DNA of 32,000 nt from NCBI GenBank assembly GCA_000743035.1, contig CP008938.1, positions 1 through 32,000 on the forward strand, read 5' to 3'. Positions within the stretch are counted from its first letter, which is position 1; every line of letters starts with the position of its first letter. The position numbers were made by a program, and so were the translations under genes. Source of the DNA: Candidatus Paracaedimonas acanthamoebae. GTDB lineage: Bacteria; Pseudomonadota; Alphaproteobacteria; Caedimonadales; Caedimonadaceae. This document shows, one piece after another, positions 1-32,000 of the stretch. Below the pieces are notes generated by a model. It saw nothing but the letters and a program-made list of their open reading frames with translations. It was not told where the DNA came from and ran no database searches.

Positions 1-126
1 TTATTTTTAGTTGTTAAGATTGAAATTATACCTATTTATATTTTAGTCCCTAAAATTATTTAGTTACATAAATTATTTTTATGCTATAATTATTTTATAA
101 TCCTTTAACCAAATATTGGAACTTAA

Positions 127-375
127 ATGATACCAAGAGCAAAAATATCTAAGGGCGGGAAAATTGTTATTCCTGCTTTCTTCAGAAAAAAGTTAAACCT
201 TAAAGATGGTGAAGAAGTTATGCTTGAGCTCCAAGATGATCATCTTGTTATAACGTCTCTTAAACATAAACTTGAAGCTGCACGTCAAACTGTAAACCGC
301 TACCATTCTTCCAAAGAAAGTTTAGTTGATATTTTATTTGAAATGCGTCGTGAGGAAGTTAAGCATGAACAATAA
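127..375 (+). CDS. vapB: AbrB/SpoVT-fold antitoxin, VapB-like (82 aa)
   Basis: The N-terminal motif KISKGGKIVIPAFFRKKLNLKDGEEVMLEL..DHLVIT is typical of AbrB/MazE/SpoVT antitoxins. Its stop (373-375) overlaps the ATG (365) of the downstream PIN gene. Confidence 0.8.
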   Translation: MIPRAKISKGGKIVIPAFFRKKLNLKDGEEVMLELQDDHLVITSLKHKLEAARQTVNRYHSSKESLVDILFEMRREEVKHEQ

Positions 376-754
376 TGTTGTTTTAGATTCTTCCGCCCTC
401 CTCGCTCTTCTTAAAAATGAACAAGGGGCAGAGATCGTTGAATCTCTCCTTGGAAACATTATAATGTCGAGCATAAATGTTTCTGAAGTCGCAACTGTAT
501 TACTCGATTCAGAAATGACTTTACAAGAATGCCAAGACACTGTTTTACCGTTTATTTCAGCAATCGTTCCTTATGATGAAGAACAAGCCTTCTTAGCTGC
601 TGATCTTAGAAAACAAACTAAAGCTTATGGTCTTTCGTTAGGAAACAGAGCTTGTATTGCATTGGGGCAAAAGATGCAACTTCCTATCTATATTGCTGAT
701 AAGATATGGAATGAGCTACAATTAGAGGGGATTGAAATTAAACTTATAAAATAA
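365..754 (+). CDS. vapC: PIN-domain toxin, VapC-like (129 aa; the start at ATG 365 is preferred over the ORF-track start at 326)
   Basis: Shows the PIN signature VVLDSSALLALL (first acidic residue), SEV, and LSLGNRACIALG...IADKIW. An 11-nt overlap with vapB is typical of TA operons. The third conserved acidic position reads Asn (AAC, 644-646). Confidence 0.8.
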   Translation: MNNNVVLDSSALLALLKNEQGAEIVESLLGNIIMSSINVSEVATVLLDSEMTLQECQDTVLPFISAIVPYDEEQAFLAADLRKQTKAYGLSLGNRACIALGQKMQLPIYIADKIWNELQLEGIEIKLIK

Positions 755-788
755 TGGTTTCTCACTTCAAGCTTGATGCGTTTAATTT

Positions 789-1667
789 TTATTTTTCTGT
801 TTTCCTGAGTCTTTTTGGCTGACCTAATGCGAGGTAATTTTCTTTAGAGACAACTTTCTTCCCTGTTTCTAACTCTAACTTCTTCCGAGCATCTCCTGCT
901 ATCTTCCCACCTAATCTTGCAGTATGCTTATTCTCTTCAAAACCTTGAGGGTTTCGACTTTGTGTAATTTCTGTTGTTGAGGCTTCACCCAACATTGAAA
1001 AAATTAACTCTAAATCACTCATATGATCCCGCAAATTCTCGCGCTTTAAACCTTTATATTTTTTATGATCACTCGGCACCATCCCAAATGTTGCATAAGC
1101 AATCTCAGCGGTGAGGATTGAATACTCTCTATCTTCTTGTATCCCTCGTTTACTCCACTCTTCTGTCAGTTCCTCATGAATGGCAATACCGCGCATTCTT
1201 TTTTCAATCCACTCCTCAGGATACCCTTTAGCTTTATAAAGGGCACGCGTACGCTTTGTTGCTAACTCAGGATCTTCAATTTCTTGAACACGCTCATAAC
1301 CAACCTTAGCAAGCCAACGCTTAAAAGGTTCTGCTTTAGAAGAAGGAATTGATTGTATAATGCGAAAAAGTGTTTCTGCATTGGCACAATCTGTTGCATA
1401 TAACTTTCCATCCAAGGAAGGTAATTTCAGTTGTCCGATTTTTTCGGACAACTCAATAAATCCTTCTTCCTTTAAAAGCTTTCGTTTTAAATCATCCCAA
1501 TATTTGCGCGGGCGAGAGCTTTCTGTTAAGGCTTCAATTATATCAACAATTGAAAACCACCATTCATCCTTATGAAGAACGCGGCGGATCTTTTTACCCT
1601 TGAATACAATAATCTTATTCAGTTCCATTTTTACCTTATAAGCCTGTGAGCTTGCCTCATAATTCAT
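789..1667 (-). CDS. BRO-N domain / DNA-damage-inducible protein D (DinD)-like protein (292 aa)
   Basis: The N-terminus FKGKKIRRVLHKDEWWFSIVDIIEALT fits the Bro-N motif. The C-terminal part (KGLKRENLRDHMSDLEL...GGKIAGDARKKLELETGKKV) resembles the E. coli DinD C-terminus from memory. Confidence 0.7.
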   Translation of the reverse strand: MNYEASSQAYKVKMELNKIIVFKGKKIRRVLHKDEWWFSIVDIIEALTESSRPRKYWDDLKRKLLKEEGFIELSEKIGQLKLPSLDGKLYATDCANAETLFRIIQSIPSSKAEPFKRWLAKVGYERVQEIEDPELATKRTRALYKAKGYPEEWIEKRMRGIAIHEELTEEWSKRGIQEDREYSILTAEIAYATFGMVPSDHKKYKGLKRENLRDHMSDLELIFSMLGEASTTEITQSRNPQGFEENKHTARLGGKIAGDARKKLELETGKKVVSKENYLALGQPKRLRKTEK

Positions 1668-1683
1668 AACAATAATTACATAC

Positions 1684-3876
1684 TTATGCTTTTATTTTCC
1701 TTTTTCCAGCATAGCAGATAGGACACCCTGATCCTTTTACTCTAGTGCGTACTATGGTTTCCCATATATGCCCTTTATTTTTACACTGCCAGAAAAACTT
1801 CTTAGAACTTCCAGGAAGAATATCAAAGGCTGTGATGGAGCCATTTAAGGTAGGATGTAACTGTTGAGCAATATCAGGATATAGAACAGCCAGGTTATTA
1901 TCTTTTCCAACCCTTCTATTGATGCATTCTGGGCACCCAGATCCCTTTCTTACTCTGCTATCTATTGTTGCTTCCCATTGATGCCCTTTATCGCATTTCC
2001 ATGTTACTTTCTTATTACTTCCAGGCATAACATCTTGAGGGGTAAGAGCCCCATTGGCTTCCTGATCCCATTCTTCAATATATTGGGGATACAAAACAGC
2101 GAGGTTATTATCTTTCCCAACCTTATGATTAGCACACTCAGGGCACTGTGATCCTTTTACTCTAGCGTATACTGCGGCTTTCCATATATGATTTTTTTCA
2201 CACTGCCAGAAAAACTTCTTAGAACTTCCAGGAAGAATATCAAAGGCCGTAATGGTGCCATTTAAGGTGGGATGTAACTGTTGAGCAATATGAGGAGCCA
2301 AAACAGCAAGGTTATTATCTTTTCCAACCTTGTGATTGGCACATTCTGGGCACTTATCTCCCTTTCTTACTCTGTTACATATTCTTGCTATCCATTTATG
2401 ACCTTTCTCGCATTTCCAAGCTACCTTTTTACTACTTTTAGACATAACATCTTGAGGGGTAAGATCCCCATTGGCTTCTTGATCCCATTCTTCAATATAA
2501 TGAGGGTATAGAACAGCAAGGCTGTTATCTTTTCCGACCTTTTGATTTGCACATTCAGGACATCCCTTTCCTTTAGATCTATGACGAATCAAAGCTTCCC
2601 ATTCATGGTCTTTATGGCATCTCCACCAGGCTTTTTTATCACTTCCAGGGACAACATCATAAGGCGTCAATTTATCATTCTTTGTAGGATGCCATTCATT
2701 AGCTAAATTAGGCTTTATGACAGCAAGATTATTGTCTTTCCCAACCTTTTTATTAGTACATTCAGGACAATGCTGTTGTTGAATTACTCTATTAAATATT
2801 GTTGCTTTCCATTTATGCCCTTTCTCGCATTTCCATGCTACTTTTTTACTACTTTTAGACATAACATCTTGAGGGGTGAGAGTCCCATTGGCTTCTTGAT
2901 CCCATTCATCACTATAGTGAGGATATTGAACAGCAAGATTGTTGTCTTTTCCAACCTTTTTATTTGCACATTCAGGGCACCCATACTTTAGGACTGCTCT
3001 TGCATATATAGAAGTTTTCGATTCATGTCCTTTTTCACACTGCCACACTGCTATTCTTCTGCTGTAAGGAGAGATGAGCTCAATTTTAAAAGCTCCATTT
3101 TTTGTTGGATGAAATTGCTTAAGAACCTCATCTGGAATTTTGGTAATTCTTTGATTTCTTCTAACTAATTCTTTTACTTTTGTTCTTTGTCGATTGAGAG
3201 GGAATATTTTATTACATTTTGGACAACCTTGACCATGACTTACTCTGCTACCTATTCTTGCTTTCCACTTATGACCTTTTTGGCATTTCCAAGCTACCTT
3301 TTTACTACTTTTAGACATAACATCTTGAGGGGTAAGATCCCCATTGGCTTCTTGATCCCATTCTTTACTATAGTGAGGGTAGAGAACAGCAAGGCTGTTA
3401 TCTTTTCCAACCTTTCTATTTGCACATTCAGGACATCCATGACCATATGTTCTTGTTCGAACCTTTGTTTTCCATTCATGGTTTTTTTCGCAAACCCAGA
3501 CTATAAACTTGTTACTGAAGGGAGTTAATTCATCCGCTGTAATGATTCCGTTCTTGGTTGGATGTAATTGAGCTGCAATATCAGGACGAAGTGTAGAAAG
3601 GTTATATGTTTCCGTTGCGCGCCCGGGAGAATGGCACATAGGGCATTTTTCATAATACGCACGAGCTTCTATGGTTTCATACCAGAAGTGACCTTTGTCA
3701 CATTTCCACTTTCCCATAATCTGCTTATTTTTATAGGGATCCTCAGGAAATGGATGATCATTTTCAACAGGATCCCATTGAAGTTTAATAGCTTCATATT
3801 GATCTTTTTTTTGCTTCTTAAAAAATCCCTCTGCTAGTCTTGTTAAAGCATTAATTTTAGCCTTCTTTGTTAGCAC
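1684..3876 (-). CDS. Zinc-ribbon array protein, 730 aa, 10 units of W-x-C-x-K-G-H-x-W...C-P-x-C (resembles the DUF4379-type treble-clef zinc-ribbon family); GTG start
   Basis: Ten repeats of about 66 aa (LAVxxPxxxxEWxxxxNGxLTPxDVxxxSxKKVxWKCxKGHxW...GCPECxNxKVGKDNN) were counted in the translation. There is no signal peptide. The C-terminus is basic (AGKRKIKA). The N-terminal region is shared with the 382-aa and 587-aa paralogues. Confidence 0.85.
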   Translation of the reverse strand: MLTKKAKINALTRLAEGFFKKQKKDQYEAIKLQWDPVENDHPFPEDPYKNKQIMGKWKCDKGHFWYETIEARAYYEKCPMCHSPGRATETYNLSTLRPDIAAQLHPTKNGIITADELTPFSNKFIVWVCEKNHEWKTKVRTRTYGHGCPECANRKVGKDNSLAVLYPHYSKEWDQEANGDLTPQDVMSKSSKKVAWKCQKGHKWKARIGSRVSHGQGCPKCNKIFPLNRQRTKVKELVRRNQRITKIPDEVLKQFHPTKNGAFKIELISPYSRRIAVWQCEKGHESKTSIYARAVLKYGCPECANKKVGKDNNLAVQYPHYSDEWDQEANGTLTPQDVMSKSSKKVAWKCEKGHKWKATIFNRVIQQQHCPECTNKKVGKDNNLAVIKPNLANEWHPTKNDKLTPYDVVPGSDKKAWWRCHKDHEWEALIRHRSKGKGCPECANQKVGKDNSLAVLYPHYIEEWDQEANGDLTPQDVMSKSSKKVAWKCEKGHKWIARICNRVRKGDKCPECANHKVGKDNNLAVLAPHIAQQLHPTLNGTITAFDILPGSSKKFFWQCEKNHIWKAAVYARVKGSQCPECANHKVGKDNNLAVLYPQYIEEWDQEANGALTPQDVMPGSNKKVTWKCDKGHQWEATIDSRVRKGSGCPECINRRVGKDNNLAVLYPDIAQQLHPTLNGSITAFDILPGSSKKFFWQCKNKGHIWETIVRTRVKGSGCPICYAGKRKIKA

Positions 3877-3932
3877 TTTCTCTTCCTATAAGAAGCCCTT
3901 CTTTATTGCAGACTGAAATTTATAAGCTCCTT

Positions 3933-6900
3933 TTATGGCTTAAACTTCGGCGTAAAATACATAGAATGACTATCATCACGGGTATTTAAGTCTGGCTCCT
4001 CATAAGTAGCTGACGGATGATTATCATTATCATAAGGCTTTAAGTTCGGCACTGCATACCTGGTATCCTCAACATTATCGTTATGATGCTCAGCATAGGG
4101 TACTCCAACACTATCATCGCTAGAGTTTAGATCAGTATCACTATCTTCATATTCCTTTTGTAGGTCTTTATAGAGTGATGGGAAATCTTCTCCATAGTGG
4201 GATGGTGAAGGGAGCTTGTCCACATACTCTGAAGGAACCTCTTTTTTATAATCTTGTTGTGAGGGAAGCTTATCCTCATAAACATAAGAAGAAGAGCTGG
4301 AAGAGGCAACATTTATGTTAATTGCTCTATTAGTATGGGTTTCTTTTTCTGAAAGGGTTTTCATAAAATCTACAAAGAGCTCTTTAGGAGAAGACTTTGG
4401 CTTCAATTTGAGAAGTTCTTCTTGAGCTTTGAGTGTTGTGAATCTCTTCCTTGGTTTGGATTCAAGCAATCCTTTGATGACAGGAAAAATCGTTAAGTTT
4501 TTAAAATTCTTTTCCATCTTCTCGTAAGCGTCCTCAAGATGCTCTTCAAAATAATCTGAGTCACGTACGTTCATCATTTCTATAACGCCCTTCTCAAGGC
4601 CAAGAGGATATTCATTATTGGTAATCTCAAGCAGAGTAATCCCTGCTGCAAAGGCATCCGCGGCTTTTCCAGAGAAAAGTGTAGCCGTTTCTGTCGCTTC
4701 AAATTCATGCCCCCTACTAGCCATTGCAGAGCGGCAATAGGCCATACGATCAGGGGAGAAATAGGCAAAATCACCAAGCCCGCCTTTCATTTTGTCTTTT
4801 TGTAAGGCACACCCAAAGTCACTGACATATACAGTACCGTCAGTATGCACAAGGACATTGGTTGGTTTGACATCAAGGTGAGAGATGCCATCATCATGCA
4901 TGTTTTTAAGGCCTGTCAAAAGAGAAAGGGCAAAATGTGTTAACAGCTGATCTTTAAGCTTATTATTGGGCAGAAGCGCAAGCTTATCTTGGAAAGTCCA
5001 TCCATTGCCCAAAGCCGCTAAGGGGGTAACTTGCAATAAGAGTTCTTGCTGTGTCATATCTTGGCCACGGATGGTAGTTGACCCAAAGGTAGCATTCAAA
5101 AGCTGTTTTATGTCTCTTCTATTATCAGGCGTTGGTTTGAAATGTAAGTATTCTAATAAAGGTAAAACGCCTTCTTTTTGACCTAAGCTTTCTTGTAGTT
5201 TTCCTTCACGACGAGAAGCTTTTACATTTTCTGTTCCAACAACAACTTTCATCGCATCGTATTGTCTTGTTCCTCTTAATCTAGCAGGGAAGACACGCCC
5301 AAAATTGCCGGCTCCTAAAGTAACTTTTTTCTCATCTTCGTCCTCTTCAAATTCAATGTTAAGGCCGGCGAGAACTTTAAGTTCTTTTGCTTCACGCCTG
5401 TCTACGTCAGGAAGAAGCACATATTCATGACCATGCATGGCCCCTTTGATAATAATCCTTCCAGCCTCGACCCCTTCTCCTTTGGCTGTGAAAGCATCAG
5501 CAGCTACAGCGGGAGTGGCTGGGGGAAGTTCCCCCAACTCTACATCATCATTGTCGAAAGCTTTCTTCTGATTGTTATGGCGATATTTAAGACCAAGAAC
5601 AACGGCCAAGGTCGTACCACCTGCAAGTAACACAGTTCCGCCAACAGCTCCTCCAACTGCAGCTCCTATAACTGTAGCATCGTCAGAAGATGAAGGAGAA
5701 GAGCCACCTGGGATTGGTGAAGGCGTTGGGTTTATCGAACGACAATAAGCATTATAATTGGGATTTGAAGCAGACACTAAATTTTGTGAAAGAGACACAA
5801 TAAAACCATCAACGGGGCTTGAAGGGAAAAAAAGCTCTGCAACTTTATAAACTTGACCCTCTAATAAAGAACCTTGTTGACTACTAAAAGGTTGCTGAAG
5901 GGTAGTTTTACTATGAGTAGGGGTTGTTAACGTAGGATTCCATGCATAAGAAGCACAAGAGCTTGAGGTTTGTTGTGCTGATAAAGCTTGATATTCACAA
6001 TCTGTGACATTGGACCCATCAACCACTCTTTTGTATAAAATTGAAGAACCATTTAATTGATCAATAAAGAAATACGTTAATCGGGTATAAACAGAGTTAT
6101 AGCTTGAGAGAATATTTTTACAAGATAAAGGCTCCATGCTCAGTTGATTAAAACAAGTTAACAAATCATTGTGCAGGCTTCCCCCCAAAGTTATTAAAGT
6201 TTGCTTTATTGTTTGATCCCCTCCGCAACTAGTAGAGCCAATTGTTCCATTATAAGAAGAGATGAGCTGATCATAAGTATTTCCTGTTTCTTCAATGGCG
6301 CGCTGTGGTCTATTGGTACTGATAACTTGAGGTGTGAAGTAGGCAGGTCTTATTTGATTTTGTGTGCTATTCCTTGTTAAAGCGCGTTGCCAAAGGAGAG
6401 TAGGGTTACTTCCTAAAGGCCTTGCTATTGTCGTGGTGAGACCAAGGGTTGTATTATACATTGCTGTAAATACCCAATATTCATGATTAGGAAGCGTATC
6501 AATATAAAAGGGATTCAGGTTTCTTGGGGTCGAAGTATCTGCATAAAGAGTAGCGTTATTAAGCCCTTGATACTCGTAAGCACGAAAATAAGAATAAGTA
6601 GAATTGAATGGTGTATAAGTTATGCTATAATAAGGTGTGTCTGGCGTAAAATTAAGTCTTGTTGCATTTCCATCAGGAATACTGCCAACTACATAAGTTG
6701 AAAGCTGAGCATAATAACCTGTATTATTAAGTCCATTAATTATATTAAGGATCTCAGGCAATGCTGCAGCTTTATTGGGGTTAAAAAGGGTGTTATTGGT
6801 TGCTTGTTGGTAATAAGGATTACTAGCAAGAGAGATTAACTCAGGGCTGTTAAGAGCTGTCCCGAGCAAGAAATGGGAGCTTGCACAGTCTTTATATGCA

Positions 6901-7838
6901 TCACCTGGACCACTACAAGCAGTAATCAAAGAACCTGGACTTAAAGCAGCAGCTGCTGTAATAGCTCCATGGGATAAGATCAAAGTTAATAATCCTATTC
7001 CTTCTGCATAGCGACCCAGAGAATACTTTCTTGTAGAATGATTTTTAAACTTAATGCCTAAAGAATTTAAGGTCGCATATGAATCTTCTGTAAGGCTTCC
7101 CCCATTCATATTTTTATATAAGCGGACAAGAGAACTTTTTACATATTTAAGGTTATCTCTTTTGTGCTCTAGTTCGCTTACTTCTTCTAAGCACTGAGAT
7201 AAAAGAGCGCCTTCTTGAAGAATATCGAGTCTAAAAGCATGAGGGTCAAATTCTTCATCAAAATCTTGAGCAAATTGAAATTCAACTCGTAAGCTTTCAT
7301 TGTGAATTTGCTTTGCAAGACTGCTTTTTTGCAACACTCGATAGAAGTTAGCAAGTTCTTGCTTAAAATGAATTAAGTTACTCTCATTAACATTATTTTG
7401 GTTCATAAGGTGATAAAACTTAGCAACTAGACGACCACTTTTTTCAAAACTTTGATGAAAATTATTTGAAGAACTGTCTTCTGCCAATTCATAACTAAGA
7501 TAATCAAAAAATTCATTTAAATGTTGATAATTAAGAGTAATAAGGTGGTCCGTTATATGGGCCCAATCCTTTTCCCAAGAAGAGACCTGGTTTTCTTTTC
7601 TTGAGGTTTGAGAAGACGAACTTCCTTTTAAAAGGAAAGTTAATTTTTCTTTTATATCTTTAAATAAAGATCCAACCCATGAAGAAGCCTGAGGGTTTAT
7701 TCCTTCAATTTCAGGAGATAAAACTTTTTTAGTATATGAGGGAAGTGGGTCTGTAACAATATCTGAGCTTAATGTTGGATGTGAGTGTGATATACTAATA
7801 ATTGAAAAAATAACCAGCAGTATTCTTCTTAAAATCAT
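3933..7838 (-). CDS. Type-I-topology membrane protein with a C-terminal Hanks-type Ser/Thr kinase domain (1301 aa)
   Basis: Signal peptide MILRRILLVIFSIISISHS. Single TM helix VIGAAVGGAVGGTVLLAGGTTLAVVLGL (nt 5589-5672) followed by KYRHNNQKK. Kinase motifs are LGAGNFGRV, DAMKVV, SHLDVKPTNVLV, SDFGCA and FSPDRM...DAFAAGITLLEI. The roughly 125-aa acidic tail contains 12 Tyr. Confidence 0.9.
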   Translation of the reverse strand: MILRRILLVIFSIISISHSHPTLSSDIVTDPLPSYTKKVLSPEIEGINPQASSWVGSLFKDIKEKLTFLLKGSSSSQTSRKENQVSSWEKDWAHITDHLITLNYQHLNEFFDYLSYELAEDSSSNNFHQSFEKSGRLVAKFYHLMNQNNVNESNLIHFKQELANFYRVLQKSSLAKQIHNESLRVEFQFAQDFDEEFDPHAFRLDILQEGALLSQCLEEVSELEHKRDNLKYVKSSLVRLYKNMNGGSLTEDSYATLNSLGIKFKNHSTRKYSLGRYAEGIGLLTLILSHGAITAAAALSPGSLITACSGPGDAYKDCASSHFLLGTALNSPELISLASNPYYQQATNNTLFNPNKAAALPEILNIINGLNNTGYYAQLSTYVVGSIPDGNATRLNFTPDTPYYSITYTPFNSTYSYFRAYEYQGLNNATLYADTSTPRNLNPFYIDTLPNHEYWVFTAMYNTTLGLTTTIARPLGSNPTLLWQRALTRNSTQNQIRPAYFTPQVISTNRPQRAIEETGNTYDQLISSYNGTIGSTSCGGDQTIKQTLITLGGSLHNDLLTCFNQLSMEPLSCKNILSSYNSVYTRLTYFFIDQLNGSSILYKRVVDGSNVTDCEYQALSAQQTSSSCASYAWNPTLTTPTHSKTTLQQPFSSQQGSLLEGQVYKVAELFFPSSPVDGFIVSLSQNLVSASNPNYNAYCRSINPTPSPIPGGSSPSSSDDATVIGAAVGGAVGGTVLLAGGTTLAVVLGLKYRHNNQKKAFDNDDVELGELPPATPAVAADAFTAKGEGVEAGRIIIKGAMHGHEYVLLPDVDRREAKELKVLAGLNIEFEEDEDEKKVTLGAGNFGRVFPARLRGTRQYDAMKVVVGTENVKASRREGKLQESLGQKEGVLPLLEYLHFKPTPDNRRDIKQLLNATFGSTTIRGQDMTQQELLLQVTPLAALGNGWTFQDKLALLPNNKLKDQLLTHFALSLLTGLKNMHDDGISHLDVKPTNVLVHTDGTVYVSDFGCALQKDKMKGGLGDFAYFSPDRMAYCRSAMASRGHEFEATETATLFSGKAADAFAAGITLLEITNNEYPLGLEKGVIEMMNVRDSDYFEEHLEDAYEKMEKNFKNLTIFPVIKGLLESKPRKRFTTLKAQEELLKLKPKSSPKELFVDFMKTLSEKETHTNRAININVASSSSSSYVYEDKLPSQQDYKKEVPSEYVDKLPSPSHYGEDFPSLYKDLQKEYEDSDTDLNSSDDSVGVPYAEHHNDNVEDTRYAVPNLKPYDNDNHPSATYEEPDLNTRDDSHSMYFTPKFKP

Positions 7839-8002
7839 AATGACGCTTCCCCTAAAAATAATCTAACAATTAGGTTAGCACACGGCATTTTTATGTCAAA
7901 TGTTAACAGGCTAACAACTAAATAGTTAAGATAATATTTTATTTAATTTATATTAAGACAACATATCCCTAAGCATATTAAGTAGTGTGATATTATTAAA
8001 TT

Positions 8003-8701
8003 TTAATTAAAAAAAGAGTTAAATAACTTAAATTTAAGATGAACATTAAATTCATAAATACTTGGCTTAATGCTGCGGGTATTAAGAATTGTCTGTCCTT
8101 GTCTATCCAAAAGAGGGTATGATGAATTCTTATAACGTGTATGAGAAAGTTCTGCCCCTAAAGAAAAACTTTTAAAGGGTACGCTCATCCCAATGCCCAT
8201 CATCATACCGTTTAATTTCTTCTTCAACTCACTTCGCCCCATAAGCGGTAAACCATCAGTAACTATATGCCAATGACCTTTCGTTAAGCCACCTTTCACA
8301 AAGTAAAGAGTTTCGTTATAAAACGTACCCAAACGTACATCAGCACCATAGTTGTGTTTTAGCTGGAGAGAATTTTTTAATGGAATTCTTGGATTGTTCA
8401 CTGAACTATTTATTTTTCCTTTAAGATTTGAAAAAAGGGTGCTTCCTTGTAACGCTATATAATATTTCTTATTAAAAGTTTGACTCAGTTCAACAAAAGG
8501 TCCACCATTTGCTCCATGCATTGCAACATGAGAATGGTCGTTAATATTTTGGTATCCAGGCACAGCATCAGTTAAATTGCGTTTAATATGAATTCTGCCT
8601 AAAGCATACCCCCCTTTTATACCTAGCCATAAACTCGTTTCAGAAGCATAAGCTATATTTGTGAAAATGCTTATTGAACTTACTATAATAAATTTATTCA
8701 T
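8003..8701 (-). CDS. Small outer-membrane beta-barrel protein (OMP_b-brl / Omp25-31-like, 232 aa)
   Basis: Signal peptide MNKFIIVSSISIFTNIAYA. Alternating hydrophobic beta-strand pattern with aromatic-rich terminal strands (YEFNVHLKFKLF). Lies 23 nt downstream of the secreted repeat protein gene. Confidence 0.7.
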   Translation of the reverse strand: MNKFIIVSSISIFTNIAYASETSLWLGIKGGYALGRIHIKRNLTDAVPGYQNINDHSHVAMHGANGGPFVELSQTFNKKYYIALQGSTLFSNLKGKINSSVNNPRIPLKNSLQLKHNYGADVRLGTFYNETLYFVKGGLTKGHWHIVTDGLPLMGRSELKKKLNGMMMGIGMSVPFKSFSLGAELSHTRYKNSSYPLLDRQGQTILNTRSIKPSIYEFNVHLKFKLFNSFFN

Positions 8702-8724
8702 ACTTTTTCCTTCAAGTATTTTAG

Positions 8725-10629
8725 TTAGATTTGACCAGTGGATATTATGCAGAGAAGGTCTCCAAGAGTCATATTGCCTTCAGTGACGGGAACAGAGCTT
8801 GTTCCTGTGAGTGAAAAACCTGGAGGGTTTCCTTTAAGAACTTTAAGAGCTCTATATATCATTGTTAATAATGCGCGAGCTTCTCCATGTGGATCGCCAG
8901 GTTGATTTGAACTTACGCCAGCTACAATTGAGGGATCATAATCTTGTGCCTTATTCCATGCTGTTTGATAACTTGAAGAATTTCCTAAATCAGTATTCAT
9001 AACAGTTGTAATTTTAGCATTAGCTCCATCAAGATCATTCTTTAATACTTGAACCTTCCGTACGATAGGATCAACCCCTGCTGGAAGAAAAGGATTTAAC
9101 TCTGCAAGGCGATCAGCTAGAATGGGATTTGCAGGAAATGGCTGCAATGTACCGACTGACGTTTTAGCTTGAGCAATGACAAGCTCATCGGCATCAAAAT
9201 CATCCTTTAATGCTTGAACCTTTTGCACAATGGGAGCAGGGCCGGGGACCAGAGTATTTACTTCATCCAAACGCTCGGAGAGACTAGGATCTGCGGGAGA
9301 AGGCAAAAGAGTACCGAGAGAATTTTTAGAATCTTGAATCTGAGTATTAAGGGCATTAACGCCTGTAAGGATAACAGCATTACCTACAAGAGCTGAAATG
9401 GTATGCAAACCAGTGGTAAGGTCAGCTGAAGATTGCCCATCTGCAGTTTGCCAAGCATCATTTATTGTATTCTCAGCTTCATCAAGATCATTTTTTACAT
9501 TATCGTATTCATTTTTCAATATTTGAACCTTCCGTACGATAGGATCACCTCCTGCTGGAAGAAAAGGATTTAACTCTGCAAGGCGATCAGCCAAAATGGG
9601 ATCTGCGGGAATTGGCTGCAATGTACCAACCATTGTTTTAGCTTGAGCAATGGCAAGTTCATCGGCATCAAAATCATTCTTTAATGCTTGAACCTTTCGC
9701 ACAATGGGAGCAGCCCCAGGCACTAAAACATTTATTTCATTTAGACGCTCTAAAAGGCTTGGATTGGCAGGCGGTGGTAACAATGTTCCTATGGAGTTCT
9801 TGGCGTTAAGGTTTTCTGTTGTTAATAGTTGAAAATTAATTTGTAGCAAGTCAATACGAGAGTATATATCCCCATTACCGCCTAATTTGGTTTGTAAAGC
9901 TAAAATAGCAGTGCCTAGGTTTCTAGGATTGCTATTTGTATAAAGAATATTAACATATTGATTTGTACGTGTTACAAGATCAAACGCATTGTTCCCAGCA
10001 ATTGCATTTTGTAGGTTTGACAGTGCCGCTAAAATGCTAGTTGTTATAGGCCGATTATCAATTAAATTTTTAAATTGAACTGCTGAGTTCATTAAAGCAG
10101 TATTTCCCCCCATAATTGTCCTTAAATCTATAAGGTCAATTAACATACTTGCACCTTGATCTGCTCTTAGTTTGATAAAGTCTCTTAAGGCCAAGATGTT
10201 ATCTTTTAAACTAAGATTTAAAGGGCCTCCAATCATAGCTTGATTGTGAGTTAAAGCAGTGTTGAGATTATTATTAGAACCTTGATCAAAGCTTGTTGCA
10301 AAATATGCTATTCTCGCATAAAGGCTCCCTGCCCTAGGTACTAATAAAAAAATATTATTTAAAGAAGAATTTATATCAGCAGTCGTGGGACGATTATCTA
10401 ATTGATCTTTAATATATTGAGCTTTAGGAGCATAACCTTCTACTGGGATATCCCCCATTATACGTGCTATTTTCTTAAGTTCGATAAGGGAAGTATCGTC
10501 TGGGTCACAACTTCTTTTGCCAGAAAATAGGTCGGCAATCCCTTGCCCTGTTTCTTCACCTTTAAAAAAGGTAGCAATTGCTGATTGATGAATAAAGAAT
10601 AATAAAGAAACAAGTAATAATTGACGCAA
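8725..10629 (-). CDS. Secreted repeat protein of unknown function (634 aa)
   Basis: Signal peptide MRQLLLVSLLFFIHQSAIA. Contains four copies of a roughly 48-54 aa unit GTLxPxPAxPxLxxRLxExNxxxPxxxxPIVxKVQxLKxxxD. I recognise no enzymatic motif. Confidence 0.8.
   Translation of the reverse strand: MRQLLLVSLLFFIHQSAIATFFKGEETGQGIADLFSGKRSCDPDDTSLIELKKIARIMGDIPVEGYAPKAQYIKDQLDNRPTTADINSSLNNIFLLVPRAGSLYARIAYFATSFDQGSNNNLNTALTHNQAMIGGPLNLSLKDNILALRDFIKLRADQGASMLIDLIDLRTIMGGNTALMNSAVQFKNLIDNRPITTSILAALSNLQNAIAGNNAFDLVTRTNQYVNILYTNSNPRNLGTAILALQTKLGGNGDIYSRIDLLQINFQLLTTENLNAKNSIGTLLPPPANPSLLERLNEINVLVPGAAPIVRKVQALKNDFDADELAIAQAKTMVGTLQPIPADPILADRLAELNPFLPAGGDPIVRKVQILKNEYDNVKNDLDEAENTINDAWQTADGQSSADLTTGLHTISALVGNAVILTGVNALNTQIQDSKNSLGTLLPSPADPSLSERLDEVNTLVPGPAPIVQKVQALKDDFDADELVIAQAKTSVGTLQPFPANPILADRLAELNPFLPAGVDPIVRKVQVLKNDLDGANAKITTVMNTDLGNSSSYQTAWNKAQDYDPSIVAGVSSNQPGDPHGEARALLTMIYRALKVLKGNPPGFSLTGTSSVPVTEGNMTLGDLLCIISTGQI
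9025..9789 (-). repeat. Intragenic direct repeat: two copies of about 285 bp with a 474-bp period, each made of two sub-units
   Basis: The stretch starting TTGAACCTTCCGTACGATAGGATCA near 9047 recurs near 9521, and roughly 85-90 percent identity by eye continues for about 285 bp. This corresponds to a 158-aa period in the protein. Confidence 0.8.
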
Positions 10630-10934
10630 TTTATCTCTCCCCGTAAGTTGCGAGCGTTTGAAATTAACAATTTTTATTAATGTTGTCTAGGTTGCTATAA
10701 ATTTTTCTTAACAGGAAAGAATTTATTGATGAAATAATGAAATCTAGCCTAGTAGCCGTAAGCCTTTTCCATATCTAATATGGATAACATCCAACTCCAG
10801 CTTAGTTCCAAGAAGAAACAATTTAAAAAGTCTTATATTCAGCGGAATATGTCACAATACAATAAAAAGCAATATTCGAAGGTTTCATTAAAAATAGGTG
10901 TAATTTATACTCCTCTTTGCGCACCATCAAAAAA

Positions 10935-12083
10935 TTAGATTTTCCCTGATCTTTTCAGTAATATACTTGCCTTATAGCATTTCATGCATCCTACCCCTCT
11001 TAATGCTCTAGGCGAAATTCTAGCTTCCCATTCATGCCCTTTATTGCATTTCCACCATACTTTTTTCTGAGTTCCAATAATCACATCAGAAGGCGTTAAA
11101 TTGCTATTTTTTATAGGATGCCACTCTTTAGCTAACTCAGGCTTCATGACAGCAAGGTTATTGTCTTCTCCTACCTTTTGATTGGTACATTCAGGACATC
11201 CCCTTCCTTTAGCTCTATTGCTAATAAAAGCTTGCCATTCATGACCATTTTCACATATCCACCAAGCTCTTTTACTTGTATTTAAAGAAACATTTTCTAG
11301 ATTAAATAAACCATTCTTGATTGGATGCCACTCTTTATAAAGATATTGAGGGAAGGTGTTATTGCCTTTTTTCTGTGGGCCAGTTTTACCGACATTTACT
11401 AAATTTCTTATTCGAGGAAAACATGTGGGACATCTTGCCCCTCTATTTTTATTTGAAACACTTGTGCGCCATTCATGGCCTTTATCGCATTTCCAAGCTA
11501 CTTTCTTATTACTTCCAGGTGTTACCTCGTTTGGTGTTAGGCTACCATTTCCTTCTTGATCCCATTCTGCAATTAAATTCGGCCTTAAAACTGCCAGGTT
11601 ATTATCTTTCCCGGCCTTTTGATTTGAACATTCAGGACACCCATTACCTCTTGTTCTTACATATACTTGTGCTTCCCACTCATGTCCTTTTTCACATATC
11701 CACCAAACTTTTTTATTACTTCCAGGACTTATCTCATCAGAAGTTAAGCCTTTATTTTTGGTTCGGTGCCACTCTTTATCTAGATCTGGCCTCAAATAAA
11801 AAAGATTATATATTTCCGTTGCGCATCGTGGAGAGTAACACATATGACAAATCTGATAGTGGGCTCTATTTTCTATCGTTTCATACCAAAAATGACCTTT
11901 TTCACACTTCCATTTACCAACAATATCTTTATTCTCAGCAGGGTTCTCAGGAAATGGCTGTGAATTTTCAATTGGGTCCCATTGATTTTTAATCAAATGA
12001 TATCGATCACCGTCTTGGTGATGTGTTTCTTCTATAGTTTTTGAAAAAATCTTCTTCAGTTTATTTTTTAACACAGCTTCCAT
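10935..12083 (-). CDS. Zinc-ribbon array protein, 382 aa, 5 units (paralogue)
   Basis: Same N-terminal module and ribbon units as the 730-aa and 587-aa proteins. The first ribbon is degenerate (CHMCY instead of CPMCH). The C-terminus is basic (LLKRSGKI). Confidence 0.85.
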   Translation of the reverse strand: MEAVLKNKLKKIFSKTIEETHHQDGDRYHLIKNQWDPIENSQPFPENPAENKDIVGKWKCEKGHFWYETIENRAHYQICHMCYSPRCATEIYNLFYLRPDLDKEWHRTKNKGLTSDEISPGSNKKVWWICEKGHEWEAQVYVRTRGNGCPECSNQKAGKDNNLAVLRPNLIAEWDQEGNGSLTPNEVTPGSNKKVAWKCDKGHEWRTSVSNKNRGARCPTCFPRIRNLVNVGKTGPQKKGNNTFPQYLYKEWHPIKNGLFNLENVSLNTSKRAWWICENGHEWQAFISNRAKGRGCPECTNQKVGEDNNLAVMKPELAKEWHPIKNSNLTPSDVIIGTQKKVWWKCNKGHEWEARISPRALRGVGCMKCYKASILLKRSGKI

Positions 12084-12112
12084 TCCTCACTATAAAGCTC
12101 CTCACCATAAAA

Positions 12113-12319
12113 CTAGATCTTTCCTGATTTTTTCAATAATGTACTCGCCTGATAGCATTTAAGACATCCTACTGCACTTAGTGCTCTATATGAGATCATA
12201 GCTTCCCACTCATGGTCTTTATGGCACCTCCACCACACTTTCTGATCACTCCCAGGAACGACATCAAAAGGCATTAATTCACCATTCTTTATAGGATGCC
12301 ATTGTCCGCTTCATTTTCA
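12113..12319 (-). pseudogene. Severed terminal zinc-ribbon unit and basic tail of the 587-aa gene, in frame but cut off by three stop codons
   Basis: Reading on from the TAA at 12320-12322 in the same frame gives TAA TGA AAA TGA, then SGQWHPIKNGELMPFDVVPGSDQKVWWRCHKDHEWEAMISYRALSAVGCLKCYQASTLLKKSGKI and a stop. This matches the last unit and tail of the 382-aa paralogue. Confidence 0.75.
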
Positions 12320-14083
12320 TTATAGAAGATTATTGCCTTTGCCTGCTTTCCTATTAGAACATTGAGGACAACCTTTACTTCTCGTCCTTACAGATACTTT
12401 TTCTTCCCACACATGGTCTTTATGGCATTTCCACCATACTCTCTTATGACTCCCAAAAACCACATCTAAAGCCGTTAACTCACCATTCTTTATAGGATGC
12501 CATTCATCAGCTAGCTCAGGCTTTATTACAGCAAGGTTATTATCTTTGCCGGTTTTTTTATTAGAACATTCAGGACATCCCCTTCCTTTAGATCTACTAT
12601 AAATCAAAGCTTCCCATTCATGCCCTTTATTGCATTTCCACCATACTTTCTTATGACTTCCAGGACCAACCTCAAAAGGCGTTAACTCATTATTCTTTGT
12701 AGGATGCCATTCATTAACTAACTCAGGCTTTATTACAGCAAGGTTATTGTCTTTTCCAACCTTTTGATTTACACATTCAGGACACCTTTGTCCTATAGAT
12801 CTATTATAAATCAAAGCTTCCCACTCATGGTCTTTATGGCATTTCCACCACACTTTCTGACCACTCCCAGGAACAACTTCAAAAGGCGTTAACTCACCAT
12901 TCTTTGTAGGATGCCATTCATCAGCTAAATTAGGCTTCATGACAGCAAGGTTATTGTCTTTTCCGGCCTTTTGATTGACACATTCAGGACACCCTTTTCC
13001 TGTAGATCTATTACTAATCAAAGTTTCCCACTCATGGTCTTTATGGCATTTCCACCACACTTTCTGACTACTCCCAGGAACAACTTCAAAAGGCGTTAAC
13101 TCACCATTCTTTGTAGGATGCCATTCATCAGCTAAATCAGGTTTCATGACAGCAAGGTTATTATCTATGCCGACCTTATGATTGGTACACTCAGGACATC
13201 CATGTCCTTTAGATCTAGTACTAATCAAAGCTTTCCACTCATGGCCTTTTTCACATCTCCACCAACCTCTTTTATTCGAAAATAAAGAAATATTCTCAAG
13301 ATTAAATAAACCGTTCTTGATGGGATGCCACTCCTTATACAGATAATGAGGGAGTGTATTATAACCTTTTTTCTTTGGAACAATTTTACCGACATTTGAT
13401 GTATTTTTTGTTCGAGGAAAACATGTGGGACATCTTGATCCTCTATTCTTATGTGAAACACTTGTACGCCATTTATGTCCTTTTTTGCACTTCCAAGAAA
13501 CTTTCCTATTGCTGCCAATAGTGACATCATTTGGCGTTAATTTTCCATTTTCTTCTGGATCCCAGTCTACCAATAAATCAGGTCTTAAAACTGCTAGGTT
13601 ATTATCTTTCCCGACCTTTTGATTTACACACTCAGGACAACCATTACCTCTTGTCCTTGGAGATACTTGTGCTTCCCACTCATGTCCTTTTGCACATTTC
13701 CACCATACTTTTTTATTACTTCCAGGTGTTACTTCATCAGAAGTTAATCCTCTATTCTTGGTCGGGTGCCACTCTTTATCTAAGTCTGGCCGTAAATAAA
13801 AAAGATTATATACTTCTGTGGCTCGTCTTGGAGAATGGCACATAGGGCAAACTTGGTAATGGGCTCTGTTCTCTATCGTTTCATACCAAAAGTGACCTTT
13901 TTCGCACTTCCATTTACCAACAATATCTTTATTTTTAGCAGGGTTCTCAGGAAATGGCTGTGAATTTTCAATTGGGTCCCATTGATTTCTAATTGAATCG
14001 TATATGTCAACTATTTGATGGGTTGAATTATCTATTGTTTTTGAAAAAATCTTCTTTAGTTTATTTTTTAACAAAGTTTTCAT
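12320..14083 (-). CDS. Zinc-ribbon array protein, 587 aa, 8 intact units (paralogue, 3'-truncated)
   Basis: The first roughly 880 bp are colinear with the 382-aa gene at an offset of exactly 2000 nt (for example, identical 40-mers at 11941-11980 and 13941-13980). It ends GKGNNLL inside the inter-unit linker. Confidence 0.85.
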   Translation of the reverse strand: MKTLLKNKLKKIFSKTIDNSTHQIVDIYDSIRNQWDPIENSQPFPENPAKNKDIVGKWKCEKGHFWYETIENRAHYQVCPMCHSPRRATEVYNLFYLRPDLDKEWHPTKNRGLTSDEVTPGSNKKVWWKCAKGHEWEAQVSPRTRGNGCPECVNQKVGKDNNLAVLRPDLLVDWDPEENGKLTPNDVTIGSNRKVSWKCKKGHKWRTSVSHKNRGSRCPTCFPRTKNTSNVGKIVPKKKGYNTLPHYLYKEWHPIKNGLFNLENISLFSNKRGWWRCEKGHEWKALISTRSKGHGCPECTNHKVGIDNNLAVMKPDLADEWHPTKNGELTPFEVVPGSSQKVWWKCHKDHEWETLISNRSTGKGCPECVNQKAGKDNNLAVMKPNLADEWHPTKNGELTPFEVVPGSGQKVWWKCHKDHEWEALIYNRSIGQRCPECVNQKVGKDNNLAVIKPELVNEWHPTKNNELTPFEVGPGSHKKVWWKCNKGHEWEALIYSRSKGRGCPECSNKKTGKDNNLAVIKPELADEWHPIKNGELTALDVVFGSHKRVWWKCHKDHVWEEKVSVRTRSKGCPQCSNRKAGKGNNLL

Positions 14084-14152
14084 TCCTTAACATAATAAAC
14101 TCAATGTTTTGCTCCTCAGTTTTTCTAAACTGCATACGTAAACGGACATAGT

Positions 14153-14338
14153 GTTAAAACAATAATGCTTGTAGTACTTTAAGATCCTTTCTTCATTATT
14201 ATGCTTTCCAAGAGTACTTGCAAAATAACCATCTGACCTGAGCCCCCTACTCCATAATTTTTTTCATCTGTGGAACACAACCATAATATCTTCTAAGCCG
14301 CTAAGCTTTTTATGCTCATAATTATTTTTCTTACATCG
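14153..14338 (-). pseudogene. Possible IS200/IS605-family (Y1) transposase TnpA C-terminal remnant
   Basis: The minus-strand translation ...VFHR*KKLWSRGLRSDGYFASTLGKHNNEERILKYYKHYCF* resembles the conserved TnpA C-terminus (xLWSRGYFxSTVGxxxEExIxxYIxxQ). It has an internal stop and a small insertion, and no N-terminal part is present. Confidence 0.35.
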
Positions 14339-14481
14339 CAACTAGGAATAACTTAAACAAGAAAATAAATATGATTATTTTATAATACATCAGCTATGTT
14401 TGCGACACTTACTTGCTATTCTCTATTCTACTACCCCCTAATTCATGATAAGGTTTGTTACTTTAATGAAAAGGACAAATG

Positions 14482-14754
14482 ATGAATAAATCTGAGCTTA
14501 TTAATGAAATTGCAAAAGTAGTTGCTTCAAAACAAGAAGCTGAGCAAGCTTTCAATGCTATCTTTGAGTCTATTAAACAGGCGCTTGCAAAAGGAGAGGA
14601 AGTTCGTCTCACAGGATTTGGAAGTTTCAAAGTAAACGGAAGAGCTGCTCGCACAGGCAGAAACCCAAGAACGGGTGATGAGATAAAGATTGCTGCAAGT
14701 AAGGTTCCATCCTTTAGGCCAGGCAAAGAGCTCAAGGACGCTGTTAACAAATAA
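14482..14754 (+). CDS. hup: Histone-like DNA-binding protein HU (90 aa; an alternative ATG lies at 14479)
   Basis: [11 protein letters not shown]...[48 protein letters not shown] is a canonical HU/IHF-fold sequence. The AAGGA is better spaced for the ATG at 14482. Confidence 0.92.
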
Positions 14755-14771
14755 CAGCTCAAGCTATCAGT

Positions 14772-14808
14772 TAAGGGATGAGGTTTTCACGTTAGCTTTC
14801 ATCCCTTA
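14772..14808. terminator. Hairpin between convergent hup and ssb, a candidate bidirectional terminator
   Basis: TAAGGGATGA (14772-14781) pairs with TCATCCCTTA (14799-14808), giving a 10-bp perfect stem and a 17-nt loop. There is no strong U-tract. Confidence 0.45.
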
Positions 14809-14841
14809 GCTGACCTTGTATCAAGGCCCCTTCCCTACTTC

Positions 14842-15291
14842 TTAAAAGGGAAAGTCACTTAAAGAACTGTTAGATGAATTTTCAGTCGGATTTACTGCAC
14901 TCATATAGCCTAATGTTGGGCTTGGGTTTTCAGTTTCAGAACGACCATCAAGCATTGTAAGCTCTCCTTTAAACTTGGGAAGAACTATTTCTGTTGTATA
15001 TCTTTCTTGTCCTGCTTGATCAGTCCACTTTCTCGTTTGGAGTTGACCTTCTACATAAACCTTAGCTCCTTTACGAAGATATTTTTCACAGACATCAGAA
15101 ATATTAGGGTTAAAGACCACAACTCGATGCCATTCTGTTCTGTCTTGTCGTTCTCCTGTTACCTTGTTTCTCCATGATTCTGAAGTGGCAACAGATAATT
15201 GAGCTATCTTTGTCCCATCTTGAGCCATTCGGATTTCTGGATCTTTTCCTAAATTCCCAACCAAAACTACCTTATTTACTGATCCTGACAT
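14842..15291 (-). CDS. ssb: Single-stranded DNA-binding protein (149 aa)
   Basis: OB-fold N-terminus VNKVVLVGNLGKDPEIR...TEWHRVVVF...LRKGAKVYVEGQLQTRKW and the canonical acidic C-terminal tip DFPF. Confidence 0.92.
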   Translation of the reverse strand: MSGSVNKVVLVGNLGKDPEIRMAQDGTKIAQLSVATSESWRNKVTGERQDRTEWHRVVVFNPNISDVCEKYLRKGAKVYVEGQLQTRKWTDQAGQERYTTEIVLPKFKGELTMLDGRSETENPSPTLGYMSAVNPTENSSNSSLSDFPF

Positions 15292-15374
15292 AATTGACCT
15301 CTATATATTGATACTATATTACTAATAATACTTAATTACCATATTACCATATTTTTATATTTACAAGAATTAAT

Positions 15375-15502
15375 GTTACCCTGTTACCCTGTTACCCTGT
15401 TACCCTGTTACCCTGTTACCCTGTTACCCTGTTACCCTGTTACCCTGTTACCCTGTTACCCTGTTACCCTGTTACCCTGTTACCCTGTTACCCTGTTACC
15501 CT
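15375..15502. repeat. Perfect tandem array of 16 x GTTACCCT (128 bp), a candidate partition centromere or iteron array
   Basis: Counted directly, with no mismatch in any unit. Two degenerate units (TTACCATA x2) sit at 15336-15351. The array lies in the ssb-parA divergent intergenic region, 200 bp upstream of parA. Confidence 0.9.
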
Positions 15503-15702
15503 AAAAGGGTCTAATTAAAATTGAAAATGTCAATCAAGACCTACAGTTATTTCAAAAAAATTATTTGATAATATTATATTCTTAGGATACTAAGTTATTA
15601 AGAAACTAATAATACAGTAACATAATAAGTATGCATGACTCATATTATTAATAATATTTATATTATTTAAGTCATTGTTAATTATATATTTTGGAGATTA
15701 AT

Positions 15703-16455
15703 TTGTCGAAAATTTTTGCAATTAGTAATCACAAAGGAGGGGTAGGAAAAACAACCTCTACGGTGAATCTGGGGGCTGCTTTAGCTTTAAAAGGAAAAAA
15801 AACGCTTTTAGTAGATTTAGATCCTCAAGCAAATCTTACTCAAAGCTTAGGCATAAAAAATATTGAAATAAGTATATATGAAAATCTTACAGGTGGTAAA
15901 GCCGCTGTCCCTATTGAAGTTAAAAAGAATATGTATATTATTCCATCTTCTTTAGATTTATCTGCTGCAGAAATCGAAATGAGTGCAGAGCCAGGCCGAG
16001 AATACATCCTTAAAGATGTTCTTTCGCAGCTGAAACAAAAATATGATTATATCTTGATAGATTGTCCACCATCATTAGGACTTTTAACTATTAATGCTCT
16101 TACTGCCGCTGATTCAGTACTTATACCATTACAAGCTGAGTATTTACCTCTCCGCGGTTTAGCAAAACTTACTGATGTGATAGGAAAAATCAAAAGCAGA
16201 TTAAATCCAACCCTTGATATTGGATGTGTCTTTCTTACACAGTATGATCCGAGAAAGGTTTTAAACAGAGACATTGCTGAAAATGTTAAAGAGTTTTTTG
16301 GTGAAAAACTTCTTAATACAAAAATTTCAAGCAATATTGCACTTGCTGAGGCTCCAAGTGTAGGAAAAGATATATTTTTATACAATAAAAGTTGCAAAGG
16401 AGCCTTAGATTATAATGACCTATGCGATGAATTGATTAAGATGAAGGTAGCGTAA
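15703..16455 (+). CDS. parA: ParA/Soj-family partition ATPase, small type Ib (250 aa from TTG 15703; the ORF track starts at TTG 15691)
   Basis: Deviant Walker A NHKGGVGKTT and Walker B ILIDCPPSLG, with no N-terminal HTH extension. A GGAG at 15693-15696 lies 6 nt before the TTG at 15703. Confidence 0.9.
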   Translation: MSKIFAISNHKGGVGKTTSTVNLGAALALKGKKTLLVDLDPQANLTQSLGIKNIEISIYENLTGGKAAVPIEVKKNMYIIPSSLDLSAAEIEMSAEPGREYILKDVLSQLKQKYDYILIDCPPSLGLLTINALTAADSVLIPLQAEYLPLRGLAKLTDVIGKIKSRLNPTLDIGCVFLTQYDPRKVLNRDIAENVKEFFGEKLLNTKISSNIALAEAPSVGKDIFLYNKSCKGALDYNDLCDELIKMKVA

Positions 16456-16456
16456 T

Positions 16457-16738
16457 ATGGCAAAAAAAAATTTTAGAGGGGGCTTTGATTCATTAATTAG
16501 TAGCACCGAGCATAGCAGAGAAGAAAATGCTCAGCATTTAAGTCTTTCAAAACATGAAAAAAGAGCAACTTTTATTATTCAAAATGATCATTTAGAAAAG
16601 ATTAAAGCAATTTCTTATTGGGAACGTAAAATGATTAAAGATGTGCTTTCAGATGCACTTGATCAATATCTTTCTACTTATGAAAAAGCTCATGGTAAAA
16701 TCCTTCTTCCCGAGTTGAAACATAAAACTCAAATGTAA
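16457..16738 (+). CDS. Putative centromere-binding partition protein, ParG-like ribbon-helix-helix (93 aa)
   Basis: Starts 1 nt after the parA stop. It has a disordered-looking N-terminus followed by a beta-strand plus two-helix pattern (ATFIIQNDHLEKIKAISYWERKMIKDVLSDALDQYL). The call rests on position and predicted fold only. Confidence 0.55.
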   Translation: MAKKNFRGGFDSLISSTEHSREENAQHLSLSKHEKRATFIIQNDHLEKIKAISYWERKMIKDVLSDALDQYLSTYEKAHGKILLPELKHKTQM

Positions 16739-16787
16739 TAATTTTATATAATATAATTCCTTAATACCCAACCACTGGCCATAAAAT

Positions 16788-16847
16788 AATACCAAGTATT
16801 TTTTCATAATATTTGGTATTGACAATGCGGTTTTCTGTATTTAAATT
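16788..16847 (+). promoter_or_regulatory. Promoter (TTGACA, 17 nt, TAAATT) overlapped by a 13-bp inverted repeat, a candidate operator
   Basis: The -35 TTGACA is at 16819-16824 and the -10 TAAATT at 16842-16847. The inverted repeat is AATACCAAGTATT (16788-16800) and AATATTTGGTATT (16808-16820), with 1 mismatch and a 7-nt spacer, 30 nt upstream of the small RHH ORF. Confidence 0.5.
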
Positions 16848-16876
16848 TAAACTAATTTAATAATTAAGAGATCTCT

Positions 16877-17038
16877 ATGACGCTAAAAATTGATGAACAT
16901 ATTGTTACATTAAAAGTTAAAAAAAAGATTGTTGATCTTGTTGATGCAGAGCGCAGTAAATATAGTAGCCCTAGAAGCTCTTGGATTATACAAGCTATTG
17001 TAGAGAAGCTTGAAAGAATGGGATATGAAATAAATTAA
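16877..17038 (+). CDS. Small ribbon-helix-helix (CopG/Arc-like) protein, 53 aa (too short for the ORF track)
   Basis: MTLKIDEHIVTLKVKKKIVDLVDAERSKYSSPRSSWIIQAIVEKLERMGYEIN. The SSWIIQAIVEKLER helix is typical of RHH helix B. It is preceded by the promoter/operator above and followed by a strong hairpin. Confidence 0.5.
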   Translation: MTLKIDEHIVTLKVKKKIVDLVDAERSKYSSPRSSWIIQAIVEKLERMGYEIN

Positions 17039-17073
17039 ATAAAAATCTTAAAGAAAGAAAATAATTAAAGGTT

Positions 17074-17105
17074 GTTAAGAACGTTGTTGACGCAACGTTC
17101 TTAAC
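17074..17105 (+). terminator. Perfect 13-bp-stem hairpin downstream of the RHH ORF
   Basis: GTTAAGAACGTTG (17074-17086), loop TTGACG, CAACGTTCTTAAC (17093-17105), followed by TTT. Confidence 0.45.
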
Positions 17106-17118
17106 TTTAACAATGGTT

Positions 17119-17193
17119 CTACAAACAACCATCAAGTACTAATAAAATATTAACATATTTTATGTTAATGTCAATTAAAAAGCTTGTTTGTAG
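17119..17193. promoter_or_regulatory. Nested palindromes upstream of the first rep-like gene
   Basis: The outer arms are CTACAAACAA (17119-17128) and TTGTTTGTAG (17184-17193). The inner arms are ATTAACAT (17149-17156) and ATGTTAAT (17162-17169). The structure ends 25 nt before the ATG at 17218. Confidence 0.4.
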
Positions 17194-17217
17194 CACCTCA
17201 ACAGGAGGAAAAAGCAA

Positions 17218-18477
17218 ATGAGCTATTTGTCCAAGGGACGGTTGTGTCCTAAAAAAACCTCTGTAATATTGTGCTATCGGGCACCTGAAACCAATCATAG
17301 TTCCCCTTTAGTAGGAATGCTACAAGGGCAACTAAGTTACTGGTTTTCTAAAAAACCCCAAGGTTTTTATAAATTTTTAGAGCCCTGTAAGCATCCTTTA
17401 TATAAACAAGGCGATAGTTGGTCTGAAGAATTAGGGTTATCACGTCGCGTCTTTAATTCAACTTTTGATGCCATAGGTGTCCGCTATAAAACCAAAACAG
17501 AATTTATGAAGGCTAAAGATAAGTTTCTAGGAAAACCCTATGCTAGCTATCATGACAGGAAAAAAAACCAAACATTCTTTGTCCGTAATCCTAAATTATT
17601 TCAAGAGGTTAAAAAATCTTCAGAAAGCTATATATCTTCACTAAAACATTCAGAACCTGAAAGAGAGATTTCTAAGAACTCAAAGCCTTTAAATCAAAAG
17701 ATAAAAGCTGAAGAGAAGAGGGGACTTTCTACATCAAATTGTCGTTCCAAGAACGACACAAACAGTCGTTCCTATGCTGGCAATTCTGGGGGGACTATAG
17801 GGGGGAAGAATAATACTTCAGAAAATACTTCAACTTCTTCTCTCTCATCCAAAATTGATGAGAAGAATAAAATTGCAAATGATATGAAAAATATTTGGAT
17901 TGAGGAAATCGGGGAATTGGATGTTAATCACCTAACATCAACCCTCATTTCAAGGTTAAGCATATCTTACGGGACAGTTTTTAAAAGTTCTCTTGAAAAT
18001 TGGAGATCTTATTGTCGAAAAATAGCCTCAAGTAAATTCTTAATGGGAGAGAAGAGGGGGACAAACTTCAAAGCTAAGCTATCATGGGCAATCCAGTATG
18101 AAACCTATGAACGAATTCAAGCAGGTGATTTTACGTTGGGAAATCGAAAGATTGAAGAGAAACCAATAAATATGTCACCAGAGGAAGAAAAGAACGCTCG
18201 TGAAGAATTAAAACAGGAACTTCTTAATTCTTCTAAAGATCAAACTTGGATTGAGGCGTGTTTAAGATTGTGTGAAAAAATAGGGTACAAAACGGTTAAA
18301 AATTGGCTGTATCCTCTCAATATAACCACCATAAACTCTAAAGAAGTTGAGCTACAAGCGCCAAGTAAATTCATTAGGGATTGGGTTGAGAAGAATCTAG
18401 GAAAAGAGCTCAAGCATACTTTCCAAGAACTTTTAGGATCTTCTCTTGAATATTGCAGAATTACGTCGATAGCTTAA
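17218..18477 (+). CDS. Replication-initiator-like protein with a DnaA-domain-I-like C-terminus (419 aa)
   Basis: The C-terminal WIEACLRLCEKIGYKTVKNWLYPLNITTINSKEVELQAPSKFIRDWVEKNLGKEL follows the DnaA_N pattern (W..C...L......F..WL.PL......L.L..PN.F..DWV). The central WRSYCRKIASSKFLMGE...FKAKLSWAI motif is shared with the paralogue at 22770. An AGGAGG SD is at 17203-17208. Confidence 0.6.
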   Translation: MSYLSKGRLCPKKTSVILCYRAPETNHSSPLVGMLQGQLSYWFSKKPQGFYKFLEPCKHPLYKQGDSWSEELGLSRRVFNSTFDAIGVRYKTKTEFMKAKDKFLGKPYASYHDRKKNQTFFVRNPKLFQEVKKSSESYISSLKHSEPEREISKNSKPLNQKIKAEEKRGLSTSNCRSKNDTNSRSYAGNSGGTIGGKNNTSENTSTSSLSSKIDEKNKIANDMKNIWIEEIGELDVNHLTSTLISRLSISYGTVFKSSLENWRSYCRKIASSKFLMGEKRGTNFKAKLSWAIQYETYERIQAGDFTLGNRKIEEKPINMSPEEEKNAREELKQELLNSSKDQTWIEACLRLCEKIGYKTVKNWLYPLNITTINSKEVELQAPSKFIRDWVEKNLGKELKHTFQELLGSSLEYCRITSIA

Positions 18478-18543
18478 GAAATATAAACCTAGAAGATGAC
18501 AATTAATTTTTTAGATTGGAAGTAGGGAAAGGGCCTATAATAA

Positions 18544-18813
18544 GTGGTTAAAAGAAAGATACCAATGACCTTAAAATCATATATCAAAGCAAATGCTACT
18601 TCATTAATCGTTACTTTTTTCTGTCTGGGGATTTTTATAGGACTAAGTGGTTCTGGTGCTTTAATCCTTCTTTCATTTTTTATTGGTGTTTTTTTTGGCT
18701 TAAAGATTCAGGCGGGAAATTTAAAAAATCAATTTATAAAACAGGCTCAAGCGCTGATAATAGGAGAAACACCTTTAATCAAATTACCAAGTAAAAGAAA
18801 GAAGGTTCAATAG
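18544..18813 (+). CDS. Small membrane protein with two predicted TM helices (89 aa from GTG; an alternative ATG lies at 18565)
   Basis: Hydrophobic stretches LIVTFFCLGIFIGLSG and ALILLSFFIGVFFGL. No family recognised. Confidence 0.5.
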   Translation: MVKRKIPMTLKSYIKANATSLIVTFFCLGIFIGLSGSGALILLSFFIGVFFGLKIQAGNLKNQFIKQAQALIIGETPLIKLPSKRKKVQ

Positions 18814-18822
18814 AAACGTACA

Positions 18823-19422
18823 ATGTTTGTTATTTTTAAAAACAAAGAACTTTATGATGAACTCTGGGATAAGCATACTTCTGATAATCTGAAGAATCCT
18901 ATTGAATTCAATCTTGAAGCAATTGATTTATATGATCCTAAGAATTTACTTAATGAAGATTTATATCTTTTATGCTTAGACGAAGAAGAGGGGATCTTAG
19001 GGAAAGTTACCTTTTCTCACTCAAGTAACAATAACGAACTCCCTATCAATTTTGATCGGCCAACAACAGATTCAGCATTGATCATCAGAGATGTTGGCTA
19101 CCATATTTATGGTGACAGCCAAATTCATGATGATGGAGATGAGTTTGATAAGATCACCTATAAATTTTATCAGAGCGTTTTGAAGAACGCATCATGGATA
19201 TGCCATAAATTGTCGATAAAAAATATCATCACTATCAGTGATCATATCGACGATCATAAAGATCTTTCTTTTTGGGGAGGTTTTAAGTTTCTTACGCATT
19301 GGGAGTTGCGTGATAGCATTATAGGGATACTTTCATCTCATTGTGATAATTCAGCCCAAAACCAAAAAACAGAAAAATTTTGTCATATCATTAAATATAT
19401 ATCTTATGATGAACTGTTATAA
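18823..19422 (+). CDS. Hypothetical protein (199 aa)
   Basis: Open frame starting 9 nt after the previous gene. No motif I can name with confidence. Confidence 0.55.
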   Translation: MFVIFKNKELYDELWDKHTSDNLKNPIEFNLEAIDLYDPKNLLNEDLYLLCLDEEEGILGKVTFSHSSNNNELPINFDRPTTDSALIIRDVGYHIYGDSQIHDDGDEFDKITYKFYQSVLKNASWICHKLSIKNIITISDHIDDHKDLSFWGGFKFLTHWELRDSIIGILSSHCDNSAQNQKTEKFCHIIKYISYDELL

Positions 19423-20080
19423 ATGGTTAATAATCAGTTAACATAATCTTAACAATACCTTACTAATTGATTAATGATACATTAATTTTTTAAAAATTGA
19501 GATATAAGTCTTTTATCGCAATAAATGAGATAAAACATAATAAAATCAATAACTTTCTACTTGAAATTTTTAAAATAATTCTTATATACTACATTTAGTA
19601 AGGGCAGCAGGGGGCTGCCATAGTCTTCAAAAATACAGTTCTAAAAGCTCATAGGGGAGGGAGCTTTAGGTTAATAAAAAGCAATAAAAATCTACCTAAT
19701 TATAAGAACTTATAAAATCTCATACAGGGAAGGCTCAAAGATTCGCAATCACCCCCACTATCTCGCAAAAATTATCTAAATTCTTATTAAGGTAACCAGG
19801 CGTCTTTTTTATGCGCTTAAATTTTCTCAAAAAGGTGAGGAACTATATGCATTTACAGATAGAAATTTAGGCGTTAAGGTTCTCAATTATAACTTTAATG
19901 TTATAGCCAGAAATGGTTACGATGAAAAATTAGAATTTAAATTCTTCATACAATTTCAAATAATATAATTAGTGAAAATATAGTTTTAATTATTTTCTTC
20001 TAAAAATTTCACCTATCGAATATCTATTAATTTGAAATACAAAATTTTCAAATTTTTATTGAAAAGGAGTAAAAATAAAT

Positions 20081-21178
20081 GTGGCTAAAAAGGGGATATT
20101 AATGGATATAAAATTATATCTTAATCCATTTGTTTTTTTATTAATAAAGGATGGAAAAATTGTAGTTTGGGACTATAAAAATCATAATCAATATGAATTA
20201 GAAGAAGAGTATGTAAAAAGATTAATAAGGATATCTAAAGGGGTTACAGTAAAGAATGTAGCAAAAATTGACCAAGATCTTATTAATGCAGAATTAATTA
20301 GTACTAAACCATATATCTTACAAAAATGGGAATGGGATGAACTTTCTAAGATATATCACATTGGAACTCAAGATATTGATGGGGGTGTTTTACTAGAGGA
20401 CGATAAATGGGTTAATTGGTACCTTGAACTGTGCGATGAAATAAAAGAAGAATTTAATAATAAACACATTGAATATAATGGTAAGGAAATAAAATTACCT
20501 AAGCCTAAACTCGAAATTCTAGAATCAAGAAGTATGTGGGATGTAGAGAAATCAAGAATGACTACACGTTCGTTTAACGGTCTACCCATTACTATAGAGG
20601 AATTAAGTACAATTTTATTTTCAAGCTTTGGGTTGATTCATGGGAATTGGCAAGAACTTACTGATATGGGTTTCCAACAAACTGGGTGTAGAAAATCTTC
20701 ACCATCAGGAGGAGCACTTCATCCGGTAGAAGCATATATATTTGTTATGAATATAAAGGGGGTATCCCCAGGTACATACCATTATAATATAGCAAAACAT
20801 TGCTTAACTTTAATAAATAAACAGATATCATATAGTGACCTTAAAGAAATGCTATGTGGACAATTCTTTATGGAAGGATGTGCTCTAGGCATATTCTTAG
20901 TTGCCCACTATAACAAAGTTTGGAAAAAATATTCACATTCACGATCATATAAGGACGTGTACCTTGATGCAGGTCATTTATCGCAAACTTGTCTTCTAAA
21001 TGCTACAGCTTATAATTTTAGAACATGGATAAGTGCATGGTTTAATGATACTAAAGTTTCTAGTTACTTAAAAATATCTGGTATTGATGTTGCACCCTTA
21101 TTTTTTATAGCTTTAGGGCATGGAGATAAAAAAATTATACCACAAAAACTAGAGAATATTTTAAAAAACAAGAAATAA
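20081..21178 (+). CDS. SagB/ThcOx-type (nitroreductase-fold) dehydrogenase (365 aa; an alternative ATG at 20102 has a better-spaced AGGGGA)
   Basis: RMTTRSFNG...ELSTILF...GCRKSSPSGGALHPVEAYIFVMNIKGVSPGTYHYNIAKHCL...YKDVYLDAGHLSQTCLLNA matches the SagB-type dehydrogenase signature (R.S.R.F ... PSaGalyP.E.Y..v..v.Gl.pG.YhY.p..h.L). Confidence 0.75.
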   Translation: MAKKGILMDIKLYLNPFVFLLIKDGKIVVWDYKNHNQYELEEEYVKRLIRISKGVTVKNVAKIDQDLINAELISTKPYILQKWEWDELSKIYHIGTQDIDGGVLLEDDKWVNWYLELCDEIKEEFNNKHIEYNGKEIKLPKPKLEILESRSMWDVEKSRMTTRSFNGLPITIEELSTILFSSFGLIHGNWQELTDMGFQQTGCRKSSPSGGALHPVEAYIFVMNIKGVSPGTYHYNIAKHCLTLINKQISYSDLKEMLCGQFFMEGCALGIFLVAHYNKVWKKYSHSRSYKDVYLDAGHLSQTCLLNATAYNFRTWISAWFNDTKVSSYLKISGIDVAPLFFIALGHGDKKIIPQKLENILKNKK

Positions 21179-21246
21179 ACTACTTGACTAAAATTTTAGG
21201 TAATTTATTAAATTAAATAGAATTAAAATCAATCGGAGTATATTTC

Positions 21247-21318
21247 ATGAAAAAAATCAAATGTGAAAAGCTAGCAGTAAACCAATGCAAGATATTCTTA
21301 TTATTTGATAATAAGTAA
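21247..21318 (+). CDS. Candidate 23-aa peptide MKKIKCEKLAVNQCKIFLLFDNK (speculative)
   Basis: ATG preceded by a GGAG (21235-21238) at 8 nt, and 68 nt downstream of the SagB-type gene. It could easily be a chance ORF in AT-rich DNA. Confidence 0.15.
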   Translation: MKKIKCEKLAVNQCKIFLLFDNK

Positions 21319-21319
21319 C

Positions 21320-22207
21320 TTAATTCTTTATTTTGCTTCTAATATAGTTATATAAACTATCAACATTTTTATTTCCATATACATGTTTGTGATAAATGTA
21401 ATATATATCTATAGACATACTTGCAGACTGAGGAAATATATCAATTAAATTTGATTTTTCAAGTAAGCTTAATCCCGGCCAAATACTAGCTATTCCAACT
21501 CCTTGTTCTGCAAGCTTAAATTCTGCAATATTAGAGTTTATTGTTAAAAAGTATTCTCTTTTATTGTGATCTTTTCTTCCTTTTTGTAAAAGTGTATCCA
21601 CTTCCTGGAAGGCTAAACTTTCATCATCTGCAAAGCCAATAAGTCGATGATTATCTAAATCTTCAGGAGATTGAGGATAACCATATTTCGCAAGATATTC
21701 AGGACTTGCATATAATCTAAATTCAAATGTATATAAAAATTTTTGTATTAAGTCTTTTTCGTCTGTAATTTTTTGCCTTATGGCAACATCAATTTTATTG
21801 TTATCTAAATCAAAGTCAGTTGTATAAGATAATACATTTAGTTTTATCTCTGGGTACATTTCAACAAATCCAGGAATAAACCTTACAAGCCAATCAGCGG
21901 AAATACCTGAAGAAGTGCCTATTTTTAATGTTTCTTTAAGGATTTTATCAGGAGAGTTTAAAGATTTTTCTAAAGCATCAGCTTCAGCTAGTATAGTGAT
22001 AGTTGTTTGAAATAGTTTTTCGCCTTGTGGAGTAAGAGTAATTCCTCGAAAATGTCTATTAAATAGCTTACACCCTAAGCTTTCCTCTAAAGATTGCATT
22101 TGCCGCACTAAAGATGGCTGGCTTAAATCTATCTCTTTGCTTGCCTTTGTATAACTTCCATACTTAGCAACCCAATAAAATAACCTAAGCTTTGATAGAT
22201 CTAGCAT
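21320..22207 (-). CDS. LysR-family transcriptional regulator (295 aa from ATG 22207; the ORF-track start is 22228)
   Basis: The N-terminal HTH MLDLSKLRLFYWVAKYGSYTKASKEIDLSQPSLVRQMQSLEESLGCKLFNR is the canonical LTTR pattern. An AAGGAA lies 6 nt before the ATG at 22207. Confidence 0.85.
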   Translation of the reverse strand: MLDLSKLRLFYWVAKYGSYTKASKEIDLSQPSLVRQMQSLEESLGCKLFNRHFRGITLTPQGEKLFQTTITILAEADALEKSLNSPDKILKETLKIGTSSGISADWLVRFIPGFVEMYPEIKLNVLSYTTDFDLDNNKIDVAIRQKITDEKDLIQKFLYTFEFRLYASPEYLAKYGYPQSPEDLDNHRLIGFADDESLAFQEVDTLLQKGRKDHNKREYFLTINSNIAEFKLAEQGVGIASIWPGLSLLEKSNLIDIFPQSASMSIDIYYIYHKHVYGNKNVDSLYNYIRSKIKN

Positions 22208-22769
22208 ACAGAATTCCTTATGAGCCATAAAATACTTTGTACTATTATATATTTAGAATGCAAATGTAAGGATATAAATATTCGTTTAATCTCATTTTTT
22301 GCGATATAAAATTTATATAGAGATATTTGTTATTTGCATATTATTTTTAAAAAAATGCTTGAATTGCATATCACTATATGGTAATTTTTGATCATCACTT
22401 AGTTAAAGTGAATATGAATCGACAATATTTAGTAAGTTTTCCTCCATTAAGCTTATAAATCGATTCAAAGCCTCCCTGTAAATTTGCATCCAGTAATCTT
22501 AGGGTTACTGGGACCTTTTTAAGGGAAATTGAAACTGGAGTTGTAAGAAGAAAATAAAGTAGAGAAGCCCGCATTTATGATTTCGACGTCATTGCGGGCC
22601 TCTTGTAAAACCAACCAATGAAGAAAGGTTTACATTTCTATGTATGCACCAATTCAACATATTTGTCCATTGAATTATTCCTATGGTACCTATGCATTAG
22701 GCGCATACCTTAATTTAGCATCTCACCCTGTTGGGCTTCTTCAGATGAATATAAAGAAGGATTAGAGAG

Positions 22770-24230
22770 ATGCACTACCCTCATGCCACTTCTTCATTTC
22801 TTAAGCTTCGCCCTATTATGAAGTCTGTCATCAGAGAAGATTTAGTAGCTCTTACTAAAGACTATAGAGCTGCTGTTGTATTGCATCAGCTTATTTACTG
22901 GACAAAGCGTGTTTATGACTTTGATAAATTTTTACAAGAAGAGCATGACCGAAATCCTGAGTGTAATGTAGCCTTTAGGCATGGTTGGATTATTAAAACA
23001 GCTCAAGATCTTTCCGATGAAACATTGCTTGGTTTTTCTCGTCAAACGATGCGCATAATTTTAAAAAAGCTTATCGACCTTGAGGTTATTGAAGAGGCAT
23101 ATCTTGATGATAATAAATGGGACAAAACTACCAAATATAGGCTGAATCTAGTTAAACTACAGGAAAGATTATTTGCACTTGGCTATCCTTTAAGTGATTT
23201 CACAATGGTAGAAAATTCGCATAACTCCCGAATGTTAAGTTCACAACATTCGGAAGTAGATTTTCGACCTCCGAGTGTTAAAAATTCAGCGAACAATATA
23301 GATAAGAGATTACACACAGAGAGTATAAAAGATATCTCTCCTTCTCCTACCTCTTCCTCATTCAATCAAAAAGAAGAAGAAAAAGAAAACATTGCAAACG
23401 AGATGAAAGAGATTTGGATGGAAGAGATTGGATCTCTTGAGATTAGCCAGTTAACACCTTCTCTAATCCTGAGTCTTCATCAAGCCTTTCAGAGCCTTTT
23501 TGGTGCTTCTCTTGTCACTTGGAGATCTTATTGTCGGAAGATTGCCTCAAGTAAGTTCCTCATGGGTGAGGGGGGTAATAAGCATTTTCAAAAACCTTGG
23601 CTTACTTGGGCCATTAAGGAAGAGACTTTTCACAAAATTGAATCAGGTCAGTTTACTTTAGGCGATCGCATTGCCTTTCTTCCAGAAGCAAAAAATGAAG
23701 AAAATAAGCCAGAAAAAGAAGAAGAATTACGTCAAAAACTTCTCTCTTCTTCACATCATCCTTTGTGGAAAAAAGTTTGTCTACTTCTAACTGATAAGCT
23801 TGAAGTCTCCCTTATTCGTCAATGGCTTTTAGAAATGGATATTGTCTCTCTTACCCAAGAAGAGGTTTGCATTAAGTCTCCTACTTTGTTTGCAAGAGAC
23901 TGGGTCAGCAAGAACTTAAAGGCTCAGATCTTATCGGCTTTAGAAAAAGCTTTAGGCCATCCAGTTAATCATCTTAAAATTGAAGTTCCCCAAAACTCTG
24001 GCACCCTCCCTATGTCAGAGTTGGTAGAAGGAGGGTCCCCCAATAGCTCTCCTTCTACTTCCTTATCCAACCCAAGTTTTGATGCTCCTTCAGCATCAAA
24101 TGCAGAGGAACATAGTGTTCCTCGAAGCTCCCCTTTAACTTATCCCAGCAGTTTAAATGCTGCTGGGTCTTTTTCAAGGGAGCTGCATTTAAAGTACAAT
24201 GATCACAAGTTAAATGGAGTAAGCGCATGA
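22770..24230 (+). CDS. Replication-initiator-like protein, paralogue of 17218-18477 (486 aa; an alternative start lies at 22818)
   Basis: Shares NIANEMKEIWMEEIG...WRSYCRKIASSKFLMGE...TWAI...G.FTLG.R and the DnaA_N-like C-terminal module (WKKVCLLLTDKL...IRQWLLEMDIVSLTQEEVCIKSPTLFARDWVSKNL) with the first copy. The N-terminus looks like a winged helix. Confidence 0.6.
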   Translation: MHYPHATSSFLKLRPIMKSVIREDLVALTKDYRAAVVLHQLIYWTKRVYDFDKFLQEEHDRNPECNVAFRHGWIIKTAQDLSDETLLGFSRQTMRIILKKLIDLEVIEEAYLDDNKWDKTTKYRLNLVKLQERLFALGYPLSDFTMVENSHNSRMLSSQHSEVDFRPPSVKNSANNIDKRLHTESIKDISPSPTSSSFNQKEEEKENIANEMKEIWMEEIGSLEISQLTPSLILSLHQAFQSLFGASLVTWRSYCRKIASSKFLMGEGGNKHFQKPWLTWAIKEETFHKIESGQFTLGDRIAFLPEAKNEENKPEKEEELRQKLLSSSHHPLWKKVCLLLTDKLEVSLIRQWLLEMDIVSLTQEEVCIKSPTLFARDWVSKNLKAQILSALEKALGHPVNHLKIEVPQNSGTLPMSELVEGGSPNSSPSTSLSNPSFDAPSASNAEEHSVPRSSPLTYPSSLNAAGSFSRELHLKYNDHKLNGVSA

Positions 24231-24496
24231 GCCAAAAGTTTTCTCTTATTAAGGCCTCAGAAGTTGATCATCAGAAGGAAGAAATTGAATCACCTAAGCA
24301 CTATGTAGAAGGTCGGACGATCGAACCTATCACTCTCATTGAAGATTGGAATCTTAACCATCATTTAGCTTGTGCTCTAAAGTACATCTCGAGAGCAGGC
24401 CGAAAACATGATGGGGTAAAAGATTTACGGAAGGCGATATGGTATCTCGAGCGACGAATAAAATTAATAGAAAAAAAGAATATTTTAAAAGATTAA
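24227..24496 (+). CDS. DUF3310-like protein (89 aa)
   Basis: SPKHYVEGRTIEPITLIEDWNLNHHLACALKYISRAGRKHDGVKDLRKAIWYLERRI follows the DUF3310 pattern (P.HY...IE.i.vie.w.L.f.lgNalKYi.RagrK....eDL.KA.wYL). Its ATG overlaps the rep stop (ATGA). Confidence 0.65.
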   Translation: MSQKFSLIKASEVDHQKEEIESPKHYVEGRTIEPITLIEDWNLNHHLACALKYISRAGRKHDGVKDLRKAIWYLERRIKLIEKKNILKD

Positions 24497-24507
24497 ATAT
24501 AAAAAAA

Positions 24508-24545
24508 TAGCCTGCGCTCTGACAGCGAAACTGAAGCGCAGGCTA
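24508..24545. terminator. GC-rich hairpin between the rep module and the T4SS operon
   Basis: TAGCCTGCGCT (24508-24518) pairs with AGCGCAGGCTA (24535-24545), giving an 11-bp perfect stem and a 16-nt loop. An A7 run precedes it, and no T-run follows. Confidence 0.35.
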
Positions 24546-24563
24546 CAAGGTAGTACATTATTA

Positions 24564-25277
24564 GTGAGCCTAACAATGCAAGATAAAGCTATACCCAATT
24601 TTGGGAAAATTCTATCTCTTTCTTTTACTCAAAAATTAAGAGAACAATTTAAAGGATCACATGACTTAATCATTTATCATGATTGGGTTAATGATTTTCT
24701 GACAGCAAAGCTTACTAAGGAGCAATTTAATAGATTTTTGTCTCAACAAGCTTATTGTTATAATTATCTAACGAGTAGAATTATCAGTTTAACGCTTAAA
24801 GATCCAACGAAGCATTATGATGAACTTCGTAAAATAGCTAATTTTTTGTTGAATGAGTCCTTTGGTGACTTAGGACTTTTAGATAACAGTTATGTCAGAA
24901 CTCTTAAACTCTCCATTTATACCAAAGAGTATATTGAACATATTGAAGATATTTGGTTAAAGCACGCTTATATTAACAAACTGATCACCTTATTTCCGAT
25001 TTTATGGATACATTCTGATTTAGATAAGCGCCTCACGAGTGACGTTCATCTTTTTGTCACGAATAAAGAATGGCTCAATAGAATCACATTTTCCCATTCA
25101 CAAAAAATATTAGAAGTTTTATGTCGTCTCATTGATGATGAGGCTCAGTTCATCAGTTCTCAAGAACATCTGGAATTAGAAAACATTTTCTCAAGACTCT
25201 ATCAATTTGAGCTTTTGATCCGCAATGAATCTTATCAAACAAATACCAATCAATTTCAACAATCTAAACAATCCTAA
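24564..25277 (+). CDS. Hypothetical helical protein with TenA/PqqC (heme-oxygenase-like) resemblance (237 aa from GTG; an alternative ATG lies at 24576)
   Basis: HDWVNDFLTAKLTKEQFNRFLSQQAYCYNYL and LFPILWIHSDLDKRL parallel TenA HPFVQGIGDGTL..DRFKYYVLQDSYYL and LLPCYWLYYEVGEKL (recalled from memory, not searched). Confidence 0.4.
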   Translation: MSLTMQDKAIPNFGKILSLSFTQKLREQFKGSHDLIIYHDWVNDFLTAKLTKEQFNRFLSQQAYCYNYLTSRIISLTLKDPTKHYDELRKIANFLLNESFGDLGLLDNSYVRTLKLSIYTKEYIEHIEDIWLKHAYINKLITLFPILWIHSDLDKRLTSDVHLFVTNKEWLNRITFSHSQKILEVLCRLIDDEAQFISSQEHLELENIFSRLYQFELLIRNESYQTNTNQFQQSKQS

Positions 25278-25287
25278 GGAGACTCTT

Positions 25288-25629
25288 ATGAAGCACATCC
25301 AAGTTTTTAATGATCTTAAAAAAAATGATTGCAAAGGATCTTTTTTCAAAAAATGCAAGAAATATGCACTTCATTTTTCTATTAGTACTTACCTTATGCT
25401 GGAGAGCCACCCCGCATTTGCATTTGCTCAAATTTTCACAGGAAAATTGAATGAACTTCGAAATGGTCTCATTCTGATCGGTAAAGCATGTGTCGGTGTT
25501 GCGCTAGCTGCGGCAGTTATTAAATTTTTATCCGGTAGAGGGGATTGGAAGTGGATTGGTTCTATTTGTGGTGTTGGATGTGCTCTTATAGGATTTAATA
25601 TTTTAATTCAGTTTTTTGGAGGATTATGA
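25288..25629 (+). CDS. virB2: T4SS pilin, VirB2/TrbC-like (113 aa)
   Basis: A long leader ends AFAFA, followed by two hydrophobic helices (LILIGKACVGVALAAAVIKF; IGSICGVGCALIGFNILIQFF). A TAAGGAG SD lies 6 nt before the ATG at 25288. It sits immediately upstream of virB3. Confidence 0.7.
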   Translation: MKHIQVFNDLKKNDCKGSFFKKCKKYALHFSISTYLMLESHPAFAFAQIFTGKLNELRNGLILIGKACVGVALAAAVIKFLSGRGDWKWIGSICGVGCALIGFNILIQFFGGL

Positions 25630-25898
25630 TGAGAGCTTACGTTCTTTCGTCGGTCTCCGAACCTCCTCAAAGGCTTCTAGTGTCTCAATCAGCACTTCCT
25701 TTACCCATGATTATTGCAGGGATGACGTGGTTTTTAACAAATGAGATGGTGGCCATTGGGGCCTATATCCTCTCTCATGGAGCTGTTATTGCTTTAAGCT
25801 CTTATGATCCTTATTTTGTGGAAGTGATGCGTGCTCGCTTTAAATATAAGCGAACAAAAAGGCAGCTACCACAAGGAGGTAATCTCTATGGCGCATGA
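25626..25898 (+). CDS. virB3: T4SS VirB3/TrbD-like inner-membrane protein (90 aa)
   Basis: The size, two hydrophobic segments and position between pilin and VirB4 all fit. There is an ATGA-type overlap with virB2. Confidence 0.7.
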   Translation: MMRAYVLSSVSEPPQRLLVSQSALPLPMIIAGMTWFLTNEMVAIGAYILSHGAVIALSSYDPYFVEVMRARFKYKRTKRQLPQGGNLYGA

Positions 25899-28341
25899 GT
25901 GGGTCAGCGTTGCCTCATTAGCTGCTGGAAGCTCTGCCTTAGCTTTGGGAGCAGGCGTTGCTTTATCTAACCGTTTGCAAAGAAAACTAACGCCTTCTTT
26001 GGAAGAAACCTTTCTTAAAGACACGCTGCCTTTCGATTCAGTGTGGGAAGATAAGATAACGCTTCAAAGCAAGAATGGCATGCTTTCTCGTCTTATTAAA
26101 GTCAAAGGATCTAATACCGACACCCTAACACCAGAAGATCTTCAACTCTTATTTTTAAAGCGCAAGAAGTGGCTCGATGAATTGGCGCAAATGAATATCA
26201 TGATTAAAGTCATGACGACGCGTGAAGAAATCAGCCGCACGCTAGAAGGGACTTATGACACAGAGGTCCTACAATCAGTTCATGATCAATGGATGGAACA
26301 ATTTGATCGCACTTTCCTTAATGAACATTATATTGTCTTATGTGTAGCTCCTCAATTGCCTTCTACTTTGAACAAGTTACAAGATAAAATTTATGGACGT
26401 AAAACAACGTTCACGTCTTTCCATGAACATATCCTAAGAGAAGCTACTTCTCTTACCCTTGAAGCCCTTCACGATTTAGCTCCTCGCATTATAGAAAATG
26501 AAGAAAAAGTAAGTCCTCTCTTAAGTTTTTGGGCGCATCTCATTCATGGAAGATCCATATCAATAAAGCCTATAACCTCTGACCTCTCTGATCAAATGGT
26601 GGCATGCCAAATTGGTTTTGACCCTCAAAAGGGACAAATTTACTGGAAAGATGAGCAAGGAAGTCGCTATGGAGCTATCCTCTCTCTCAATAAATGGGAT
26701 AAAGACTCAAGCCCCCAGTTGATGAAGGAGTTAAATGCCTTAAGAGGCCAATTTACTATTTTTCAGCATTTGAAAGGCTTTTCTAAAGCTAGATCTCTTT
26801 TGTATCTCATGGATCAAAAAAAGCAGCGGAATCTGCTTGAAGATCTATTTTCGAATGATCATGTGAGACAAGAATTTGAAGCAGCAATTGAGCTTGTTAC
26901 TTCTGATCAAGCCTCATTATATGGATATCAATGTTCCATTTTACTTATCTCAAGCTCAGAAGAAGAGCTTACTTCTTTAATTGAAGACGCAAGACACATC
27001 TTTAAATCTTATGGGGTTCTTCCCATTCAAGAAACTGCAGCGATCGAATATGCATGGCGGTCTTTGTTTCCAGGAAGTGAGAGTTTTTTACGACAAACAC
27101 ATCCTTTATCTCACAATGTAAGTCATCTCCTTACTTTTGATTATGAGCCTAAAGGGTTTGCAAGATGTGATTGGGGAGAGGGCCCTTTAAGGCTTTTTAA
27201 GACCTCATCAGGGTCTTCTTATGCCCTTCAAGTACATGCTTCAGAAGAAAAAGAAGCCCTTGCGAACTCCATTGTTGTAGCTCCTGCCGGCTCAGGCAAG
27301 ACAACATTCTTCCAGCATTTAATAGGGGGCGCTTTAAGGCATAAAAATTTAAGGGCTTATATCTTTGATCGTTTTAATGGCACCCGTATTTTTACTCAAA
27401 GTATGGGTGGAAATTATATAGACTTTGGTCATCAAGAGACGTCTTTGCTTAATCCATTTTACTGTGAAGACACCCCTCAAGAAAGGTCTTTTCTTCCTCA
27501 ACTTTTATGTATGATGGCAGGTGTCAGTGATGATGGAAGTAAAGAGTATGCTCAAAGAGCTATCCAAATTCTTTTTAAAGTGCCTAAAGAACAAAGACTT
27601 CTAACACATCTAATAAATGACCTCTTTCCACATCAAAGTTTAATTAAAAAAAGATTGCTTCCATGGTGTGATGGTGGAGCTTTAGGAAGCTGGTTTAATG
27701 GCTCTAAAGAAATTGAGGGTAGAGTTGAGGCTTATGATGCTTTGGATCTTGCATCACACCGCCTCGTTGCTTTTGAAATGACAGATATTCAAGCAAATCC
27801 CCTTATATCAGCTGCCATAACTCACTATATTATGCATCGCGTTAGAAGAGTCATTCGAGAAGAAGCACTCCCTCATTTCGCGTTTATTGATGAAACATCT
27901 TCTCTTATTCAAGATCAGGTTTTTAAACCCAATGTTCCAGTACTCTTTAAAGAACATCGTAAATTAAGGGGAAGCATTAATGTTTGTTTTCAAAATATTA
28001 AAGATCTCAAAGAATCAGGGATTTCATCTGTTATTTTAGATCAATGTCCTACAAGATTTTTATTTCCAAACCCTTCAGCAAAGCGAGAGGATTATGCTGA
28101 CTTTGACCTTACAGACTCAGAATGGGCTTACATTAAAGGGACAAGTAAACTTGCTAGGTCCCTTAAGCATTCAGTGCTGGTAAAGCGCTTTAATGAATCC
28201 GTCATTTTAGACTGTGATCTTACACCTCTAGGACCTCACCTTAAGCTTTATCGCTCAGGATCAGAGGCCGTCAAACTCGTTAAACATTTACAACAACAAT
28301 GGAGTGATCAATGGATCGACAAATACTTAAGCGCTGCTTAG
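25888..28341 (+). CDS. virB4: T4SS ATPase VirB4/TrbE (817 aa from ATG 25888)
   Basis: Walker A VAPAGSGKTTF and Walker B FAFIDETSS. An AAGGAGG (25873-25879) lies 8 nt upstream of the ATG. Size and context are typical. Confidence 0.92.
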   Translation: MAHEWVSVASLAAGSSALALGAGVALSNRLQRKLTPSLEETFLKDTLPFDSVWEDKITLQSKNGMLSRLIKVKGSNTDTLTPEDLQLLFLKRKKWLDELAQMNIMIKVMTTREEISRTLEGTYDTEVLQSVHDQWMEQFDRTFLNEHYIVLCVAPQLPSTLNKLQDKIYGRKTTFTSFHEHILREATSLTLEALHDLAPRIIENEEKVSPLLSFWAHLIHGRSISIKPITSDLSDQMVACQIGFDPQKGQIYWKDEQGSRYGAILSLNKWDKDSSPQLMKELNALRGQFTIFQHLKGFSKARSLLYLMDQKKQRNLLEDLFSNDHVRQEFEAAIELVTSDQASLYGYQCSILLISSSEEELTSLIEDARHIFKSYGVLPIQETAAIEYAWRSLFPGSESFLRQTHPLSHNVSHLLTFDYEPKGFARCDWGEGPLRLFKTSSGSSYALQVHASEEKEALANSIVVAPAGSGKTTFFQHLIGGALRHKNLRAYIFDRFNGTRIFTQSMGGNYIDFGHQETSLLNPFYCEDTPQERSFLPQLLCMMAGVSDDGSKEYAQRAIQILFKVPKEQRLLTHLINDLFPHQSLIKKRLLPWCDGGALGSWFNGSKEIEGRVEAYDALDLASHRLVAFEMTDIQANPLISAAITHYIMHRVRRVIREEALPHFAFIDETSSLIQDQVFKPNVPVLFKEHRKLRGSINVCFQNIKDLKESGISSVILDQCPTRFLFPNPSAKREDYADFDLTDSEWAYIKGTSKLARSLKHSVLVKRFNESVILDCDLTPLGPHLKLYRSGSEAVKLVKHLQQQWSDQWIDKYLSAA

Positions 28342-29060
28342 TTTTAAGCTTACTTTTTATAGGTCAAAGTAAAGAATCCCACTCTGGAGCTTTAGCGACT
28401 TTTGATGTGAATACATTTACGACGCTTAAAAGCGTTTTAGGGACTGCTGGTCGATCACTTCATCAGCTTCAATCATTATCAGGGGAGATGACAGTAATGA
28501 ATAGTGTGCTGGGGTCAAAGCTAGACCCAAGCTTGCTCCAAAAAGTTATGCAAGTAGGCACTTTGAGCGGTGATTTCAACTCTCTCTTAAGCAGCCTTAC
28601 TGGGCAAGGTGGAAGTCCCTTATCTCAACTCAACTATATAACCAATCAACATGCGGGTGTCCAAGATTTCTCAAACTACATTTTTGCTAAAGATTATTTT
28701 CAGCAGAAGTTTTTTCCTGAGACAAACTTCACAACGCCCATTCAATTATCCCAAATTAGAGAACAGAAACTTGAGGCTGTGCAAGTCTCAACAGTTGACT
28801 CTTTAGCTATAGCGACCCAGCAAAAGAAAACCTTAAGGGACGATCATCATCAGCTTATCCAGATAAAGGCGCAAGCTCGGCAAAACCCAACTCTTAAATA
28901 CCAAACCAATATGCAAACACGACTGCTTGAGCATATTGCGCATCAGTTGGACAAACTCATTCTCCTTCAATCTCAACAATTGGAGCTTATGGCCACCAAC
29001 ATGGCTCAAGCTCAGCCTACTGTCTTTAAAGGGACTAAAGCGCCCGTCAGACAAGGATAA
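28311..29060 (+). CDS. virB5: VirB5/TrbJ-like T4SS minor pilus or periplasmic component (249 aa)
   Basis: Signal peptide LVLSLLFIGQS, then ATFDVNTFTTLKSVLGTAGRSLHQLQSL resembling the TrbJ N-terminus, with a coiled-coil character. It sits between virB4 and virB6. Confidence 0.6.
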   Translation: MDRQILKRCLVLSLLFIGQSKESHSGALATFDVNTFTTLKSVLGTAGRSLHQLQSLSGEMTVMNSVLGSKLDPSLLQKVMQVGTLSGDFNSLLSSLTGQGGSPLSQLNYITNQHAGVQDFSNYIFAKDYFQQKFFPETNFTTPIQLSQIREQKLEAVQVSTVDSLAIATQQKKTLRDDHHQLIQIKAQARQNPTLKYQTNMQTRLLEHIAHQLDKLILLQSQQLELMATNMAQAQPTVFKGTKAPVRQG

Positions 29061-29064
29061 AGTC

Positions 29065-30111
29065 ATGCAATTTGCAATTAATTATATTGAAAAGCTTGAA
29101 TATCTTATGAAGGATTATGCAAACCTTGTTTTTAAGACATTAAGTCCAGGGTGTCTCACCCTTTACACCTCTTTATTTGGGTGTTGGTTTGTTTGGCAAT
29201 TGATTGTGAGAGGTCTGATTAAAGGAGAGATTAAGTTTTCTGATCTGATGACCACTCTTTTAACAAATCTAACGGTGATATTTTTTTTAACGGCCAATAA
29301 TTTTTTTGATTGGCTTTACACTCCTTTAAATGAAGGGGTGGGTAAACTTCTTGAAAAAGTCACTTCTGTGATTGGCTTTGGCTCATCTTCTCAAGGATCA
29401 TCTTTAGCTCATGTTCTTCAAGTCCAAAATGATGCAATAGATCATATTTTCAGGTCTCTTGATGCCATGATGCGGGATTCAAGTTATGTTTTGATAAGCT
29501 TAAATTGGCTTGGTTCATTCATCTTAAGTTTGGCATTTATTTTCCTGTTTTTTATCATGTTGTGCTTTTGGGTTGATTATATGTTCAAGTTAATGGCCGT
29601 GACGACATTATCGCCTCTTTTAATTATTTTTTCTGGTTTTTCTGCAACAAGAAGTATTGCGACATCAGGCCTCAGAATGGTTCTACATGGTATTTTCACA
29701 ATTTTTGGCTCTGTTATTGCTATGGGTCTTAGTCTTTATGTGATGAAAGAATTGCTTCACATTTTGCCGGTCGATGCTCTTGGCAACTTTAAGCAAAATA
29801 TTGAAGGATTTGCCTTTAGCCGGGATTATTGGGGATGTTTTGTTGCAATTTGTGTTGCTATCTATATGCAACTCAAAGTTCCCACCATTGCAAATATAGC
29901 CGGTGTTTCTGATGGTCCAGGAGCTGCTGGATTTGTAGCCGGTGTTGGAGCAACAAGCGTGGGTATTGTTGGAGCCTATACTAAAAAATGGGGCCAAAAA
30001 GCATGGGGTGCTGCTAGTGAATGGGCAGGACCTAAACTCAAGAATCATCTGTCATCCCGCGGTTCATCTTGGGAGAACCCTGCTCTTAACAATATTATTG
30101 GCCCTGAATAA
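29065..30111 (+). CDS. virB6: VirB6/TrbL-like polytopic inner-membrane T4SS protein (348 aa from ATG 29065)
   Basis: Five or more hydrophobic helices and a Gly/Ala-rich C-terminal segment. The start lies 5 nt after the virB5 stop. Confidence 0.75.
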   Translation: MQFAINYIEKLEYLMKDYANLVFKTLSPGCLTLYTSLFGCWFVWQLIVRGLIKGEIKFSDLMTTLLTNLTVIFFLTANNFFDWLYTPLNEGVGKLLEKVTSVIGFGSSSQGSSLAHVLQVQNDAIDHIFRSLDAMMRDSSYVLISLNWLGSFILSLAFIFLFFIMLCFWVDYMFKLMAVTTLSPLLIIFSGFSATRSIATSGLRMVLHGIFTIFGSVIAMGLSLYVMKELLHILPVDALGNFKQNIEGFAFSRDYWGCFVAICVAIYMQLKVPTIANIAGVSDGPGAAGFVAGVGATSVGIVGAYTKKWGQKAWGAASEWAGPKLKNHLSSRGSSWENPALNNIIGPE

Positions 30112-30122
30112 AGGAAAAAACC

Positions 30123-30287
30123 ATGAAACTTTATTTATATCTTCCTCTTCTCATGCTGACGCTGCTGGCAAGTGGGTGTTCTCAAACAAGTGATCCTTAT
30201 ACGGGCAGTGGCACCGATAAACTTCCTCAAAGCGAATGCTCTCCTTGCAAAAAGCAAATTATCTATCGGAATGGACAATGGCTTTAG
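30123..30287 (+). CDS. VirB7-like small lipoprotein (54 aa; too short for the ORF track)
   Basis: MKLYLYLPLLMLTLLASGCSQ has a lipobox LLASGC. Position between virB6 and virB8 fits, and its stop overlaps the virB8 ATG (30278). Confidence 0.6.
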   Translation: MKLYLYLPLLMLTLLASGCSQTSDPYTGSGTDKLPQSECSPCKKQIIYRNGQWL

Positions 30288-30946
30288 AACCTTCTCTTCA
30301 AAGTTTTGAGTCTTATAAAGCAGCTCAAACAACGGCTCGTCTTTCAACGATTTGTGCTGTTGTTTTGGGATTAACCGTCATTGCCCTGATCTGCTTAATC
30401 ATCGTCTTATTCCCCTTAAAAGAGGTGCAGCCCATGCTTGTGACTCTTAAGGATAAAGGAGAACAAGTGGTTCGCATTGAGCCTCTTGAGCGTAATGAAA
30501 AAGCGCAAATCTTGTTAATGGAGACGCTCTCTCGTCAGTATGTCTCTTTAAGAGAGACCATTGATCTTCAAACAGAGGATGTGAGGTGGAAGCAGTTAAG
30601 TCTGATGACAGCATCTCAACTCAATGAAGAATTCATGTCCCTTATGAAACCAGAAAATCCTGACTCTCCTTTTAAGAAGAGACAAGAAAGCCATGTTACA
30701 CGAGAGGTACAAATCCTCTCAAGTACGTCTTTGGCTCCAAGTGCTCCCAATATCTTTCAAGTGGAGTGGATATCAAGGGATCGTCACAAGGGCCAAGTCA
30801 TTGGACAAGGGCATTGGATCTCAACACTGACCGTCTCTTTAGAGCCTCACGAAGTTTCAATTGAAGATCAATATATCAACCCCATTGGCTTTACCGTCAC
30901 TCATTACACGCTTGCTCAGAAAGGAAGTCTTGATGCTCAAAAATAA
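30278..30946 (+). CDS. virB8: T4SS VirB8/TrbF (222 aa from ATG 30278)
   Basis: N-terminal TM LSTICAVVLGLTVIALICLIIVLF and the C-terminal NPIGFTVTHY (VirB8 NPxG motif). Confidence 0.85.
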   Translation: MALEPSLQSFESYKAAQTTARLSTICAVVLGLTVIALICLIIVLFPLKEVQPMLVTLKDKGEQVVRIEPLERNEKAQILLMETLSRQYVSLRETIDLQTEDVRWKQLSLMTASQLNEEFMSLMKPENPDSPFKKRQESHVTREVQILSSTSLAPSAPNIFQVEWISRDRHKGQVIGQGHWISTLTVSLEPHEVSIEDQYINPIGFTVTHYTLAQKGSLDAQK

Positions 30947-31889
30947 CTTAAAATCTATATCTCTTTTTACGCTAGCTCCACTGCTTATTGCCTCTCCTTT
31001 AGGAAGAGCAAGTTCCCAAGCTATGCATCAGTCGCCAGTAATAGCCCCAACACCTGCCCCGCAAGATTTAATGACGTCTAGCTCACCCCATTCCCTCACT
31101 GAGCATCCAGATGTAGAACACCAAGTGAAAGGCAATTACCCAGATTTAGAGCGTAAAGAATCTCTTCCTTTAGGGGCCATTCAGCATGCTTGGGATCATG
31201 CGAAAGAAGGAGCGGGTGTTTATAATGTCACATATACAGGTGGCGAAATTATCAAGATTCGATGCCGTGAGATGATGACAACATGTATCATTCTCCCTTC
31301 TTGGGAGAGGGTTGAGAAGATTACAGTGGGCGATTCCTCTTCATTTAAAGTTGAAAATCCACGCTCAAACATCATCACGATTCAACCTCAAGATTTTACA
31401 GGCCTTGACAGCAACCTTGTTGTAATTGGGGTAAGCGGCAAAGTCTATAGCTTTTACTTAAGGTCAGAAGGGTATAATACCAATCATGTCCCGGATCTGG
31501 CTGTTTATATCAGGCTTTCTAAACCTTCAACTTTAGCTTCTTCTCTCTCCAAAACAAAAGGGAAGGGCGATACCTCAAAAGATGATTATCTTGAAGAAGT
31601 GCCTTTTGACCCTTCCCAGCTTAACTTTAACTTCACCATGGCAGGAGATAAAGAGATTGCTCCTCAACGGGTTTATAGTGATGGTATTAGGACATGGTTT
31701 GATTATGGAGAAGAGATTAAAAAGAAAGGCCTTCCTGCCATTTATGCAGTGATTGATGGGGTGGATACCCCCATCAATGTAAGCCGTGAAGGCACCAAAA
31801 TTGTCGCTCAGCATTCAGGCTCCTTTACCCTTCGCAATGGCCACAAAGTGGTGTGTGTATTCCCAACTTCTCAAGAGGCAGCGGAATGA
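30933..31889 (+). CDS. virB9: T4SS VirB9/TrbG outer-membrane core protein (318 aa from ATG 30933)
   Basis: Signal peptide LFTLAPLLIASPLGRASS. Has VirB9/CagX-like beta-rich domains (IIKIRCREMMTTCIILPSWERVEKITVGD). Overlaps the virB8 end by 14 nt. Confidence 0.8.
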   Translation: MLKNNLKSISLFTLAPLLIASPLGRASSQAMHQSPVIAPTPAPQDLMTSSSPHSLTEHPDVEHQVKGNYPDLERKESLPLGAIQHAWDHAKEGAGVYNVTYTGGEIIKIRCREMMTTCIILPSWERVEKITVGDSSSFKVENPRSNIITIQPQDFTGLDSNLVVIGVSGKVYSFYLRSEGYNTNHVPDLAVYIRLSKPSTLASSLSKTKGKGDTSKDDYLEEVPFDPSQLNFNFTMAGDKEIAPQRVYSDGIRTWFDYGEEIKKKGLPAIYAVIDGVDTPINVSREGTKIVAQHSGSFTLRNGHKVVCVFPTSQEAAE

Positions 31890-32000
31890 AGACTCTTTAT
31901 CTTCCTTTACTCACAACAGCCCTCTTAGCCGGTTGCCAAGAGGAAGAGCTGAAGAAAGCTGCTCCTCAGCCTCGGCAACAGATCGCCCAAGACTTTCATG
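31886..32000 (+). CDS. Partial CDS: lipoprotein following virB9 (TrbH-like, or the N-terminus of a VirB10 equivalent), truncated by the window end
   Basis: MKTLYLPLLTTALLAGCQEEELKKAAPQPRQQ has a lipobox LLAGC. There is an ATGA overlap with the virB9 stop. Confidence 0.5.
   Translation, partial: MKTLYLPLLTTALLAGCQEEELKKAAPQPRQQIAQDFH

Follow-up and report, generated by a model that had tools for sequence, protein, structure and literature searches.

Among the described systems closest to the locus analyzed here are the two-transmembrane sensor histidine kinases and the pathways that carry information from the outer to the inner membrane, in which RcsF acts with OmpA/BamA on IgaA/RcsC, and NlpE on CpxA. 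Modular exchange is usually linked to histidine kinases or to polymorphic toxins and not to Ser/Thr kinases. Intracellular bacteria also produce eukaryote-like kinase effectors such as Legionella LegK, which are soluble Dot/Icm substrates devoid of signal peptides, of a large membrane-bound sensor and of outer membrane protein (OMP) partners. On the nucleic acid side, arrays of CapR/DUF4379-like units are the DNA-binding modules of EDxHD/Vsr homing endonucleases (PMC12350094), and Marseilleviridae encode proteins that combine DUF4379 with a restriction endonuclease (PMC5513546).

We analyzed a stretch of 32,000 nucleotides (the window) from a plasmid of the amoeba endosymbiont Candidatus Paracaedimonas acanthamoebae, in which a preliminary description had distinguished a 13.3-kb block of co-directional genes. 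The run of seven minus-strand ORFs was confirmed with intergenic gaps of exactly 16, 56, 164, 23, 305 and 236 nt, and the contents ascribed to it were also found, namely zinc-ribbon (ZnR) arrays (DUF4379), a kinase (Pkinase domain) and a secreted repeat protein (signal-peptide-like N-terminus and tandem duplication). The features of the run and its flanks are as follows.

127-754: MazE/PIN toxin-antitoxin pair, left flank
789-1667, minus strand: BRO-N domain protein, 292 aa (Bro-N, phrog_15286, PDC-S13)
1684-3876, minus strand: ZnR730, ten DUF4379 treble-clef units with a symbiont-type N-terminal 'head' and no nuclease (PF14311, 551 bits)
3933-7838, minus strand: membrane Hanks-type Ser/Thr kinase, 1301 aa, NCBI IM40_09950 (Pkinase match, identity to the NCBI record)
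3936-4418, minus strand: acidic, Tyr-rich, low-complexity C-terminal tail of the kinase, aa 1141-1301 (sequence motifs)
4419-5333, minus strand: protein kinase catalytic domain, aa 836-1140 (motifs, Pfam)
5589-5738, minus strand: Ser-rich linker and Gly-rich transmembrane segment H3, aa 700-750 (recombination junction)
5679-6929, minus strand: sensor domain, aa 304-720, modelled alpha/beta fold, Asn/Ser/Thr-rich, 8 Cys (AF2)
6930-6998, minus strand: H2, conserved internal hydrophobic segment, aa 281-303 (K/R distribution)
6999-7838, minus strand: kinase aa 1-280, signal-peptide-like H1 (aa 1-19) and helical-bundle domain (hydropathy, AF2)
8003-8701, minus strand: small outer-membrane beta-barrel protein (putative), 232 aa, divergent OMP_b-brl (assigned by orthology)
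8725-10629, minus strand: X, secreted helical/coiled-coil repeat protein, 634 aa, TTG start
10935-12083, minus strand: ZnR382, five DUF4379 units, shorter paralogue of ZnR587 (PF14311, 277 bits)
12103-12301, minus strand: decayed DUF4379 unit following the stop codon of ZnR587 (10925-11123 is 76% identical at the nt level)
12320-14083, minus strand: ZnR587, eight DUF4379 units with a 'head' (PF14311, 481 bits)
14479-14754, plus strand: HU, start of the conserved plasmid backbone bordering the cargo slot
14842-15291, minus strand: SSB, start of the conserved plasmid backbone bordering the cargo slot

The borders proposed earlier held only in part. On the left the toxin-antitoxin pair does lie outside the block, but the BRO gene, which had been placed there with it, is the first ORF inside. 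On the right the HU, SSB and ParA backbone was recovered, together with two DnaA_N Rep proteins, and the genes for VirB2/3/4/6/8/9, an ordinary VirB-type set, run up to the end of the window. The IS200-like remnant was not retained: the 58-aa stop-free segment at about 14090-14263 (minus strand) gave no Pfam (Y1_Tnp) match to an IS200/IS605 TnpA at E≤1. By eye only, this segment resembles the C-terminus of IS200. Promoter and terminator scans stayed at chance level (37 found for 40.7 expected and 11 for 10.2, respectively) and are consequently uninformative on operon boundaries.

Seven co-directional genes are by themselves weak evidence of a common system, and it is linkage recurring elsewhere that goes beyond chance. 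By this measure the 13-kb run is a patchwork and not a single system. Against the idea of one 13.3-kb unit stand (i) the existence of the kinase module in chromosomal housekeeping contexts without zinc-ribbon genes, (ii) the spread of the zinc-ribbon family over plasmids and phages of free-living bacteria and over giant viruses and (iii) the BRO gene, which is a separate candidate defence gene. The reading to which we give about an even chance is therefore a composite one, in which a triad core, zinc-ribbon arrays that share its slot and an independent BRO gene lie together in a plasmid cargo slot.

The core, at 3933-10629, is by sequence comparison a conserved module of three genes encoding X, an OMP_b-brl barrel and the membrane Ser/Thr kinase, and constitutes a previously undescribed envelope sensor-kinase module. 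About ten distinct loci in Caedimonadaceae/Nucleicultricaceae-like symbionts, in both plasmid and chromosomal contexts, contain the triad, so that the condition under which the preliminary description would have been abandoned, homologues that are only scattered, was not borne out. In locus L001 the kinase is 78% identical to that of the window, and in L002 an OMP that is 56% identical is flanked by the C-terminus of X and the N-terminus of the kinase. The linkage is also present in L003, in an alphaproteobacterial MAG (L009), in Caedibacter sp. 38-128 (L015) and in a Nucleicultricaceae MAG (L073). It adjoins hisS-prfA-prmC-clpB in L005/6 and, in permuted order, PBP1A and ubiA in L007, whereas in L058/59 X-OMP is divergent from the kinase. 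The kinase occurs without X or OMP in L004, L008, L013, L064 and L066, and with an OMP remnant only in L012; the presence of the kinase gene alone in several loci indicates that its partners are dispensable.

The kinase assignment rests on a Pkinase PF00069 match of 73.8 bits (curated cut-off 31.7) over residues 837-1139 of the 1301-aa protein. The catalytic motifs GAGNFG, AMK, HLDVKPTN (Leu in place of Arg, hence non-RD) and DFG are conserved across nine members, and the domain is predicted from these motifs to be catalytically intact. The full-length members of the family have the same architecture, with 31-48% identity, three conserved hydrophobic segments (H1, H2 and H3) and Cys confined to about aa 300-720. 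The tail carries a conserved YG-x-[ED]-[LFI]-PSLYK-[ED]-L motif and a terminal PKFK motif. Two full-length assignments were rejected: the PASTA receptor kinase PknB/Stk1 (NF033483, 39.8 bits for a cut-off of 450, with the kinase C-terminal here and no PASTA repeats) and the MADS kinase Mad6 (NF047741, 42 bits for 460, the PADLOC match covering the kinase domain only).

No Pfam or PDB match was found for aa 1-280, where AF2 places helices at aa 87-260 (pLDDT 60-89). The sensor domain was modelled with a pLDDT of 80-90 over most of its length, in a model of moderate overall pLDDT (68.5) built from only 13 sequences. Foldseek comparison of this fold with the PDB gave a best TM of 0.1, and a search of the PDB sequences with the sensor profile found nothing. 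As modelled, the sensor has no known fold and is a new sensor domain. K/R precede H2, which has an AxA-like motif at its end; in all nine members one to five K/R stand before it and none or one after it, and H3 is followed by three to six K/R residues. H2 is thus predicted to be oriented N-in/C-out and aa 304-720 to be extracytoplasmic. The K/R distribution and the Cys pattern suggest that the kinase sits in the bacterial inner membrane and faces the cytoplasm. This orientation follows the positive-inside rule and runs counter to signal-peptide parity: if H1 were a cleavable signal peptide and H2 and H3 both spanned the membrane, the kinase would lie outside the cytoplasm.

Comparison of the kinases with one another revealed an exchange of their halves. 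Between the window and L001, dS is 0.095 over aa 1-600 and 1.1-1.6 over aa 723-1301 (omega 0.15-0.35). The sensor of L001 is 94% identical to that of the window and 35% to that of L012, whereas its kinase half is 92% identical to L012. A second, independent chimera, IM40_10340, is encoded on a 169-kb plasmid of the same organism; its TM-kinase part is 90% identical to the window gene and its sensor 27%. In both chimeras the crossover falls at aa ~700-725. What the family exchanges are a sensor cassette and a cassette of TM, kinase and tail, joined at the linker that precedes the membrane segment, and a single organism carries two unlike sensors, each with almost the same kinase half.

Both partners of the kinase have signal-peptide-like N-termini. 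The 232-aa protein itself matched no Pfam family, PF13505 included, even at E≤10; its single-sequence AF2 model failed (pLDDT 32) and it had no PDB sequence match. Its orthologues beside the kinases of L003, L005, L007 and L009 were found by blastp/tblastn with E values of 1e-16 to 1e-32, and four of the seven aligned orthologues match PF13505 (best 2.4e-14). The protein is probably an OMP_b-brl member on the strength of these orthologues, its barrel fold being putative. X contains an internal tandem duplication of 474 nt (copies at 9035-9327 and 9509-9801). A word-index search returned only near-identical homologues of X; the proteins at its position in L003, L005, L007, L058 and L073 look like coiled coils and resemble it weakly (1e-5 to 1e-3), and X proteins are barely alignable between loci. 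X evolves fast while its position is retained.

The most likely function of the core, to judge from these sequences, is signalling across the envelope, as a module that occupies a variable cargo slot of the plasmid. X and the barrel would form the outer-envelope part of the pathway, the sensor domain would be periplasmic and the kinase would face the bacterial cytoplasm. An envelope- or host-derived signal would pass to the sensor, and the kinase would then phosphorylate bacterial targets.

The slot itself was recognized by comparison with related plasmids. The closest relative plasmid (L069/70) has a backbone 91-97% identical to that of the window; homology stops inside the head of ZnR587, at position 13849, and the cargo beyond it is different. 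Autotransporter, patatin, Sel1 and F-box genes occupy the cargo site of related plasmids. The order HU-SSB-ParA-Rep precedes head-type ZnR genes in L058, L064 and L066-71, and the head-type subfamily sits at the backbone/cargo junction of this plasmid family. In a family of plasmids from Caedimonadaceae-like protist endosymbionts, this slot is variable in content, and the run lies within it. The core module agrees with the earlier suggestion of an unknown envelope-signalling system carried as mobile cargo.

All three ZnR proteins show repeated PF14311 matches with paired CxxC motifs. ZnR587 is 56% identical to ZnR730 and, over 358 aa, 75% identical to ZnR382. In the phage HNH/endonuclease PHROGs 559 and 681 the matches of these proteins are confined to the zinc-ribbon part, and 177 plasmid records carry DUF4379-like arrays. 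Arrays with and without a C-terminal nuclease both occur on viral contigs, the nuclease-bearing relatives showing an EYxGxQH-type C-terminus. An EDxHD/Vsr-type homing endonuclease was ruled out for the window genes, since their products stop inside the last unit or directly behind it and have no C-terminal nuclease. They are best described from their sequences as nuclease-less DUF4379 arrays, the DNA-binding module of homing endonucleases, and omega values (0.10 for ZnR730, 0.25 for ZnR382 and 0.10-0.27 for the arrays overall) point to purifying selection.

On related plasmids, head-type ZnR genes are again found next to kinase-family genes. The subfamily adjoins kinases in L003, L004, L058, L064 and L066/67, and the last three of these also have it beside HU-SSB-ParA-Rep. 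This raises the alternative that the arrays are partners of the kinase, acting as its DNA- or RNA-binding output or as its substrate, and that X, OMP, kinase and ZnR form one mobile signal-to-nucleic-acid system on plasmids. In these loci and the window, head proteins with 60-62% identity lie 0.1-2.5 kb from kinase-family genes that are only 32-57% identical, in same-strand, divergent and convergent orientations. The sole DUF4379 gene in the ~20-kb flank of L003, and likewise of L004, touches the module, and purifying selection without a nuclease argues that the arrays are not merely decaying selfish genes. Against this, ZnR genes were seen in none of the chromosomal triad loci, no kinase was found in the flanks of the ZnR loci L061, L065, L069/70 and L072, the homology of L001 ends ~20 nt past the kinase stop codon with no ZnR there, and the plasmids and phages of bacteria without such a kinase are rich in stand-alone DUF4379 arrays. 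Since the ZnR-positive kinase loci are all plasmid-like, shared location is a sufficient explanation, and we consider the partnership unlikely. Under the composite reading, adjacency would mainly reflect shared residence in the plasmid cargo slot. A functional tie is possible but unproven; ZnR adjacency was found in three of 11 kinase-first and four of seven ZnR-first loci, counts that may exceed what slot-sharing predicts, which would favour such a tie.

It had also been proposed that the block is an effector island, with translocation by the type IV secretion system (T4SS), but nothing indicates translocation, and the membrane segments and Cys-rich, predicted extracytoplasmic domain would place the kinase in the bacterial inner membrane. 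On this proposal the plasmid T4SS, or surface exposure, would bring the kinase and perhaps the ZnR proteins to the cytosol or membranes of the amoeba, where host proteins would be the targets of the kinase and its Tyr-rich tail would imitate docking sites for phosphotyrosine. Within Acanthamoeba the bacterium does lie free in the cytoplasm (PMC11909080), 12 Tyr residues of the tail lie in acidic motifs, YEEP among them, the ectodomain is rich in sequons, and F-box, Sel1, patatin and autotransporter genes are neighbours on related elements. Cleavage of H1 would, by segment parity, put the kinase outside, but the K/R around H2/H3 and the Cys at aa 300-720 argue for the inside in nine of nine members. 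The best PDB matches of the kinase domain are eukaryotic, though only at ~1e-9, and with bacterial and eukaryotic kinase models it scores equally well; the relatives all come from bacterial contigs, with chromosomal copies among housekeeping genes. As the T4SS of the window is an ordinary VirB-type plasmid set and free-living bacteria and phages commonly carry the zinc-ribbon family, we regard a host-directed island as distinctly improbable.

The BRO protein matches Pfam Bro-N (3e-11), is a full-length member of phrog_15286 (1e-92) and matches PADLOC PDC-S13 over its full length (6.4e-119, positions 4-274 of 286), PDC families being candidate systems only. It appears to be an independent phage or plasmid gene of a candidate single-gene defence family, outside the kinase module. 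That the run is an anti-phage or mobile-element conflict island whose kinase acts like the defence kinases Stk2, PD-T4-6 and MADS Mad6 is very hard to credit: BRO does adjoin the MazE/PIN pair, the kinase does match the mad6 (1.8e-21) and PD-T4-6 models and the arrays do derive from homing-endonuclease modules, but the kinase matches span the generic catalytic domain only, defence kinases are cytoplasmic enzymes with neither a membrane-bound N-terminal part of 700 residues nor an OMP or secreted partner, and no BRO or toxin-antitoxin gene was found beside the kinase in any other locus.

At the molecular level little is understood of the Holosporales-type symbionts of amoebae and ciliates, and no function has been described for any of these genes. 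A conserved kinase module whose sensor matches no known fold and which is linked to envelope proteins is a candidate route for sensing the intracellular niche. Its Ser/Thr kinase halves are exchanged at a fixed junction in two chimeras, one within a single organism, and the recurrence of nuclease-less homing-endonuclease arrays beside kinases on one plasmid family suggests a possible domestication of a selfish-element module. It is a long shot that Caedimonadaceae/Nucleicultricaceae symbionts possess an unrecognized, cassette-swapping form of trans-envelope signalling that runs from barrel and X to a new-fold sensor, the kinase and, on plasmids, the adjacent ZnR arrays; if true, it would be a route from the host-exposed surface to DNA/RNA binding that moves between symbionts as plasmid cargo.

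With regard to known systems, the arrays share tandem treble-clef units of ~60-70 aa and the Pfam family with the EDxHD/Vsr homing endonucleases and the Marseilleviridae proteins, but differ in having five to ten units, no nuclease domain, a symbiont-specific N-terminal head and signs of purifying selection. The putative barrel resembles alphaproteobacterial OMP_b-brl proteins (PF13505) in its ~230 aa, signal peptide, alternating-strand sequence and C-terminal aromatic-rich strand, but is below detection and belongs to an OMP family specifically linked to a kinase gene. With LegK the kinase has in common a Pkinase fold and a bacterium inside amoebae, here with encoding on a mobile element. It resembles PknB/Stk1 as a membrane-anchored Pkinase-fold enzyme with a (here predicted) extracytoplasmic sensor and intact catalytic motifs, but its domain order is reversed, with sensor first and kinase last, its hydrophobic segments number three and not one, neither PASTA repeats nor any other known sensor domain is present, and it has a non-RD catalytic loop (HLD), a long acidic Tyr-rich tail, and conserved OMP and secreted-protein partners. 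The likeness to the histidine kinases and the Rcs and Cpx pathways is one of logic only: a periplasmic sensor between two membrane segments and a cytoplasmic kinase (both locations predicted here), modular input and output, and linked genes for outer-envelope components. There is no sequence or fold relationship and no linked response regulator, the kinase is of the Ser/Thr and not the His type, and the partners, instead of the lipoproteins of Rcs and Cpx, are a small barrel and a coiled-coil repeat protein.

The 13.3-kb run at 789-14083 is a variable cargo region adjoining the backbone of a symbiont plasmid family. Its cargo consists of a conserved sensor-kinase envelope module, zinc-ribbon (ZnR) arrays with a symbiont-type N-terminus, or head, at the backbone/cargo junction and an unrelated BRO/PDC-S13 gene. 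Candidatus Paracaedimonas acanthamoebae belongs to the Holosporales and is a cytoplasmic endosymbiont of Acanthamoeba with five plasmids (PMC11909080). The seven minus-strand ORFs listed in the preliminary description and the gaps between them (16, 56, 164, 23, 305 and 236 nt) all match exactly, and the IS200-like remnant that it also reported found no confirmation in Pfam. The genes of the block and its flanks are as follows.

Genes of the block and its flanks
127-754, plus strand: MazE/PIN pair (flank)
789-1667, minus strand: BRO-N protein (phrog_15286, 1e-92; PADLOC PDC-S13, 6e-119, full-length)
1684-3876, minus strand: ZnR730, array of 10 DUF4379 treble-clef units
3933-7838, minus strand: kinase
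8003-8701, minus strand: outer membrane protein (OMP), predicted barrel
8725-10629, minus strand: X, predicted secreted coiled-coil repeat protein
10935-12083, minus strand: ZnR382, array of 5 DUF4379 treble-clef units
12320-14083, minus strand: ZnR587, array of 8 DUF4379 treble-clef units
14479-14754: HU (flank)
17218-18477 and 22770-24230: two paralogous Rep-type proteins with C-terminal DnaA_N (flank), nitroreductase and LysR genes between them
Also in the flank: SSB, ParA and VirB2/3/4/6/8/9

The central ORF (1301 aa) is identical to IM40_09950, annotated as a hypothetical protein on a 71-kb plasmid, and its residues 837-1139 form a Pkinase domain. The catalytic motifs GAGNFG, AMK, HLDVKPTN and DFG are present and conserved in the family. 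A word-index search returned only the kinase itself and one homologue with 78% identity. Exhaustive phmmer searching of 1.84 billion representatives yielded full-length relatives of equal length and architecture at 31-48% identity, together with kinase-less N-terminal versions and many more distant C-terminal kinases. The named sources of these relatives are alphaproteobacterial and Nucleicultricaceae MAGs, a genome scan added kinase-bearing MAGs under the labels Caedibacter sp. 38-128 (two copies) and 37-49, and the remaining relatives all come from bacterial-looking metagenome contigs. The best matches in the PDB were weak and generic (eukaryotic kinases at ~1e-9), and the NCBIfam models LanL, Mad6 and PknB scored ~1e-10, far under their cut-offs. 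An origin from a eukaryotic (amoeba) kinase, considered in view of the sequon and Cys content and of top PDB matches to eukaryotic kinases, is unsupported because every relative comes from a bacterial contig and bacterial models give equally good scores. Kinase-less genes encoding the helical and sensor domains were observed in two loci from other contigs (L004, 19350-20933; L010, 6190-8742) and as proteins P0019 and P0066; one such gene and a full-length kinase are 5 kb apart.

The kinase has three conserved hydrophobic segments: the signal-peptide-like H1 (aa 1-19), H2 (aa 281-303) and H3 (aa 721-750). In all nine full-length members K/R residues number 1-5 before H2 versus 0-1 after it, and 3-6 after H3 versus 0-1 before it, and of the nine Cys residues preceding the kinase domain, eight fall within aa 300-720. 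Because of this clustering of K/R around H2 and H3 and of Cys in aa 300-720, we infer that aa 304-720 form an extracytoplasmic, disulfide-bonded sensor and that the kinase domain is cytoplasmic. With this arrangement aa 21-280, the helical domain, would be cytoplasmic, at odds with the resemblance of H1 to a cleavable signal peptide. A 13-sequence alignment gave an AlphaFold2 model (mean pLDDT 68.5) with a helical bundle (87-260), a hydrophobic helix of low confidence (274-299) and an alpha/beta domain (300-700, pLDDT 80-90). Neither Foldseek of the model against the PDB nor a profile search of PDB sequences with the ectodomain gave a match. N-x-S/T sequons occur at 15-36 per 1000 residues in the sensor versus 0-5 in the kinase domain; in the window's own sensor (5679-6929) they are 5-10x denser than in the kinase domain, with three positions conserved in at least five of the nine members. 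This density could reflect glycosylation or merely an Asn/Ser/Thr-rich composition. The C-terminal tail is acidic, with 12 Tyr and the conserved motif YG-x-E-x-PSLYK-x-L.

The triad of X, OMP and kinase is conserved across the loci listed below.

Loci carrying the triad or parts of it
L001, Logan contig: kinase 78%, OMP 94% and X C-terminus 87% identical
L002, ENA metagenome: X C-terminus, OMP (56%), kinase N-terminus
L003, JGI metagenome: X (435 aa), OMP, kinase (48%)
L005/6, Logan contigs: hisS-prfA-prmC-clpB, then the triad
L007, Logan contig: order kinase-X-OMP, with PBP1A and ubiA on either side
L009, alphaproteobacterial MAG: triad
L015, Caedibacter sp. 38-128: triad
L058/59, JGI metagenome: kinase divergent from X-OMP
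L073, Nucleicultricaceae MAG: MerR/Cu-ATPase pair, then the triad

The kinase stands without X and OMP in L004, L008, L013, L064 and L066, and with an OMP remnant only in L012. Since it occurs alone in several loci, the kinase is the core, and X and OMP are frequent but dispensable partners. In L012, a related plasmid contig (MAG Caedibacter sp. 38-128), a frameshift in the sensor near 9218 splits the kinase gene and the upstream OMP is reduced to its last 41 codons; the copy is either decaying or wrongly assembled.

Both partner genes of the window encode signal-peptide-like N-termini, and neither product matched Pfam, NCBIfam or the PDB. For the OMP, sequence and profile searches of the PDB gave no match, and a query of genome and metagenome contig collections, from which the source plasmid is apparently absent, likewise gave none; its single-sequence AlphaFold2 model reached pLDDT 32. 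The barrels of the triad loci are clearly orthologous (1e-16 to 1e-32), with matches to PF13505 (OMP_b-brl) in four of seven. The X proteins are coiled-coil-like and weakly similar across loci (1e-5 to 1e-3), with a constant position and an amphipathic C-terminal end, and the window X gene contains an internal 474-nt tandem duplication. A partial X copy, 98% identical (P0003, WP_032114235.1), lies on a 4580-bp contig filed as Candidatus Paracaedibacter symbiosus; its filing under a different amoeba-symbiont family reflects either a shared plasmid or assembly cross-contamination.

Between the window and L001 kinases dS was 0.095 for codons 1-600, 0.60 for codons 601-722 and 1.1-1.6 for codon 723 and all that follow. 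The flanking OMP and X had a dS of 0.15-0.20, and omega was 0.15-0.35 throughout. The L001 TM-kinase half is 92% identical to its L012 counterpart, and its sensor is 94% identical to the window versus 35% to L012; the switch falls at residues ~700-725, the Ser-rich linker preceding H3. A second chimera, IM40_10340 (AIL13787.1; P0159), is encoded on a 169-kb plasmid of the same organism and uses the same junction. Its TM, juxtamembrane and kinase regions are 90% identical to the window kinase and its tail 82%, whereas its helical and sensor domains are 27% identical and of the P0008 type (52-63%). Sensor and output halves have thus recombined as modules, and the organism carries at least two sensors on nearly one kinase half.

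The three window ZnR proteins are paralogues (56-75% identical) under purifying selection (omega 0.10-0.27). DUF4379/CapR-like arrays have been described as the module that binds DNA in EDxHD/Vsr-type homing endonucleases, a large and little-recognised group (PMC12350094), and in Marseilleviridae a restriction-endonuclease domain is fused to DUF4379 units (PMC5513546). The window proteins match endonuclease PHROGs 559 and 681 over the array part only and end with the last unit; they are DUF4379 members and not homing endonucleases. On viral contigs some relatives carry a C-terminal EYxGxQH-type nuclease and others are stand-alone arrays, and 177 plasmids of PLSDB carry DUF4379 arrays, often in multiple copies. 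Just past the ZnR587 stop, at 12103-12301, lies a decayed DUF4379 unit 76% identical to the ZnR382 3' end; the ZnR587 array was once longer or lost its end via a premature stop. The head-type array beside the kinase module of L003 (5614-7242, minus strand) has a single in-frame stop; of its ~540 aa the called gene covers 288, and a tail follows.

The paralogues share the N-terminal head QWDP..N..FPE.P...GKWKCEKGHFWYETIE. Scanning metagenomes for it gave 15 loci, most on plasmids related to the window plasmid (Rep 50-78%, SSB 79-97% and HU 75-95% identical). Their order is Rep-ParA-SSB-HU followed by the head-type ZnR gene, after which a kinase-family gene from another subfamily is often present, as follows.

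Kinase-family genes at head-type ZnR loci
L058/59: P0007-type kinase with OMP and X
L064 and L066/67: P0011-type kinase, convergent
L060/62: P0010-type kinase, 9 kb away

The flanks of L061, L065, L069/70 and L072 contain no kinase. Also located in the slot are an integrase fragment and genes for autotransporters, a patatin-lectin protein and Sel1, F-box and LuxR proteins. Among the relatives L069/70 is the closest, with 97.5% identity over LysR-nitroreductase and 91% over SSB-HU-spacer-ZnR587 head; homology ends at window position 13849, 78 codons into ZnR587, with other genes beyond. Rep, LysR and DUF3310 remnants are common to L012 and the window, and the Rep-o199 pair is also conserved in related metagenomic plasmids. 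Between ssb and parA, at 15374-15509, we observed ~17 perfect tandem copies of the 8-bp TGTTACCC, probably a plasmid partition site or iterons. The block itself was rejected as a transposon or excisable unit: it is without inverted repeats of at least 40 nt, and the ZnR copies on its two sides are 60-67% identical in DNA. Megablast against PLSDB found no near-identical DNA; the sole match, 38 exact nt at window 11680-11717, is with a Brevibacillus halotolerans plasmid, in a DUF4379 gene, and probably arises because the repeat motif is conserved at codon level. Scans for consensus promoters and terminators gave counts at chance level, and Rfam and tRNA scans found no family and no tRNA.

Are the ZnR arrays functionally tied to the kinase, or do they merely share its slot? 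Head-type DUF4379 genes touch the kinase gene in L003 and L004, where the head is conserved at 60-62% identity, above the 32-48% identity of the corresponding kinases to the window kinase. Of 11 kinase-first loci, 3 have a ZnR gene adjoining the kinase, as do 4 of 7 distinct ZnR-first loci; every one of them is plasmid-like, and no ZnR gene stands beside the chromosomal triads. We consider a functional tie rather unlikely.

The most likely mechanism is trans-envelope signalling, its steps suggested by architecture and linkage: X and the barrel would act at the outer envelope, the sensor would lie in the periplasm and Ser/Thr phosphorylation would take place in the bacterial cytoplasm. Module exchange would suit a signalling protein with an output that co-evolves with the cell carrying it. 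The effector island proposed in the preliminary description is, in our judgment, improbable. A defence reading of the block is very improbable; the BRO gene alone fits it. PDC-S13 is a PADLOC candidate single-gene defence family and phrog_15286 a phage family; the BRO gene adjoins the MazE/PIN toxin-antitoxin pair, and together they make up a small defence/addiction corner with no relation to the kinase module.

The module, the ZnR head subfamily and the plasmid family have no description in the literature searched, outside which most subscription-journal papers lie. The window kinase is a member of the Hanks-type superfamily, but the family tests for PknB-type receptor kinases and for Mad6 both place it outside these groups. 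Its family is previously undescribed, and stands out by the order of its domains, its new sensor, its conserved partners and cassette exchange at a specific junction.

Follow-up and report, generated by a model that had tools for sequence, protein, structure and literature searches.

A single ORF of 1301 aa plus stop, on the minus strand at 3933-7838 of the 32,000-nucleotide stretch of Candidatus Paracaedimonas acanthamoebae DNA analysed here (the window), encodes what we tentatively take to be a functional receptor Ser/Thr kinase of the bacterial inner membrane, with a domain order that is the reverse of the PknB type. Its product is identical to the plasmid-encoded hypothetical protein IM40_09950 of this organism and belongs to a family that is uncharacterised so far. 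The protein has the anatomy listed below and its catalytic residues are conserved; its topology, activation by dimerisation and substrates are matters that we infer. A Sec signal peptide would export the N-terminal 700 residues to the periplasm, the exported part comprising a helical domain, an internal hydrophobic helix and a disulphide-stabilised orphan sensor domain, whereas the Gly-rich helix at aa 720-750 with its polybasic flank would serve as membrane anchor, and the kinase and disordered tail would remain in the bacterial cytoplasm. Binding or contact at the periplasmic domain may alter self-association via the GxxxG-rich TM segment, and this may switch a non-RD kinase that would need no activation-loop phosphorylation and would then phosphorylate cytoplasmic targets or its own tail. 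The features are as follows, with the basis of each in brackets.

3933..7838 (-), whole ORF, 1301 aa plus stop (identity to IM40_09950)
7782..7838 (-), predicted Sec-type signal peptide, aa 1-19, MILRR / ILLVIFSIISI / SHS, cleaved before H (read from sequence)
7002..7781 (-), N-terminal helical domain, aa 20-279 (AF2 model, family conservation)
6936..7001 (-), internal hydrophobic segment, aa 280-301, GIGLLTLILSHGAITAAAALSP (Kyte-Doolittle, conservation)
5682..6935 (-), orphan alpha+beta outer domain with a Ser/Pro-rich stalk at its end, aa 302-719 (AF2, Cys pattern, N-x-T bias)
5589..5681 (-), Gly/Ala-rich TM segment with GxxxG-type motifs, aa 720-750, ATVIGAAVGGAVGGTVLLAGGTTLAVVLGL (hydrophobicity, conservation)
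5562..5588 (-), polybasic stop-transfer flank KYRHNNQKK, aa 751-759 (sequence, homologue equivalents)
5331..5561 (-), juxtamembrane region and conserved kinase N-terminal extension, aa 760-836 (conserved motif, model)
4422..5330 (-), Hanks-type Ser/Thr kinase domain, aa 837-1139 (Pfam PF00069, conserved residues, AF2)
3936..4421 (-), acidic Tyr-rich low-complexity tail, aa 1140-1301 (composition, motifs recurring in homologues)
8003..8701 (-), upstream 232-aa gene with signal peptide (adjoins the kinase gene also in L004 and L006)

Membrane segments and outer domain

The N-terminus (MILRR-ILLVIFSIISI-SHS, then HP) is built like a Sec signal peptide, with n, h and c regions that are kept in the 12 full-length homologues of alignment A1 in which the N-terminus is present (P0020, N-truncated as called, lies outside this count), in agreement with the cleavable-looking signal peptide of a preliminary description of this DNA. 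The domain that follows (aa 20-279) is conserved within the kinase family and is modelled by AF2 as 8-9 helices at pLDDT 60-88, with no Pfam match at E <= 1 and no assignment to a known family. The preliminary description allowed the protein one TM helix; that helix is present at aa 720-750, but a second conserved segment at aa 280-301 had been missed that is equally hydrophobic (Kyte-Doolittle 1.86 for both, with similar crude Hessa sums). This counts against the inner-membrane receptor reading, as a simple type I topology fails if aa 280-301 is membrane-integrated, and the eukaryotic type I receptor-kinase layout proposed earlier is present in outline, with a number of membrane spans that depends on this segment. 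It is kept in every homologue, including the kinase-less variants P0014, P0015 and P0020, resembles an internal signal peptide (basic N-flank, h-region, A-x-A and then R-P), and is modelled as an unpacked helix at pLDDT 32-36. As its basic residues lie on the N-side with none on the C-side, the segment is a poor stop-transfer sequence and may thus pass into the periplasm.

The hydrophobic stretch of the anchor, aa 720-750, spans nt 5589-5681, the 5589-5672 given previously being aa 723-750. It is only marginally hydrophobic, a further point against the inner-membrane receptor reading, and a Gly-rich TM segment lies at the same position in all relatives, chlamydial ones included. The basic stop-transfer sequence reported after it is indeed found at aa 751-759, with equivalent K/R clusters in homologues, and satisfies the positive-inside rule together with an acidic or Ser-rich N-side. 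The conserved Sec signal peptide and the TM segment with its polybasic flank predict retention in the bacterium's own inner membrane. The kinase N-terminal extension beyond it bears the conserved motif AF.AKG.G...AR..V.G...Y.L.F..D..EA.EI...GL.I.F and is modelled as a small beta/alpha subdomain (pLDDT 85-93).

The same segments can be arranged otherwise, in a host-directed receptor-kinase mimic that would leave the bacterium by a T4SS, vesicles or another route and sit in a host membrane, a reading that we consider unlikely but not negligible. The internal segment (N-in) and the TM segment (C-in) would then be two anchors, with the N-domain, kinase and Tyr-rich tail facing the host cytosol and the Cys/N-x-T domain facing the lumen. 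The charges flanking aa 280-301 and the TM segment suit such an N-in, loop-out, C-in course, and the chlamydial relatives, which have internal hydrophobic segments in place of an N-terminal signal peptide, are also in keeping with it. The inner-membrane retention predicted from the conserved signal peptide and TM segment speaks against a mimic, as does the absence of any identified secretion signal, and we know of no route by which the 420-aa loop of a bacterially made protein could cross a host membrane to the glycosylation machinery. The residence of Ca. Paracaedimonas acanthamoebae in the host cytoplasm (PMC11909080) likewise counts against it.

The ectodomain of about 700 aa with about 10 Cys described earlier holds up, with 9 Cys counted in aa 1-720 and 8 in the outer domain (aa 302-719). 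The latter are kept or lost in pairs or groups across the family (8, 6 or 4 per member), a pattern that disulphides formed in an oxidising compartment would produce, and the cytoplasmic half has only 1-3 Cys per member. Of the structure prediction and fold search that had been proposed for the ectodomain, the former gave an AF2 model of the outer domain at pLDDT 80-90, and the latter returned no fold match (Foldseek against PDB and BFVD, TM-scores 0.1 or less). At least 11 N-x-S/T sequons had been reported, mostly at residues ~340-650; there are 14 in aa 1-720, with 11 of them in aa 348-610, and 10 of the 11 sequons of the outer domain are N-x-T. For this single protein the number is not beyond composition (11 observed vs 7.9 +/- 2.4 in shuffles, p = 0.14), and no sequon excess is seen in the other kinds of outer domain to which this kinase is joined; both results weigh against a host mimic. 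Evidence in the opposite direction comes from the family, where N-x-T is specifically favoured over N-x-S (79:25 cells, 37:15 alignment columns, p = 0.0012 by columns), a type of bias missing from six control motifs, and where sequons are conserved by position in seven alignment columns vs one for the reversed motif. The N-x-T bias is at most indirect evidence that the outer domain may be N-glycosylated.

Kinase domain and C-terminal tail

The complete Hanks kinase core noted previously is present in full, with the motifs GAGNFGRV (842), AMK (862, the beta3 Lys being K864), HLDVKPTN (987), DFG (1007) and the APE-like SPD (1028), and aa 837-1139 match Pfam Pkinase (PF00069) at 73.8 bits against a cut-off of 31.7. 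The G-loop, Lys, alphaC Glu (the Glu of REG), HxDxKxxN, DFG and subdomain XI Arg show no variation among 11 family members. The AF2 model, a confident one (pLDDT 89.2, pTM 0.88), has a bilobal kinase fold, with PAK3, TNIK and CaMKK2 as best Foldseek matches (probability 1.0, TM-scores ~0.7). The kinase is non-RD, the Arg of HRD being replaced by Leu (HLD), and its activation loop contains zero Ser or Thr. Ser/Thr specificity is predicted by the KPxN catalytic loop, and the likeness of the P+1 region GDFAYFSPDR to MAP2K and Wee1 makes dual specificity possible. Membership of TK/TKL/RLK-Pelle was rejected on the low Pfam PK_Tyr_Ser-Thr score (36 bits vs 74 for Pkinase) and on the best solved matches, which are CaMKK2, CDPK, CIPK, LKB1, Chk2 and STE20.

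Tyr makes up 12 of the last 125 aa (9.6% vs 4.8% protein-wide), alongside 27 D+E and 11 K+R, the protein ends in PKFKP, and the tail motifs YG.[ED].PSLY..LQ..Y, Y..P and Y[EQ][ED]P recur in homologues. These motifs resemble SH2 ligands, and from its residues the tail looks eukaryote-facing, an appearance that counts against the inner-membrane receptor reading. Its acidic, Tyr-rich character and its Y..P and Y[EQ][ED]P motifs favour a host mimic instead, in line with the 22 Tyr kinases and 48 SH2 proteins of the Acanthamoeba host (PMC4053784).

Distribution and origin of the family

When aa 1-760 were compared exhaustively by phmmer with 1.84 billion representatives, 14 matches were obtained, all in the same family and the named ones in Alphaproteobacteria MAGs, with no eukaryotic homologue among these representatives. 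In the kinase profile search, E-values of 1e-66 inside the family drop to 1e-16 and weaker outside it, where the matches are a stramenopile MAPKK, bacterial PASTA kinases and plant Wee1 at 20-30% identity. The GC content (0.386) and GC3 (0.281) of the gene are within the range of other genes of the plasmid, so that the comparison with neighbouring genes proposed earlier indicates a native composition. The generic similarity outside the family, the lack of a eukaryotic outer-domain relative and the plasmid-like GC and GC3 leave unsupported a recent acquisition from an amoeba or other eukaryote, with the eukaryotic features as leftovers, which is one form of the host-gene acquisition that the preliminary description had offered. 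We regard it as very improbable, in spite of the type I-like layout and of best solved-structure matches that are all eukaryotic, the PDB being heavily eukaryote-biased for kinases. Single-pass receptors that bear a Ser/Thr kinase domain are numerous in Acanthamoeba (PMC4053784), a further point for it, but bacteria are among the nearest non-family kinases and the family is deeply diversified inside bacteria, its members diverging to 25-40% identity over the whole length. The kinase domain by itself could still have come from a eukaryote in the distant past. Eukaryotic STE/CaMKK/CDPK kinases score 64-78 bits in the profile search, slightly above the 55-61 bits of bacterial PASTA kinases, which is a point for the host mimic.

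All named family members in the outer-domain and kinase searches are bacterial. Those related over the full length are confined to Caedibacter-like and alphaproteobacterial MAGs, and the kinase clade is made up of Caedibacter-like Holosporales, Chlamydiae and a gammaproteobacterial MAG (L010). The preliminary description had held that a bacterial clade with this architecture widespread in free-living bacteria would tell against its interpretation; the clade is all-bacterial, but not free-living, and the family is restricted to mobile DNA and to bacteria that live inside protists. The TM-kinase module with other outer domains is present in many copies in Chlamydiae MAGs and also in L010; in Chlamydiae and other MAGs, the outer domain that precedes the TM-extension-kinase module is of the LVIVD beta-propeller type or of another kind. 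Single chlamydial MAGs carry paralogues at 13 (K940_chlam_7) and 8 (MFD02923) loci, and families that interact with hosts expand to this extent more typically than those of endogenous signalling, which counts against the inner-membrane receptor reading. Both Holosporales and Chlamydiae depend obligately on an association with eukaryotic hosts (PMC11909080). A host mimic draws support from this paralogue expansion, from the occurrence of a family common to several phyla only in Holosporales, Chlamydiae and one gammaproteobacterial MAG, and from the mobile-DNA contexts and module swapping of its members.

Known systems and gene setting

PknB-type kinases consist of an N-terminal cytoplasmic kinase, a TM segment and a C-terminal extracytoplasmic sensor, and the opposite layout claimed earlier for this protein is correct, as the kinase (aa 837-1139) follows the TM segment (aa 720-750). 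The inner-membrane receptor proposed here would have in common with bacterial receptor Ser/Thr kinases of the PknB/PrkC (PASTA) and PknD types its Hanks-fold kinase, its extracytoplasmic sensor and its one membrane anchor, whereas here the sensor with its signal peptide comes first and the kinase last, and the non-RD (HLD) kinase, extra helical N-domain, internal hydrophobic segment and long acidic Tyr-rich tail are further differences. No PASTA repeats were found by Pfam, and NCBIfam PknB_PASTA_kin (NF033483) scored 39.8 bits against a cut-off of 450. Some chlamydial relatives have a beta-propeller-type sensor (LVIVD), to which PknD of M. tuberculosis with its own propeller is a parallel (PMC6213207), and this reuse of the module favours the inner-membrane receptor reading. 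Should the internal segment act as TM1, which is probably the case in those chlamydial relatives that have no signal peptide, the topology matches the TM1-periplasmic sensor-TM2-cytoplasmic output order of sensor histidine kinases and chemoreceptors, although the output is a Hanks kinase rather than a HisKA/HATPase or MCP domain, and a signal peptide and the 260-aa N-domain are added to it in the Holosporales members.

Eukaryotic type I receptor kinases (plant RLKs including non-RD pattern-recognition receptors, animal RTKs, TGF-beta receptors and the receptor-type kinases/cyclases of Acanthamoeba) share with this protein a signal peptide, an outer domain with Cys and sequons, a GxxxG-rich TM segment, a basic stop-transfer sequence, a juxtamembrane region, a kinase and a Tyr-containing tail, and many immune receptor kinases are likewise non-RD. 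It differs from them as a bacterial-plasmid gene with an outer domain that has no eukaryotic homologue, an extra hydrophobic segment after a 260-aa N-domain, and a kinase with a Ser/Thr-type KPxN loop and no TK/TKL/RLK affinity, the nearest solved structures being CaMKK2, LKB1, STE20 and CDPK. The Legionella LegK family, Coxiella CstK and Chlamydia Pkn5 are secreted eukaryote-like effector kinases of intracellular bacteria that are not known to have a Sec signal peptide, a large outer domain or a TM-anchored type I layout. They have in common with the present protein a eukaryote-like Ser/Thr kinase, a protist- or host-associated intracellular bacterium and mobile DNA, but no sequence relationship was found beyond the kinase fold, and the Sec signal peptide is atypical for T3SS/T4SS effector kinases.

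This gene and its family lie among genes of plasmids or mobile elements (ParA, SSB, replication proteins, VirB2/4/6/8/9, integrase, transposase and UmuC), in keeping with a bacterial origin. A VirB-type T4SS is encoded on the same plasmid, which favours a host mimic, though the system is perhaps merely conjugative. The plasmid location is also in keeping with a kinase component of anti-phage or plasmid defence (Mad6, PD-T4-6 or Stk2-like), and the kinase domain matches PADLOC mad6 (74.7 bits), PD-T4-6 models (20-43 bits) and NCBIfam MAD6 (42 bits), with a neighbouring Bro-N protein matching the candidate defence family PDC-S13. These scores equal that of generic Pfam Pkinase and are far under the NCBIfam cut-offs (42 vs 460), however, no MADS partner genes occur among the window ORFs, and the known defence kinases are not proteins with a signal peptide, outer domain and TM segment; of all the readings, we find a defence role the hardest to credit. 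Neither a PP2C phosphatase nor an FHA partner is present among the window ORFs of >=120 aa, and this counts against the inner-membrane receptor reading.

The gene is under purifying selection, with dN/dS against the L004 homologue of 0.13-0.35 in the outer domain, TM/juxtamembrane region, kinase and tail; the N-domain, which has changed at few sites, gives 0.56. A Shine-Dalgarno-like AGGGGAAG lies ~8 nt 5' of the ATG. The upstream 232-aa protein has no Pfam or NCBIfam match, and its counterparts in L004 (94% identity) and L006 (32% identity) are likewise encoded directly upstream of the kinase gene. By eye, its sequence looks like a small outer-membrane beta-barrel, and it may be a functional partner of the kinase.

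A Hanks kinase in reversed order

IM40_09950 is encoded by a single ORF of 1301 aa that occupies window 3933-7838 on the minus strand, with a Shine-Dalgarno-like AGGGGAAG upstream of the ATG. The ORF product matches 'hypothetical protein IM40_09950 (plasmid) [Candidatus Paracaedimonas acanthamoebae]' at 100% identity, and promoter and terminator scans gave no signal above the shuffled-sequence level. The protein is divided as follows.

aa 1-19: signal peptide
aa 20-279: N-domain
aa 280-301: internal hydrophobic segment
aa 302-719: outer domain
aa 720-750: transmembrane (TM) helix
aa 751-759: basic KYRHNNQKK
aa 760-836: N-terminal extension of the kinase
aa 837-1139: kinase domain
aa 1140-1301: tail

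The preliminary description had proposed a eukaryote-style receptor kinase with a signal peptide, one TM helix and a complete kinase core. The signal peptide is present (MILRR, ILLVIFSIISI and SHS, with H following), as are all of the kinase motifs GAGNFGRV, AMK, HLDVKPTN, DFG and SPD. The TM helix at aa 720-750, followed by KYRHNNQKK, likewise stands, but it is not the only hydrophobic stretch, as a second segment at aa 280-301 equals it in hydrophobicity and is kept in every relative. In form this segment recalls an internal signal peptide, with a basic flank followed by an h-region, A-x-A and R-P. A possible lipobox after it, assessed by eye, was dismissed, the Cys lying ∼10 residues past the h-region and the ED-AC of the homologues being unfitting.

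The kinase domain is the only Pfam match in the protein (aa 837-1139, 73.8 bits), and IM40_09950 is a true member of the Hanks superfamily. The catalytic residues are invariant across 11 diverse family members, the HRD arginine is Leu in all members examined, which makes the kinase non-RD, and the activation loop carries neither Ser nor Thr. The AF2 model of the kinase is confident (pLDDT 89) and includes a small conserved beta/alpha extension that packs ahead of the N-lobe; the closest solved folds by Foldseek are PAK3, TNIK, CaMKK2, NIK, CDK2 and MST3, and the closest solved kinases by sequence profile are CaMKK2, CDPK1, CIPK, LKB1 and Chk2 (64-78 bits). Against the 78%-identical homologue at L004, a contig that carries a relative of the whole gene, dN/dS is 0.13-0.35 in the outer domain, TM/juxtamembrane region, kinase and tail. 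IM40_09950 differs from PASTA/PknB kinases in its reversed order, its absence of PASTA repeats and an NCBIfam score of 39.8 against a cut-off of 450, and from eukaryotic TK/TKL/RLK receptor kinases in belonging to the wrong kinase group and in that eukaryotic homologues were not found. A role as a defence-system kinase was rejected, as scores were at the generic kinase level only and partner genes were absent among the window ORFs. The bacterial Hanks kinases known so far are almost entirely 'kinase-in-front' proteins or soluble effectors; this family has the opposite order, with interchangeable outer domains, a Gly-zipper TM and a eukaryote-style tail. A literature search found neither the family nor the architecture described, and a Holosporales review is without the word 'kinase'.

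The outer part and predicted topology

The AF2 model of the outer part (mean pLDDT 71) has a helical N-domain, an unpacked helix for the internal segment at aa 280-301 (pLDDT ∼35) and an alpha+beta domain at aa 302-700 (pLDDT 80-90). Foldseek with the outer-domain model against PDB and BFVD (viral models) gave nothing above noise (TM-scores ≤ 0.1), and Pfam at E ≤ 1 gave no match for the N-domain, the outer domain, the outer domain of the relative on contig L002, or the kinase-less relatives P0014 and P0020. Both the N-domain and the outer domain are orphans; the family contributes two such domains that are modelled with confidence and match no known fold.

The first 720 residues hold 9 Cys and 14 N-x-S/T sequons, 11 of the latter at aa 348-610, in keeping with the counts made earlier by eye. 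Across the family, Cys residues of the outer part are kept or lost as groups, leaving 8, 6 or 4 in each member and 1-3 in the cytoplasmic half, a pattern consistent with disulphides in an oxidising compartment. Sequon enrichment in IM40_09950 alone did not hold up (11 vs. 7.9 ± 2.4 from composition, p = 0.14). Family-wide, N-x-T is strongly favoured over N-x-S (79:25 cells, 37:15 columns, p = 0.0012), six control motifs tested show no Thr preference, and the sequon is kept at 7 alignment columns vs. 1 for the reversed motif. As evidence of glycosylation, sequon enrichment is weakened, with the N-x-T bias alone surviving; this signal may be structural rather than a glycosylation mark, since no sequon excess was found in the other outer-domain types that are joined to the family kinase.

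We tentatively read IM40_09950 as a receptor Ser/Thr kinase with the PknB order reversed, a reading whose probability comes close to even, because the Sec signal peptide is conserved, the TM is followed by a polybasic flank and the N-terminal part is Cys-paired. The first 700 residues would then be periplasmic and the bacterial cytoplasm would hold the kinase and tail, with switching probably by self-association through the GxxxG-rich TM. Acting in the bacterium, the protein would represent elaborate receptor signalling that is kept by reduced-genome symbionts and may sense the host. The converse arrangement, in which aa 280-301 serves as stop-transfer and the kinase is periplasmic, was rejected, as both helices would then run counter to the positive-inside rule and the Cys-paired domain would be cytoplasmic.

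The charges that flank the two hydrophobic segments also fit an N-in/loop-out/C-in arrangement, as expected if the protein were a host-directed, membrane-inserted mimic, the main rival to the periplasmic reading. Relatives in Chlamydiae are without the signal peptide, and the family is confined to intracellular lineages, where it is expanded and on mobile DNA; yet an export route is not evident and the bacterium resides in the host cytoplasm, and we consider such a mimic unlikely. If it did act in the host, it would belong to a novel class of effectors that insert into membranes. In both cases, the family offers a testable handle on symbiont-amoeba communication.

The tail and the origin of the gene

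The eukaryote-facing look of the tail is a further point in favour of the host-directed mimic. Its last 125 residues are acidic (27 D+E vs. 11 K+R), rich in S/T/N/Q/P/G, and contain 12 Tyr (9.6% vs. 4.8% for the whole protein). Motifs kept in relatives are YG.[ED].PSLY..LQ..Y, Y..P.L.P[FY][ND], Y[EQ][ED]P and a terminal PKFKP, which in our own reading of the sequences resemble the SH2-ligand type. The Acanthamoeba host encodes 22 Tyr kinases and 48 SH2 proteins (PMC4053784). A more elaborate proposal, in which protist endosymbionts export receptor-kinase mimics into host endomembranes with an insertion module, luminal glycosylation and SH2 recruitment all holding jointly, appears distinctly improbable. 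The helical N-domain and internal hydrophobic helix would here form a membrane-insertion module, the N-x-T/Cys domain would be luminal and N-glycosylated by the host, and the kinase and Tyr-rich tail would be exposed to the host cytosol, in which the phosphorylated tail would recruit host SH2 proteins. Such a scheme, if true, would place a bacterial protein in the host glycoprotein pathway and rewire amoebal phospho-signalling.

Acquisition from an amoeba, as had been suggested, is not supported as a recent transfer by composition, by the outer-part search or by the kinase, for which similarity is generic. GC is 0.386 and GC3 0.281, both typical values for genes of the plasmid, which span 0.31-0.43 and 0.19-0.39, respectively. 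For the outer part, an exhaustive phmmer search (query aa 1-760, 1.84 billion representatives) yielded no eukaryotic relative. The kinase profile search gave E = 1e-66 inside the family and 1e-16 or weaker outside it, where the matches were a stramenopile MAPKK, bacterial PASTA kinases and plant Wee1; judged by sequence, kinases outside the bacterial family are no closer than generic similarity. A crude neighbour-joining kinase tree, used for topology only as its bootstrap is on rooted clades and unreliable, places the family in one clade with Holosporales and Chlamydiae/gamma sub-clades, and sampled eukaryotic kinases fall between this clade and the bacterial PASTA kinases.

Module reuse, mosaicism and plasmid setting

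In a full-length word-indexed protein search, low-complexity words crowded out the candidates, so that only IM40_09950 itself and a single homologue at 78% were recovered; this was overcome by searching the kinase and outer domain apart. The phmmer search with aa 1-760 matched only 14 proteins, the named ones being from Alphaproteobacteria MAGs. Eight of the 14 (1270-1351 aa) have the whole architecture in common. Four others (P0014, P0015, P0019 and P0020) retain the signal peptide, N-domain, internal segment and outer domain, and have the TM and kinase replaced by a small, unrelated, conserved C-terminal domain of ∼100 aa, indicating that the N-terminal module works in kinase-less proteins too. 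Among genomes scanned at one per GTDB species, full-length relatives turned up in two 'Caedibacter sp.' MAGs and in a single alphaproteobacterial MAG. One Caedibacter homologue (sp. 38-128, L005:3638-7617) consists of two overlapping ORFs (552 and 780 aa) adjoined by a DDE transposase, representing a pseudogene or else a frameshift in the assembly.

The TM, N-terminal extension and kinase are also joined to other outer domains: a short one with Cys and sequons in P0004 (contig L001), LVIVD repeats in P0007 and P0022, and, at L002:7748-11413, a signal-like N-terminus, an unrelated N-rich outer domain and a Ser/Thr-repeat stalk ahead of the TM and kinase. The true ORF at the last site is 1221 aa, of which the gene caller had called 470 aa (P0005). 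At 28-34% identity, the kinase module occurs in many copies in Chlamydiae MAGs (13 loci in K940_chlam_7, 8 in MFD02923 and 1 in an Anoxychlamydiales MAG) and in a gammaproteobacterial MAG (L010). Chlamydial relatives have a Gly-rich TM and an R/K cluster ∼100 residues N-terminal to the G-loop, and, in place of an N-terminal signal peptide, internal hydrophobic segments precede the outer domain. Family genes adjoin integrases, transposases, UmuC and ParA; mobile DNA spreads the family among unrelated protist endosymbionts (Holosporales, Chlamydiae and a gammaproteobacterium). Contig L001 (ENA ERZ26273096 ctg153892) consists of a tandemly repeated 4.18-kb unit (GC ∼32%) that encodes a family kinase (46% identity) with the short Cys/N-x-T outer domain, frameshifted in two of three copies, and a 267-aa secreted coiled-coil protein rich in N-x-T.

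Comparison with L004:1279-5220 gives a dS of 0.05-0.24 and 94% aa identity over the N-terminal 720 residues, whereas the remainder, TM included, has a dS of 1.1-1.8 and an aa identity of 48-69%; the kinase half of L004 is nearer to a third protein, P0008 (81% identity). This contrast shows that the outer and cytoplasmic halves recombined, and the gene is a recombinant mosaic. A further chimera, the metagenomic P0006, fuses the N-terminus of a DUF4379 protein to a family kinase C-lobe.

Paracaedimonas acanthamoebae is a cytoplasmic Acanthamoeba symbiont with a 1.7-Mb genome of 38% GC and five plasmids (PMC11909080). Megablast of the IM40_09950 gene against PLSDB plasmids gave no match. The remaining content of the window fits a plasmid, with genes for PIN, Bro-N, three DUF4379 zinc-ribbon repeat proteins, SSB, ParA, two DnaA_N-domain proteins, a nitroreductase, a LysR regulator and VirB2/4/6/8/9 type IV secretion. 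Other genes of the window include the following.

789-1667 (-): Bro-N domain protein, PADLOC candidate defence family PDC-S13 (394 bits)
1684-3876, 10935-12083 and 12320-14083 (-): three large DUF4379 paralogues with 5-10 treble-clef zinc-ribbon repeats
8003-8701 (-): 232-aa signal-peptide protein, directly upstream of the kinase gene
8725-10629 (-): 634-aa secreted protein with internal repeats of ∼90 aa (LNE.N.LVPG.APIVRKVQALK.DFDADEL...)
17218-18477 and 22770-24230 (+): two paralogues with a C-terminal DnaA_N domain
25225-31889 (+): type IV secretion cluster VirB2, VirB4, VirB6, VirB8 and VirB9, continuing past the window end

Neither the 232-aa nor the 634-aa protein has a Pfam or NCBIfam match. 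By eye the former looks like a small outer-membrane beta-barrel, and it may be an operon partner of the kinase, since the same arrangement of the two genes recurs in L004 (94% identity) and in contig L006 (32% identity); the C-terminus of the 634-aa protein is also found upstream in L004. Two of the three DUF4379 paralogues flank the kinase operon. The DnaA_N paralogues are probably plasmid replication initiators, and their relatives adjoin ParA on contig L002, where a family kinase and a nitroreductase are encoded as well.
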